Origin: Mycoplasmatales bacterium
GTDB lineage: Bacteria; Bacillota_I; Bacilli_A; CBDATW01
Direction of reading: 5' to 3'
DNA: 64,000 nucleotides
Assembly: GCA_965214965.1 (NCBI GenBank)
Contig: OZ244030.1
Location: 27,334-91,333 of the forward strand
Below are positions 1-64,000 of the stretch, one piece after another. The position numbers and the translations under genes were made by a program. Under the pieces are notes generated by a model. The model was given only the letters and a program-made list of their open reading frames with translations, was not told the DNA's origin and searched no databases. The stretch's first letter is position 1. Each line of letters opens with the position of its first letter.

Positions 1-60
1 AAAAAGATTTGTATGGTTGAACTAAAAATATTTATAAAGTACTATCCATTGATTATTTAA
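1..60 (+). CDS. possible 3' end of an unidentified convergent CDS (partial)
   Basis: Frame +1 is open from the window edge to TAA at 58-60 and is followed by the hairpin at 64-87. No recognisable motif. Confidence 0.2.
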   Translation, partial: KKICMVELKIFIKYYPLII

Positions 61-63
61 ATA

Positions 64-87
64 AAAACCAACATAAGTTGGTTTTTA
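64..87. terminator. intrinsic terminator hairpin downstream of nrdE (possibly bidirectional)
   Basis: aaaaaccaac-ataa-gttggttttt is a perfect 10-bp stem flanked by A and T runs. It lies directly after the nrdE stop at 89-91. Confidence 0.6.
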
Positions 88-88
88 T

Positions 89-2251
89 TTAAATAGCGCA
101 TGCTGTGCAGTTGTCAAGATCATCGTTGTATGTTTCTGATCCTTCAATAACTTCTTGTCTAACTCTAACGTAATAGATTGTTTTACATTTTTTCTTGAAT
201 GCGTAGATGTAAGCTTTATTCAAGTCTCTAGTTGTAGCTGTGTCTTTCATAAACAGTGTTAGTGAGATTGCTTGGTCAACGTGTTGTTGAGCGGCAGCAA
301 CTATATCAATAATTGCTTCTGGACCAACTTCATAAGCATCTTGCTTATAATATGGAAGTGACTTATCGTCAAGTTTGTAAGCTGGGAAGTAAACTCTTCC
401 TAATTTACCTTCTTTTCTTGTTTCAACTGGTTCTACAACTGGTTGAAGTGAAGGTGTACATGATGATAGGTATGAAATTGATCCAGTTGGAGCAACGGCC
501 ATTAGGTATGCGTTAGCAATACCATCTTTTTTAATCATTTCTACAAGATCAATTCAATCTTGTTTTGTAGGAATTACAACATTGTATTGATCAAAAATTT
601 TTGTAATTTTATCTGTTGCTGGTGTTCAATGTTGGTCAGCACACTCTGTATATTTAGCAAAGTATGTTCCGTCAGCAAATTTAGTGTGTTCAAATCCTGT
701 AAATGGTTTTCCGTTTTCAACTGCTAATACATGTGAAGCTTTAAATGAATGGTAAGCCATTGTATAGAAGAACATGTTGGTAAAATCAACTGCTTCTTTT
801 GATGCATACATAATTTCGTTTGTTGATAGAAATCCGTGAAGGTTCATTGCTCCTAGACCAATAGCGTTGTTTGTTTGGTTGCCTAATTCAATTGATGGAA
901 CTGGTGAGAAATCTGAGTGTCTTGAAACATGATCTAGTGATCTAATTGCATCCTGAACTGATGGTCCAAATTCTTCTCCAGCTTCCATCATTGAAGCTAT
1001 GTTAAGTGATCCAAGGTTACAGCAAATATCTTGTCCAATTTTTGAGTAAGATTGGTCTGAGTTGTACTCTGATAGAGTAGAAACTTGGGCAATTTCTGAA
1101 CAAAGGTTTGACATAACAATTCTTCCCGGGTGTGGAAGATTATGGTTTATTGTATCATCAAACATTAGGTATGGGTAACCTGATTCAAAGTGAAGTTTTG
1201 CAATTGTGTGGAATAATTTACGTGCAGAAATATAAGTTTTTTTAATTCTGTTATCTTTAACCATATTATCATATTCTTTAGTTACTGAAATGTCTGAAAA
1301 TGGTTTTCCATAAACTCTTTCTACATCATATGGCGAAAATAAAGCCATATCTTTATCTTCTTTTGCAAGTTGGAATGTAACATCTGGCACAACAATACCT
1401 AGTGATAGAGATTTAATTCTGATTTTTTCATCAGCATTTTCTCTTTTTGTGTCTAGAAATGTCATGATATCTGGGTGGTGTGCATTTAGGTAAACAGCAC
1501 CAGCACCTTGTCTTTGACCTAATTGATTAGCGTATGAAAATGAGTCTTCAAGAAGTTTCATAACTGGAACAATTCCTGTTGATTGCCCTTCTATTTTCTT
1601 TATTGGAGAACCAAACTCTCTAATGTTTGTAAGGCAAAGTGCAACCCCTCCACCACGTTTAGATAGTTGAAGTGATGAAGTAATACCTCTACCAATAGAT
1701 TCCATGTTATCTTCTACTCTAAGTAGGTAACAAGAAACATATTCTCCTCTTTGTTTTTTACCAGCGTTTAAGAATGTTGGTGTAGCAGGTTGAAATCTTC
1801 CTGTAATGATTGAGTGAAGAATAGCTTTGGCTTTATCAATGCAGCCTCCCCCAAGGAATAGGGCATTCATAATAACTCTATCTTCATATGTTTCTAGGTA
1901 TTCTTTGTTATCAAATGATTTTAATCCATATACATTGAAAAATTTTAGTGCTCCCATAAATGATGGGAATGAGTGCCCATGTGATTTAGCAATGGCATGC
2001 AATTCTTCAATTTGATCAATTTTATACATTGCCACGATTTCTTCTTCATAGTAATCATGTTTAACTAAGAAACTATATCTTTCTGATATTGAGTGAAATT
2101 CTTTCATGTTTGGTTTAACATGGTGCTCAACATATAAATTAGCAGCTTGTTTGTCTGTTGAATAATCAATTCCTCCACCGCTGGCTAGTCCAACTTTAGA
2201 CATAGCATTAAGTTTGATATATTTATCTTCTCATTGTTTGTTTGTAATCAT
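89..2251 (-). CDS. nrdE: ribonucleotide reductase class Ib alpha subunit
   Basis: ORF pieces 89..538 and 626..2203 are in the same frame and joined by TGA. The N-terminal extension runs to the ATG at 2249-2251 (MITNKQWEDKYIKLNA...). About 720 aa with typical NrdE sequence throughout. It follows nrdI and nrdF. Confidence 0.95.
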
Positions 2252-2266
2252 TTTTATTTCCTTTGT

Positions 2267-2722
2267 TTATTCTTTAATTCAGAAGTCATTTAAAATCTTC
2301 CGCGTTGTTTCTACATCAGTCTCTGTACCAGCCAACTCTAGTTGATATAGCATTGGTACATTTAGTTTTTTAGACAGGATTGGGCCTGCAAGGCAGAATG
2401 TATCATTGAAGTTTGTGTTACCTGTAGCAATAACTCCTCTGCAATGATCTCTGTTGTCTTTTACATTTAAAAATTTAATAACTTGCTTGGGGACAGCACC
2501 AGATGTAAACTGACCACCCCCTGAATATGTAGGGCAAATAATAACAAAGTCTTTATCAACTGTTATTGTTGCTTCCTCTAACTCTTTTGGTATCCTTGCA
2601 TTTGAAAAACCAGTTTTTTCTACAAACCTATGTGTATTTCCTGTAGAAGAAGAGAAGTACACAATGAATACTTCTCCTTTTGGTCTAATAACATCTTCTT
2701 TTAAGACTATGTCGTGGTGCAT
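2267..2722 (-). CDS. nrdI: flavodoxin-like ribonucleotide reductase stimulatory protein NrdI
   Basis: IVYFSSSTGNTHRFVEK and ICPTYSGGG motifs. The track stop at 2279 is TGA, so reading continues to TAA at 2267-2269. Located between nrdF and nrdE. Confidence 0.9.
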
Positions 2723-2725
2723 GCT

Positions 2726-3745
2726 TTAGAAGTCTCAGTCTTCGTCTTCTGTTTCTTCTGAAAGACCCATAACGTATGAAGATCCGTTTCCTGAGAAGAA
2801 ATCGTGGTTTTCATCAGCTCTAGCTGATAGTTGTGTAAATACTTCTGGTGCAATTCTTGTTTCTTCTTCTGTAAATGGTGATTCATATCCTAAGTTTTGC
2901 AGGAACTTACCAGCGTTGTATACTGAAAATCTAATAGCGTCTTCTGCAAGTTCTCCAAATCCATCATATAGTTCTCTTAGGAATTCTTTTTCTAAATCAA
3001 TTAGTTTATATAATAGATCGAATACAAATTTCTTTGTTTCCTTTTGTTTTTCCTTAGATAGTTTTTCCACTTTCTTTTGGAACTTGTATCCTGTGTAGTA
3101 GTTGTGGATAACTTTATCTCTAAGAATTAATCTAATGATATCTGAAGTATTTGGCATTTGCCCTCTAGCAGATAGATAGAACGGAAGATAGAATCCTCCA
3201 TATAGTAAAAATCCTGGCATCATAGCTGCTGCAACTTTAGATTTAATTGGGTCATCACCTGTGTAGTAAGGGATTAGTTCTTTTGCTCTTTTTTGTAATG
3301 ACTCACATTGTGTGACTCAAGTGTGAGCGCTTTCAATTTGCTCTGAAGAACATAGAGTTGAAAAAACTGTTCCATATGATCTAGCATGAACTCCAACCAT
3401 AAAGGCAAAATTAGAATAAATAACTTGTTCATGATCTGTTATTGATGTTGGAATTTGCAACGTATCTCCAACCGTAGCTTGAATTGTATCTAGCAGTGTT
3501 AACCCCGTGTAAGTTCTTGTAACTAATTCTTGTCATTCTGGCGACATTTCGCTTCATGACTTTAAGTCATTTGATACAGGAATTTTTTCTGGTAATCAAA
3601 AGTTTTGCGTAATTCTAGTTCAAACTTCTAGGTCTTTATCATCATCAATTACGTTTCAGTTAACTGATCTTAGGTTCCCTTTAAATCCGTTTTGTGAGAA
3701 TTGCAATGGGGACACAGATTCTGTGTAATATTTTTGGTTATTCAT
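2726..3745 (-). CDS. nrdF: ribonucleotide reductase class Ib beta subunit
   Basis: ORF 2735..3223 extends upstream through TGA codons to the ATG at 3743-3745. It extends downstream through TGA to TAA at 2726-2728, giving the characteristic R2 C-terminus ...EDEDWDF. 339 aa. Confidence 0.93.
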
Positions 3746-3830
3746 TTAAAATATCTCCTCTATTTTTGATTTTTAATAGCCTGAATTAATTTAACATATA
3801 AATTAATAGGTGTACTAAAATTATATCATT

Positions 3831-3874
3831 TATAGTATTTTATAGTATTATCTAATTTATAATAATTATAAATT
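3831..3874. promoter_or_regulatory. candidate operator region upstream of nrdF (tandem decamers plus 21-bp perfect palindrome)
   Basis: tatagtattt/tatagtatta direct repeat at 3831-3850. aatttataat-a-attataaatt perfect palindrome at 3854-3874. Both lie 85-130 nt upstream of the nrdF start in the nrdF/smpB divergent spacer. Confidence 0.25.
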
Positions 3875-4006
3875 GCCTATAATATTAGTATGTAAGAGTA
3901 TTTTTTTTATTTATACATAAATATTGGCATTATAAAAGTATAATATATTTATAGTTAAAATGTGTTTATTTATACTAAAATAACACTGAAAGTGTAAAAT
4001 ATTTAT

Positions 4007-4450
4007 ATGAAAACAGTAATTTACAACAAGAAGGCTAGATTTAACTATGAATTATTGGACCAATATGAGGCCGGAATTGTCTTAACTGGTAGTGAAATTA
4101 AATCAATTAGAGCTGGAAGAGTTCAAATATCAGAGTCACATGGGATCATTAGAAATAATGAAGTTTTTGTGCTAAATATGAACATAGCTACTTTTAAACA
4201 AGCAAATATGCAAAACCACGACCCTTTAAGAACAAGAAAACTCCTACTTAAAAGATCGCAAATCAATAAAATTATAAGACAAAAAAAATCTGATAAAATC
4301 ACACTTGTGCCTACAAAACTTTACATTAAAGATGGGTTTGCTAAATTACAAATATTTACTGCAAAAGGTAAAAAACAACATGATAAGCGTGAAGCAATAA
4401 AACAAAGAGATGAATCAAGAAGAGCTAAAGGTATTGAAAAATACCGTTAG
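4007..4450 (+). CDS. smpB: SsrA-binding protein
   Basis: 147 aa: KKARFNYELLDQYEAGIVLTGSEIKSIRAG..., ending in a basic C-terminal tail. Intact in the standard-code track. Confidence 0.95.
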   Translation: MKTVIYNKKARFNYELLDQYEAGIVLTGSEIKSIRAGRVQISESHGIIRNNEVFVLNMNIATFKQANMQNHDPLRTRKLLLKRSQINKIIRQKKSDKITLVPTKLYIKDGFAKLQIFTAKGKKQHDKREAIKQRDESRRAKGIEKYR

Positions 4451-4500
4451 TTTTTTTTATAACTGAATAAAAAATATTTAGGAAAGGTTTGAGCTCTGTT

Positions 4501-5115
4501 TTATCTATTATCAAATTCTAATTTTCAATCTTGAACGACTTTTAATTCATCGCTATTAATATATTCTGCTTTTAATGCAGTATCAATTAATTCACTAAAA
4601 TTTGTTAATGTGTGTAATTTTAGATTTTGTTCTTTAAATGCTTGTGCTACTTTTGGAACACCATATGTAAAGATAGCTACTGAGCCAAGTATTTCTGCCC
4701 CAGCTTCTTTTAAAACCTCTTTGGTTTTAAAAATGGATTTACCTGTCGATATTAAATCTTCAACAATAACAACTTTTGTTCCTTTTTCACATTTACCTTC
4801 AATTTGGTTTGTTCTACCATGGCCTTTAGCTAATTCTCTAACATAACCTGCTGGCAGATTTAATCTATCGCCAATTAATACTGCATGTGGGATGCCTGCA
4901 GTTGCAACACCTATAACCATTTCTGCTTTTGGATATTTTTCTTTAACTAATGCTGATAATCCATCTGCAATAAGAGTCCTTACTTCTGGATACGATAGCA
5001 CTAGTCTGTTATCACAGTAAATTGGAGACTTAATTCCTGATGTAAATGTGAAGAAATCATCTGGCCTTAAAAAGACTGCCTGAATTTCTAGAAGTTTTTT
5101 TGCTATTTTGTTCAT
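4501..5115 (-). CDS. pyrE: orotate phosphoribosyltransferase
   Basis: FTFTSGIKSPIYCDNR and VVIVEDLISTGKS (PRPP-binding loop). The track stop at 4525 is TGA; the true TAA is at 4501-4503. Confidence 0.92.
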
Positions 5116-5160
5116 TTATAAGCTCCTATATCTAAAATTATTATATTAATTATAACAAAT

Positions 5161-5186
5161 AAAAACAGCAGTTAACTGCTGTTTAA
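5161..5186 (-). terminator. intrinsic terminator after pyrF
   Basis: aaaaacagcagttaactgctgttt is a perfect palindromic hairpin. On the minus strand it is followed by a T run, downstream of the pyrF stop at 5408. Confidence 0.6.
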
Positions 5187-5407
5187 TTTTATTATTCAGC
5201 ACAAGCACAAGAATAAATATGGATTGTTTTCTTTATTAGCTGAAACAAATTTTTTTGCTTTTTCTTTAATTTTTTTAGTAACTTTTAAATTTGAATATAC
5301 ACGATTTTATTATATATAAAATTCTAAAATAAAAAAGTTTGTATACTTAAAATCTAGTAAATAAATTGCACAATTTTAAATTAAATGCAGGATTTATTTT
5401 TATAGTA

Positions 5408-6073
5408 TTATTTAAATTCTTCAACAAATTTATTATATGTAGCTACTGGGTTAGTTGATTGAATAATTGGCCTACCAACCACAATATAGTCTGCTCCATT
5501 TGCTTTTGCTTGTGCTGGTGTAGTAATTCTTTTTTGATCACCTGCACTATCAAATTCTCTTCTAACACCCGGGCATACAATAGTTAATCCTAGATTTTTG
5601 ACTAAATTGGCTTCATGTGGTGAGCATACAATTCCAAAAAGATTTGATTCTTTTGCTATAGATGCAAGATGTATCACTGCATTTTTCATATCTTTTTCAA
5701 TCATCATTTCTTTTGTAAGTGTGTTTTGGTTAGTTGATGTTAGAATTGTGACTCCCAAGACATTAATGTTAGATTCACTTGCAGCTTCTAGCATTTCTTT
5801 TCCTCCAAGAGTATGAACAGTTGCCATATCAACATTATGTAACTCTAGAGATTTCAGGCTTTTTCTTACTGTGTTTGGAATATCAAATAATTTAAGATCC
5901 AAAAACACTTTATGTCCTTTGTTTTTAATATATTTGATAATTTCAAACCCATTAGCATAAGTTTGTTCCATGCCTACTTTAAATCAAGTGGGATTTTCAA
6001 ATTTATCTACAAAACTTTTTGCTTTGTTAATATCTTTAATATCAAGCGCTATAATTACTGGTGGTATTTTCAT
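5408..6073 (-). CDS. pyrF: orotidine 5'-phosphate decarboxylase
   Basis: ORF 5408..5971 extends through TGA to the ATG at 6071-6073 (MKIPPVIIALDIKD...). FLDLKLFDIPNTV motif. Overlaps the end of pyrD. Confidence 0.92.
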
Positions 6074-6978
6074 GATCTACCTACTATATCATTAATATCT
6101 TTTATTCCAAGCTCTTCTAATTTTTTTGGAAGTGCTTCAATAATTTCTTTCATAACTAACGGATTGTCTCAGTTTGCTCCTCCCACTGCTACTGCACTTG
6201 CTCCTGCAGACATCATATCAATAACATCTTGGACTGTGCTTACTCCACCAATACCTATAACTGGTATTTTAACTACTTGGCTTACTTGGTAAACCATCCT
6301 TAAAGCAATTGGAAAAATTCCTTTTCCTGATACTCCACCGATTTTATTTGAAAGCACTGGTTTACCAGTTTTTGGATCAAGGATTATACCTGTAATTGTA
6401 TTGATCATTGTTATTGCATCTGCTCCTCCGTTTTGTGCAGCTAGAGCCATCTCAACAATATCAGTAACATTAGGTGATAACTTAACATAAACTGGCACAT
6501 CACTAACTTGCTTAATTTTTTGGATTAAAGTTTTTGTAGCTTCAGGGTTAGTTCCAAATGCTAAACCATCTTTTACATTTGGGCATGAAATATTTACTTC
6601 AATTGCTCCAACATTTTCTACCTTACTTAAATTTTTAGCTAGCGTTATGAAATCTTCTTCATTTTTTGCAGCTATGTTTGCAATAAATTTGCCATCATAA
6701 ACTTCTGCAAGTTTTGGATAGTGAGTTTTAATAACTTCATCCATGCCGGGGTTGTGAAGACCTAATGCATTAATTCAACCTGTTTCAATTTCAGATTTAA
6801 ACGGGGCAAGGTTCCCTTCTTCCGGTTCTTTTGTTACTGATTTTGTTATGATAGTGCCTAAAATATTAAGATCATAATGTTTTGCATACTTTCATCCATA
6901 GTGAAATGGCCCTGATGATGACATCACAGGGTTTTTAATTTCACCTAGCCCTGGTAACTGTACTTTCAAATTAATCAT
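6055..6978 (-). CDS. pyrD: dihydroorotate dehydrogenase (class 1 type)
   Basis: ORF 6169..6744 extends in both directions through TGA codons, from the ATG at 6976-6978 to TAA at 6055-6057. IEVNISCPNV and GGVSG motifs. No adjacent pyrK-like gene. Confidence 0.9.
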
Positions 6979-6979
6979 A

Positions 6980-9900
6980 TTATTGGTCTACCTTATCAAT
7001 TGGAGATACTCCAAAATTTTTATGTTGCATTACTTCTATTAATGACTTTATTGTATCAAGAGATGTAAAGATTGGTAAGTTGTTTTCAACTGCTGTCTTT
7101 CTGATTTCGTAGCCATCTTTTGTTGATGATTTGTTGTCATCAGGTAAGTTTAGTGCATAGTCAAAAAATCCTTTTCTGATGTTTAGAATAATTTCATCTG
7201 ATCCTTCTGAAAGTTTTTTATGCACAGTAGATTTAATTCCATTTTCAACAAGAAAGTCATGTGTTCCTTGCGTTGAATAGATTTTAAATCCAAACTCAAC
7301 AAGTTTAGAAACTACTGGAAGCATTGCTTCTTTTTTCTTATTTCCTACAGAAACAAAGATTTTACCTTTATTAATAATCTTGATTCCCCCGGCCTCAAAT
7401 CCTTTAAAAATTGCTCCTGGAAATGTTTTGTCATATCCAATTGCTTCTCCAGTTGATTTCATCTCTGGAGAAAGAATAGCATCAATTCCGATAATTTTAG
7501 AAGATGAGAATACAGGAAATTTAACATATCAAGCATTTTTTGTAGGATGGACAAGATCTTGTATTCCTTGTTCTTTTAGTGAAATTCCTAGAGCAACTTT
7601 AGTTGCAATTTTAGCAACATCTATTCCTGCTGATTTAGAAATAAACGGAACTGTTCTTGAAGCTCTTGGGTTAACTTCAATAACATAAACATTATCTTTT
7701 TCATCAACAATGTATTGGACATTAAACATTCCTAAAATATCTAGAGCTTTTCCTAGTTTACATGTATAGTCAATAATTTTTTGTTTTACTTTGTCAGCAA
7801 TTGAAAATGTTGGATATGATAAGATTGAGTCTCCTGAGTGGATTCCTGTTTTTTCAATGTGTTCCATGATTCCTGGAATAAAAGTATCAACCCCGTCATA
7901 AACCGCATCAACTTCAATTTCTTTACCATAAATATATTTATCAATAAGAACTGGTTGTTTTTTATTTGCTTTAAGTGCTTCTATTCAATATTCTTTAAGC
8001 TCTTGATCAGAGTGAACAACTTGCATACCTCTACCGCCAAGAACAAATGATGGTCTTACAAGTACTGGAAATGTAATTTCATTTGCAACTACTAAAGCAT
8101 CATCAATATTCATAACTGTTTTACCAACAGGTTGTGGAATACCAACTTGAGAAAGAATCTCTTCAAATTCTTTTCTATTTTCTGCTCTAGCAATAGCTTT
8201 GTGATCTGTGCCAAAAATTTTTACTCCACGTTCTGCTAGTTTATCAGCAAGGTTAATTGCAGTTTGCCCACCAAACTGAACAATAACACCTTCAGGTTTT
8301 TCTAAATCAATAATATGCATAACATCTTCGATGTTTAGTGGTTCAAAATAAAGTTTATCTGAAACTTCATAGTCTGTAGAAACTGTTTCAGGGTTATTGT
8401 TAATAATAACGGCTTCATATCCCATTTCTTGTAAAACTTTAATCGAGTGAACTGATGAGTAATCAAATTCAACACCTTGACCAATTCTAATTGGCCCTGA
8501 TCCAATAACAACAACAGATTTTTTATCTGATGGTACTGATTCGTTTTCTTGTGCATATGTTGAGAAGAAGTATGGAACATATGATGTAAATTCAGCAGCA
8601 CACATGTCCATCATTTTATAAACTGGGATAATTCCGTTTTCTTTTCTTAATTCATAAATGTCTTGCATGTCTCATTCTCATAAGTTAGCAATACATTCAT
8701 CTGAAAATCCAGAATGTTTTGCTTCTTTTAGAATTTCAATGTCTCCTTTTGAAACAACAAGTTTTGCTTCTAAATCAACAATATCTTTAAATTGTATTAA
8801 GAACCATTTATCAATTTTTGTTGCTTTTCAAACTTCTTCAACTGTTGAGTCTAATCTAAATAATTGAGCAATTTGAAAAATTCTTTCATCTGTTGGAGTA
8901 TGTACTAATTCTAATAATTGGTCTTTTGAGAAATTTTTAAATTTTGGATGATAAATATGGTTAGCATTAACTTCAAGTGATCTTACAGCTTTTAGAAATG
9001 ATTCTTTAAAACTTCTACCCACAGCCATAGTTTCACCAGTGGCTTTCATCTGAGTAAAAAGTGATCTATCTGCAGTTATAAATTTATCAAATGGAAATCT
9101 AGCTATTTTTGAAACAATGTAATCAATTGTTGGTTCAAACGAAGCTTTTGTTGAAACCAATTGGATTTCATCTAAGTGATAACCAACTGCAATCTTAGCT
9201 GAAACTTTAGCAATTGGATAACCAGTTGCTTTTGAAGCCAGTGCTGATGAACGAGACACTCTTGGGTTAACTTCAATAATGTAGTAATCCATTGAGTTAG
9301 GGTCAAGAGCAAATTGAATATTACATCCACCAATAATATTAAGTTCTCTAATAAGTTTTATAGAAGAATTTCTTAGCATTTGATATTCTTTGTTTGTTAA
9401 AGTTTGAGAAGGGGCAACAACCATTGAATCACCAGTGTGAATACCAACTGGGTCTATGTTTTCCATGTTGCATACAATGATGACTGTATCGTTAGCATCT
9501 CTCATGACTTCATATTCTATTTCTTTAAAGTTTTTAATTGATTTTTCAATTAAAACTTGAGTGGTTGGAGAAAGTTTTAAAGCATTTTTAGAAATCATTT
9601 TAAGTTCTTCATCATTATAAGCAAATCCTCCCCCTGATCCACCCATTGTAAAGGCTGGGCGTAAAATAACTGGATATCCAATGTTGTGAGAAATTTCAAG
9701 AGCTTCATCGACAGTTGTAGCAATTTTCGATTCTGGAACTGGCTCACCAATTTTGATACACATTTCTTTAAATAGGTCTCTGTCTTCTCCTTTCATAATT
9801 GAATTAAAGTCAGTACCTATAATTTCAACACCATATTTTTCCAATATTCCCTCTTTTGAAAGTTTCATAGCAAGTGTTAGACCAGTTTGCCCACCAATTG

Positions 9901-10165
9901 TTGCAAGAAGTGCATCTGGTTTTTCTTTTGCAATGATTTTTTCTAAGTATTCTACAGTTAAAGGTTCCATGTATACAGCATCAGCCATATCAAGGTCAGT
10001 CATAATTGTAGCAGGGTTTGAGTTAGCAAGAATAACCCTGTATCCTTCCTCTTTTAAAGAAATACAAGCTTGGGCACCGGCATAATCAAATTCTGCTGCT
10101 TGGGCAATAATAATTGGTCCTGAACCAATAACTAATATTGATTTAATATCTGTCCTTTTTGGCAT
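6980..10165 (-). CDS. carB: carbamoyl-phosphate synthase large subunit
   Basis: Four track pieces (6980..7462, 7529..7867, 7985..8668, 8828..10165) all share one frame and are separated only by TGA. 1061 aa with two ATP-grasp halves and an MGS-like C-terminus. Confidence 0.97.
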
Positions 10166-11256
10166 TATTTATCTCCTTTAAATTTTTTAATCATTTCAAT
10201 GTAGTCATCAAATAAATATTCTGAATCTTCTGGGCCTGGAGCTGATTCTGGGTGGTATTGAACACACATTACTGAGTTTGATAAATCTCTAAATCCTTCT
10301 GCTGTGTTATCATGGATGTTTGTATGTGTTAATTCTAGATTTGTTGTTTTTAATGATTCTGAATCAACATAGTATGAGTGGTTTTGAGTTGTGATTTCAA
10401 TTCTTCCATTAATGTGGTTTTTAACTGGGTGGTTCCCTCCACGGTGTCCAAATTTCAGTTTTTTAGTTTGTGCTCCATATGCTAAACCAATAATTTGGTG
10501 TCCAAGACAAATACCAAAAATTGGAAGTTGACCTTTAATATCTTTAACAAGTTGTATTGAATGAACTGCTCATTCTGGGTCCCCAGGACCGTTTGAAAAA
10601 AATAGTCCGTCTGGGTTTTGTGCAAGAACTTCTTCTTTATTTGTACCATGAGGCATAACAACTACTTCGCAATTTCGCAAATTAAAGTGTCTAATTTGGT
10701 TTTGTTTTATACCGTGGTCAATGGCTACAATTTTATAATCTACTTTGTCTGGTGTGTAGATTTCGATTTTTTTTCTTGAGACTTGATCAATAATATCTTT
10801 TGGGAAAGATCATGCATTAATTTTTTCAATGGCTTCTGCTGTTGGTGTTTCAAGATCAGTGATTAATACATTTTGCGATCCTTGATCAACAATAATTCTT
10901 GTAAGCATTCTTGTGTCTAGATTTGATATACCTACAATTTTTCTTTTATCAAGTTCTTCTGAAAAAGTTCTTGTTGATCTATAATTTGACGGGAAGTCAA
11001 TGTAGTTATCTACAATAAATGCTGAAATATCAGCATTTGGTGATTCCATATCATCATCATTTACTCCATATGATCCAATTAGTGGATATGTCATCACAAG
11101 ACATTGTCCACCATATGATGGATCAGTCATAATTTCTTGGTATCCAATCATTGAAGTGTTAAAACACATTTCTGCAACAACTTCTCCGTCATATCCAAAT
11201 AGATTTCCAATGAATTCTCTACCATCTGCTAATACTAGTTTTTTGTGTTTGGTCAT
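10165..11256 (-). CDS. carA: carbamoyl-phosphate synthase small (glutaminase) subunit
   Basis: The N-terminal piece 10810..11256 continues in frame through TGAs to TAA at 10165-10167, which overlaps the carB ATG (TAATG). 363 aa. Confidence 0.93.
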
Positions 11257-11257
11257 A

Positions 11258-12529
11258 TTATTCTCCTTTTAAATTCTTTCCTTTATAAAATACGTGCGTT
11301 ATTTTTCCAAATAGTTTTTTATTAATAAATGGTGTGTTTTTTGATTTTGATTTAATAAAGTTTTCATCAAGAATAAAACTTCCATCTAAATCAATAATAT
11401 TTATGTTGGCATCATTTCCGATTTTAATTGATGCATCATGTAATCTGTATACTCTGTTTGGAGCAATTGACATTGCTTCGATAATTGTTTCGAGTTTTAC
11501 TTTCTCAGTTTTTACTAGATATGTGTATAGTGTTGAAAAGCAATGATCTAGACCAATAATTCCAAATGGTGAATTAAAGCCTTGTGATTTTTCTTTTTTA
11601 GAGTGTGGTGCGTGATCAGTAGCAATTACTTCTAGAACTCCTGAGTTTAAACCTTCAATTAATGCTAGGTTATCTTTTTTGCTTCTTAATGGAGGATTCA
11701 TTTTTCAAATTCCTTCATTACCTGGGATATCATCATCTGTAAGTAGTAAGTGGTGTGGCGCTACTTCACAACTAAAGTTTAATCCTTTGTCTTTAGCTTC
11801 TTTTGCTACTTGTAATGTTTCTTTAGTTGAGATGTGACACATGTGATATTTTGCTTGTGGGTATTTTTCTACAAGTTTCATATCTCTTTGTGCTTGGATG
11901 TATTCTACTGCAGAACTACATCCTACAAGATTTAACTCATTAGCTTTATTTCCTTTGTTAATTGAATAATTTGGATCTTCATGAGAGTCATCTTGTAAGT
12001 GCGCTGCAATAATAAAGTTATGTTTGGCCGAAGCTGCAATTGCCTTTTCCATAACTTCATCAGAAATAATTCCGTGTCCGTCATCTGAAAATGCTGCTAC
12101 AAAATCATCATTTATAAATTTTTCATAATCAACATTTTCTTGCCCTTTTTGTCCAATAGTTGTAGCAACATAAACTTTTAGATTAATTTTTGATTTTTGA
12201 GATTCTTCTTTAACAAGTTTTAATGTTTGCTCATTATCAATAACTGGGCTTGTATTTGGCATCATGATTACTGTAGTATATCCACCGTTAATTGCTGATG
12301 CAGTTCCAGTTTTAATATCTTCTTTATATGTTTGGCCTGGAAACCTAAAGTGAACATGGACATCTGTAAAGTTTGGTGTCACAATTTTATTTGTTGCATC
12401 AATTATTTCAAAATCTTGATCTGGAATAATATTTGGAGACACATCAAAAATTTTTCCATCTTTTACTTTGACATCACACTTTTTAAATTCTCTGTTTATA
12501 TAAACCAAGCCGTTTTTAATTATTTGCAT
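11258..12529 (-). CDS. pyrC: dihydroorotase
   Basis: Pieces 11258..11701 and 11705..12529 are in frame. DVHVHFR metal-binding motif and VIATDHAPH motif. 423 aa. Confidence 0.93.
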
Positions 12530-13407
12530 TCAAAAATCTTTTTCAGTAAGACAGCTCTTACCTTAATTCCATTTTCAACTTGTTGATTAATTCTTGAAGA
12601 TTTATGTTTCATAATTGATTCTTCAAGTTCAAACCCTCAGTAAACTGGTCCTGGGTGCATAATTATTGAATGTGGTTTTTTGTTTTTAATGTTTTGTGAA
12701 TTTAATCCGTATTTTAAATTATATTCTGTTTTTGAATAATTAAATTTGCCTTTATGTCTTTCAATTTGAACTCTTAGAGCCATTAAAATATCGGATGTTT
12801 TAATTGCTTCTTCAATTGTAATTGGAGTTTCACCTTCTATCAACATTTCTGATGGACAAACAATGTTAACCTCCATTCCAAGTCTTCTCATAACAGCTAT
12901 GTTTGTTCTGGCTACACGAGAGTGTTTAATATCTCCCATGATTGCGATTTTTAATCCTTTGAATTTTCCAAACTCTTTATAAATAGTTAAAAGGTCAACA
13001 AGGCATTGCGTTGGGTGGTTTCCTGAACCATCTCCTCCTGATAAAATCGGAACTTTAATATCACTTAATTCTTTATAGTATTCTTTTTGAGGGTGTCGAA
13101 TAACCATTGCATCTACCCCAATATTTTCAAAAGTTTTAACTGTATCGTATAGTGTTTCACCTTTTGCAACAGATGTACACTGGCCCCCTGTAAAGCTTAG
13201 TGTTTCCATACCTAATCTTTTGGCAGCTACCTCAAATGAATATCTTGTTCTAGTAGAAGGTTCAAAAAAAAGAATACCAATTACAAAACCATTGGCTTTG
13301 CTGCTATTCTTTGAATCAAATTCAAAAGTACAAGCTTCTTTTACAATAGAAATAATGTCATCATTTTTTAGATTATCTAATGTAAATAAGGTCATGTTCC
13401 CCTCCAT
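12520..13407 (-). CDS. pyrB: aspartate carbamoyltransferase catalytic subunit
   Basis: FFEPSTRTR and HPTQ motifs. The track stop at 12637 is TGA; the true TAA at 12520-12522 overlaps the pyrC start. The start could instead be the internal MTLFTL. Confidence 0.92.
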
Positions 13408-13420
13408 ATATTTTTATTTT

Positions 13421-14176
13421 CTATTTCTTCGAAAGCTTAAATGCTGCTTCTAATGCAAGTGTAACCATTGAGTCTAATGATGACTGTCTTTGTGTTGGTG
13501 TTAATTCTTCTTTTGTGACATGGTTAGCTGCTACTGTTGCAATTGTAATTGCATCTTTTTTATTTAATTTAGCTGTAGCATAAATTCCAAACGCTTCCAT
13601 TTCTGTAACGTGAAGATCTTTTTTTACATAATACTCAGTTCCAAGTTTGTGATAAAAATTATCATTGCAATGAGTATTAATAACATGGATTCCTTTGCCG
13701 GACTCTTTTGCTGTTGTTTTAATTAAGTCAAGAAGTGTCTTAGAGCATTTAAGTGAATTATCTCTTAATGTTCTTATTTTAAAACTTTTAGCAACAAATG
13801 ATTCTGAAAATGCTTGTTTTGAAACAATAAGTTCTCCAACATTATATTTTAAACTATATGCACCGCAAGTACCAATACGTATAATATTATCCACATCATA
13901 ATATCCAAACAGTTCGTTTGAATAAATAGTCGCTGATGGTATTCCCATTCCTGATCCCATAACAGAAACCCTTCTACCTTTATAAGTCCCTGTAAAAGCA
14001 TACATACCTCTTAATTCATTAATCTGCTTTACGTTTTTTAAATATTTTTTAGCAATTCATTTTGCTCTTACTGGGTCCCCAGGGAAAATTACTGTTTTTG
14101 CAAATTCACCTTTTTTTGCACTAATGTGAGTAGTGCCACCATACTGTCTTTCTAATTTATTATAATGGTTTTTCAT
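13421..14176 (-). CDS. deoD: purine nucleoside phosphorylase, DeoD type
   Basis: FTGTYKGRRVSVMGSGMGIPS and VTEMEAFGIY are close to the DeoD pattern. Extends through TGA to the ATG at 14174-14176. The start codon choice is uncertain. Confidence 0.85.
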
Positions 14177-14239
14177 TGTTAATTCTCCTAGTATTTTTAT
14201 AATAACATATTTGATTGTTTTTAACAATAAAAATTAGAG

Positions 14240-16207
14240 TTATGAATGCTGTGATTTTTTATTTCATGCTTCCATGTTTTTAATAGTTTCTATTTTAAAT
14301 TCGGTTAATCCAAAATCTACTTTACCATCATCTTTATTGGCAGACTTAATAAACACTTTTATTAAATCTCCAGGGTTGAATTTTCTTTTCTTTGTTTTAC
14401 CTTCAATAGCATATAATGTTTCGTTGTATGAATATGCATCATCAATTAAATCGCTCATGTGTATTAGGCCTTCTACTCCATTTGGAATTTTAACAAACAT
14501 TCCAAAATCAATTAATGATACTATTGTGGCTTCAAATTCTCTACCAATATTTCCAAGAGCTCATTCAGCTTTTTTAACTGCCATTGTTTGCCTTTCAATG
14601 TCGATGGCTCTTCTTTCCTTGTCTGAAGTATGTTCAGCCATGTGGGCCATATTTTTTTTTCAATATTTAGTATTTATTGCATCTTCACTTAAAATATAAT
14701 CTCCAATTAATCTGTGAAGAATTAAATCAGGATATCTTCTAATTGGGGATGTAAAGTGTGAATATGATTTTGAAGCAAGACCAAAGTGCCCAATGTTTTT
14801 TTCTGAATATACAGCTTTGGCCATTGATCTTAAAACTTGAACGGCAATTGAATAGAAATAAGGTTCATTTTTGTATAAATTAAGAATCTTTTGAATATCT
14901 TTTGGTTTTACATCTTTTTGTTTTGCTTCGAAATGCTTACCGAAATGTCTTGCAAATTTATAAAACTCTTCCAACTTTTCAAGTGGAGGTGTTCCATGCA
15001 CACGATAAATTGATGTAAGACCAGTTGCTTCAATAGTTGATCCAACAGTTTCGTTTGCACAAACCATAAATTGCTCTATCATTTTTTCTGAGAAACCTCT
15101 AGGTTTTAAGACTACATCAATTGCTTTACCTTTATCATCGAATTTAATTTCTGATTCGTCAATATCAAAATCTAACATTCCAGCCTTATTTTTTTTAATA
15201 GAAATGGCTTCTGAAAGTTCTTTGGCATCTACCAGTAATTGGTAAATATGCTGATATTTAGAAATTAACTTTAAATCTCCATCGTATATTTTGTTAACAT
15301 CACTATATGTCATTCTTTCGGTTGTTTTAATTACAGATTCAAATAATTTTGAATCCACTACTTTACCTGAGGAATTAATTTCCATTTCACATGCCATAGT
15401 TAATCTTTCTACTTGAGGATTAAGTGAACAAATACCATTAGATAGATTTTCAGGAAGCATCGGAATAACTCTATCTGCTAAATAAATTGATGTTGCTCTT
15501 TCATAAGCTTCTTTATCTATAATTGAATCTTTATCTACATAATATGAAACATCAGCAATATAAACTCCAAGCAAGAAATTGCCATTCTCTAGTCTTTCAA
15601 CTCTAATAGCATCATCAAGATCTTTGGCACTTGCACCATCAATTGTAATAATTTTTTCTTTTGTTAAATCGACTCTACCTTCTTTTTGTTTTGGCAACAC
15701 TTTATCTGGTACTTTGCTTGCAGAAACTATAACTTTTTTCGGGAATTGGACATTAACACCGTGGCTTGCAACAATTGAAAGCATGTCTATTCCTATATCG
15801 CTTTTTTTACCAACATATTTTTCAAAACTGCAAAAAATATCTTGTTTAACAACTTTGTCAATTTTTAGTAATAGCTTATATCCTGATTTAAGTGAGGAAA
15901 AGTTTTTAATTTTAATTCACTCTGTTATTTTTTTGTCATCTGGAATTAAAACTTTTTTTCCATTGACGGTATCGCATGTGACAACAATATAGTTGTTTAC
16001 TCTTTCTAAAATTTCTACAACTTTAACTATGGCATTATCTTTTTCAGTTTTTGCAGGTTCGATGATTTTAAATTTAACTATATCACCATGTAATGAAGAA
16101 TTTCTATATTTTTTTGGCACAAAGAAATATTGCTTGTCTTCAGTTTTAATGAATCCAAATCCTTTCTTATGTGTTGATATTTTTCCTTCAAATATTTTAT
16201 TTTCCAT
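14240..16207 (-). CDS. rnr: ribonuclease R
   Basis: Pieces 14264..14500 (S1 domain), 14660..15784 (RNB domain, DLDDAI) and 15917..16207 (cold-shock-like N-terminus) are in frame. The track stop at 14264 is TGA; TAA is at 14240-14242. Follows secG as in Firmicutes. Confidence 0.93.
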
Positions 16208-16240
16208 GATTTCCTTTTAAATAAAAATTGCCTAGTGCAA

Positions 16241-16468
16241 CTAAGCAATTTTTAAAATAATTATTAATAATAAGAATAATCATATTAAATTGAACGTTGA
16301 GTTTGATAGTGTTTTTGCTAGGCCTCTTTCTTTTTGTTTCAAGAAAAGGTTAAGACCCCCACCAGTCAGCGCACCTGATGCACCGCTAGATTTTGACTCT
16401 TGCATCATTATCAATATTATTATGATAACTGCAACTACTGCAGATATTGTTTTAATTATATTGTTCAT
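16241..16468 (-). CDS. secG: preprotein translocase subunit SecG
   Basis: Two hydrophobic segments flank a G-rich loop (SSGASGALTGGG). Reads through TGA at 16280 to TAG at 16241-16243. 75 aa. Confidence 0.8.
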
Positions 16469-16511
16469 ATGATCTCCTTATTTTTACTTCAATATTATAA
16501 CAAATAAAATT

Positions 16512-17504
16512 TTAAAATACTTTAAAGCTTCATGCAAATAGAACGATTGTAGCAAGAGCTAAAATAATAGAAAATGCTTTATTGTTTTTTCTATCTTTTG
16601 AAACAAGCCATAACATAGCTGTGTATGCCGGTACTAAGAACAAAAATTTTCTGACAATTAATGAATTTACTGATTGATTATAGACAAAGTTAAACGCAGA
16701 ACCTTTGATAACAAAGATATCAGCCACTGCTAGAATTGCAATGTTAAATAAATCTGAACCCAAAATTCCATTAATTGCAATTGAAGGAGAATTTAATCTT
16801 ATAATTCAAAAGTATGTCAATACTTCTGGCAGCGTTGTAGCTATTGCAAGAAATAATGTCCCTACAAGTGAGTCTGATAAGTTGAAGTTTTTAAATGTGC
16901 TTGGTTGCGCCATTGTTTCAACGGTTGTCAGCATTCTCATTGAAGCCATTACAAGTAAAGTGGCAAAAATCATAAAACCAGTAATGGCTTTTATTTTAGT
17001 AATTTTAATCTTATTTTCATGATTTGGTATGTCACTAGCTACGGCAGCAGTTTTTTTCATATAAATTCCATATGCAATTAAAAATACTCATAATTGAATA
17101 GAAGAACCTAGCATTTTTATATGCAATCCTTTAAAGAATATAGGAAGTGATATTCAAATTGAAAGTCCTATTAATAGTTTTGTTGTTTCTTTATTTGATT
17201 TAGAAAAATTAGCATAAATTTTTTTATGAGCAAATATAATAAAACTAAAAACTAGTGTAGTTTGAGTTAGTGTGTTAGATCCCAACATATTATATGTAGC
17301 ATATTTTGCATCTGAAATTGAAGATGAAAAGAATGCCGAAATCATTTCTGGCAGTGATGTTGTGATTGGTAATAAAATCGCACCTACAATACCCGCAGAA
17401 AGTTTAGTGTTTTGTTCTATACCTATTATACAAATAGATAATAAGTATGAAGAAATAACTATAACTGTAGTTAGAAAGATAAATTCTAATACTACTGCAT
17501 TCAT
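16512..17504 (-). CDS. CaCA-family cation/Ca2+ antiporter (YrbG-like) membrane protein
   Basis: Three in-frame pieces (16530..16763, 16806..17060, 17154..17504). Two alpha-repeat-like motifs: TTSLPEMISAF and ATTLPEVLTYF. Multi-pass hydrophobic protein. TAA at 16512-16514 after TGA read-through. Confidence 0.7.
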
Positions 17505-17716
17505 TATTCATCATCCATTTCTAGAAGTTTAGAAACTGTAATATTAAAACCATTAGCAAATTTTTCTAATGCTTTTAACGATACATTTCTTCTTCCTCTT
17601 TCTGCATCCGAGACATAGTTTCTATGAAGATCACATCTAAAAGCTAGTTCTTCTTGTGTAATCTTTACTCTTGAACGTAAATATTTAATTCTTTTTCCAA
17701 ATTTTTCTAATATCAT
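17504..17716 (-). CDS. XRE-family helix-turn-helix transcriptional regulator
   Basis: 70 aa: FGKRIKYLRSRVKITQEELAFRCDLHRNYVSDAERGRRNVSLKALEKFA, a classic Cro/C1 HTH. Its stop overlaps the antiporter ATG. Confidence 0.85.
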   Translation of the reverse strand: MILEKFGKRIKYLRSRVKITQEELAFRCDLHRNYVSDAERGRRNVSLKALEKFANGFNITVSKLLEMDDE

Positions 17717-17718
17717 TT

Positions 17719-18663
17719 TTAATCCTCATATTTTTCGTATTCTTTTTTTAATTTTCTAAATACATGGTTGATTCCCGATTTTGTAATTGAGCTATTATGT
17801 GTTTTACTGTAGTGGGTTGCTAAGTCATTCATATTCATTTCTGGTTTATCAACTCTTAATTTTGCAATTTGTTTATCTTTATCACTTAAAAAAGCTAAAT
17901 CAGATTTTTTTTGAAGTGTTTTAATAATTTTAATAATTTTTGCTGATGCTTTTACTGCTTTGGTAATGTTTGCCACATCCATATTGTTAGTTCTGTTTAG
18001 TGAGTTTTCAAAATCCCTAAGAATTCTTACATCTTCAAATTCTATAAGAGAATTAACGCAACCAATTAATTTCATAAAGTCTGAAATTTGTTCAGATTTT
18101 TTAACATATATTATTCATTGGTTGTTACGCTTGATAGTTTTGAATTCAAAGTTTCCAAAGCCATTTATAATCTTTTTAATAAAATTGGCTTTCTCTTTTT
18201 TTATTGTTGCTATTTCTAAATGGTAGAAAGTAGTTTCTGGGCTATTAATTGATCCTGATGCAAGGAATAATCCTTTAAAGTAGGCGCAGAAAGCTTTGTC
18301 ATCTTTTAAAACTGTTGATATTAGTTTTTCATTATTATTTTGATTAATACCAAGTTGCTTTGAAAATCCGTAATCTTCATCAATAATAATTTGATATTTT
18401 TCACTATCTTTTTCATGAACAACTTGTAAATCAATTGGAATATTTTCTCCAAAGAGATCAATAAAGATTGCATATATTCTTTTGGCTGTATACTCATTAT
18501 TAGTATTAGCCAAAATATATTTTTTTCCTGATTTTAAAATAAAAGAACCGTTGATAGATAAAAAAGCATTGAGCTCAGCAATGCTTTCATTATTAGAACC
18601 AAGTTCTTGGTTTGCTATTTCAAATTTTACTCTTCTAGTAAAAGATATTTCTGTATTTTTCAT
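17719..18663 (-). CDS. whiA: DNA-binding protein WhiA
   Basis: Pieces 18115..18663 (LAGLIDADG-like N-terminal region, GLFLASGSINSP) and 17719..18075 (C-terminal HTH) are in frame. 314 aa. Confidence 0.85.
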
Positions 18664-18696
18664 ATTAACTATTATAACACTTTTGATATGAAATGT

Positions 18697-19620
18697 TTAC
18701 TTTAAGTTATCTAAATAGTGAATTGCTTCTTGTGCAGCTACAGTACCATCTCCAACTGCTGTAGAAATTTGTCTAATTTTTTTATTTCTTACATCCCCAG
18801 ATACAAATACCCCTGGAATTTTTGTAATTGTTGATTCATCAGCATCAACATATTTAGCTTCTGTAAGAACTGATGTATCTTTAACAAATTGAGTTTCTGG
18901 AATTAATCCAATAAATGGAAATACACATGATGCTTGGATTATTTTATCTTCTCCAGATTGTGTATAAGTTAATTTAATTCCTTCACCAGATTTTTCAATT
19001 GATTTTGGTGTTGCTTGAAGAATGATTTTTATTTTATCATTAGCATGAACTTTATCGACTGTTGTAGCTTCTGCTTTTTTAAATTCTTCTCCTCTATAAA
19101 TAATTGTTACTTTGGAGGCAAATTTTGTTAAATAGATTGATTCTTCAAGAGCTGAGTTACCACCCCCAATAACAACAACTTCTCTGTCTTTATAAAATGC
19201 TCCATCGCAAATAGCGCAATATGAAATTCCAGTTCCGTAAAGTTCTTTCTCTCCAGGAATTCCCATTTCTCTTTCTTTTGTACCTGTGGCAATAATTACT
19301 GCTTTTGCTAAGTATTGTTTGCCGTCTTCTAAGATAATCCTTTTGTGATTGCCCTCATCAATCATTTCTACTACATTTCCATATAAATGCTTAGCTCCAA
19401 ATGCTGTTGAGTGCGCATACATATCAAGAGCTAGATCTGGACCTGTTACTTTTTTGAATCCTGTTCAGTTTTCAATTTCAGCTGTCTTAATTAATTTTCC
19501 ACCTGGTGCATCTTTGTCAATCATGGCAGTTGAATAATTGGCTCTTGATCCATAAATTGCTGCAGTCATTCCTGCTGGACCTGCTCCGATGATGAAAATA
19601 TCATAAACTGTTTTTTGCAT
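18697..19620 (-). CDS. trxB: thioredoxin reductase
   Basis: Extends through TGA to the ATG at 19618-19620 (MQKTVYDIFIIGAGPAG). CAICDG redox-active site and GGGNSALEE NADPH motif. 307 aa. Confidence 0.93.
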
Positions 19621-20558
19621 TATTTTGCTTCCTTTGTTTTTTTAATGGTTGTAAATCCTATTGCAATAAATATTAGCGATAGTACTAATGAGACCGGTAC
19701 ATTTGCAATTCTCATAATGTCAGCTTCATTTCTTAGTAGTTCAAGTGATGATCTAATTACACCATAAGAAATAAAGTATGCTCCAAGTTTGCTAAATTTT
19801 GCATTTTTTTCAGCAAGTTTTCAAATAATAATAAATGCAATTATGTTTAAATTACCTTCTATTAGGAATAAAGGCAGCCTATATGCTTTTTTTATAAATA
19901 AATGTTGCACCATAGAATTGCCATAACCTGTAAATAGTCTTATAAGAATAATTGAATAAAATGCTAATGCAATAAATTTAATTCATTCTAAAGTTGTGAT
20001 TTGTTTTGTTGCTTTAATTTTTGCAAATAGTTTAGTTTTTAAAATCATTTTGATGATTAATAGTGCTTGAAGTGTTACTAAAACATAAACTAGAGTTTGT
20101 GTTAGAGATTTTGATATTTTAAATCCATAAACTTCTTGGTTATAAAAGTTACCTCACCTACCGAAAGCTTGCCCAATAAGTGCAAATAACATAATTTCTT
20201 CTAGAAATGACATTATTGTTAATTTAATATTTTTTCTTTTTAAGAATAAGTATGCTCCAATAATTGCACCAATAAGTCCGCCTTGAATAGCTATGCCGCC
20301 TTTTCATGGTTGAAATATTTCTATAATGTTTTTTGAGTAATATGGGATTTTAGAAGTTACATATCATAGCCTAGCTCCTGCTAAACCAGTAAAAAGCATA
20401 AATATTGATATATCATCTAGCATTGTTTTTTTTAGTTTTGGGTATTTTTTAGAAAGTTGAGCTTTTCCAAACTCCATTGCATAAAAAATACCAGAAGCAA
20501 ACATTATTGTGTACATACTAATGTTTAATCCAAGAATTGAAATTTGATTACCCAGCAT
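19620..20558 (-). CDS. lgt: prolipoprotein diacylglyceryl transferase
   Basis: The N-terminal piece 20364..20558 continues in frame through many TGAs. Polytopic protein with a GRWGNF-type motif (FGRWGNFYNQE). TAA at 19620-19622 overlaps the trxB ATG. Sits in the hprK-lgt pair typical of Firmicutes and Mollicutes. Confidence 0.85.
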
Positions 20559-21462
20559 TTTTTGTCCTTTCTAAGTAAAGCCTTAGTGAGCAATGCCCAT
20601 TGCTTTTAACAATTTCATTGGTTACAGCTACTTCAATTAGCATCGAAGTGTTTCTAGCTAGTGCAACTGGAATATTAATTACCGGAACATTAATTCCTAG
20701 TATTTCTTTTTTTTCATTTCTTTGGCCAAGCCTATCAAAGTCAGCATCTTTTGAATATTGCTTCAAGTTAAAAATGTAATCGATTTTGGCAGTATCAAGT
20801 GTAATTGATTCTGAAAAGATTTTAGTAATATCCATGATACCAAGACCTCTAACCTCAATGAGGTTTTTTATATTATCTGGTGACTCTCCAAATAATTCAT
20901 TACCAATTCTTCTAATTATTAATCCATCGTCAACAATAAATTGGTGTCCATTTTTAATAAGTTCTAGAGCTGTTTCTGATTTACCAATCCCTGATTCTCC
21001 AGTAATAATAACACCTTTACCATATATTTGTAAAAACGTTGCATGCATGTTATCTGTTGTAGAAAGTTGTTTAGTAAGAAATTGTGCAATTTGAAATCCT
21101 GTATCGGTATAACCAAATTTTGATTGTGTAATAACTGCACCACATTCCTTTGCTGCTTCAATAATTATCTTTGGAACTTCCACATTTGAAGCAAAAGTAA
21201 TTGCTGAAATTTGTTCTTTAAATATTTTTTTAAGAACTTTTTTTATATCTTCAGCTTTTGAATCCTTGATAAAAGCAGTTTCTTTTCTTCCAAAAATTAT
21301 TATCTTATCTTTATCTTTATCAAAACTGTATCCTGTAAGTTCTAGGCCACCTTTGTTGATGCCTCTACAATTGATACCTATCTTCTTTGCATCATTTATT
21401 GATCCTGTGATAATATCTAGTTTTATTTCCTCAATAATCTTGTCTAATGTAATTGAATTCAT
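20548..21462 (-). CDS. hprK: HPr kinase/phosphorylase
   Basis: 304 aa, intact in the track. VIITGESGIGKSETALELIKNGHQFIVDD P-loop segment and IEVRGLGI signature. Confidence 0.95.
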   Translation of the reverse strand: MNSITLDKIIEEIKLDIITGSINDAKKIGINCRGINKGGLELTGYSFDKDKDKIIIFGRKETAFIKDSKAEDIKKVLKKIFKEQISAITFASNVEVPKIIIEAAKECGAVITQSKFGYTDTGFQIAQFLTKQLSTTDNMHATFLQIYGKGVIITGESGIGKSETALELIKNGHQFIVDDGLIIRRIGNELFGESPDNIKNLIEVRGLGIMDITKIFSESITLDTAKIDYIFNLKQYSKDADFDRLGQRNEKKEILGINVPVINIPVALARNTSMLIEVAVTNEIVKSNGHCSLRLYLERTKNAG

Positions 21463-21482
21463 ATATTACTCCTTATGCTTGA

Positions 21483-24305
21483 TTATAGCATTTCCTTAAG
21501 AAAAGTTCCTGTATGAGAACCTTTCTTGGATGCTACTTTTTCCGGTGTTCCTTCTACTAAGATTTCTCCACCGCCTTCTCCACCTTCTGGACCTAAGTCA
21601 ATAAGATGGTCACAAACCTTGATAACATCTAGATTGTGTTCAATTGTTACAACGGTATCTCCATTATCAACAATTCTGTTTAATACTGCTATTAATTTAG
21701 CAACATCATGTGTATGTAAACCGGTTGTTGGTTCATCTAGGATATACATTGTTTTACCAGTTGCCTTCTTTTGAAGTTCTTTTGCTAGCTTAACTCTTTG
21801 AGCTTCTCCTCCTGATAGAGTTGTAGCAGATTGGCCAAGTTTAATATATCCAAGACCAACATCTAAAATAGTTTTAAGTTTTCTAACAATCTTTGGATTA
21901 GATTCAAAGAATTCTAGTGCAGTTTCACAAGACATCTTTAAAATGTCAGCAATTGTTTTTTGTCTGTATTTAACTTGTAATGTTTCTTCATTATATCTTT
22001 TACCATTACATTCTTCACAAGTAACATAGACATTTGGAAGGAAGTGCATTTCAATTTTGATTACACCATCTCCTTCACAGTTTTCGCATCTACCACCAGA
22101 AACGTTAAACGAGAACCTACCTTTTTGGTATCCTCTAATTTTAGCTTCTGCAGTTTTAGCATAAATATCTCTAATATCGTCAAAGACAGATGTATATGTT
22201 GCTGGATTTGATCTTGGTGTTCTACCAATTGGATCTTGAGAAATATTAATAACTTTATCAATATTATCCAAACCTTTTATCTGTTTATGTTCTCCAGTAG
22301 CCATAAATGATCTGTTGATATTATTTGAAAGGCCTTTTCAAAGAATTTCGTTTACAAGGGTTGATTTACCTGAACCTGAAACTCCAGTAACACCAATCAA
22401 TTTTCCTAATGGAAATTTAGCAGTAATGTTTTTTAAGTTGTTGTGTTTTGCACCAACAACCACAATTTCTTTTCCATTACCTTTTCTTCTGGTTTTTGGA
22501 ATTGCTATTTCTTTTGTTTTATTTAAATATTGTGCAGTAATAGATTTTTTAGATTTTTGAATATTATCAAGTGTTCCTTGAGCTGTAATTTCTCCACCAT
22601 TTTCTCCAGCAGCTGGCCCAATGTCAACAATGTGGTCAGCGGCTCTTATAGTTTCTTCATCATGCTCTACAACAATTAAAGTATTGCCAAGATCTCTCAT
22701 ATTTTGAAGAGTTTTAATGAGTTTGGCATTATCTCTTTGGTGAAGACCAACTGATGGTTCATCTAAAACATATAAAACTCCTGTAAGTTTTGAACCAATC
22801 TGCGTAGCTAATCTAATACGCTGTGCTTCTCCTCCTGATAAAGATGATGAACCTCTAGAAAGTGTTAAATAATTCAATCCCACATCAGATAGAAATGACA
22901 ATCTATTTGTTATTTCCTTAACTACTAGATCTGCAATTTTGCTTTCTGTTTTTGTAAGTTTTAAATTTAAAATGAACTCAGTAGCTGCATCAATATTTAA
23001 ATCAGTAATTTCTGAAATATTTTTTTTATTAATTAAAACTGACAGTGCATATTTATTTAATTTTTTACCTTCACATGTATTACATGTTTTATCAGACATA
23101 TATTGCTTGTAGTATTCGCGGTTAGACTTAGATTTGGTTTCAACAAATAATCTTTCAATTTGAGCTCCAACACCTTCGATAAATCCATATTTTTTAAAAA
23201 TGCTTCCTGAACGTGAATTAATTTGATATGAAATTTCTTCTGTTGACCCTTCCATTATGATTTTAATTTCTTTTTTTGTTAGTTTGCTTGCTGGTTTATC
23301 CATATCAATATCATATTCGATACATAAAATTTCAAACATCTGTCATCAAATATTATCAGTGCCTGCAGTTGTTTTAAAAACTTTGATAGCTCCTTGTCTT
23401 AGTGATTTTGTTTTATCTGGAATAAGTAGGTTTTCGTCTGCTTCAAGCTTTATACCTAAACCATGGCAAGTGTTACATGATCCAACTGGCGAGTTAAAAG
23501 AAAATAATCTTGGTTCAAGAGATGGAATAGCAAAATCGCATTCTTTACATGAAAAGTTTTGTGAAAATAGTTTTTCTTTTTTTGTTGTTAAATTTTCAAT
23601 TAAAATAAAGCCATCTGAGTATTTACCTGCAATTTCAACTGCATCAAAAATTCTTCCTCTATCTGATTCATTTAAAGTAATTCTATCTACAACAATTGAA
23701 ATTGTATGTTTTTTAGTTTTAGCTAATTTTATTTCTTCATCTAGTTTAAATATTTCATTATTAATTTTTACTCTTACAAAACCTTCTTGCTTTAAATGAG
23801 TTAAGAGTTTTTCATGAGATCCTTTTTTCTCTTGTACAATAGGTGCTAAAATTAAAAGTTTTGATTCTATTTTATTTTCAAATACTTCATTAACAATGGC
23901 TGTGATGGATTTGGCTAAAATTGGTTCTTTATGCACTGGGCAATGAGGAACTCCAATTCTAGCAAACAACAATCTTATATAATCATAAACTTCTGTAACA
24001 GTACCAACTGTTGATCTGGGGTTATGTGATGTTGTTTTTTGATCAATTGAGATTGCTGGTGATAAACCTTCAATTGAATCTACATTTGGTTTTTCTGAAT
24101 TTCCAAGGAATTGTCTTGCATATGCTGAAAGTGATTCAACATATCTACGTTGACCTTCAGCATATATTGTGGAAAAAGCAAGTGATGACTTACCAGAGCC
24201 GGAAAGACCAGTCATAACGATTAAATTGTCTTTTGGTAATGTAATATCAATATTTTTTAAGTTATTTTCTCTTGCTCCTTTAACAATTATTTGATTCTTT
24301 TTCAT
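21483..24305 (-). CDS. uvrA: excinuclease ABC subunit A
   Basis: Three in-frame pieces (21483..22304, 22338..23339, 23346..24305). Two ABC ATPase modules ([26 protein letters not shown] twice) and zinc-finger cysteines. 940 aa. Confidence 0.97.
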
Positions 24306-24363
24306 AACAAACTCCTTAGCATATATAAATTATATCATATTGATTTACCTTATAAATTAATAA

Positions 24364-24392
24364 ACAAAAAGAGAGCTATTTGCTCTCTGTTT
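24364..24392 (-). terminator. intrinsic terminator after the fructose PTS operon
   Basis: agagagc-tattt-gctctct hairpin. On the minus strand it is followed by a T run, directly downstream of the IIC stop at 24412. Confidence 0.6.
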
Positions 24393-24411
24393 ATTAATAT
24401 TAATTTTACTT

Positions 24412-25470
24412 TTATTTTTTTTCTACTTTTGGTAGTAGCATACCCATCATTAGTCCAGAAACAACTGTACCAATAACAAGTGCTATAACAAATGATAATG
24501 GTTTTGTTAGAGCTGGAAGCACTAGAATACCACCATGTGGCGCTCTAGATGCTGCCCCAAGTAGTGCAGAAGCTGCACCAGCCAAAGCTGAACCAGACAT
24601 TAATGAAGGGATGATTATTTTAGGATTTGAAGCCGCAAATGGAATTGCACCTTCAGTAATAAATGAAAGACCCATAACAATGTTTGTTTTACCTTGATCT
24701 TTTAACGCTTTATCAAATTTTTGTGGGAACATAAATGTTGCAAGTGCAGTTGCTAGTGGCGGAGTCATACCTGCCACCATTACTGATGCCATTAAAACTG
24801 AATCTGCTCCACCTGCAAGTGATCCAACACCAGCTACATATGCAGCCTTATTAATTGGTCCACCCATATCTGATGCCATCATAGCACCAACAATTAGTCC
24901 AATAACAATTTTGGAAGTTGTTGATGAGCTGTTCATAGCTGTTAATCAGTTTGTTAGTCTTCCGTTTAGTGGTGAAACTGCTGCATTAATTGCTAACATA
25001 ATACCTGCGATTATAAGTGATGAAATTACTGGGAAGATAAATACTGGTTTTAGTCCTGCCATTGATTTTGGTAGTCCAGAAAAAACTTTTTTAAGTTGCA
25101 GTATTAATCAACCAGCGATGAAACCACCTAAGATTGCTCCTAGGAATCCTGATGCTCCAATGTTTAAATCAGCATATCCTGATGATGCAAGTTGTCCGGC
25201 AATAAAACCTGGTACAAACCCTGGCCTATCGGCGATAGAATAAGCAATAAAACCACCCAAGATAGGTAGCATGAACCCAAAGGCAATTTTACCCATGTTT
25301 CCTACTCATGCCGAGTGTTTAGTTGATCAACCAAATGATCCACCAGCTGTTGCAGCGTTTCCAATGTCTAATAGGAAGGCTAAGGCGATTAGAATACCTC
25401 CGGCAACCACAAATGGAATCATTGCAGAAACACCCGACATTAAATGTCTATAAAATTTTGATTTATTCAT
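24412..25470 (-). CDS. fruA: PTS fructose-family EIIC component
   Basis: Pieces 24412..24936, 25108..25296 and 25327..25530 are in frame. Polytopic, glycine-rich. The start is placed at the ATG at 25468-25470 ([14 protein letters not shown]), preceded by GGAG. Confidence 0.85.
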
Positions 25471-25539
25471 AATTTTAATTTCTCCAATCTTTAATACTCC
25501 AACTTTTTTTATTGGGAGTGGACAACCCAAGTTAATAAT

Positions 25540-25866
25540 TTAGTATGCATTATATTCGTTGAATTTACCATCAAGAGCTTCTTTGATTAATTTATCAGCA
25601 TCTTTAATAGCTTGTGATACTCCAATTTCTTTTAATGGCTTCCCATCAAATCTTTCCATCTCAACTCTTGTGTCTGCAGCAACAATAACTGCTACTGCTT
25701 TTTCAATTTCTTCTTCTGTTAATTTATTTTCAACACCAATTGAACCATTTGTTTCAACCTTTACCTTAACTCCGGCATCTTTACCAGCTTTTTCTAGATT
25801 TTCTGCTGCCATGTATGTGTGTGCAATACCTGTTGGGCATGCTGTTACTGCTACGATTAGTTTCAT
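25540..25866 (-). CDS. PTS fructose-family EIIB component
   Basis: 108 aa: MKLIVAVTACPTGIAHTYMAAE, the active-site Cys motif of EIIB(Fru). Confidence 0.88.
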   Translation of the reverse strand: MKLIVAVTACPTGIAHTYMAAENLEKAGKDAGVKVKVETNGSIGVENKLTEEEIEKAVAVIVAADTRVEMERFDGKPLKEIGVSQAIKDADKLIKEALDGKFNEYNAY

Positions 25867-25869
25867 AAT

Positions 25870-26322
25870 TTATTCCATTTCTTTAAAGATATTTTTAATA
25901 TCTTCAATATTTTCTTTTGTTAATAATTGTTTTTTTATGTCAGGATAGATTAATTTTCTACATAATTTAGCTAATGCTTGTAAGTGTAGTTCAAGTTCTG
26001 TATCTGGTACTGCAATCATAAAGAATAATTTTGATAGTGTACCATCTACTGATTGATAATCTAATCCTTCACGTTTTCTTGCAAATATAATTGCTGGTTT
26101 TTTAACTGCCTTTGATTTGGCATGTGGTATTGCTATACCTTTGCCAATTGCGGTTGATGATTGTGCTTCTCTTTTTTTTATATCAATAATAAATTGTTCT
26201 TTATCTTCAACTGATCCTGTTTTTACTAATTCAGTTACTAATTCATTAATTATTTCCTCTTTTGTAGAAGAAGATATTTTTAATAGAATTGAGCCATTAT
26301 TTATTAAGTCAATTATTTTCAT
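25870..26322 (-). CDS. PTS fructose/mannitol-family EIIA component
   Basis: 150 aa: GKGIAIPHAKS, the phosphorylatable His motif. Confidence 0.85.
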   Translation of the reverse strand: MKIIDLINNGSILLKISSSTKEEIINELVTELVKTGSVEDKEQFIIDIKKREAQSSTAIGKGIAIPHAKSKAVKKPAIIFARKREGLDYQSVDGTLSKLFFMIAVPDTELELHLQALAKLCRKLIYPDIKKQLLTKENIEDIKNIFKEME

Positions 26323-27233
26323 ATCGCCTCCTCTACAAAAAGTTGTTTTTCAATTTTAATAATTGATTTTTTATCTGCTAAATTTTCTGTAAATGCTGAT
26401 GCTGTACCAGAAGCAACTGCTCTAATAATTGCTTTTTTGTAATCAGGTTTTTTATCAAGAATTGAGATTAATCCTGCTAAGGCTGCATCTCCTGAACCAA
26501 TTGTGTTTATTACTTTGCCTTTAACACTTCTAACTTTAAAAATTTTATTTTCTTCTGTTAATAAATAAGCGCCATCTTTGCCAAGAGACAATAATATGTT
26601 TTGTGAGCCTAGTTTTTTAAATTTTAATAATGTTTTGATAATATCTTTTTCTGTTTTAATTTTAAGTTTTAATACTTCTTCTGCTTCTTCTTTGTTTGGT
26701 TTAATAAGAAAGGGCTTAAATTTTAATGATTCTTTTAATGATTTTCCATTTGTATCAATTATGAGTTTTAGTTTTTTCTTTTTAGCAATTGCAGCAATTT
26801 CTTCATAAGCATTAGTTTGGCCAAAAGGTACTGATCCAGAAATTATTAGTGTGTCTTGTGATTTAAGTTTGTTAATTTTATTTTTTAATTTTTGAAGTTT
26901 ATCATTTGTAATTAATGGTCCTTGACCGTTTAATTGGGTTTCTCCATTATCATTAATTTTAAAGTTTATTCTTGTTTGTCCAGGTACTTTTATAAAAGAG
27001 GTTTTAATTTTTTTATTATTTAATTCTTTTTCTAAGTGTTCTCCTGTAAATCCTGCTTTAAATCCTAATGCCGTATTTTCTACTCCTAATGTTTTAAGCA
27101 TTAACGAGACGTTAATTCCTTTCCCCCCAGGAGTTAAAGGCTCATTTGTATATCTGTTTAAAACATTTTTTTTGAAGTTTTTTACATCTAACTTTAAATC
27201 AAGGCAAGGATTAAAGGTTATAGTATATATCAT
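26313..27233 (-). CDS. fruK: 1-phosphofructokinase
   Basis: PfkB family: TFNPCLD N-terminus, GGKGINV, and a C-terminal GSGDAALAG motif. The track stop at 26319 is TGA; TAA is at 26313-26315. Confidence 0.9.
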
Positions 27234-27246
27234 CTTTGTCTCCTTT

Positions 27247-27945
27247 TTATTTTTTAAATACTTTATCCGATATTATTTCTACTTCATCAATATCAGCAAA
27301 TTTAACTAATGATGGTTTATTAAATTTTGTAGAATCAATTAATACAAATTTTTGATTTGATCTTTTAATAACTTTGGCTTTTATTTTAGCTTCTCTACTA
27401 TCTGGTGTTGATAAACCATTTTCTTTGCTAATACCGTTTGCACCCATAAATGATTTATCAAAATATAAATTATCTAACTTATTAGTAAAGTCTTCTCCTG
27501 TGGCAGCTAATGTCCTGTTTTTTATTTTTCCGCCAAGTATAATTGTTTCAAAATTATGGTTACTTGATTCTATTGCCACATTAATAGCATTTGTTACAAC
27601 TAAAATATTTTTGGCTGTAATGTATTTAAGTAAAAGTTCTGTTGTTGAACCTGCATCAATATAGATAGTGTCATTATCTTTAACTTTAGTAGCAGCTTTT
27701 TTAGCAATTTTATTTTTAGCACTGCTGTTAAGTTTTTGTCTTGAATCCAAAACAATATCAACTCTACTATCAAGTTTTGATACTCCACCAGAGCCAATTA
27801 TTACTAAACCGTTATTTTCCAATAACTTCATATCTCTTCTAATTGTAATTTCTGAAACATTTACAAGTTTAGAAAGTTCTTTTCATGTTGCTGTGCTATT
27901 TTCTGAAAAATAGTTTAAATATTGTTGCTTTCTTTTTACGTTCAT
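27247..27945 (-). CDS. fruR: DeoR-family transcriptional repressor of the fructose operon
   Basis: Extends through TGA to the ATG at 27943-27945 (MNVKRKQQYLNYFSENSTATWKELSKLVNVSEITIRRDMKLLE), an N-terminal wHTH followed by a DeoR C-terminal sensor domain. First gene of the fru operon. Confidence 0.85.
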
Positions 27946-27976
27946 TGCTATCTTTTATCCTAATAATACTATTTTA

Positions 27977-28009
27977 TCATATTTTTTCAAATATTTTCAT
28001 ATTTTTTCA
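27977..28009. promoter_or_regulatory. direct repeats upstream of fruR (candidate DeoR operator)
   Basis: tcatattttttca occurs twice, at 27977-27989 and 27997-28009, with a 20-nt period. The repeats lie 32-64 nt upstream of the fruR ATG. Confidence 0.25.
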
Positions 28010-28051
28010 TTAATTTTAATATAAATGGTGTTTTATAATATTTGATAAAAC

Positions 28052-28079
28052 AAAAAAAGGCATAATAGCCTTTTTTTTA
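28052..28079 (-). terminator. intrinsic terminator after pepA
   Basis: aaaaaaaggc-ataata-gcctttttttt hairpin flanked by A and T runs, just downstream of the pepA stop at 28095. Confidence 0.6.
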
Positions 28080-28094
28080 TTAAATATCAAACAT

Positions 28095-29453
28095 TTATTT
28101 AATTTTATGTGCAAATTCAGCAAGTGTTTTAACTAAAACACCTGTTGGGATGCCTTTAATTTGATCAGTTCCAGCAATATCGAAGTGAATAAACGGAACA
28201 TCTTCTGTAAATTCCTTCAAGAACATACCTGCAGCTGATGAGCCAGCTTGTGAAGTGTAATTAGCATTTAATAAGTCTGCTATTTTTGATTCTTTAAATC
28301 CTTTTAAATAATCTTTATGGAAAGGCATTCTTCAAATCAACTCACCTTTATCTTTTGCAGCTTCATTCATTTTGCTTCAATCATTATCATTTGTTGTTCA
28401 GCATGCTGAATAAGTTGTATCAAAACAAACAACTACTGCTCCAGTTAGTGTAGCAACATCAAGAATTCTAGTTGCCTTAAGTTTTTTAATAGCATAAGTA
28501 ATTGAATCAGCAAGAACCAACCTTCCTTCAGCGTCGGTGTTATTGATCTCAACTGTTTTACCTGACATTGATGTTTGGACTGAATCAACTGTTTGAGCTT
28601 TTGAACCAATCATATTATCAGTTAATGGCATAACAACTGAAATGTTTGATTTTGGTTTTCTTTTAGCAATAAGTTTCATTGCTCCTGCTACTACTGCAGC
28701 ACCTGACATATCAAACTTCATAGTTTTCATGTAATTTGATGGTTTTAGTGAGTACCCACCTGAATCAAACATAATACCTTTACCAATGTATGCAGTTTTT
28801 TCTTTTGATTGCGGGTTTCCTTTATATTCTAAAACAACAAGTCTTGGTTCGTGAGCTGATCCAGCATTAACACCAAGGAATAAGCCCATCTTGTTTTTTT
28901 CAATTGCTTTTTTACCAAGAACTTTTACCTTAACATTTTTAATTGGTGCAAATTCAGCTTTAATTTTATTTGCAAAATTAACTGAGTTTAGTTTGTTTGG
29001 TGGCATAATCTGGAATGATCTTGTTCAGTTTCTAGCTTCAGCATCTTCTTTTGATACTTTTAATTGTTCTTTACCTGCAGCAGTTAATTCAACAAGAATT
29101 GTATCTTTTACTTTTTCTTTTTTCTTAGTTTTTAAAGTAAAAACATCTCCTTTAAGTAGAATTTTTGCTTCTGTTAGTACTCTTACTATTTCAACTTCAC
29201 TTAGTTTATCTGTAATGAAGCTTTTTACATCAACTTGCAGAACTCTTGGAGATGAAATAATAATTCCTGCAATTGATTTAAATACTTCAATATCAAACTT
29301 CTTTTTTTCTCCTAAGAAAATGTATTGAGTTTTTTCTTTGATAAATTCTGTAACATAGTTTTGTTTACAAATGACATCTTTAGTTTGTTTTTTTGATTTA
29401 AACTCGGCATGGAGAATAAATTCTTTTTTACTTAGTTTTGCTTCTTTAATCAT
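28095..29453 (-). CDS. pepA: leucyl aminopeptidase (M17 family)
   Basis: Pieces 28095..28328, 28398..29006 and 29025..29453 are in frame. NTDAEGRLVLAD signature and the MKFDMSGAA motif. 452 aa. Confidence 0.93.
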
Positions 29454-29479
29454 AATAACTCCTTATATAGTCCTATATA

Positions 29480-30001
29480 TTATATATTTTTATTTGCAAA
29501 ATATGTGATGACATAATATCACAATGGTAACATTAATATTATTTTTAATGCTCTTGCCGGGAAAAAAATTGCTGCAGATGCTGCTACAGGTCTTTTTGCT
29601 CAAAATCTAAATGCTTCTGCATATCCAATAAACTCTACTACAAAGTATAGGAGGATAAAAACTAGTAGTACAAATTTTCAATCAATTTTTTTATTTAGAT
29701 TTTTAATTCACCAAATAGACATGTATCCAGCAATTAATCCTTGAGCACCTTTAGCAAATGATATTTGTAATCATGGTGTAAAACCTCTTAGCATGGCTCC
29801 AAGTACATCTCCTAAAAAACCATTGATAGCTGCAAGTCATGGATGGCCTGTAACTGCTAAAACAAGTGTTGGTAAGTGTGTGAAATCAAGTCTTCCAACA
29901 AACGGCAATGTTAAACTAACAAGTGCATAATTTAACATCATTGTAACTGGCAAAAACATACCAACTAAAGTAATTGAACGAATTATTTTATTTTTTTTCA
30001 T
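29480..30001 (-). CDS. ECF-transporter substrate-specific (S) component, possibly folate (FolT-like)
   Basis: Not in the track because it contains 8 in-frame TGA codons. Codon-by-codon reading gives a 173-aa hydrophobic protein (MKKNKIIRSITLVGMFLPV...GHPWLAAINGFLGD...) running from the ATG at 29999-30001 to TAA at 29480-29482. It lies immediately downstream of folC. Confidence 0.5.
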
Positions 30002-30133
30002 ATTATTTCCTTTAATAATGTTTCATCTTTTTATTAACATATACATTATAAAGTATTCTATATAATTTAGGTAGTGCTGTATTTGTTTATCAAGGAATAG
30101 TCTTAATATTAGATTATTTTATAAAAATCTATA

Positions 30134-31243
30134 CTAGACTTTATCTAGTATAGAATTTAAGAAATAAAATGATCCAGTAAAGATATATATTTTATTACTA
30201 TCTATAGATAGATTGGATATATCTTCTAAATAGTTTGTATTTGTTTGTAAAGAGATGGCTTTTGCATCAAATGAAAGCTTAGAATCATAAAAATTAAAGT
30301 CTATTAAGTAAACTTTACCTTTTGTTTTTAATAGTTTAATCATTTCAAGATAGTTCTTCTGCTTTTGAGCAGATAAAATAAAGACATATGCTTTATTATC
30401 TTGTAATGATTTAACTAATGCTTCAATACCATGAGCATTGTGGCTAGCATCAAAATATATATTATTTTTAATTTTTTGATATCGATATGGTAGTAGTTGG
30501 GTGTTTTTGACCACTTCACTTACTTCTTTTTTATCAAAACCTAGATACACAAGTAACTGGATAGCTATGTTGTAGTTATGTCTTTGATATTTTAAAAAGT
30601 GGTTAAAGTTAAATTCATATTTATTAAGAATGATATTTTCAGGATATTGTGAAAGTTCTTTAATTCTTGGTTCAGAAGTAAATAGTGGTGTTGATGGTTT
30701 TTGAATACCTAGTTTTGTGATAGCTTTTTCATCAAAGCTATCGCCTAGGTATTGATCATGATCATCTCCAATATTAGTAATAATGCAAGCTTCTGGATTT
30801 AAAGTATTAGTTGCATCATGTTCTCCACCTATTCCTACTTCAATTACTGCATAATCAACATTTTGTTCTTTAAATCAAATAAAGGCAATTAAGGTTTTGA
30901 CTTCAAAAAATGTAAGTTTATATTTTTTAATCAAAGCTTCGTTTTCTTCATAAATTCTTACGAAGTTTTTCTCAGTGATAAATTTATCATTTACTCTGGC
31001 TAGTTCCATTTCAAATAAAACACAAGGTGAAACAAAAAGCCCTGTCTTAAACTTTGTTTTAAGATAACTATAAATAAAGTTAGAAGTGCTTCCTTTACCA
31101 TTAGTGCCACCAACATGTATAGTTTTATATTCATGTTGGGGATTTCCTAACACTTGGAGTACTTCTTTGAAATTTTTATTACTCATATATTCTGTTGGAG
31201 ATTTTAAATTTACTATGTGATTTCAAATATTTTTAAATTTCAT
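30134..31243 (-). CDS. folC: folylpolyglutamate synthase / dihydrofolate synthase
   Basis: Pieces 30134..30550 and 30875..31186 are in frame. HVGGTNGKGST P-loop. The start is extended to the ATG at 31241-31243. 369 aa. Confidence 0.88.
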
Positions 31244-31360
31244 ATTATATAAATTATATCATATGTAATAAAAAGTTGTTATTGCTCTTTAAATTTTAAT
31301 TTTAGGAAAAATGTTTTATAGACTCTTTAATCTATTTAGTATTATTTCATTATTTAAAAA

Positions 31361-31382
31361 TAGCAAGCTTAAAAGCTTACTA
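31361..31382 (-). terminator. terminator hairpin after the 103-aa ORF
   Basis: tagcaagctt-aa-aagcttacta is a 10-bp stem with one mismatch. On the minus strand it is followed by a T run, downstream of the stop at 31411. Confidence 0.45.
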
Positions 31383-31410
31383 TTATACCCATACATATTG
31401 TTTTTAAAAA

Positions 31411-31722
31411 TTATTTAATAGCCTTAAAGTCATGAAGTAATCTCATTAGGTCTTTTGCAGCTTTTTCATTTTTTTCTTCACCACGATTTGAACCTCAAAT
31501 AATTATTTTAGCACCTTCTATTCAAGGCCCTTCAAGAACTTCTTCTGGTGTTGATTCATCATCAAATTCTGCTGTTTCATGCCCTTTTTTATTATAAAGA
31601 ACAATTTCAGCGTAAGCAGGTGAATGATTTATTACATCAATTATTTTTTTAGCTTTTTCTATATCTTTAATCCCATTAGATATAATTGCATCTATGCTGT
31701 ATGTATCTCTATTATTTGACAT
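31411..31722 (-). CDS. hypothetical protein, 103 aa, acidic
   Basis: ORF 31522..31722 reads through two TGAs to TAA at 31411-31413 (...EGPWIEGAKIIIWGSNRGEEKNEKAAKDLMRLLHDFKAIK). No recognisable motif. Confidence 0.5.
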
Positions 31723-31973
31723 ATTTTTATTTTTCCTCTCAATGTTGTAAGTTAACAGTTTAACTTAGCTTTATTTTAATATGTGTTTTATCTAAATACA
31801 AATACATATTTTTACTTTTATAGCTCTAAATATATATTTAAAATCATTTCTATTAATTATTATGTTTTATTGGTAGATAGACATAGTTTATATATGTATC
31901 TAATTAGTGTGGGCAAATAATTACAAAGTTTTGCTTAGTAATAAAAGTGTTTATTATTATTTTGTGCATATAA

Positions 31974-32077
31974 AAAAGGGGTGTTCCCCTTTTGGCCCCT
32001 TGACTATCTTATAACTATGCGCAATGTTTAAGATAGCGTATGGTCTTGTATATATATTTAGTATACTACTGTATACT
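31974..32077. other. cluster of three perfect hairpins, including a locally GC-rich one
   Basis: aaaagggg-tgtt-cccctttt (31974-31993); ctatctta-N17-taagatag (32004-32036); agtatac-tact-gtatact (32060-32077). All lie in a 500-nt non-coding gap. Confidence 0.5.
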
Positions 32078-32114
32078 TAATTAGTCAATACTTTAATTTA
32101 TATATTTTAGTTAT

Positions 32115-32170
32115 GATATAAAAATAATAAAAACCTTGCTAGTTATTATAACTGCTATTTAATAATTAAT
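32115..32170 (-). repeat. copy R1 of the recurring terminator-promoter module
   Basis: The minus strand reads aaatagcagttataataactagcaaggtttttattat. This shares the core AAATAGCAG...ACTAGCAAGG..TTTTTATTAT with R2-R4. Lies just 3' of the KAP-like gene. Confidence 0.55.
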
Positions 32171-32232
32171 TTTTATTTGGTTTAAATGTTTTTGATATTT
32201 TATTATTTATTTTTTATTTTATTCATTCTACC

Positions 32233-33668
32233 TTATTTGCTTTCAATAGTTGATTTACTATTGTATTTTGATGAATTATCTAAACAATATTCTATTTCAA
32301 AATAATCATAATTATCAGCAACATATTCTAATGCAGTTATAAATTTTTCATAATCAATATTTTTTGATTTTATTACATTGATATGATTTTGAGCAATTTC
32401 ATGTTCTGGAATATCAATATCAGTTCTTATTTCTATATCAAAACTTATTAAAAAATTAACAGATAGTTTGTGAATAAGTACTGATTCTAATCACAGTTTT
32501 AATTTGAAACCAAATCGTTGTTCGTCTCTCGTAATAAAATTTCAAAGATCATCATAATTTATTATGCGAATTAAACGAGTGTTTTTAAGTTTATTTGCTA
32601 ATTTTTCTATTTCTCTTAAATCAATTCCCCCATTATTAGTTATTCTTTCTTTCTGATCAATATCATCTGTTGTGTTGTAATTAGATTTGAAAATTTTTAG
32701 TGTATGGAATTTGGAATGAAGTTGCTTTCAAGTTATGCTTTCTTTTACTATTTCATATTTTATATACTTATTGAAAAAACTATTACTTACATTAATATCA
32801 TAGGGTAATTGCCCGAAGTGATTCATTAAACCTTTACTTAAAAATTCTTTATCAAATATATACACAACACTAACATTATTTATAAAAAGTTCTGAAGAAT
32901 CAGTGTTTCATGTACAAGTATGATTATCAATAGAGCATTCTACACCAGTATAAGTAGTTATTGTTTCTAAAAGTTCAGATGCAAATGCAGGTGCACATCT
33001 TTCTAATTCATCAATAAATAAAATTAATTTTTTATTTTCATTCACCTCGCACTTTGTGAAAAATAATTTAATAAGATCTATAAGTATATGTTGGAGTAAC
33101 CACTTTTATTAAGTTCGTTTTTATATGATCATATTAATAATCAAAGAATTTCATTATGTTCTTCTTTCAATATATTTGAAGATCAAATTTTTTTCATAAA
33201 CAATAATAATGGATTATTTACATAATCATAATCTCAAGTTTTAACATAAGAAGTTATGTAATTTTTATTGTTTGAATCAGAATCAGATTCAATATAATTT
33301 ATCATAGCTTTTGCATAATAACTTTTGCCTGAACCTTGTCTTCCAGAAATAAGTGTTGATTTTTTGTTTAATATAATTTTAAAACCTCTTTTCAAAGAAT
33401 CATGTGGTACATCAAAATTTTTGTAGAATGATTTATTTAAATCTTTATACAAATTCTGTGGTTTTCCATTAATTTCTATTCCTAAAATTTCTTTAAATAT
33501 ATCATATATCTTATAATTATTTTTAAAAAGCTTGTTTTGTATTTCTGATTCTTTAACAGATTTTCCACCCATATTTCCATTAATTTTATTAAACAAAATA
33601 GGTATTGTAAAATTAAAAATATGTTTTACTGGTTCACTTTATAATATTGATCATAATGTTTCATTCAT
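32233..33668 (-). pseudogene. KAP-family-like P-loop NTPase, disrupted
   Basis: The ATG at 33666-33668 is followed by an in-frame TAA at 33639-33641. The Walker A (GRQGSGKS) lies in ORF 33234..33596, whose frame ends at TAG 33077-33079. The Walker B-like segment KKLILFIDELERCAP (about 32990-33030) lies in a different frame, which runs on to TAA at 32233-32235. Confidence 0.5.
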
Positions 33669-33687
33669 ATTTAATGCCTTAATGAGG

Positions 33688-33740
33688 TTATATCACACAT
33701 AATAAAAACACTTGCTAGTTTAGTTGGATACTATTTATTC
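33688..33740 (-). repeat. copy R2 of the recurring terminator-promoter module
   Basis: The minus strand reads aaatagtatccaactaaactagcaagtgtttttattatgtgtgatataa. The hairpin is degenerate and is followed by tgtgatataa. Lies between the Abi stop and the KAP-like start. Confidence 0.5.
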
Positions 33741-33772
33741 TATATTAAAATGATACCCTTAAAAATTATCTA

Positions 33773-34690
33773 TTATTTTCATTTTTTATCTCTATTATTT
33801 TGAATTTCTATTGTATTTTGTTGAATAATAATTTTAATTTTATTGGAGTATTTCTCTGCAACTTCCAGTCCTAACTTAAATTTGCAGTGATCTTCTCAAT
33901 CTTTTTCAGGTATTTCATTTTCTAGTGGTTCTATTCTTGATTTATTATCTTTATAATCTGCTTTGATTTCTTGTATAAAGTCTTTTGATATTTCATCATT
34001 AAATAATTCTCATTCTTTATTTATGTATTCAATTATTTTTATTTTTAAATTCCACCTAGTTATAATCTTCATAATTTCTATAAGTATATATACCGATAGG
34101 CTTTGTTGAAAGTTATCACTAAACAATTTTATGAAATTTTTAATGTCTTTACTTAAATTTTTATCTAATATAAAATCAAAATGTTGAATGCAATTTCTGA
34201 TTTTTCTTATTACTTTTTGATCATTTGTATCTAGTTCAAATTCATTATTAAAAATTTGAGAAGATTTTATATATTCCATAAAATATGTGGCATGCTTTGC
34301 CCCGCCAATAATTTTTTGATTATTTTTTAATTTAAAATAATTAATTTTATTTGGGTCGATAAAATCAGATTTTCCAGAAACTAAAAACATTTTTCATTTT
34401 AATTTAAAATTTTCTTCATTTGTTATTTGGTTTTTATTCAAATATGTATTTTTTGTAGATAATGCTGCCATTAGAATTCTTTCAATATTTTCTATATACC
34501 TATAAAAATTCCACCTTATATTAGCTTCTAAGCGATAAAGTTGGTATTTATCTTTTGCAGATGTAATTTTTCCTGACCCTGTACTTGGAAGATGACTATA
34601 AAAATTTTCTACTGCCCTAATAAAATATTGACCTTTTCTATATTGGATGTCTTTTAGTAGGTCAGAATAAATTGTTTTTGTAATTCTCAT
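33773..34690 (-). CDS. Abi_2 (AbiD/AbiF-like) abortive-infection family protein
   Basis: ORFs 34394..34690 and 34010..34390 are in frame and joined by TGA. Reading continues through further TGAs to TAA at 33773-33775. 305 aa. VIRKIRNCIQHFDFI fits the R-N-x-x-x-H core of Abi_2 proteins. Confidence 0.6.
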
Positions 34691-34708
34691 TTTGACTCTT
34701 TTAATAAA

Positions 34709-34767
34709 TTATATCACATATAATAAAAACAGCCTTGCTAGTTAGTAAGGCTGCTATTTAATTATTA
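34709..34767 (-). repeat. copy R3 of the recurring terminator-promoter module (best preserved)
   Basis: The minus strand reads aaatagCAGCCTTactaactagcAAGGCTGtttttattatatgTGaTATAATtt. This is a 7-bp GC-containing stem plus a T run (res terminator), followed by an extended -10 about 20 nt upstream of the Abi ATG. Confidence 0.6.
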
Positions 34768-36963
34768 TTTAAACTTATCTTTTATAAAATTATTAAATGA
34801 AGTTTTTTTCATTCATTTATCACCTATTTTGCAACTTAAAATAGTATTTTTTGTTTTGCCATCATACATGAATACTGCAAAATCAATGTTTTTGTTGTCT
34901 TCAGCAAATGCATATTTTTTATAAGCACTTAATAACATTTGTGTTTTTTCAGGATTTTTGTCTTGTTCTGCATACCCTTTAACTTCAACAAATATTATTT
35001 TTCCTTTATACTTTACTACAAAGTCAACAAATGATTTACTTATACGACCTAAATCTTCATTGTAATACTCAAAAAATACTTTTGATCCTAATGTAGGTAG
35101 TTTTGCAAAAAACTCAATTCCTTCTTTTATTTTATTAGCTTTTAGAGCGGATTTAAATCTTTTAAAAAATTCTAATTCAGGCCTAGAATCTAAAAATTGC
35201 TCATCTTCATAACCCGTCACCTGTAAATAACCATAATTTTCAAATCAATCTGTCTCAATTTTTTTTAGATTATTATTATCTTTTCATACGCTATAGTAAG
35301 GTATTAATTTATTTGTTTTTTTAATTTTTCATGGTTCATTTAATTTCATTCATTTAGCTGCATGATTTTTAATTTCATTTAATTTTGCTGAGAGAGATAA
35401 AAGTACATATTTTGCAATTTCAAAATGTACCTTATGTTTTATAGCAACCTTATGTAACACATCTTTTAATTCTATAATATGCAATGATTCTTCTAATTTA
35501 CGGCCCTTCTTAATGTTATGAATTTTTAAATATATGTGATTTGGAATAATGTTAGTTCCCAAACCAGTGCCATATTCATCATAAACAATGCTAGTGCTTG
35601 TAAATGCGGCTGTATCTTTCAATTTTATTTCAAATTCTTTGCTCTTAATATATTCTTTTGCTTCTGCTAAATAATCTTTTTTGCTCTTTACAAAAGATAC
35701 ACTTTCTTCATCAATATATCCACTGGGTAATTCAAGATCTTTAAATTCATCTTTTAGTCTATAAGTTGCTTGATCCCTTGTTGATTTTTGAAAATTAGAT
35801 CAAAGATAATAATTATCAGTTATATTATTTTTAACTAAGCTTGGGTATGGGTTTCTCATTATTCTTCCTAAAGTTTGTGTATTTAGTGTTTCAGATGAAA
35901 CATTTCTTAGCTGCAACAACATATTTGCTCTAGGTATATCTCAACCTGTAGCTGGACCAACTTTAAAAATAATAGCGTCAATATGTGAGTCTATTTGTGA
36001 TGCATATTTAAGTGTAGGTTCAACATTTGCTCCAAATACTTCTGGTTTGCTTTCTAAATACTTTAAATATATTAATCCTGCCTTTTTTAACTTAGATTCT
36101 AACATTTCCAACCCTTTATTAAACAATTCGTGCTTTTCAGGATCTATAATAAGGCTAGGTTGGTTAGAAACTTGAATCAGCATAGCGGGATTAATGATTA
36201 TATTTTGAAGTTTTTGATATTCTTTTTTTACTTCTTTGAATTTTTTAATTGCATCATCTATGATTTCTCCGTTAGTAGAATCTTCGGAAATTTTTGATTT
36301 ATTTTCTTTTGTTTTCAAAAGAAACTGATTATCTAATTCAAGATCCTTTGCTGTCATTTCTACAAAGTTAATATCACACTTAGGGGTAGCGGTCATTTCT
36401 AGTGTAAATGTTGCGGCACTTTTCATAGTTTCGTCAAAATTTTTTAACAAATCTTTTGACAATTCTTTTTTACCAATATGTGCTTCATCTCTGATAAAAA
36501 TTAAATCATACTGATAATGTTTTAATTGGTTTATAAAAATTTCAAGTGTTTTGTTTTGATAAAATAATGTATTTTTACCAAAAGAAGAAGTACCGAATAC
36601 ATACACCATATTATTTTCTAATGAAAATTCTGGAATATCTTCAGATTTATTACTTTTTGATTTTGATGGTGAATGTATATGCTGGACTCTATAATTTTGA
36701 TACTGATGATATTGTATGTAATTGTTTAATTTTCTTGCCATTTGTTTTGGCAAGTCTGCGTTAGAAACAGTTGCAACTACTACAACTGTTTTTCTATCTC
36801 TTGAGTTTTGATATTCAAGTATTCTAGAAACTAACTCAGAGGAGATAAAAGTTTTTCCTGAACCTGTAGGTGCTTTTAATGTGGCAAAAGAATGTCTATC
36901 TTTGTTAATAAATGCCTTGAATAGTTTTTGTACTGTTGTTTGTTGTGAATTTGTTAATTGCAT
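34765..36963 (-). CDS. res: type III restriction enzyme Res subunit (SF2 helicase plus C-terminal endonuclease)
   Basis: Pieces 34813..35220, 35350..35622 and 35941..36963 are in frame. Helicase motifs APTGSGKT, DEAH, MTATP and QTLGRIMR. C-terminal VDFVV...IIFVEVKG is PD-(D/E)xK-like. The track stop at 34813 is TGA; TAA is at 34765-34767. Confidence 0.85.
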
Positions 36964-36977
36964 AGTGTGTATTACTT

Positions 36978-38630
36978 TTAAAATTTATCATCTTCATTTT
37001 CTAAAGGATTTAATGCTGCTAAATCATAAAATAAATTAAGATTTTTTTTATTATAGTTACCATCTAATAATTTTAATCCTTTAAGACATGAATCATATAT
37101 TTTATCATTAATGTCTGTTTCAAGGTCTACCTTTAATGAATCGTCTATATTTATAACTCGGAGTTTAGCATTTTTGTATGATTTATTTTTATTTAATCAA
37201 ACAAAATCTTTTTTGCCTATAGTGGATTTTCCCTCAATTATTCTGTAAAGCCTTTCATATGTAACTTCTGTGGCAATATTATTTTCATTATTTGTGCAAA
37301 TAATAAACCTTCTATTGCCATTGTCTTCTCTATTTAATTGTAAAACTGCTTGTGCTGATGTGCCCGAACCTGCAAAAAAATCTAAAAATAATCCGTCTTG
37401 ATGGATAGATCTGTCAAATAATCATTGTATTAATGCTACTGGTTTTGGTGTGCCAAATTTTGAATTATTAAGAATTTGCTTTAAATCTTTTTTCCCAGTA
37501 TTTCTACAATTAAAAACATTTGAATCATCTTGGTAATTATACGTTATTGAATTTTTAGGTGAGACAAGTTTTTTACCATCTCCATTTAAGTAAGATTTTT
37601 TAAATATCATATATGACGATTTATATTTAAATACTTGCAAAAATTGAATATCTTTTTTTAATTTTTCCTTTGACCATGTTCAGCATCCTCTTAAATTATC
37701 TATGTACGGTGGGTGTATTTCTATAAAATCCTTTTTTTCTTTTAGTGATATTTCTCCTTTATCAGAAACTCAAATTCTATATGCGAGATTTTTTCTTGTT
37801 TTTTCGTTAAATTTGTAAGGGTCATCATTGAATAATGGTTTGCCTTTTTTGTAGTTTCCAAAGCTGTCTTGATAAATATATTTGTCTAGCTCATTTTGGG
37901 ATTCTTCGACAATATAATTTGTAAGTGCCATATCTTTATTTTTGCAGTATAATAGTATATATTCATATGTGGAAGAAAAGAGATTATTGCCAAGTGATCT
38001 TCCTTCTTTTTTATTGTATCAATTAATATTTGTAACAAAATTTTGTTCTCCAAAAATATCATCCATCAATACCTTCAGGTATGCTTGTTCATGATCATCA
38101 ATTGACACAAAAATTAATCCATCTTGAGAAAGTAGGTTTTTTGCTAGAGATAATCGGTTTTTCATCATATTTAATCAACCTCCTCTACCAAATTTGTCTT
38201 TATAATCAAACTTAGATGAAGTACCTTGTTTTGAGGATTGGTTACCATCTTTCTTGGCGGATTCAGTATTATAAGGAGGGTCTATATAAATAACATCTAT
38301 TTTACCTTTGTGAGTTAGCAGTAATGCTTTTAATGCATTATAATTATCTCCAATGATTAATTTATTTTCATTGTTTTCAATTTTATCTGAAACATTTATT
38401 CGTCTTTTTTTATCTTCTTTAAGAGTTATTAATCTTCCTTTGGCTATCTCTGGTGAATAGTCAAAAGCAAAGCCCGTTCTTCTTTTCATAAAAATAAAAT
38501 CAGCAATTGCTTGTTCATCGCCTTCTGCAGCATTTTTAAGAATATTAATAGCTATTGTTTTTTGGTCATCATTAAAATATTTGGTTTCAAAATTTTCTAT
38601 TTGTTTTATTAATTGATCTTTTTTTGTCAT
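36978..38630 (-). CDS. mod: type III restriction-modification methyltransferase Mod (N6-adenine, beta class)
   Basis: Codon-by-codon reading joins 38175..38630, an unlisted middle part and 37422..37640 into one frame of 550 aa. IYIDPPYN (motif IV) precedes FFAGSGTSAQA (motif I). TPKPVALIQ motif. It lies 14 nt upstream of res. Confidence 0.88.
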
Positions 38631-38694
38631 AATTAATCCTTAGTAATATAATTTTACCATAATTAAACAACCTAGAAAGCTGTTTGTACTAATA

Positions 38695-39200
38695 TTATTT
38701 ACTTGTTTTTCTAGAAGTTTCTTAAATGGATATTTAATCAGTAATTCTTTGCCCTTAAATTGCCATTATGTAATTCCAAGTTGATTTTTAATTTGAGCAA
38801 CTGTAATTCTTTATATATATATATATGTGTGTGTGTGTGTTAAAAGTATTTTAATCAATTGGTAACATATGCCTTCATATCAATCTGCCAAACATGTTAG
38901 AAAATTATGTTTTAACAATTGCTTTTTCATATGTAGTCTCTTTAGCAGTTTTTTTTATCATTTCTAAAGATATTGATAGCTTGCATCACTATTAAAATAT
39001 TAATAATAAGATCTCATTCTTCATAATTTTGCATAAAGAATTAGGTCAACTTCATAATCTTTTGGGATTTGTTAATAAGTTTGAGCAGGTAAATAATAAA
39101 GGAACCTTACTAACTAACAACACTGTTGTTTAATTAATAATAGATATGTCTTGAAGGTTTTTAGTATATATCAATATATTTAATTGCTTCTTTTTTTATT
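38695..39200 (-). pseudogene. relic copy of the 3' third of the 580-aa HprK-like gene (parent at 42658..about 43160)
   Basis: Colinear nucleotide similarity. 38761-38810 versus 42731-42780 shares taatttgagcaact. 39022-39059 versus 42981-43020 reads cataatt--ttgcataaagaattag[g/a]tcaacttcataatc, with a 2-nt deletion. tttagcag...atttctaaaga is also shared. The stop position is preserved at 38695-38697. There are multiple indels and stops, and the microsatellite lies inside. Confidence 0.7.
38812..38839. repeat. compound dinucleotide microsatellite (TA)7(TG)7
   Basis: tatatatatatata followed by tgtgtgtgtgtgtg, 28 bp of uninterrupted alternating pyrimidine-purine. It lies 182-209 nt upstream of the mod ATG, inside the relic. 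Confidence 0.9.
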
Positions 39201-39256
39201 ATGTAAGTTAGAGCGTTAAATTTTTTGCATTTTTTAATTTTACAGTAAAACTTATT

Positions 39257-40297
39257 CTATTTGATAACGCTAAATACTGGGCTTTTGGCTTGTTTTCTTT
39301 TAATGATTAATTCATCACTAGCCATTTTATCTAATGTACTATGTAAATTTTGTCTTGAATACTTTAATTTTAAGATCTCTTCAATATCTTTAGCTGTAAA
39401 TTCTTTTTGTTTACTAAAGTTAGACTTAATGTATATAGCTAGATAAATAGCAGTTTTTTTATCTGATAAAGAAAGGCCATTGTTAATTTGGATTCCAATA
39501 AATGATATTAATCCATCTATTGCGCAAGAAACTCAATCAAATCACTTTGCAATAATGTTAGTAATATCAAATTCTTTTGTTCCCCTTTCAACACTTTCTC
39601 TTATTTTTGTTAAGTAATCAATATAAGATGAACGCATAACTTTAAAAACAAGAGAAAATACCATTGAATCTAGATACCTTTCTTTTGTTTTAAGATATCA
39701 CCCTGCTAAGATTCTAGACATTTTACCATTGTAATCATAGTAAGGATGAGCATACACAAATCAAAACATTATAATGATTGATTTTAAACGATCATTATGT
39801 GTTAATTCATTACTTTGTATAAATGTAATCAAGCTATCCATTGTTGAATCTAAATATTTTGGATCAAGCGTAAGAAAAGGGTTTTTGGTTGTTCTAGTAA
39901 TTTGGCCATCTTCTTTTCTTCAATAATTTTCATGATTATCAAGTTTATTTTTTTTATTCTTAATAGACATTCACATCAGATCATACAATATTTTGATATT
40001 ATCTTTTGTAATATCTTTATTTTTATCAGTAATATTGTAAATTGAATATAGATTAGAAAGTAATTGTTCATTATCAGTTTCTGGTACTCTTCTATTTGAA
40101 AGTATCTCATCTACAATCTTTTTAGATGATCCTTCGCTTTCTATATCTAGATTATCTTTAATTTCCATTCCTCTATAAAAGTTATGGGCTTGGTAATATC
40201 TTTCTAAAATATGATTAATTTCTGCTGAAAATGAAACAGGATCATTAATCTTATCTGTTTCTATAGTAAATAATAAATCTCCAAGTTTAATTTTCAT
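39257..40297 (-). CDS. Fic/DOC-family protein with degenerate active-site motif and C-terminal wHTH-like domain
   Basis: ORF 39971..40297 continues in frame through TGAs to TAG at 39257-39259. 346 aa. FVYAHPYYDYNGKMSRILAGW aligns to the Fic core HxFx(D/E)GNGRxxR, with F to Y, G to Y and R to K substitutions. Confidence 0.65.
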
Positions 40298-40314
40298 ACA
40301 ATTCTCCTTATTAA

Positions 40315-40377
40315 ATTTTAATATAATGTCAGGTTATTGTCAATGTTTTTAATATTTATTGACAATACCTTGACAAT
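40315..40377 (-). promoter_or_regulatory. Fic promoter with three ATTGACAAT-type boxes
   Basis: On the minus strand: TTGACA (40338-40343), a 17-nt spacer, TAAAAT (40315-40320), then AAGGAG and the ATG. Box copies: attgtcaat 40336-40344, attgacaat 40358-40366 (inverted relative to the first), ttgacaat 40370-40377. Confidence 0.5.
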
Positions 40378-40435
40378 ATTTGTAATAAGGTTATAAATTC
40401 CATTACTTGGATTTTTTTCATAAATACTCTTGTCA

Positions 40436-40487
40436 TAAGTATAATAAAAACAGTTTTGCTATTTAGCAAGGCTGTTTTTTAATTAAT
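40436..40487 (-). repeat. copy R4 of the recurring terminator-promoter module
   Basis: The minus strand reads aaaaaACAGCCTTGCTAaatAGCAAAACTGTttttattat, a hairpin plus T run. It lies just 3' of the degenerate ORF 40512..40835 and upstream of the Fic promoter. Confidence 0.55.
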
Positions 40488-40511
40488 ATTCCGTATTAGT
40501 TTTAAAATTTT

Positions 40512-40835
40512 TTAGTCTATGTTTATATAATTCATTATATCAGGTTTTTTACTTATAATACCTGATTGTTTGCAAAAATTTTGTCGGAGTAGAGTTATTT
40601 TTAGTTCGATCCCCATCTTTTGTTTGCACATAAATGTAGCATAGTAAAATCAGTCTCCTTTTGATTTTTGTTCTTTGCTTTTTTCATTATAATCTTCTCT
40701 TTTTAGGACATCAAATGTAAGATTATGATTAGGTTTATATTTTTTTACTTTTTCTATTATTTTTTTTGGTTTTAGACCCTTTAAATAATAATTTCTGAAT
40801 ATTGACAATATTTGTATTGAGATCCATTGGCAATT
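40512..40835 (-). pseudogene. degenerate start-less ORF, possibly a relic of a second Fic-like C-terminal region
   Basis: An open frame of 107 codons (TGA = Trp) with no ATG near its 5' end. Its 3' part (aaattttgtcggagtagagttatttttag...) resembles Fic 39346-39385 (aaattttgtcttgaatactttaattttaag...). The peptide ...ELKITLLRQNF... compares with the Fic ...LKLKYSRQNL.... Confidence 0.3.
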
Positions 40836-40987
40836 TTACTATTAGCGACTGCATTCATTCAAACAGATCCTCCCCTGCAAATACATAACAAAAAACAGAG
40901 ATATTTTTATGAAATATTTCTTCTATGAAAAATTTTAGAAAAATATCTTTATTTCCTGTGTATTTTAAAGGTGATTTTATTATTGTA

Positions 40988-42592
40988 TTAAGAATTTGTG
41001 ACATAATATGAATATGGTTTAACCCTATTCTTCTCCTCTAAAGTTTCCAAGTGTTTTTTTTCCAAGATGATGCATTCATTTTTTTTTAAATTAACAATGT
41101 AGATTATAGACTCTCCTCTTTTCAAAACTTTGCGTTGTTTTGAACTTAAAAAAAATTCGAACTTATTTACATTTTCTACACTTTTTATTTCAATTTTTTG
41201 CTTCACAAAATTACCAGCAGGTTTTTTCATATATGTTATTATATCATACCCAGCGCCTGCATTTAATTCTCATGTTCGTTCTATTTTTTTTGCTAATTCT
41301 GGTTTTGAAGATTTACTAAGTTTATTATATTCATATTTATAAATGAGTTCTTGAGCTTCATCTCCATGGTCAATTTGTTTTTCTGCTGTTTTGATTTTAT
41401 CCCTTTTTGATCTATCTTTCTTTTTTGCGCTCTGCTCACCATATGTTTTTTCTTGGTCATTAATTTCAAATTCAATAAATATCAGATTTTCATTTAAGTT
41501 TAATACACGTTTCTCTGTTTTTTCTTTCGTTTCTTCTATATTGTGGTCTAAAAAGTACTCTCAATTATCATGTTCAAAATCATTTATAGCTAGTTTTAGG
41601 AGTTGATTCATGTCTTTGAATTCCGCACAATTTAATGATTCTAAAAATTTTAAATTTTTATTATTAATATGAGAGTCGGCAAGTTTAAATATTGTAATTT
41701 CTTCAATTTCTTTTTGAATAGCTTTTAATGCTCTAGAATGATTATCATATGTTGTAATTTGATTAATATATTGTTTGACTTGATTAATGGTTATTTTACT
41801 TTCGAAATTTTTTACATTTCTAAAATACCTGTAAAAAAGTACTTTTTTAATATGATTATTATCTAAATCTGCTTCTTTGGAAGAATTATAAAATTTTTTA
41901 AGATCTTCAATATTGTCAATATTTAAATCACTAAAAAGTAATTGTATGTACTTACTTTGATCAATTTTTTTATTAAAAGTATGGTCAAGCCTCCCAATTC
42001 TATTTAAAAGTAAAACAGCCCACCCATATTCTTTATGTTTTTTAAGATAATCTATTAATGAGCTCGACTGTTTTCTTAGGGTATTATTCTGGTAATAAAA
42101 TATATTAAATTCATTAATAAATATTGCTATATCTTGTTTAAAATAATCAGATAATTCTTTTTTGGTAAATGTCTTACCAATTGCTTCTTCAAATTTTTTC
42201 AAAATTGTTACTAAACTTGCCAGGCCTTCTTTTTTGTTATCATTATAATATGTTAATATGCGGCTTGGGCCAAAATCATTTTGTAAACCTAGAGAGTTTG
42301 TGCCCATTAATCCTAATGATTCATAAACTTTAAAAAAATGTTGGATTTCAATTAATTCATCAGGTTGGGGGAAAAACAATGTGTTCTTAATTGCGTTTTT
42401 CTTTACAAAATGTACTTTTTTATTTAAATCACGATTCCCGAAACAATTTGCTCCAACTAATTGCTTTAGTTTACTATAGGGATCCTTAGCTAAATCTGAA
42501 AAATCTTTTTCATTATTTATGTACGATAATGGTTTTTTTTGTTCTAAAAATATTTTTTTTGATCTTTTTTTGATTTTATTAAATTGTTTCAT
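40988..42592 (-). CDS. 534-aa protein: unassigned N-terminal region fused to a DUF3883-like (restriction-endonuclease-fold) C-terminal module
   Basis: Track ORFs 41561..42592 and 40988..41230 are in frame (573 nt apart) and were joined codon by codon through TGAs at 41561-41563 and 41270-41272. The C-terminus reads GDEAQELIYKYEYNKL...NAGAGYDIITY...QKIEIKSVENVNKFEFFLSSKQRKVL...IIYIV. It has its own TATAAT and an AGGA Shine-Dalgarno sequence. Confidence 0.75.
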
Positions 42593-42657
42593 AGTTATTT
42601 ATCCTAATATCAATATTATACACCTTATAAATACTCATTTAGAGTTATTTATAATTA

Positions 42658-44400
42658 TTATTTACCTGACTTGTCTAGTTCAAGAAGTTGATTAAATAAA
42701 TATTTACCAGCAATTTTTGGGCCTTCCATAGCCATTCCTGGAATTCCTAGTTGGGTTCTAATTTGAGCAACTCTAATGCCTTGTGAATAAATTTTGTCAA
42801 AATATTCTTTTATTAGTGGATCACAGATATCTTTATGTTGAGCTGGACCAAACATATTAGCAAAGTAAGTCTCAACAATACCTTTTTCATCTGTTGTTCC
42901 TTTAGCAGCTCTTTTAGCATTTCTAAAGACATTAATAGCTTCTTCAACTGTTTCAATATCAACAATTGCTTCACCTTTTTCATAATTGTTTGCATAAAGA
43001 ATTAGATCAACTTCATAATCGGCAGAAATTTGTTCATAGGTTGACACTGGAATAACCATTCTAGCGTTAACTTCGGCTTGTGGGTTCATAAAAACACATC
43101 TATCAATTTCTTCATATGGGTATCCTTTTTCAAGGTCATCAACTCTAACAAAAGCTCCTGTTTCAGTACCTGATGTCATCAACTTACCTGATTTATCATC
43201 AAAGAAGAAGTATCCCATGTCATCATAGATGATTGTCATTTCATCAATGTAATCATCTGCTATAACTCTAAACCCTTCTAATGATTCTGATTTACCAGCA
43301 CCTGAGTCCCCGATGATTACAATGTTGTAATCTCTATCTAAGTTTTTAAGTTTTAAGTTAACAGCTGATGCATGAAGTGGTAAGTATTGTTTTTGAATCA
43401 TCATCTTAACATTTGATAATGTAAGAATCATTTTTTTCAAGAATCCAAAGTAATCAATTTCATCAGTATGGTTAGCGTAACCAACAGCAATTTTTGTTTC
43501 TTGATCAATGTAGTAATCAGTTGTTTTATCTTGAGAACCATTGGGGTGACCAAATACATAGATCATATCTGGTTGTTTATCATATTCACCTTCTCTTGCT
43601 ACTTCAAATAAGTTCATTAATGATAAACCTAATGATATAAAGTCAATATTGAAGTAAACAAAGCAAAGATATTTACCAACTTTAATTGGTAACATCATGT
43701 ATTGCTCTGGATCAAGACTAATATCTTTTATAGGATCATTAGTAATAGGTTGAAACATACCAGTTCTTTTGTTTCTTCTTGGATATGTAATAAATGGTGG
43801 TCAAAGAACCATCTGTTTAATCATTGGCACAGTGTTTAGGTGTGCTCATTTTGCAGGAAGTCCTTTAACTTTATATTCAGCAATTTCAACAGCTGCGTTT
43901 GGACCAACAATAAGTTGTCTATACACGTTATGGTTAACCCCCATAACGTGTTCTTCAATTTTTCTGTATGTTTTTAAAATAAGTCTTTGGAAAGCATCAT
44001 TTCAAGTAATGAAAGATTGTGACGTTGAAGACTTCTTGTGCTCTGAGTTTACAACTGTATATCTTTCTAATCTTCTTCAGAAATGGTAGAAGTCTTCAAT
44101 AAATTTAATAAATTCTTCTTTTTTTTCAACCATAGCTTTTTCTTTACCTTCTAGTTCTTCTGGTTTAAAAACTAGAAGTTTTTTAAGAAGTGAAATCATT
44201 GCAGCCGTTGGTTTGCTACCAAGGTGTTCTGTAATGTATCCTCCTTGTTGTGGGTGGTCTTTAATATATCTTAATAGAAAAGCAGATAAGAGTCTTTCAA
44301 AAGTTTCAGAAGCAATAACTTCTGAAGATGACTTACAGTAATCTTTTGAAAAGTTCATTAAAACTGCACGTTCATTGTAATAGTATTTAGTTTGTAACAT
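42658..44400 (-). CDS. 580-aa uncharacterised protein with an HPr-kinase-like P-loop domain
   Basis: ORFs 42658..43758 and 44077..44400 are in frame and joined through TGAs. LPLHASAVNL...VIIGDSGAGKSESLEGFRVIADDYI parallels the bona fide HprK at 20548..21462 ([29 protein letters not shown]). The N-terminal part of about 330 aa cannot be assigned. Confidence 0.75.
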
Positions 44401-44408
44401 AATTTAAT

Positions 44409-45500
44409 TTAACCTTTATATTTTTTTAAATATTTTTTTGATAATCATAATAATTTTTTAATGTGAATTGGTTTTACTAATGTAAGAAAACCTATTCTCA
44501 TATATTGTTTTTTGATAGGTGGTATTCCTGGAGCAATCTGGATACCTCTTTTTTTTAGATATTCAAGATAATTAGTATTATCTTTTATATCTTCATGATA
44601 AAACGCCAAAGTTGAATTACCTTGGTATTTAGGATCTGCAAACATTGTAAAACCTAGCTTTTTTAAACCTTCTTGAACTTTGATTCTGTTTTCATATTTT
44701 TCGTCCTGTAGTTTTGAAAGGGATATTTTTTTAATAGTTTTAAGAGCTTCTTCTAGTTCAAAAAATAATGAAACAGGTGCAGTAGCTGGAACCATAGATG
44801 CTTCTTTTGCAAACTTATCATAGTTAAGAAAATCTAAATAGTAGTTTGTGTTTGTAGTTTTTTTAGCAATTGCTACAGCTTTTTTACTCATTGCACAAAA
44901 TGCAAGTCCTGGATTCATCATAAAACCTTTTTGAGAAGCAAAAGCCACAGCATCAATATTTCATTTACTAAATTCAAATTCATTCATAATTAATCCACTA
45001 ATTGAATCAACACATAATAATTTTTTATGTTTTTTAGTTAATTTACCAAGTGGTTGTAGTTTATTTAAAATTCCAGATGATGTTTCACTATGAGTAACAA
45101 AAATTGCTTTTGCTTTTTTATGTTTTATCAAAGCTTTTTCTACATCTTCAATTTTATAAGTGTGGCCACGTTTATAATTAATAGAATGAACTTTTACTTT
45201 ATGTTTTTTTAAAATATTTGCTCAATAATCTCCAAAAAAACCAATACTAATAAGTATTACTTCTTGGCCTGCAGAAAAAAGACTAGAAACAATCATTTGT
45301 AATGCTCCTGTTCCTGTTGAAGGAATTATAGCTAAATAATCGTCTTTAGATTTTATTAAATCAAGAATTTCATTTCTACAAAAACTGTAAAGCTTCTTGT
45401 GCTCTTCTCCACGGTGGTGGATAAGTTGTTTCAATGATGCTTTAGCAATGTTAGAAGGAACACTTGCCGGGCCTGGCGTAAGTAGTATTCTTTTTTTCAT
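44409..45500 (-). CDS. class V (AGXT/SerC-like) pyridoxal-phosphate aminotransferase
   Basis: Pieces 44445..44948 and 45222..45575 are in frame. ILLTPGPASVP N-terminus and FASQKGFMMNPG (PLP lysine). The start is placed at the ATG at 45498-45500 after AGGAA. The track stop at 44445 is TGA; TAA is at 44409-44411. Confidence 0.85.
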
Positions 45501-45720
45501 TTTATTTCCTATCATGTTGTACAAACATAATAAAACATCATTGTTAATGATTTGTTCTTTGTGTAAAGAGACCAAAATTCATCCATTTTTTGATCCATTC
45601 CTTAGGAAGTGTAGTGAACCTCTAAGAAATTCCGTTCTACTGCCTCTCCATAGCTTCGTTGCAACTACACTGCTCCACTATTTTATTTGCAATAGTACTT
45701 TATTACATTTATACTTAATT
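45501..45720 (-). promoter_or_regulatory. long structured 5' leader (candidate cis-regulatory RNA) upstream of the aminotransferase operon
   Basis: Visibly GC-enriched relative to its flanks. The minus-strand RNA has AGUGUAGU pairing with ACUACACU about 48 nt downstream. It also has UUCC-UAA-GGAA, GAUCAAAA/UUUUGGUC and AUCAUU-AAC-AAUGAU plus a U run, and a hairpin abutting the Shine-Dalgarno sequence. Confidence 0.45.
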
Positions 45721-45782
45721 ATTTTATCATTTTTAACTTATAAAATGAGTTTAAATTTTTAAAAATTATATAAAAATTTGCA

Positions 45783-45810
45783 AAACAAAAAAAGAACATT
45801 ACATGTTCTT
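45783..45810 (-). terminator. intrinsic terminator after ftsH
   Basis: aagaacat-tac-atgttctt is a perfect 8-bp stem. On the minus strand it is followed by a T run, 8 nt downstream of the ftsH stop. Confidence 0.65.
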
Positions 45811-45817
45811 TAATGTA

Positions 45818-47764
45818 TTATAAATCTAATGTTTGTTGTTTTTCTTTATCAAATTTCTTTTCAACTTCTTTTTTAGAAGCAGGTTTTGATGTTGGAGTTC
45901 CAACTATTTCCTTGGCAGGAGCTTTGTAAAATGGATCACCATGTTTGTCAATGTTTTCAATCATCTCTGCTGTAAGAGTTTCATATTTTAGAAGTGCTTC
46001 AGCAATTTCTTTTACTTTATCTTTATGCTTACTAATAATTTTATGAGCTGCCTTTTCACCTTCTCTAATTAATGCATTGATTTCTTGGTCAATTAGTTTA
46101 CCAACTTCTCCACCAAATTTATTTTCTGAGTGTTGTGGCTGCATACCAACAAATACTGGTCCTGCAGAAGATTCAATTTGTAGTGGCCCGACTTTTTCTG
46201 ACATTCCAAATTCTGTTACCATTCTTCTGGCAATAGCTGTAGCTTTTTTCAAGTCATCAGATGCACCAGTTGTAATGTGTTCTTTACCAAAATGGATTTC
46301 TTCAGAAATTCTACCACCAAGATATGAAGCAATTTTGTGTTTTAGTTGTTGTTTAGTTTGAATAAATGATTCTTCTTTAGGAGTCATCAGCACGTATCCA
46401 CCTGCTGCTCCTCTAGGAATAATTGTAACTTTTTGAACAATTTCTGCATCTGCAAGTTTAAGACCGATAATGGCATGTCCTGCTTCGTGGTAAGCTACAA
46501 GTCTTTGTGCTTTTTCATTTCTTTTCTTAGAAAGTTTAGCAGGTCCTCCAATAACTCTATCGATAGCTTCATCGATATGTTTTGCAGAAATCTTAGATGT
46601 TTTATCTCTAACAGATAGTAATGCTGCCTCATTTAGAGTATTTTCTAAATCAGCGCCAGAGAATCCTGGAGTTCTTCTAGCAATGAAATTAAAATTAACT
46701 TCTGTAGAAATCTTTTTGTTTTTTGAATGAACTTTTAGAATTTCTTCTCTAGCAATAACATCTGGTAGGTGTACAGTAATTTTTCTATCAAATCTACCTG
46801 GTCTTAGTAGAGCTGGGTCTAGAACATCTTCACGGTTAGTTGCCGCAATAATTATTATTCCTGAGTTTTTAGCAAACCCGTCCATTTCTACTAGAAGTTG
46901 GTTAAGTGTTTGTTCACGTTCATCGTGTCCTCCACCCATACCTGATCCACGGTGTCTACCAACTGCATCAATTTCATCAATGAAGATAATGCAAGGAGAG
47001 TTTTTCTTAGCTTCTTTAAACATACTTCTAACTCTAGATGCACCAACCCCGACAAACATCTCAACAAAGTCTGAACCTGAGATTGAGTAAAATGGAACTT
47101 TTGCTTCTCCAGCAACTGCTTTAGCAAGAAGTGTTTTACCAGTACCTGGAGGACCTACAAGAAGAACACCTTTTGGAACTCTGGCTCCTGCTTCTACATA
47201 TTTTCCTTTTTGTTTTAAGAAGTCAACTAGTTCTGCAAGTTCTTCTTTTTCTTCTTTGGCTCCAGCAACATCAGCAAATGTTGATTCTTCACCTTGTTGC
47301 AGTTTAGCTTTAGATTTTCCAAACTCAATACCTTTGTTAGGTCCATTTTTAGATAAGAACCTAATAATTAATAAAGCGGGTAGTAGAAAGATAAGTGCTT
47401 GTATTAAAATTCCTGTTCAGTTTCTATCATTTGGTTCTTCGATAACCACACCTGAAGCTGCGCTATCAACTTTTTTGTTTAGTTGAGTAACTAATTTATT
47501 GTAGTTTGCTTCTGTATTTGGATAAGTAGTTGCAAAATCAACTCATTTCCCATCTTGGATGATTTTCCCTGTAACTTTAATAAGTTTATCTTTAGGAATA
47601 ATTGTTATATCCTTAAATTTATTTTCTGATGTTTCTGCAATAGTTTTTTCAAATTGTGATTGGTTATATTTAACAACAGTAGTATTTAATCTTGTCAAAT
47701 ATAAACCTAAAGATAGAAACATTAAAAATGTCACTAGTGGCATTAAGCTTCTTTTTCTTTGCAT
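45818..47764 (-). CDS. ftsH: ATP-dependent zinc metalloprotease FtsH
   Basis: ORFs 45818..47059 and 47543..47764 plus an unlisted middle part are in frame. [13 protein letters not shown] Walker [10 protein letters not shown] Walker B, and the HEAGHA zinc site. 648 aa. Confidence 0.97.
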
Positions 47765-48693
47765 TATTTTTTCTCCTTAGTAATGTAGTAATAATTATGG
47801 TCTTTTTTTAATCTAAAATTATTGGCCAAATCAAGATAAGCAATTGGCTTTTTAGTTTTCTTGTTAAAACTAATAATTTCCCCAATAATTTTTTTATTAA
47901 TTCTTGAAACCGGGTATCTATTTTCTTTCAAATACGAATAAATTATAATGGTTATTTGCATTTTTGGCAAATTAAATACTTCATCTGAAATCTTATTATG
48001 AAAAATTAACTCGTCATTAAGTTTTTCACAAACTTTAAATAGTGCTTTACTTTTTTTGTTTTGTGCTTCTATTTCTAATAAGATTGATTTCTTTTTTAAC
48101 CATGAAATGTTAGATAAAATGTTGTTTCTAATAAAGTTTCTTTTGTAAATGTTTTTGCTATTTGTTTCATCTTCATTTCATTTAACATCATTAATTTTAG
48201 CATATTTTAAAATATCTTTTTTTGAAACATTTAACATCGGCCTTATAACTGTCATTGCTAAAACTTCTCTTATATATTGAAGTCCGTAATGTTGAACCAC
48301 AATATTTCTTTCTTTTTGTAGTAGATATGTTTCTAAATGATCATCTTGGTGATGTCCAAGCATTATAACATTAATACCAGTAGCTCTGGAAATCTCTTTG
48401 TAAAATTTAAATCTTTCTCTTCTAGCTTCATTTTGAATATTACCTGATATTGGCTTTACTATACTTTTATAATGAACTTTAATATTTTTAGGTTTACAAT
48501 AATCTTCAATTAACTTATAATCTTGGTCTGAGTTTTTTCTGATGTTGTAATTAACATGTACTACTTCTATAAAATATCCAACTTTATATAAAACATCTAG
48601 TAGCACCATAGAATCAACACCACCAGAAACACCGATAATTATCTTTGTGTCTTTACTAGGTAATTGCCTTTTTATTTTTTTAATAATATCCAT
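47764..48693 (-). CDS. tilS: tRNA(Ile)-lysidine synthase
   Basis: The N-terminal piece 48178..48693 carries SGGVDSMVLL (PP-loop). It is in frame with 47764..47970. The stop overlaps the ftsH ATG (TAATG). Confidence 0.9.
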
Positions 48694-49232
48694 TAGTTAA
48701 ACCTATTCATAATTTCTAATGTATCTTCTTTAATAAAAAGATCAATAATTGTACAAGCTGATTCTAAAATTTCATTTTTTGTATCTAATTCATCTTTTTT
48801 AAATTTAGAAAGAACTCATTTTGAAAGTTCATATCTTTTATCAAATCCTACACCAAGCTTTGTTCTTCAAAATTGGTCAGTTCCCAATTTTATAATAATA
48901 TCCTTAACTCCGTTTTGTCCACCTGATGATCCACTAAACTTTGTTCTAATTTTTCCAAACTCTAATGAAACATCATCATAAACAATTAAAATATCTTCTA
49001 GCTTAATTTTGTAAAACTTGACCACTTCTGCTACTGCATCACCAGAAAGGTTCATAAATGTTTGTGGTTTAAGTAGTATGAAACCATTACTTTTATAAAA
49101 AAATGATTTATGTTTTTTTAAAAATTTAATATTATTTTTTTGAGCAAATAAATCTAATGATTCAAAACCAATATTATGTCTTGTGTTATTAAATTTATCT
49201 CCTGGATTTCCTAGTCCAATAATTAGTTTCAT
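48693..49232 (-). CDS. pth: peptidyl-tRNA hydrolase
   Basis: MKLIIGLGNPG...TRHNIGF N-terminus. Reads through TGAs to TAA at 48693-48695, which overlaps the tilS ATG. 179 aa. Confidence 0.93.
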
Positions 49233-49865
49233 TTATAATTCCTTTTTATTAATACAGTTTTGTACAAGTGCACTGCACCCTGTGCATACAAATACTTCTT
49301 TATCTATTATATCGACCTTAATTTTATCTTTTTTATTTTTGCAACTTCCAATGCCAGCTTCTTTTACAGCTAATTTAATTTGATCAACAAAGTTTTCTTT
49401 TTCTTTAACTTGCACAATTGCTTGTGCAGCAATTGCTTTGCCTTTACCAATAGCATCTTGTAATTCATTTGTTGTAGCTTTAACATTTACTCGCAAGCAA
49501 TTAGTAATCTTAGAAATATTTTCTTGCATCATAAGTCTATGAGGTCTTATTATAATGTTTTGGCATATTATTAGTGAGTCAATATTTACAACTTCATATC
49601 CTCTTTTATTAAGTAAATCTATTGCATAAGCAAGGAGTTCTTGAGAATCACTGTTAGGTCAATAAATATATTCTTTTGCAAAGTGAGTTCCTAGGTCTCC
49701 TTCATTAATTGAACCAAATATTGCTTCAATAATGGCATGAAGTAAAACGTCAGCATCACTTTCTCCAATAAGTCCAACGTTTTCTTTAATTTCTACTCCA
49801 CCTAGAATTAATCTTCTACCTGGCACTAGTTGATGTAAATCATGTGATTGCCCAATTAGATACAT
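49233..49865 (-). CDS. ispF: 2-C-methyl-D-erythritol 2,4-cyclodiphosphate synthase-like protein with a 55-aa Cys-containing C-terminal extension
   Basis: ORFs 49659..49895 and 49233..49532 were joined codon by codon through TGA at 49659. [20 protein letters not shown] and VKATTNE motifs. The start is at the ATG at 49863-49865 after AGAGGG. 210 aa, versus about 155-160 aa typical for this family. Confidence 0.8.
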
Positions 49866-49952
49866 AATGCCCTCTTTTCTTATATATTTTAACATATATT
49901 AGGGCATTAAAAAATCTACCAAAGTAGAAATTTGATTTAATTATTTTTTCTT

Positions 49953-50150
49953 TAGTTTAAATAAGACGATATCTATATCTTGCATTAAAAGATCACTTAC
50001 CAGCATTTTTAACTGTTTGTTCACTTGCTAATTAAACAAAGTCATTATATTTCATTACTTCTGCTATAATAAATACCTTTTCAAAATAGTGTGAATAACT
50101 CCTGCACACTGAAAAAACAAAATATCTCTTTCTAAATGTTAAAGCCTTTA
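49953..50150 (-). pseudogene. relic copy 1 of the ychF 3' end
   Basis: Colinear with 52806-53025 (atcacttaccagcat[t/c]tttaactg[t/c]ttgttcactt...). Carries a deletion and in-frame stops (taattaaac). Confidence 0.7.
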
Positions 50151-50159
50151 TTTTTTATT

Positions 50160-50765
50160 TTATTCTATATTTTTAATGAATTTTTCTAATTCTAAACCAT
50201 TTTTTAAATCTAAATATTTTTTCATTATTTCTTCTTTAAATTTTGAATGTATGTTGTCATCACTTTCTAACGATTGTATTTTTAGATTTAAATAATTTTT
50301 AGATTTAAAAAATAAATCCTGAATATACAAAGAATAAGCATAAGCAGCTCGCTCATGAGCTTGGGAGAAAGTTTCTCCTGAATTTTCTAACTTAATTTTA
50401 TAAATTAAATGATACATAGTTAAATATGATAATTGCCATACATTTAAAAATTTAGAATTTCGCTCAACAAGATGAAAACTTCCACTAGTATCAGAATCAA
50501 TAGTGTAACTAGTGTAATTTTTTCCTGTTTTGGAGTTTTTATTTTTATTTTTGATGTTTATGAAGCCTAAATCTTGATGATTTGGTAATTGTTTTTCAGC
50601 TAAACTAAACACTTCTGAAATAAGTTTAGTTTCAATATGGGAATCATTTTTAAATTTAATTGCTTTTCCTTTTGTAAATTTTGGCATAAAAGAAATAGTT
50701 GCAACTAATAAGGCAATCATAGATATAAAGATAATAATATATTTTTTAATATTTGAATTTTTCAT
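50160..50765 (-). CDS. signal-anchored paralog family protein, copy 1 (201 aa)
   Basis: MKNSNIKKYIIIFISMIALLVATISF is a hydrophobic N-terminus with no lipobox Cys. Shares a conserved C-terminus, KFKEEIMKKYLDLKNGLELEKFIKNIE, with copy 2. Confidence 0.75.
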   Translation of the reverse strand: MKNSNIKKYIIIFISMIALLVATISFMPKFTKGKAIKFKNDSHIETKLISEVFSLAEKQLPNHQDLGFINIKNKNKNSKTGKNYTSYTIDSDTSGSFHLVERNSKFLNVWQLSYLTMYHLIYKIKLENSGETFSQAHERAAYAYSLYIQDLFFKSKNYLNLKIQSLESDDNIHSKFKEEIMKKYLDLKNGLELEKFIKNIE

Positions 50766-50855
50766 TTGTTTTATTTTTTCTCTTTTTTATCTTACCATAT
50801 ATTTATATTATTAAATAAAATTTTTATCAATATAAATAAAAATATTTTTTAATGT

Positions 50856-51052
50856 TGGATTTAAATAAGACAATATCTTTATCTTGCATTAAAAGATCGC
50901 TTACCAGCATTTTTAACTGTTTGTTCACTTGCTAATTAAACAAAGTCATTATATTTCATTACTTCTGCTATAATAAATGCCTTTTCAAAATAGTGTGAAT
51001 AACTCCTGCACACTGAAAAAACAAAATATCTCTTTCTAAATGTTAAAGCCTT
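50856..51052 (-). pseudogene. relic copy 2 of the ychF 3' end
   Basis: Near-identical to relic 1 and colinear with the true ychF 3' end. Confidence 0.7.
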
Positions 51053-51063
51053 TATTTTTTATT

Positions 51064-51669
51064 TTATTCTATATTTTTAATGAATTTTTCTAATTCTAAA
51101 CCATTTTTTAAATCTAAATATTTTTTCATTATTTCTTCTTTAAATTTTGAATATATGTGGTCGTCACTTTCTAACGATTGTATTTGATAATTTAAATAAG
51201 TTTTAGATTTAAAAAATAAATCCAGAATATACAAAGAATAAGCATAAGCAGCTCGCTGATGAGCTTGGGAGAAATTTTCTCCTGAATTTTCTAACTTAAT
51301 TTTATAAATTAAATGATACATAGTTAAATTTGATAGTTGTAATACATTTTGAAATTTAGAATCTTGCTCAATAATATGAAAACTTCCACTAGTATCAGAA
51401 TCAACAGTATAACTTGTGCTACTTTTTCCTGTTTTGGAGTTTTTAATTTCATTTTTAATGTTTATGAAGCCTAAATCTTGATGATTTGGTAATTGTTTTT
51501 CAACTAAATTAAACACTTCTGAAATAAGTTTAGTTTCAATATGGGAATCATTTTTAAATTTAATTGCCTTTCCTTTTGTAGATTTTGGCATAAAAGAAAT
51601 AGTTGTAATTAATAAGGCAATCATAGATATAAAGATAATAATATATTTTTTAATATTTGAATTTTTCAT
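51064..51669 (-). CDS. signal-anchored paralog family protein, copy 2 (201 aa)
   Basis: Same length and ends as copy 1, with substitutions concentrated in the central third. It lies 904 nt from copy 1. Confidence 0.75.
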   Translation of the reverse strand: MKNSNIKKYIIIFISMIALLITTISFMPKSTKGKAIKFKNDSHIETKLISEVFNLVEKQLPNHQDLGFINIKNEIKNSKTGKSSTSYTVDSDTSGSFHIIEQDSKFQNVLQLSNLTMYHLIYKIKLENSGENFSQAHQRAAYAYSLYILDLFFKSKTYLNYQIQSLESDDHIYSKFKEEIMKKYLDLKNGLELEKFIKNIE

Positions 51670-51757
51670 TTGTTTTATTTTTTCCCTTTTTTATCTTACC
51701 ATATATTTATGCTATTAAATAAAATTTTTATCAATATAAATAAAATATTTTTAATAT

Positions 51758-51965
51758 TGAATTTAAATAAGACAATATCTTTATCTTGCATTAAAAGATA
51801 ACTTACCAACATTTTTAACTGTTTGTTCACTTGCTAATTAAACAAAGTCATTATATTTAATAACTTCTGCCATAATAAATACTGTTTCAAAATAGTGTGA
51901 ATAACTTTTGCACACTGAAAGAGCAAAATATTCCTTTCTAAATTTTCAAGTTCTTACTTTTTTTA
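51758..51965 (-). pseudogene. relic copy 3 of the ychF 3' end
   Basis: Colinear with 52806-53040. More diverged than relics 1 and 2. Confidence 0.65.
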
Positions 51966-52023
51966 TTTTATATTTTTCTTATGTACTTAATTAATTTTTC
52001 TAATTCTAAAACATTTTTTAAAT

Positions 52024-52740
52024 CTAAATATGTTTTTTTAATTTTTCTGTTAATTTTTCTGCAGAATCTACAATAGATTTCTCAAATAAAATTGATTTTT
52101 TTATATCTTTAATGAACATTTCTAATTTTAAACCATTTTTTAAATCTAAATATTTTTTCATTATTTCTTTTTTAAATTTTGAATCTGGATTGCTGTTATT
52201 TTCTAATGATTCTATTTTATAATTTAAATAAGTTTTAGATTTAAAAAATAAATCCTGAATATACAAAGCATAAGCATAGGCAGCTACTTCATCAGTTTTG
52301 GTAAAATCGCTTCCTACATTTTCTAACTCTAGATTACTTCATCCTCATCCTATATCTATTTTATAAATTAAATGATACATAGTTAAATATGACAATTGCC
52401 ATACTTTTTCAAATTCTGAAGTTTTAGATTTATCTGCAGTAATATAAAAACTTCCACTAGTATCAGAATCAAAAATATATTCCATGGAATAATTATCCTT
52501 TGTTTTGGAGTTTTTAATTTTGTTTTTAATTTTTACAAAGCCTAAATCTTGATAATTTGGTAATTGTTTTTCAACTAGACTAAACACTTCTGAAATAAGT
52601 TTAGTTTCAATATTGGAATCATTTTTAAATTTAATTGCCTTTTCTTTTGTAGATTTTGGTATAGAAAAAATAGTTGCAACTAATAAGGCAATCATAGATA
52701 TAAAGATAATAATATATTTTTTAATATTTGAATTTTTCAT
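52024..52740 (-). CDS. signal-anchored paralog family protein, copy 3 (238 aa, diverged and extended)
   Basis: ORFs 52345..52740 and 52024..52266 are in frame and joined by TGAs. Same N-terminus as copies 1 and 2, with an insertion in the middle and a different C-terminal tail. Confidence 0.7.
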
Positions 52741-52805
52741 TTTTTTATTTTACTTTTATATTTATACTATTAAATAAAATTTTTATCAATATAAATAAAA
52801 TATTT

Positions 52806-53909
52806 TTAAATATTGAATCTAAATAAGACAATATCTCCATCTTGCATTAAGTAATCTTTACCTTCAGAAGATCACTTACCAGCATCTTTAACTGCTTGTT
52901 CACTTCCTAATTCAACAAAGTCACTATATTTCATGACTTCTGCTCTAATAAATCCTTTTTCAAAATCAGTATGAATAACTCCAGCACACTGAGGAGCAAA
53001 ATATCCCTTTCTAAATGTTCAGGCTCTTACTTCTTTTTTGCCTGCGGTAAAAAACGTTTGTAAATCAAGAAGCGAATATGAAGTTTTAATTAATTTATCT
53101 AGTCCAGACTCACTAATTCCTAAATCTTCCATGAATAATTTTCTATCTTCATCATGTAAAATAGCAATTTCTGATTCAATTTTAGCAGAAATAGAAATAA
53201 TAGCTGAGTTGTTTTCTTTGGCAAATTCTTTTAATTTTTGGTAATGCTTATTTGATGAAGGATTAACTAAATGCTCTTCTGCTACATTAGCTACATAAAG
53301 CATTGGTTTAATTGTAATTAAGTTTAATGGTTTAATATATTTTAGTTCATCTGTTTCTAGTAGAAGTGAATTAATTAATTTTCCTTCTTTTAAATGATTT
53401 AAAACTTTTTTAAATGTTGCCACTTCTTTTCTAAGACTGCTATCATTAGTTACAAAAGCTTTCTTTTCAATTTTATATAAAACTTTTTGAATAACATCTT
53501 CATCTTTTAATATAAGTTCTAGATTAATGATTTCTGCATCTCTTACAGGATTAATTGTTGTTTCAACATGAGTAATGGATGAATCATCAAAACATCTAAC
53601 AACGTGGCAAATTGCATCAGTGTTTTTAATGTTTTCTAAAAATTTGTTTCCAAGACCTTCACCTTTAGATGCTCCTTTTACTAATCCAGCAATATCTGTA
53701 AAAGTAAATGTGGTTGGTAAAACTTTTTCTGGAACTACAATTGATGCAAGCTTTTCAAGCCTTGCATCTGGTAGTTCAACAACACCTACATTTGGATCAA
53801 TTGTTGCAAATGGATAGTTAGCAGCTTCTACTTGTGATTTAGTAATAGCATTGAATAATGTTGATTTCCCCACGTTGGGCAGACCAACAATTCCAGCAGT
53901 TAAAGCCAT
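52806..53909 (-). CDS. ychF: ribosome-binding ATPase YchF
   Basis: [17 protein letters not shown]1 motif. ORF 53019..53909 reads through TGAs to TAA at 52806-52808 (...[13 protein letters not shown]). 367 aa. Confidence 0.95.
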
Positions 53910-53942
53910 AGTTTTATCCTTTTATTATTTTTATTAGTTTTA

Positions 53943-54587
53943 TTAGTTTTCAATATATAATTCATTTGTGTTTAGTCAGCCATCATTATATAAAGCGTCC
54001 ATATAATATGATCTATTTTCCTCAATTGAGTTATATAAAAATGTTTTCAATAGACTTTCTATTTCTGCCGCAACTTTTCTATGCCTGCTATTGTCTGGTG
54101 AATTTGAGTGATATATAAAATATTCTAATTCAGCATTTAGTTTGATATATTCCTCTTCTGACAAATAAAATCCTTTTCCTGGTCAATTAGTTATCTTAGA
54201 TGCGGTATATATTGTTTGTCCTCTAACGGAAGTCAAAATTTTATATTTAAGATTGTTGAATTCTTTTCAATCAATGACTAATTCACTACATATTGTTTCA
54301 ACTTTTTCTAAATTACATTTATAGTCATAAATGTATGTCGATATTCCTGATAAACTCAAACTTTCGATTAGTTTCTTATTTGTTCATTCTGAATAAGTGT
54401 TTTGAATTTTAAATGATTTTCTAAAAGCGGTTTCTTGTTCTTGCTTCTTTATTTCTTGTTCTAGTATTTTAGCAGCATTTGCTGCTACTGTCTTGGCTTT
54501 TATGTAATCAATGGTAAAAATTGATAATATAAAAGTTATAATAATAAGGCATGTTGTAATAATTCATTTGTGTAGTTTGTTTTTCAT
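53943..54587 (-). CDS. hypothetical membrane-anchored protein (214 aa)
   Basis: From the ATG at 54585-54587, MKNKLHKWIITTCLIIITFILSIFTI is a single N-terminal TM segment. In frame with ORF 53976..54164. TAA at 53943-53945. Confidence 0.55.
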
Positions 54588-54591
54588 AATA

Positions 54592-54771
54592 TTATCCTTT
54601 TATTCTCTTTAATTTTTTTTCAAAATTTAATCTTGGTATTATAACTATTGACTGGCATCCCATACATTTTGTTTTAACATCAATTCCAAGTCTTAAAACC
54701 AAAAATTCATTTGACTTGTGACATGGATGTTGTTTTTTCATAACTACAATTGAGTTAACTTGCAGTTGCAC
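54592..54771 (-). CDS. DUF951-family small protein
   Basis: ...VVMKKQHPCHKSNEFLVLRLGIDVKTKCMGCQSIVIIPRLNFEKKLKRIKG fits the HPC...C..C pattern of DUF951 proteins, which are found next to parB and ychF in Firmicutes. The start is uncertain: either GTG at 54769-54771, overlapping the parB stop, or the ATG at 54739-54741. Confidence 0.6.
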   Translation of the reverse strand: MQLQVNSIVVMKKQHPCHKSNEFLVLRLGIDVKTKCMGCQSIVIIPRLNFEKKLKRIKG

Positions 54772-55658
54772 TATTTTTCTAATGCCCCCATTTCTTCAAG
54801 AATTCTATTTAGATCGCTTGTTGAAATGTAAGAGATAACAATAGTTTTATTTTTAATAGAAACTTTTGTATTTAGTTTTTCTCTAATAAGTTTTTCTGCA
54901 TACTCAATATTAACTGATTTTTTAATTTTATATTTTTTAAGTGATTTTGATCTTCATTTTTTAACTAGTGATTCTAAAGCTCTAACTGATAGTTTTTCTT
55001 TTTGAGCTTTTTTAGCAAAATCAATCATATCGCTTTGTTGTTCAAGTGAAAGAAGAACCTTACCATGACCTACTGATAGTTTTTTATCAAGAATTGCTTG
55101 TTGAACTATTTTTGGAAGTTTAAGAAGTCTTAACAAATTGGTGATATATGTTCTTGATTTAGAAAGTTTTTTAGCTAAATCTTCTTGTGTAAGATTATGT
55201 TTTACAATTAGTGCTTGGCAAGCTTGTGCTTCTTCAATTCCACTTAGATCTTCTCTTTGAATGTTTTCAATCAAAGCCAGTTCTTGCATTGTATCTAAAT
55301 CAAGAGAAGCTACAATAGCTTTAATCTTTTTAGATTTAAATAATTTGTGTGCTCTTAATCTTCTTTCACCAGCAACAAGTATATAACCCTTCCCTTCTTT
55401 AACAACTGTAACAGGTGATAGTAGTCCATATTTTATAATTGAATCGGAAAGTTCTTTGATGTTATCTTTATCAAAAATTCTTCTTGGTTGATATGGATTT
55501 GGTTTTATTTTGTTGATATCAATTTCCATTACACCTGCAATATTTGCTTCTGTTACCTTTTTACCTGAAAAGTTTTCGATATCATTCATTGCTTCTTTTA
55601 GATCAGACCCAAAGATTCCGTCTAATCCTAGTTTTTTAACTTTTTTTACTTTACTCAT
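54771..55658 (-). CDS. parB: chromosome partitioning protein ParB/Spo0J
   Basis: PNPYQPRR and LVAGERRLRA motifs. The track stop at 54954 is TGA; TAG is at 54771-54773. 295 aa. Confidence 0.93.
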
Positions 55659-56415
55659 TGTTTTTTACTAATTCCTTTGCAAGTTTTTTGTAAGCCTTGG
55701 CTCCTTCTGAGCTAGCTGCATGATCAAAAATTGATTTTTTAGTAGCTGGTGCTTCAGCTAATTTAACATTTCTTGGAATAAAACTTTTAAATGCTTTATT
55801 TTCAAACGTTTTTTGAATAAGATCTTTAATTTCGTTTGAAAGTGTTGTTCTTTGATCAAACATTGTAACTAAAATTCCTTCAATACCTAAATCCTTGTTG
55901 AAAAGTCTTTGTACAACTCTAATTGTTGAAAATAGTTGTCTAATTCCTTCCATAGCAAAGTGTTCTGTTTGAATAGGGATCAATACAGAATCAGATGCTG
56001 TTAGTGCCATCGTGTTAATTGCACCAAGTGATGGTGGACAATCGATGAATATGTAATCATATTGATCTTTAATTGTTTCTAGTTGATTTTTCATTTGATA
56101 TTGGTGATCTTCTTCACTAGCCATCGTTATGTTAATAGATGCTAGTTCTTTAGACCCTAAAATCATATCTAAGTTTTTTTCCACTCCAGCAACAACTGCT
56201 TTTGATGCCGCAATATGTCCGGTAAGCATATTGTAAATTGCTGAATTTTTTTCTTTTGGTCTTTGACCCAATGCTATTGTAGCATTGGATTGTGAGTCTA
56301 AATCAATTAAAAGTACTTTTTTATTTAACCTGGCAATTGCAACAGCTAAATTAACTGCTGTTGTAGTTTTACCTACTCCACCTTTTTGGTTAGTGATTGC
56401 GATTGTTTTCCCCAT
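55651..56415 (-). CDS. parA: chromosome partitioning ATPase ParA/Soj
   Basis: 254 aa, intact. NQKGGVGKTTTAVNLA is a deviant Walker A. Confidence 0.95.
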   Translation of the reverse strand: MGKTIAITNQKGGVGKTTTAVNLAVAIARLNKKVLLIDLDSQSNATIALGQRPKEKNSAIYNMLTGHIAASKAVVAGVEKNLDMILGSKELASINITMASEEDHQYQMKNQLETIKDQYDYIFIDCPPSLGAINTMALTASDSVLIPIQTEHFAMEGIRQLFSTIRVVQRLFNKDLGIEGILVTMFDQRTTLSNEIKDLIQKTFENKAFKSFIPRNVKLAEAPATKKSIFDHAASSEGAKAYKKLAKELVKNNE

Positions 56416-56427
56416 GATAATCTCCTT

Positions 56428-57720
56428 TTATTTAATTCCTACTCTTTTATATAAATTATTAACTTCTTTCATATAGAAATTTAGATCAAATAAGTTTTCT
56501 AATTCTTTTTCTGAAATTTTAACATCTTTAGATTGTAATAGCAGTGTTTTGAAACATGACTCTTTTTCAAAAGCATTTTTTGCAATATTTTGAACAATAT
56601 CATAGGCTTTTTCTCTTGAATAACCTTTTGTCTCAATTAAGTAAGTTAATACTCTTTGTGAAAATATTACTCCATTTGTTAGATTGATATTTTTAATCAT
56701 TTGTTTTTTATCAACAATAATGTTTGATAAAATTTTATTCATTCTTTTAAGTGAATATTCAACTGTTGCTGTTGCATCTGGACCAATTACTCTTTCAACA
56801 GATGAATGAGAAATGTCTCTTTCATGTCATAGTCCATTATTTTCTAGTGATGCTTGAGCATAAGCACGAAGTAGTCTTGCTTGCCCGCAAATATTTTCAG
56901 ATCCAATTGGATTTTTTTTGTGTGGCATTGCTGATGAGCCTTTTTGGTTTTTAGAAAAACCTTCAAATACTTCTTTTACTTCTGTTCTTTGTAATGATCT
57001 AATTTCTAATGCAATTTTTTCAAGTGTAGTTCCGATTATTGCAAGAGTTGAGAAATACTCTGCATGATTATCTCTTTGTAAAACTTGTGTTGAAATTTTT
57101 GATGATGTAATTTTTAGTTTTTTGCAAACATAATCCTGTACATAAGGTTTTGTATTTGCAAAATTTCCAACTGCTCCTGATATTTTACCTTGTTCAATTG
57201 CTTTTGATGCTTTAATAAATCTTACTTTATTTCGATTCATTTCATCAAATCATATTGCAAACTTAAGTCCAAATGATGTTGGTTCTGCATGAACTCCGTG
57301 AGTTCTTCCAATGCATGGTGTTTGTTCATGTTTTTTTGCTTGTTTTTTAAGCGTTGTTAAAACTGAGTTTATTTGCTTTAAGATTAATGTGTTAGCTTCT
57401 TTATAAATTGCTCCAAAAGCAGTATCAACAACATCTGTTGAAGTGAGCATGTAGTGGAATCATTTCTTTTCTGGCCCAAGTGATTCTGAAATCATTCTTG
57501 TAAAAGCAATTACATCATGCTTTGTTTCTTTTTCAATTTTAAGCATTAGTTTAGAATTAACTTTTGCATTTTGTCTAATTTTAGTTGGCACCGCTTTTGG
57601 AACAATTCCTTTTTTTGCAAAAGCTTCAAGTGATAGGATTTCTACCTCTAATCATTTTGCTAATTTGTTTTCATTAGATCACACATTTTGCATTTGTTCT
57701 GTTGAATATCTATCAATCAT
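56428..57720 (-). CDS. purB: adenylosuccinate lyase
   Basis: Pieces 56428..56742, 56827..57240 and 57250..57450 plus the N-terminus up to the ATG at 57718-57720 are in frame. [11 protein letters not shown] signature. 430 aa. Confidence 0.95.
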
Positions 57721-57733
57721 GTTTTTCTCCTAT

Positions 57734-59008
57734 TTACCTAACAATTGTTTGCATTCTCTTAGGACCAACCGAGAAAATTGAAACTTTAAGTCCTGTTAGT
57801 TCTTCAATTTTATTAATGTAGTTTTGGGCATTAACTGGAAGTTCATCAAATGATTTTATACCAGTGATATCTTCGCTTCATCCAGGTAGAGTTATATATT
57901 CTGCCTCTGCAATTGCTAAATCATCTTCAATTGCTGGGAATGTTTCAATTCCACTAACTCCATTAATTTTATATGAATTACAAATTTTAATTTCTTCTAT
58001 ACCTGTTAAAACATCAAGTAATGTAATAACAATTGATGTCATTGATGATGTTCTAATTGAGTGGTTTAGTGCAACAATGTCTAGTCAACCAACATCTCTT
58101 GGTCTACCAGTTGTTGTTCCAAACTCATTTCCTGTCTTTTGAATGTAGCTCCCAATCTCGTCTTTGAGAATTGTTGGCATTCTACCGGCGCCAACTCTTG
58201 AGCAATAAGCTTTAGTTACCCCATAAATATTTTCAATATGCTTCATGTTAATTCCAGCACCAACAAGGGCTGAAGAGCCAGAAGGATTAGAAGATGTAAC
58301 AAATGGATATGTTCCATGATCAATATCTAGAAGTAATCCTTGTGCACCTTCAAAAACAATTTTGTGTCCTTGATCTGCTAGTTTTGTAAGTAATATTGAT
58401 GTGTCCCGTACATGAGGCCTTAAGATGTTGGCTTGTTTTTTGGCTGCTTCAAAAATCTCTTCAAATAAAATTGGTTCTTTATTGTAAACTTCTTTAAATA
58501 GTTTATTGTAAAACTCTAGATTTGTTTTTAATTTTTTTTCTAGAATGTCTTCTCTAATAAATTCAGCCATTCTGATTCCGCTTCTTTTAACTTTATCTGT
58601 ATAAGTTGGCCCAATACCTTTTTTAGTTGTACCAATTTTATTATCTTTTTTAGCTTCTTCTTGGTATCCATCAAGTAGAATGTGATATGGCATAATAACG
58701 TGTGCTCTATCTGAAATTACAATATGATCTGTATAAAGATTATTTTCTTTTACATATTTAATTTCTTCTATAAATGCTTCTGGGTTGATGACGCAACCAT
58801 TAGCAACCACTGCATATGTATCTTTATGAACCACTCCAGAAGGCATTAGGTGAAGTTTGTATTTGTTTTCACCAACAACTACAGTGTGACCTGCGTTATT
58901 TCCTCCTGATCATCTAACTACTGCTTTTGCATCTTCTGCAATAAAATCAGATATCTTTCCTTTTCCTTCATCGCCTCAAAGGGCCCCCATTACTATATCA
59001 ATTGCCAT
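57734..59008 (-). CDS. purA: adenylosuccinate synthetase
   Basis: From the ATG at 59006-59008, [21 protein letters not shown] is the P-loop. ORF 58085..58846 is in frame. TAA at 57734-57736. 424 aa. Confidence 0.95.
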
Positions 59009-59009
59009 A

Positions 59010-59648
59010 TTACTCTCCTAGTATTTTTTCTTTTATTTTTTTAAATTTTCTTGGATACTTTTTATTTGTTTCTTTTATTTTTTTGTAAACAATGATATTT
59101 GTTGGAATCATTGTTCCTTTAACTTTGTAATTACCGACTAATTTAAAACCTAATATTTTTGCAGCCTTTGCTGCTAATTTTAATTCATCTTCAATACTGC
59201 TTCCTTTAATAAGAATAAGTTTGCCGTTAAGTTTTAAATATTGAGATGAAATTTCTAAACAGATTGCTGAATGAGCAAATGCTCTCATAGTTACAACATC
59301 AAATTGTTTTTTATAATTAATTCAGCAATCTTCAGCTCTATCATGAATAATATTAAAATCTATATATTCATTTACTTGTTTTAGAAACTTAACTCTTTTT
59401 TCTTTTGCTTCAAGCAAGTAAAGATCAATGCTTTTATTATTAAGTTTAAGTGGAATGCCTGGAATACCACATCCAGTACCAATGTCTAAAACTTTTTTAT
59501 TATTAAGATCAATATTAGCAAAAGCTTTAATTGAATCATTAATTAGATTATCTTGTATTTCTTCTATTGTCTTAAATCCTGTAAGCATATGAACATTGTT
59601 ATATTCAAGGATGTGCTCGATATACTTTAATATTTTATTTGAATTCAT
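59010..59648 (-). CDS. rsmG: 16S rRNA (guanine527-N7)-methyltransferase
   Basis: Pieces 59010..59288 and 59322..59648 are in frame. DIGTGCGIPGIPL SAM motif. 212 aa. Confidence 0.9.
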
Positions 59649-60174
59649 CTTTTATTGATGCAATGTATGGGAATCTTCTTCCTCATTCATTAACATCGAG
59701 TCCTCAACCAACAAGTCAATCTTTTGTATCAGATTCAATGACAGTTCAATCTGGTTTGAATTCTACTTTTCTGCCATTAACTTTATCTAATAGAGTTACC
59801 ACTTTAACATCAGCTGCACCTTTTTCTTTTAATATTTTTACAACACCTGAAAGTGTAACAGCTGAATCAATAACATCTTCTATAATTAAAATTTTTTTAT
59901 CTTCTATTGATTCTTGTAGGCCAAAATCAATACTTACACTATCTTTTGATCTTGATCCATCAGTAACTGATGTTTTAATAAACTCATTTGTAACATCAAA
60001 ATCTAATTTAGTCATGATTTGCCCAAAGAAGTTGATACAACCTTTTAATAGTCCTAATAGAACTACTGGTTCTGTTTCATCTTTGTAATAATCATTAATT
60101 GAACCTGTGACACCATCAATCATTTTAAGAATTTGTTCTTTTTTAAATAAAATTTCTTTACATCTTTTATCCAC
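59635..60174 (-). CDS. hpt: hypoxanthine-guanine phosphoribosyltransferase, copy 1
   Basis: ILIIEDVIDSAVTL PRPP loop. Reads through TGAs to TAA at 59635-59637, overlapping the rsmG start by 14 nt. The start is placed at GTG 60172-60174, 7 nt after AAAGAGGAG. Confidence 0.85.
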
Positions 60175-60721
60175 TTTTATACTCCTCTTTAACTGATGCA
60201 ATGTATGGAAGGTTTCTTAACCTTTCATTATAATCAAAACCTCAACCAATTAATCATTCCTGAGTATCTAATTTGATAACTTTTCAATCTGGTTCAAAGT
60301 CAGTTTTTCTGTTATGTGGTTTATCAATTAATGTTACTGTTTTTACTTCTTTAGCTTTTTTAACTTCTAATAAGTGGTTTTGGAGTTTTTTTAGTGTAAT
60401 TGCTGAATCAACAACATCTTCTACAATTAGAATATTTTTACCTTCAACATCTCCTTTAGTTAGCCACTCTAATTCAAACTTGTCTTTTAGTTTATTATTT
60501 TCTGTTCTTTTAACAGATACGAATTCATAGTGAGCATCAAAATCAAAATAAATAACTAGGTTTGCTTGGAATAATACACAACCTTTTAAAACGCCTAAGA
60601 TAACCGGTTTTTCTTTATTTTTGTAATATTCATTTAGTTTTGGGGCAAACTTTTTAATTTCTGATTTAATTTCTGCTTCTGTAATTAGGATTTCTTTTAC
60701 TTCTTTTACTAATTTAGTCAT
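60167..60721 (-). CDS. hpt: hypoxanthine-guanine phosphoribosyltransferase, copy 2
   Basis: ILIVEDVVDSAITL PRPP loop. The start is placed at the ATG at 60719-60721 (MTKLVKEVKEILITEAEI). TAA at 60167-60169 after TGA read-through. Confidence 0.85.
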
Positions 60722-60728
60722 AATAGAT

Positions 60729-61676
60729 TTATTTTTTAATTCTTGGTTCTTTCTTATTTTCATTTTGGAAAGTTTTTCTTCACTGAACAAAACCTCTAAC
60801 ATTTCCATACCAACCTTTTTGGATTTTCCCTTGATCATATCTAACCATTTCTTCATATTGTTCTGAAGTCATAGCTTGTGCGCAGTGCTCAAATGGTGAT
60901 CAGTGACCAGCAGATGAAAGTCTTGTAAATAGTGCTAAGTCTTTTGTGTAATCATCTTTTCCTGCAAAGTTTAAATATGAGACTCTGGCACATCTTGCTG
61001 TTGCAATAGCAATTTGAACATAATCAGTTGTCATATTGTTTTCTTTAGCTAGTGCTTCAATTTCATCCATTCTGAATTTTCCTCCAAATGGTATGTGTCA
61101 TTCACTAGCAGAAAGTTTTTTGGGTTTTGAATTATTGTATGCTTCTAGCATTTTAAATGCGATTTCAGCAATGTGAATTTCCGCTTCGTCATGAGCTCTT
61201 AGAGCAAAGAAGTTATCTCACTCTGTTGTTGTAACAATAACTTTATGCATCATGTATGGTTCCATGATTCTGTTACATAATTGCTTTGTTAGTCCCATTT
61301 TTGAAAGTTTTTTTGCTGATGCAACTGCAGCATCTCTTCCTTCTAATCATACTTTTTTAAACTCAGAAACTTTTGCTTCATCTTCAAAATAGCGTGAACC
61401 TTGCATACCGCTATGTTCTTCCATTCAACCTGAAGGGATGAATGGTTCTGACTCAATTTTTTCTACCATCTTCGCAAACGGAATTGCTCTTGATGATGCA
61501 GAGTTTCTTGAGAAAAGCCTGTGAGTGTTAAACTCTGACAAAATAATTCTTGGGAATGTACAAACAAAAGTTGTAATTCTATCTCCCTGTTCATTTAATG
61601 AGTCTGCTACTACTTCTGCTGTAATTAATTCGGAGCTGTACTTAATTAATTCTGTTTCGTTTTGTAATTTATTCAT
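60729..61676 (-). CDS. thyX: FAD-dependent thymidylate synthase
   Basis: ORF 61425..61676 carries THRLFSRNSASSRA (ThyX RHRxxSxxxxSxR-type motif). It continues in frame through TGAs to TAA at 60729-60731. 315 aa. Confidence 0.85.
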
Positions 61677-61678
61677 TT

Positions 61679-61957
61679 TTATTCATTTTCCTTTTCATTT
61701 TTTTTAATTTTCTTTTTTAATTCTTTTAATCTTTCAATTTCTTTATCTATTTCTTGCTCTATATCTTGTGAACTAACATTTTTAGTAAGCCGATTGTTTG
61801 TATCAGTTGTTAATCCTCAATGTAGAAATATTCCTGTGAAGAAATATAGTGATACAGATATTAATAATGTTTTTCATTTATCTGAATCTGCAATATTTTT
61901 ATTTGTGTAGTAAGGTAGTGCTAGAAACAGGAATAAAATTGTGATGAATATTCTCAT
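61679..61957 (-). CDS. small membrane protein (92 aa) with a charged C-terminal tail
   Basis: From the ATG at 61955-61957, overlapping the rsmI stop. MRIFITILFLFLALPYY..., a second hydrophobic segment, then a KE-rich tail. Contains 2 TGAs, so it is absent from the track. Confidence 0.5.
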
Positions 61958-62661
61958 TATTTCACCTCCTTATTATTTATAAGCAATACATATTCTCCTT
62001 TTATTAACTTTGGTAAATCAGACAATACTTCATCTGCTGTTCCAAAATAATAAGTTTCATGTAGTTTTGTTAATTCTTTAGCAACAAATATTTCTTTATT
62101 TGGGAATGTTTCTTTAAGTTCTTCAATTGATTTTTTTAATTTAAAACATGAAACATAAAATATTAATGTTTGTTTTATTTCACTTAACTGATTAAAAAGT
62201 TTTGATCTTTGTGATTTTTTATTTGGTAAGAAACCATGGAAATAATTAGTTGTTGAAAATCCTGAAGCAACAAGTGCACTTGTATAAGCAATTGGTCCAG
62301 GAATTACTACTACATTTATGTTTGTTTGTTTTAATTTATTAATCAGTGGAAAGCCTGGATCAGAAATAAGTGGTGTGCCAGCATCTGATACAAGACCAAT
62401 TTTTTCATGTTGAGAAAACATTTGAATAATTTGGTCTGTTATATTGTTTTCTTTAACTACATCATACCTAACAAGTTTAGGTTTGTTTGTAATTTCAAGT
62501 TTTTTTATTAAATTTCCAGTAACTCTTGTATCTTCGCATAGAAGGACTGAAACTTCTTTGATAGTTTCAATCATTCTTTTTGAAATATCAGATAAGTTGC
62601 CAATAGGAGTTGCAATGATATAAAGTGTTGGATTTTGATTATCGAAGCTTTTTTTAATCAT
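61957..62661 (-). CDS. rsmI: 16S rRNA (cytidine1402-2'-O)-methyltransferase
   Basis: 234 aa, intact. LYIIATPIGNLSDIS and LLCEDTR motifs. Confidence 0.9.
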   Translation of the reverse strand: MIKKSFDNQNPTLYIIATPIGNLSDISKRMIETIKEVSVLLCEDTRVTGNLIKKLEITNKPKLVRYDVVKENNITDQIIQMFSQHEKIGLVSDAGTPLISDPGFPLINKLKQTNINVVVIPGPIAYTSALVASGFSTTNYFHGFLPNKKSQRSKLFNQLSEIKQTLIFYVSCFKLKKSIEELKETFPNKEIFVAKELTKLHETYYFGTADEVLSDLPKLIKGEYVLLINNKEVK

Positions 62662-62662
62662 A

Positions 62663-63316
62663 TTATTCTCCTTTTTTTAATTCGTTTAGAATTTGTGAGA
62701 TTATTAAGTTTGTATTTACATTTGATCCAAGCATATTGATCAAATGTAAAATTCTATCTAAATGTTTTTCGTTGTTTTTAAGTTTTTGTTTTCTAGTGTA
62801 AGAAATTAAAATTTGTTTTATTTCATTTCTGTTTAATTTATTTCAAGGCACCTCCATTGGATTCAGATCGATTAAATGTTGAGCATATTGATTATTTTCT
62901 TCAAAACCATGACCCAGTCTAATTATTTGGCACCTAGTTTGAATTGTTTCAAGTACTGATTCTGTATTCATTGTTGTGAATACAAATAAAATCTCTTGAT
63001 CAGGTTCTTCAATAAATTTTAGAAAGGTGTTAGCTGCTTTGGTTGTTATGTTTTCAATTCCTTGAATTAAAATTATTTTTGATTCACCATTAACTGATGT
63101 TGTAGAACAAAAGTCTTTCACTGCTTCTACTTGGTCAATTTTTATTGTTTCTGAATAACCATCGATTGAAGCCATATTTGGATTTAGGTTTTTTTCAATT
63201 GATTTTGTACAATGATCATCTTGGCAAACTTTTTGTTTAATTAAATTGATAGCTTCTTTATAAGATTGTTCTTTTGTTAGTGCTTCAATAATATATGCAT
63301 GTGCATTGCTAATCAT
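62663..63316 (-). CDS. holB: DNA polymerase III delta' subunit
   Basis: ORF 62843..63316 carries AANTFLKFIEEP and TIQTRCQ motifs. Reads through TGA to TAA at 62663-62665. 217 aa. Confidence 0.85.
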
Positions 63317-63932
63317 TTTTTAAGGCCTCGTCAATTAATTTAATTACAGCTTGTTTTACTTCTTTTTTTGATTTGGAAGCATCTACAATTTGAATATTTC
63401 TATAAGGGAAGATTTCATTTAATTTATTAAATCCTTCTCGGCATTTTTGATGAAACTCTTTTTTCTCATTATCAAGCCTATTAGCTTCTCTTGAATTCTC
63501 TTGAATTCTTTTTTGTGCAGTTTCAATATCTACATCAAGCACAATTGTTAAGTCTGGTTTGAAATTTTCAACTGCATATTTATTAATTAATTTAATTTCT
63601 TCAACACCTAATTTTCTTGCATAGCCTTGGTAAACAATTGAAGAATCAAAATATCTATCACAAATAACAATTTGGTTTTTTTCAAATGCTGGTTTAATCA
63701 CGTGTTCGATATGCTCAAGTCTAGCAGCTGCAAAAGTTAAAGCTTCTGTCATTGGAGTTATGTGGTGATTAACAATAATGTCTCTAAATTTTTCAGCAAC
63801 ATTATTTCCGCCAGGTTCTCTAGTTTTAATAACTTCTAGTTTTTTTAAAGTTAGGTGTTCATAGATTGCATTTACAACGGTTGATTTACCTGCTCCATCG
63901 CAACCTTCAATAGTGATAAAAAATTTTTTCAT
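63309..63932 (-). CDS. tmk: thymidylate kinase
   Basis: 207 aa, intact. FITIEGCDGAGKST P-loop and DRYFDSS motif. Confidence 0.95.
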   Translation of the reverse strand: MKKFFITIEGCDGAGKSTVVNAIYEHLTLKKLEVIKTREPGGNNVAEKFRDIIVNHHITPMTEALTFAAARLEHIEHVIKPAFEKNQIVICDRYFDSSIVYQGYARKLGVEEIKLINKYAVENFKPDLTIVLDVDIETAQKRIQENSREANRLDNEKKEFHQKCREGFNKLNEIFPYRNIQIVDASKSKKEVKQAVIKLIDEALKND

Positions 63933-64000
63933 TATTTAAATTCCTCTATTTCTAGAAGATCTCCAAAGAAGTCTTTTGCTTCCTGAATTTCTTTTTGGTC
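63932..64000 (-). CDS. 3' end of an unidentified CDS (partial)
   Basis: Open frame ...DQKEIQEAKDFFGDLLEIEEFK, ending at TAA 63932-63934, which overlaps the tmk ATG. Too short to identify. Confidence 0.4.
   Translation of the reverse strand, partial: DQKEIQEAKDFFGDLLEIEEFK

Follow-up and report, generated by a model that had tools for sequence, protein, structure and literature searches.

Phosphoenolpyruvate carboxykinase (PEPCK) acts at the PEP/pyruvate/oxaloacetate node, by which anaplerosis and gluconeogenesis are controlled. In these enzymes Y207, K213, H232 and R333 (PckA numbering) hold the Mn2+, the enolate and the CO2 site. The HPr kinase/phosphorylase (HprK/P, PF07475) has a nucleotide-binding core in common with PEPCK. 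The gene described here lies on the minus strand at 42658..44400 of the window, by which we mean the whole 64-kb stretch of DNA that was analysed, and encodes a protein of 580 aa. Like the ATP-dependent PEPCK (PckA, PF01293, EC 4.1.1.49), this protein has a two-domain fold (E 7e-15), a similar overall length, the P-loop GxSGxGK[ST] with a His before it, the motifs YxGxMKK and NxR, and a lid of the form A-K-x-x-G-T-E-x-G. Unlike PckA, it carries an additional helical N-terminal region of ~120-155 residues and a longer helix between the P-loop and the DD pair; the R65 motif 'GRSPKDK' is unrecognisable, R449 and T455 are replaced, identity is 10-16% and the window protein fails the Pfam model. 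The GTP-dependent class (PF00821/PF17297, EC 4.1.1.32) gives structural matches equal to those of the ATP class (2fah, E 7.7e-15; the Mycobacterium tuberculosis, rat and Corynebacterium enzymes are also among them), whereas a weak PEPCK_GTP match was found in only one of 37 family members (E 0.16). HprK/P has the His, the P-loop GxSGxGKSE and the hydrophobic strand with DD in common with the 580-aa protein, but the latter is twice as long, contains the PEPCK substrate motifs and lacks the HprK N-terminal domain and the EVRGLG signature. Around the His and P-loop, 22 of the 37 members match DUF4914 (PF16260) weakly, at 2e-4 for the best of them and at a sub-threshold 5.6e-4 for the window protein, but the matches cover only ~50 residues and, since DUF4914 is itself uncharacterised, give no functional information. 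The gene upstream is a full-length member of the AGXT-type class V aminotransferases, which include serine-pyruvate, alanine-glyoxylate, aspartate-glyoxylate (BhcA) and PhnW enzymes, but it falls under every NCBIfam equivalog cut-off for them.

The PEPCK-like gene and its family

The gene is a single intact ORF under genetic code 4 (UGA = Trp) and is split into pieces when read with table 11. All four of its Trp codons are in-frame TGA, including that of W108, a residue invariant across the family. Soluble orthologues that need no recoding are present in Clostridium and Fusobacterium. A homologue search with the 580-aa protein gave 1992 matches, the best 120 of which are full-length, 41-48% identical and spread over several phyla. 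Homologues were found in Clostridium, Fusobacteria, Erysipelotrichales, Bacteroidales and a few Mollicutes, and at least 321 species-representative genomes carry the family. Among 37 aligned family sequences some 90 columns do not vary, and the window protein retains all of them. Current names of family members are 'hypothetical protein' or 'phosphoenolpyruvate carboxykinase', and full-text literature searches found no experimental study or measured activity of the family. The best reading is that these proteins are widespread, experimentally uncharacterised and deeply divergent homologues of PEP carboxykinase.

Fold and profile evidence

The AF2 model of the 580-aa protein (pLDDT 86.4, pTM 0.86) has the two-domain fold of PEPCK. 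When it was compared with the PDB by Foldseek, the best 50 matches were all ATP- or GTP-PEPCKs (E 7e-15 to 5e-12, probability 1.0), at a modest TM of 0.36-0.46 over 360-475 aligned columns and at 10-16% identity. Alignment of the family profile with Escherichia coli PckA by hhalign (probability 86-93%, E 4e-7 to 5e-6) placed family-invariant residues under PckA Y207, G209, K212, K213, H232, S250, K254, T255, N331, R333, E395 and G397. The homologues collected for E. coli PckA were all from Enterobacterales, at 86-93% identity, and scarcely improved the PEPCK profile. Weak PEPCK_ATP (PF01293) matches were obtained with Pfam for 36 of the 37 relatives (best E 3.5e-6); the same model gave no match at E<=1 on the window protein or on the relative P0001, and its gathering threshold was not reached. 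Searches of the window protein against Pfam and NCBIfam returned nothing above cut-off, the sub-threshold matches being to DUF4914 and hpr-ser only. Sequence searches of solved structures, with the single protein and with the family profile, gave nothing significant (PEPCK 1j3b at E 1.8, in the P-loop).

The first-pass annotation had treated the regions on both sides of the P-loop as unassignable. As modelled, however, the PEPCK fold spans most of the protein, roughly from residue 120-160 to 578, and the flanks contain the YxGxMKK and NxR motifs and the AKxxGTExG lid, all of which are absent from HprK. Residues 1-155 (43936..44400, minus strand; boundaries approximate) form a family-specific N-terminal region, mostly helical according to the secondary structure of the AF2 model, with no confident PEPCK counterpart in hhalign, where the confident core is residues 261-460. 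At low stringency the alignment with PckA begins at residue 121 under some settings and at residue 54 under others.

Catalytic motifs

Among the PckA sites, H232 is a Mn2+ ligand, R333 binds substrate and phosphoryl group, R65 binds the substrate carboxylate and R449/T455 bind adenine. The YxGxMKK-type motif Y317-F-G-F-L-K322-K323 (43432..43452, minus strand, as are all features of this gene) is aligned by hhalign to PckA Y207...K212/K213, and H343 (43372..43374) to the Mn2+-ligand His H232 as well as to the HprK His; all 37 sequences have Y317, G319, K322, K323 and H343. The kinase-1a P-loop GxxGxGK[TS] is present as G364-DSGAGKS-371 (43288..43311), aligned to PckA G248-LSGTGKT-255. It is likewise invariant in all 37 homologues, and the P-loop segment to which the first-pass annotation had drawn attention is real and conserved. 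N445-A-R447 (43060..43068) falls on PckA N331-T-R333, with both the N and the R invariant. A lid, A499-KGTTDEKG-507 (42880..42906), is found in a low-stringency part of the alignment on PckA AKLAGTERG, with E505/G507 under E395/G397 and with A, K, G, T, T, E and G invariant.

The invariant pair D393-D394 (43219..43224), which closes the strand that follows the P-loop helix, is proposed as the kinase-2/Walker-B pair and is aligned to the DD of HprK. In the hhalign comparison PckA D268/D269 fell onto E387/M388, and D393/D394 onto D274/D275; we infer that D393/D394 are the equivalent of D268/D269, which is favoured by the HprK alignment and the strand pattern. A counterpart of PckA R65 ('GRSPKDK' motif) was not located in the alignment, where this region is gapped and of low confidence; the invariant arginines R161 and R212 are candidates for its role. 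The adenine-binding R449/T455 are not conserved, the aligned columns being E/D and A.

Relationship to HPr kinase

The window encodes its own canonical HprK (20548..21462, minus strand). By default, profile comparison with it aligned 16 P-loop columns only (probability 21-22%). An extended alignment also brought the HprK His under H343 and the DD of 'FIVDD' under D393/D394, and for this reason the pairing of 'VIADD' with that DD made earlier was misplaced, by 11 residues; its ADD is not conserved, the family consensus being LSExY. With TIGR00679 the window protein scored 11.6 bits (E 0.12) and so missed the cut-off of 240, and PF07475 (Hpr_kinase_C) matched in four of the 37 relatives at E >= 0.13. 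The signature E[VI]RG[LIM]G, which is EVRGLG in the window HprK, is absent from the 580-aa sequence on direct reading, and no HprK N-terminal domain was found in the protein. The P-loop similarity to HprK behind the description HPr-kinase-like is real and conserved, but what the two proteins have in common is limited to the His, the P-loop and the DD segment. Given the PEPCK motifs, and PEPCK_ATP matches in 36/37 members against Hpr_kinase_C matches in 4/37, HprK is the more distant relative within the PEPCK/HprK P-loop group. The broader suggestion of a phosphotransfer enzyme holds up: the 580-aa protein very probably is one.

The aminotransferase, the leader and the decayed copy

The upstream gene (44409..45515, minus strand) encodes a class V, AGXT-type aminotransferase (PF00266, Aminotran_5, E 1.2e-31, residues 30-330). 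Translation probably begins at 45500, with the second ATG, which is preceded by AGGA and gives a protein of 363 aa; the relative P0270, also 363 aa, begins MKKRILL, which fits this start. The best PDB relative is 2dr1, a 'serine aminotransferase' (E 1.2e-54, residues 8-358), followed by serine-pyruvate and alanine-glyoxylate enzymes. All NCBIfam equivalogs (PhnW/AepZ, BhcA) remained below their cut-offs on this protein, the best with 178 bits against 361; BhcA was the second-best match. The closest relatives are only 34-37% identical. One relative, at 33% identity, is followed by serA, as would be expected for a phosphoserine aminotransferase.

Between the two genes there are 8 nt (44401..44408, minus strand): the TAA stop of the aminotransferase is followed by ATTAAATT and then by the ATG of the PEPCK-like gene. 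No terminator-like or strong promoter-like site was found between them on the minus strand. The 317-nt leader from the ftsH stop to the aminotransferase (45501..45817, minus strand) contains the ftsH terminator hairpin, an A+T-rich stretch and a G+C-richer core with predicted stems. The first-pass annotation had called this leader long and structured. This is only weakly supported, with a folding z-score of -2.69, one of 100 shuffles folding as well, and no Rfam match, either for the whole window at gathering thresholds or for the leader at E<=1. The Rfam searches therefore do not support a T-box or a known riboswitch.

The last ~130 codons of the PEPCK-like gene are present a second time ~4 kb away, beside a type III Mod/Res pair, as a decayed copy that is non-coding. 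Within the window, 38701..39081 and the 3' end of the gene at 42669..43042 are 72-73% identical in DNA (E 1.6e-49), and the copy extends to 38637..39081 (minus strand) when the comparison is made with locus L008. It marks the far end of an inserted cassette block. As had been proposed, the gene lies at an island boundary: it borders a variable defence island, and its 3' end is duplicated there in decayed form.

Gene neighbourhoods

The pairing with a class V aminotransferase 8 nt upstream in the same orientation, reported earlier for this locus, recurs in other lineages. Such a gene lies directly upstream in the window, in L008, M. testudineum, [M.] testudinis, L011, L041, L091/L093 and L092, loci that are scattered on the family tree. 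The order aminotransferase, then PEPCK-like gene, is found in at least seven scattered lineages, with gaps ranging from an overlap to 73 nt. In Fusobacteria, the place just upstream of the PEPCK-like gene is taken by a class I AspC/TyrB-like aminotransferase (L028, L043 and L048); in L066 one gene stands between the two. PEP carboxylase (PF00311, 1081 bits) is directly downstream in five Bacteroidales loci and is followed by aroA, while an AsnC/Lrp regulator adjoins the PEPCK-like gene in 28 Clostridium loci. Some loci have an amino-acid permease, an M20D amidohydrolase, threonine dehydratase or AsnA nearby; a tartronate-semialdehyde-reductase-like gene is near that of L092, and an IlvA-type threonine/serine dehydratase near those of L091 and L093. 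In the window itself, pyrB, carA, pyrC, purA and purB are all present. Taken together, these gene contexts suggest the PEP/oxaloacetate/aspartate node.

Most family members have no adjacent aminotransferase (about 70 of the 80 loci from genomes). Conversely, many near relatives of the aminotransferase lack a PEPCK-like gene and lie in KdsA-AT-Lgt arrays (L094, L096-L099, L118 and L131), and none of 80 metagenome loci of aminotransferase relatives carries a PEPCK-like gene. The closest of these loci are KdsA-AT-Lgt arrays, and the coupling is therefore not a trait of the whole aminotransferase subfamily. Signal peptidase, MscS, SDR, ArgH, Fhs and MnmG neighbours, most of them identified by eye, are lineage-specific and uninformative. 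The tRNA ligase by the M. testudineum gene, considered as AspRS/AsnRS, is LysRS and gives no support for an aspartate link.

Proposed function

Homology, fold, conservation of the catalytic motifs and gene linkage are observed, and from them we infer substrate, nucleotide and direction. With roughly even confidence, we propose that the PEPCK-type enzyme and the aminotransferase interconvert PEP, oxaloacetate and aspartate. The substrate, at first regarded as unknown, can be narrowed to one of the 2-oxo acids around the PEP/oxaloacetate node. The PEPCK-like enzyme, with its family-specific helical N-terminal region and the PEPCK-like catalytic core after it, would carry out metal- and nucleotide-dependent PEPCK-type chemistry (oxaloacetate <-> PEP + CO2), and the class V aminotransferase, probably co-transcribed, would link oxaloacetate to aspartate. 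Both enzymes would then form a two-step shunt, PEP <-> oxaloacetate <-> aspartate. In this Mollicute the more economical course would be PEP + CO2 + NDP -> oxaloacetate + NTP, followed by oxaloacetate -> aspartate; the carboxylating direction would conserve the phosphoryl energy of PEP and could supply the aspartate carbamoyltransferase and the adenylosuccinate synthase that the window encodes. For amino-acid fermenters the reverse, PEP-forming direction would be equally plausible. There is precedent for aspartate, as AGXT-family aminotransferases include aspartate-using enzymes, while it counts against this role that the closest solved or named relatives of the aminotransferase use serine, alanine or glyoxylate. 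Bacteroidales have canonical PckA, and the PEPCK-like family need therefore not be redundant with it.

In a second, somewhat unlikely reading the protein is a PEPCK-fold kinase acting on another small acid that is linked to the aminotransferase (hydroxypyruvate, glycerate, a serine/phosphoserine-type compound or a further 2-oxo acid, for instance 2-oxobutyrate) and the pair is a utilisation or salvage module for serine or another amino acid. It would agree with an AGXT-family aminotransferase whose closest solved relative is the serine aminotransferase 2dr1, with serA after the 33%-identical relative, with the tartronate-semialdehyde-reductase-like (L092) and IlvA-type dehydratase (L091, L093) genes, with the N-terminal region unique to the family, and with the failure to find an R65 equivalent or the adenine-binding residues of PEPCK in the alignment. 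Against this, no change is seen across the family in the counterparts of Y207, K213, H232 and R333 or in the lid, and the independent linkages to PEP carboxylase and AspC-like genes suit oxaloacetate better than hydroxypyruvate. We know of no PEPCK-fold enzyme with a hydroxypyruvate-, glycerate- or serine-type substrate.

It is improbable that the pairing is a positional accident of two independent housekeeping genes in a compact genome. Each gene also occurs without the other, and in the L011 lineage the PEPCK-like gene resembles an insertion into a conserved KdsA-AT-Lgt array, but accident would have to produce one gene order in at least seven phylogenetically scattered lineages, and an unrelated aminotransferase class in the same position in Fusobacteria. 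More improbable still is an HprK/P-like regulatory kinase/phosphorylase acting on a protein, for which the aminotransferase and a PTS component would be candidates. The order His...GxSGxGKSE...DD common to the protein and the window HprK would suit such a role, as would the very weak Hpr_kinase_C matches in 4/37 members (E >= 0.13); however, confident alignment is limited to 16 columns at 21-22% probability, EVRGLG and the HprK N-terminal domain are both absent, all top 50 structural matches are PEPCKs, PEPCK-specific motifs are conserved outside the P-loop and the genome already has a canonical HprK.

Significance

A link between glycolysis, oxaloacetate and aspartate was proposed for Mollicutes in 1988; it was deduced from enzyme assays and has never been assigned genes (PMC3658275, PMC4866288). 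Protein evidence for the oxaloacetate-aspartate link is cited as lacking in M. pneumoniae, and models of swine mycoplasmas reported no aspartate transaminase candidate (PMC3658275, PMC4866288); labelling excluded a connection from sugar to aspartate in M. pneumoniae (PMC3658275).

We tentatively suggest, with a little less than even confidence, that the family is an unrecognised nucleotide-dependent PEPCK sequence class, separate from the ATP, GTP and PPi classes, which together with the aminotransferase may provide some Mollicutes with a route from glycolytic PEP to aspartate that fixes CO2 and conserves ATP. If so, a third nucleotide-dependent PEPCK lineage would alter the metabolic reconstructions of many gut and oral anaerobes, and Clostridium, Fusobacterium and Bacteroidales would have a second PEP/oxaloacetate enzyme. 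If oxaloacetate is not the substrate, the family would instead be the first case of a PEPCK-fold enzyme that acts on another small molecule. The family is retained in a few genome-reduced Mollicutes, and on the PEP/oxaloacetate/aspartate reading the two genes would be those of the Mollicute glycolysis-oxaloacetate-aspartate link and concrete candidates for a route from sugar to aspartate.

Relationship to phosphoenolpyruvate carboxykinases

The gene at 44400..42658 (minus strand) encodes a protein of 580 residues when UGA is read as tryptophan (code 4). The window has 29% G+C and contains long ORFs only under this reading, and all four Trp codons of the gene are TGA. The code-4 translation is validated by W108, since this TGA-encoded residue falls on a column that is invariant among homologues from code-11 organisms.

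Sequence-only methods are nearly blind to the relationship of this protein, while structure and profile methods are clear. Pfam and NCBIfam gave DUF4914 and HprK matches only, all sub-threshold, and sequence searches with the protein or with the family profile matched no solved structure. The family alignment was used to build an AlphaFold2 model (pLDDT 86.4, pTM 0.86), which was compared with the PDB by Foldseek; the 50 best matches were all PEP carboxykinases (PEPCK), of both the ATP and the GTP classes, with E values of 7e-15 to 5e-12, probability 1.0, TM 0.36-0.46 and 10-16% identity over 360-475 aligned columns. In hhalign, the family matched E. coli PckA, the ATP-dependent enzyme, with a probability of 86-93% (E 4e-7 to 5e-6). 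Weak matches to Pfam PEPCK_ATP were found in 36 of 37 family members, and to Hpr_kinase_C in four of the 37.

Several PckA residues are aligned with positions invariant in the family: Y207, G209, K212 and K213 with Y317, G319, K322 and K323; H232 with H343; S250, K254 and T255 with S366, K370 and S371; N331 and R333 with N445 and R447; and E395 and G397 of the lid with E505 and G507, within AKGTTxEKG. In the hhalign comparison the invariant D393/D394 line up with D274/D275 of PckA, rather than D268/D269, and in the alignment to HprK these residues fall on its DD. A hydrophobic strand ending in DD is common to PEPCK and HprK, and the helix-strand pattern predicted around D393/D394 in the AlphaFold2 model fits this arrangement. 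An equivalent of PckA R65 was not located in the family alignment. The family differs from PckA in that the adenine-contact positions are not conserved, and residues 1 to about 120-155 of the protein are helical and family-specific.

The first-pass annotation described an HPr-kinase-like P-loop in an otherwise unassignable protein and proposed a profile search and a structure prediction; both point to PEPCK over HprK. The relationship to HprK is true but distant, as the P-loop is the only part that can be aligned with some confidence to the HprK encoded in the window (probability 21%), and PEPCK is the nearer relative. The supposedly unassignable flanks are mostly PEPCK core, as seen in the model, Foldseek and hhalign.

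The protein is not an orphan, but a member of a large family. A search of 5.8 billion proteins returned 1992 matches, the best 120 of which are full-length with 41-48% identity; one homologue with 98% identity comes from a metagenome contig. When representatives were scanned exhaustively with HMMER, 453 clusters at 50% identity were obtained, and at least 321 loci were confirmed in a scan with one genome per species. The confirmed loci belong to Clostridium sensu stricto, Erysipelotrichales, Turicibacter, Haloplasmataceae, Mycoplasmatota, Fusobacterium/Cetobacterium/Ilyobacter, and Dysgonomonas and other Bacteroidales. The alignment of 37 members has ~90 invariant columns and a mean column identity of 66%; the neighbour-joining tree agrees with taxonomy for the most part, and its Mollicute branches are long. 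Homologues are named 'hypothetical protein', 'phosphoenolpyruvate carboxykinase' or 'putative P-loop kinase or ATPase distantly related to phosphoenolpyruvate carboxykinase', and these names appear to rest on weak similarity. No paper on the family was found in the literature, and we rate it as a distinct, untested family within the already known PEPCK superfamily.

Organization of the locus

A class V aminotransferase gene (AT; PF00266, E 1.2e-31) lies upstream at 45515 or, more likely, 45500..44409 (minus strand). Its 3' end reads GGT TAA, followed by ATTAAATT and the ATG of the PEPCK-like gene, which bears out the 8-nt gap noted earlier; no terminator-like site was found between the two genes on the minus strand. 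The 317-nt spacer 5' of AT (45501-45817, minus strand) comprises the ftsH terminator hairpin, an A+T-rich stretch and a G+C-richer core (45540-45700; 35% G+C against 26% over the whole leader). The core contains an 8-bp long-range stem, AGUGUAGU/ACUACACU, and the leader has a folding z-score of -2.69. A search of Rfam at E<=1 found nothing. The sister contig (L008) carries an identical core, and the element was not found beyond these two sequences; judging from sequence and predicted folding, it may be a cis-regulatory RNA of an unrecognised kind.

The decayed second copy of the 3' end reported in the first-pass annotation is real, as 38701..39081 matches 42669..43042 with 72% identity over 391 nt (E 1.6e-49). 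From 42648 upward the window is collinear with L008 at 98%, and this synteny ends 10 nt beyond the stop codon. Below this point lie, in this order, a PDC-S36-like gene (40988-42592), a SoFic-like gene (39257-40297), the decayed copy (38637-39081) and a type III restriction-modification pair (34765-38630) composed of Mod (36978-38630; N6_N4_Mtase, 9.6e-31) and Res (34765-36963; PADLOC REase_III, 3e-76). Two further elements lie downstream of Res: an unassigned gene of 305 aa at 33773-34690 and, at 33078-33572, a short fragment resembling nSTAND3. At the same junction in L008, GmrSD, a Dam methylase, HNH, an SLFN-type helicase and others replace the first cassette, and the SoFic-like gene is common to both. 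Because the intact and decayed 3' ends flank the defence-type block (38637-42657) as direct repeats, the arrangement looks like the outcome of an insertion into the 3' end of the gene that replaced the original end; an integrase was not seen.

Five copies of a palindromic, terminator-like repeat of ~51 nt (32120-32170, 33696-33746, 34719-34769, 39091-39141 and 40440-40490), with the core AGCCTTGCTAGTTAGTAAGGCT followed by a T-run on the minus strand, are present. Four stand just 3' of a cassette gene (a 197-aa gene, the 305-aa gene, Res and the SoFic-like gene) and the fifth about 500 nt past the PDC-S36-like gene. Cassettes in L008 are flanked by related copies, and the repeats may serve as terminators common to the cassettes and as stretches of homology through which cassettes are exchanged. 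Elsewhere in the window, three tandem paralogues of 201, 201 and 238 aa (50160-52740, minus strand) have near-identical signal-peptide-like N-termini (MKNSNIKKYIIIFISMIALL...) and about 80-90% DNA identity to each other and to the L008 copies, which suggests a gene family for variable surface proteins or lipoproteins.

Gene neighbourhoods

The PEPCK-like gene stands alone in most lineages, and three associations recur. A class V AGXT-type AT lies directly upstream on the same strand, with a gap ranging from overlap to 73 nt, in Mollicutes (the window, L008, Mycoplasma testudineum L004 and [Mycoplasma] testudinis L090), Turicibacter (L041), a Fusobacteriales MAG (L011) and two or three uncultured lineages (L091/L093, L092). 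In Fusobacterium, Cetobacterium and related contigs, a class I AspC/TyrB-like aminotransferase (sub-threshold) occupies the same position. In five Bacteroidales loci (L047, L049, L052, L053, L065) PEP carboxylase (1081 bits) is directly 3', with aroA next in four, where three consecutive enzymes thus use or produce PEP. AroA and KdsA are both PEP consumers. An AsnC/Lrp regulator adjoins the PEPCK-like gene in 28 Clostridium loci, and some AT-linked loci also carry an amino-acid permease, M20D amidohydrolase, IlvA-type dehydratase or AsnA.

Co-occurrence with AT, which the first-pass annotation proposed to test, recurs in lineages scattered across the family tree, but the two genes are not always coupled: the PEPCK-like gene is missing from all 80 metagenome loci that carry AT relatives. 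The order in L011 is kdsA-AT-PEPCK-like-lgt, while relatives (L094, L096-L099, L118 and L131) have kdsA-AT-lgt; Leptotrichia-like genomes retain KdsA-AT-Lgt without the PEPCK-like gene. In another locus (L095, 5001-7719) an AT relative with 33% identity directly precedes a full-length SerA (2-Hacid_dh, PGDH_inter and ACT), so part of the AT clade probably acts as phosphoserine aminotransferase.

Proposed function

The occurrence of two unrelated aminotransferase classes in the same position argues that the substrate or product of the PEPCK-like enzyme is a 2-oxo acid. The nearest named relatives of AT use serine or alanine, which would suit a less probable alternative, a PEPCK-fold kinase whose substrate is of the serine or hydroxypyruvate type. 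The 2-oxo acid is most parsimoniously oxaloacetate, because the PEPCK residues for the metal, enolate and CO2 site and the lid are conserved, and because of the linkage with PEP carboxylase. With oxaloacetate, the enzyme would convert PEP, CO2 and NDP to oxaloacetate and NTP, and AT would then transaminate oxaloacetate to aspartate. In this way the pair may supply aspartate without giving up the ATP otherwise gained through pyruvate kinase. The catabolic direction, from aspartate through oxaloacetate to PEP, would be equally possible, above all in amino-acid fermenters.

The NCBIfam scan identified pyrB (aspartate carbamoyltransferase, 12520-13407), pyrC (dihydroorotase, 11258-12529), carA (10165-11256), purA (adenylosuccinate synthase, 57734-59008) and purB (adenylosuccinate lyase, 56428-57720), all on the minus strand, indicating that the organism consumes and needs aspartate. 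On the same strand, carB (6980-10165) and pyrD/F/E-like ORFs (within 5408-13407) were recognised by eye only. A de novo pyrimidine set together with purine-salvage genes (5408-13407 and 56428-59008) is unusual for a genome-reduced Mollicute.

A link from sugar through oxaloacetate to aspartate was reportedly suggested for Mollicutes by Manolukas et al. in 1988, as later papers cite it. Supporting protein evidence for the link is absent, and it was excluded in M. pneumoniae by 13C labelling (PMC3658275); models of swine mycoplasmas have no aspartate transaminase candidate (PMC4866288). For those few Mollicutes that have the AT and PEPCK-like pair, the two genes are a candidate for this link.
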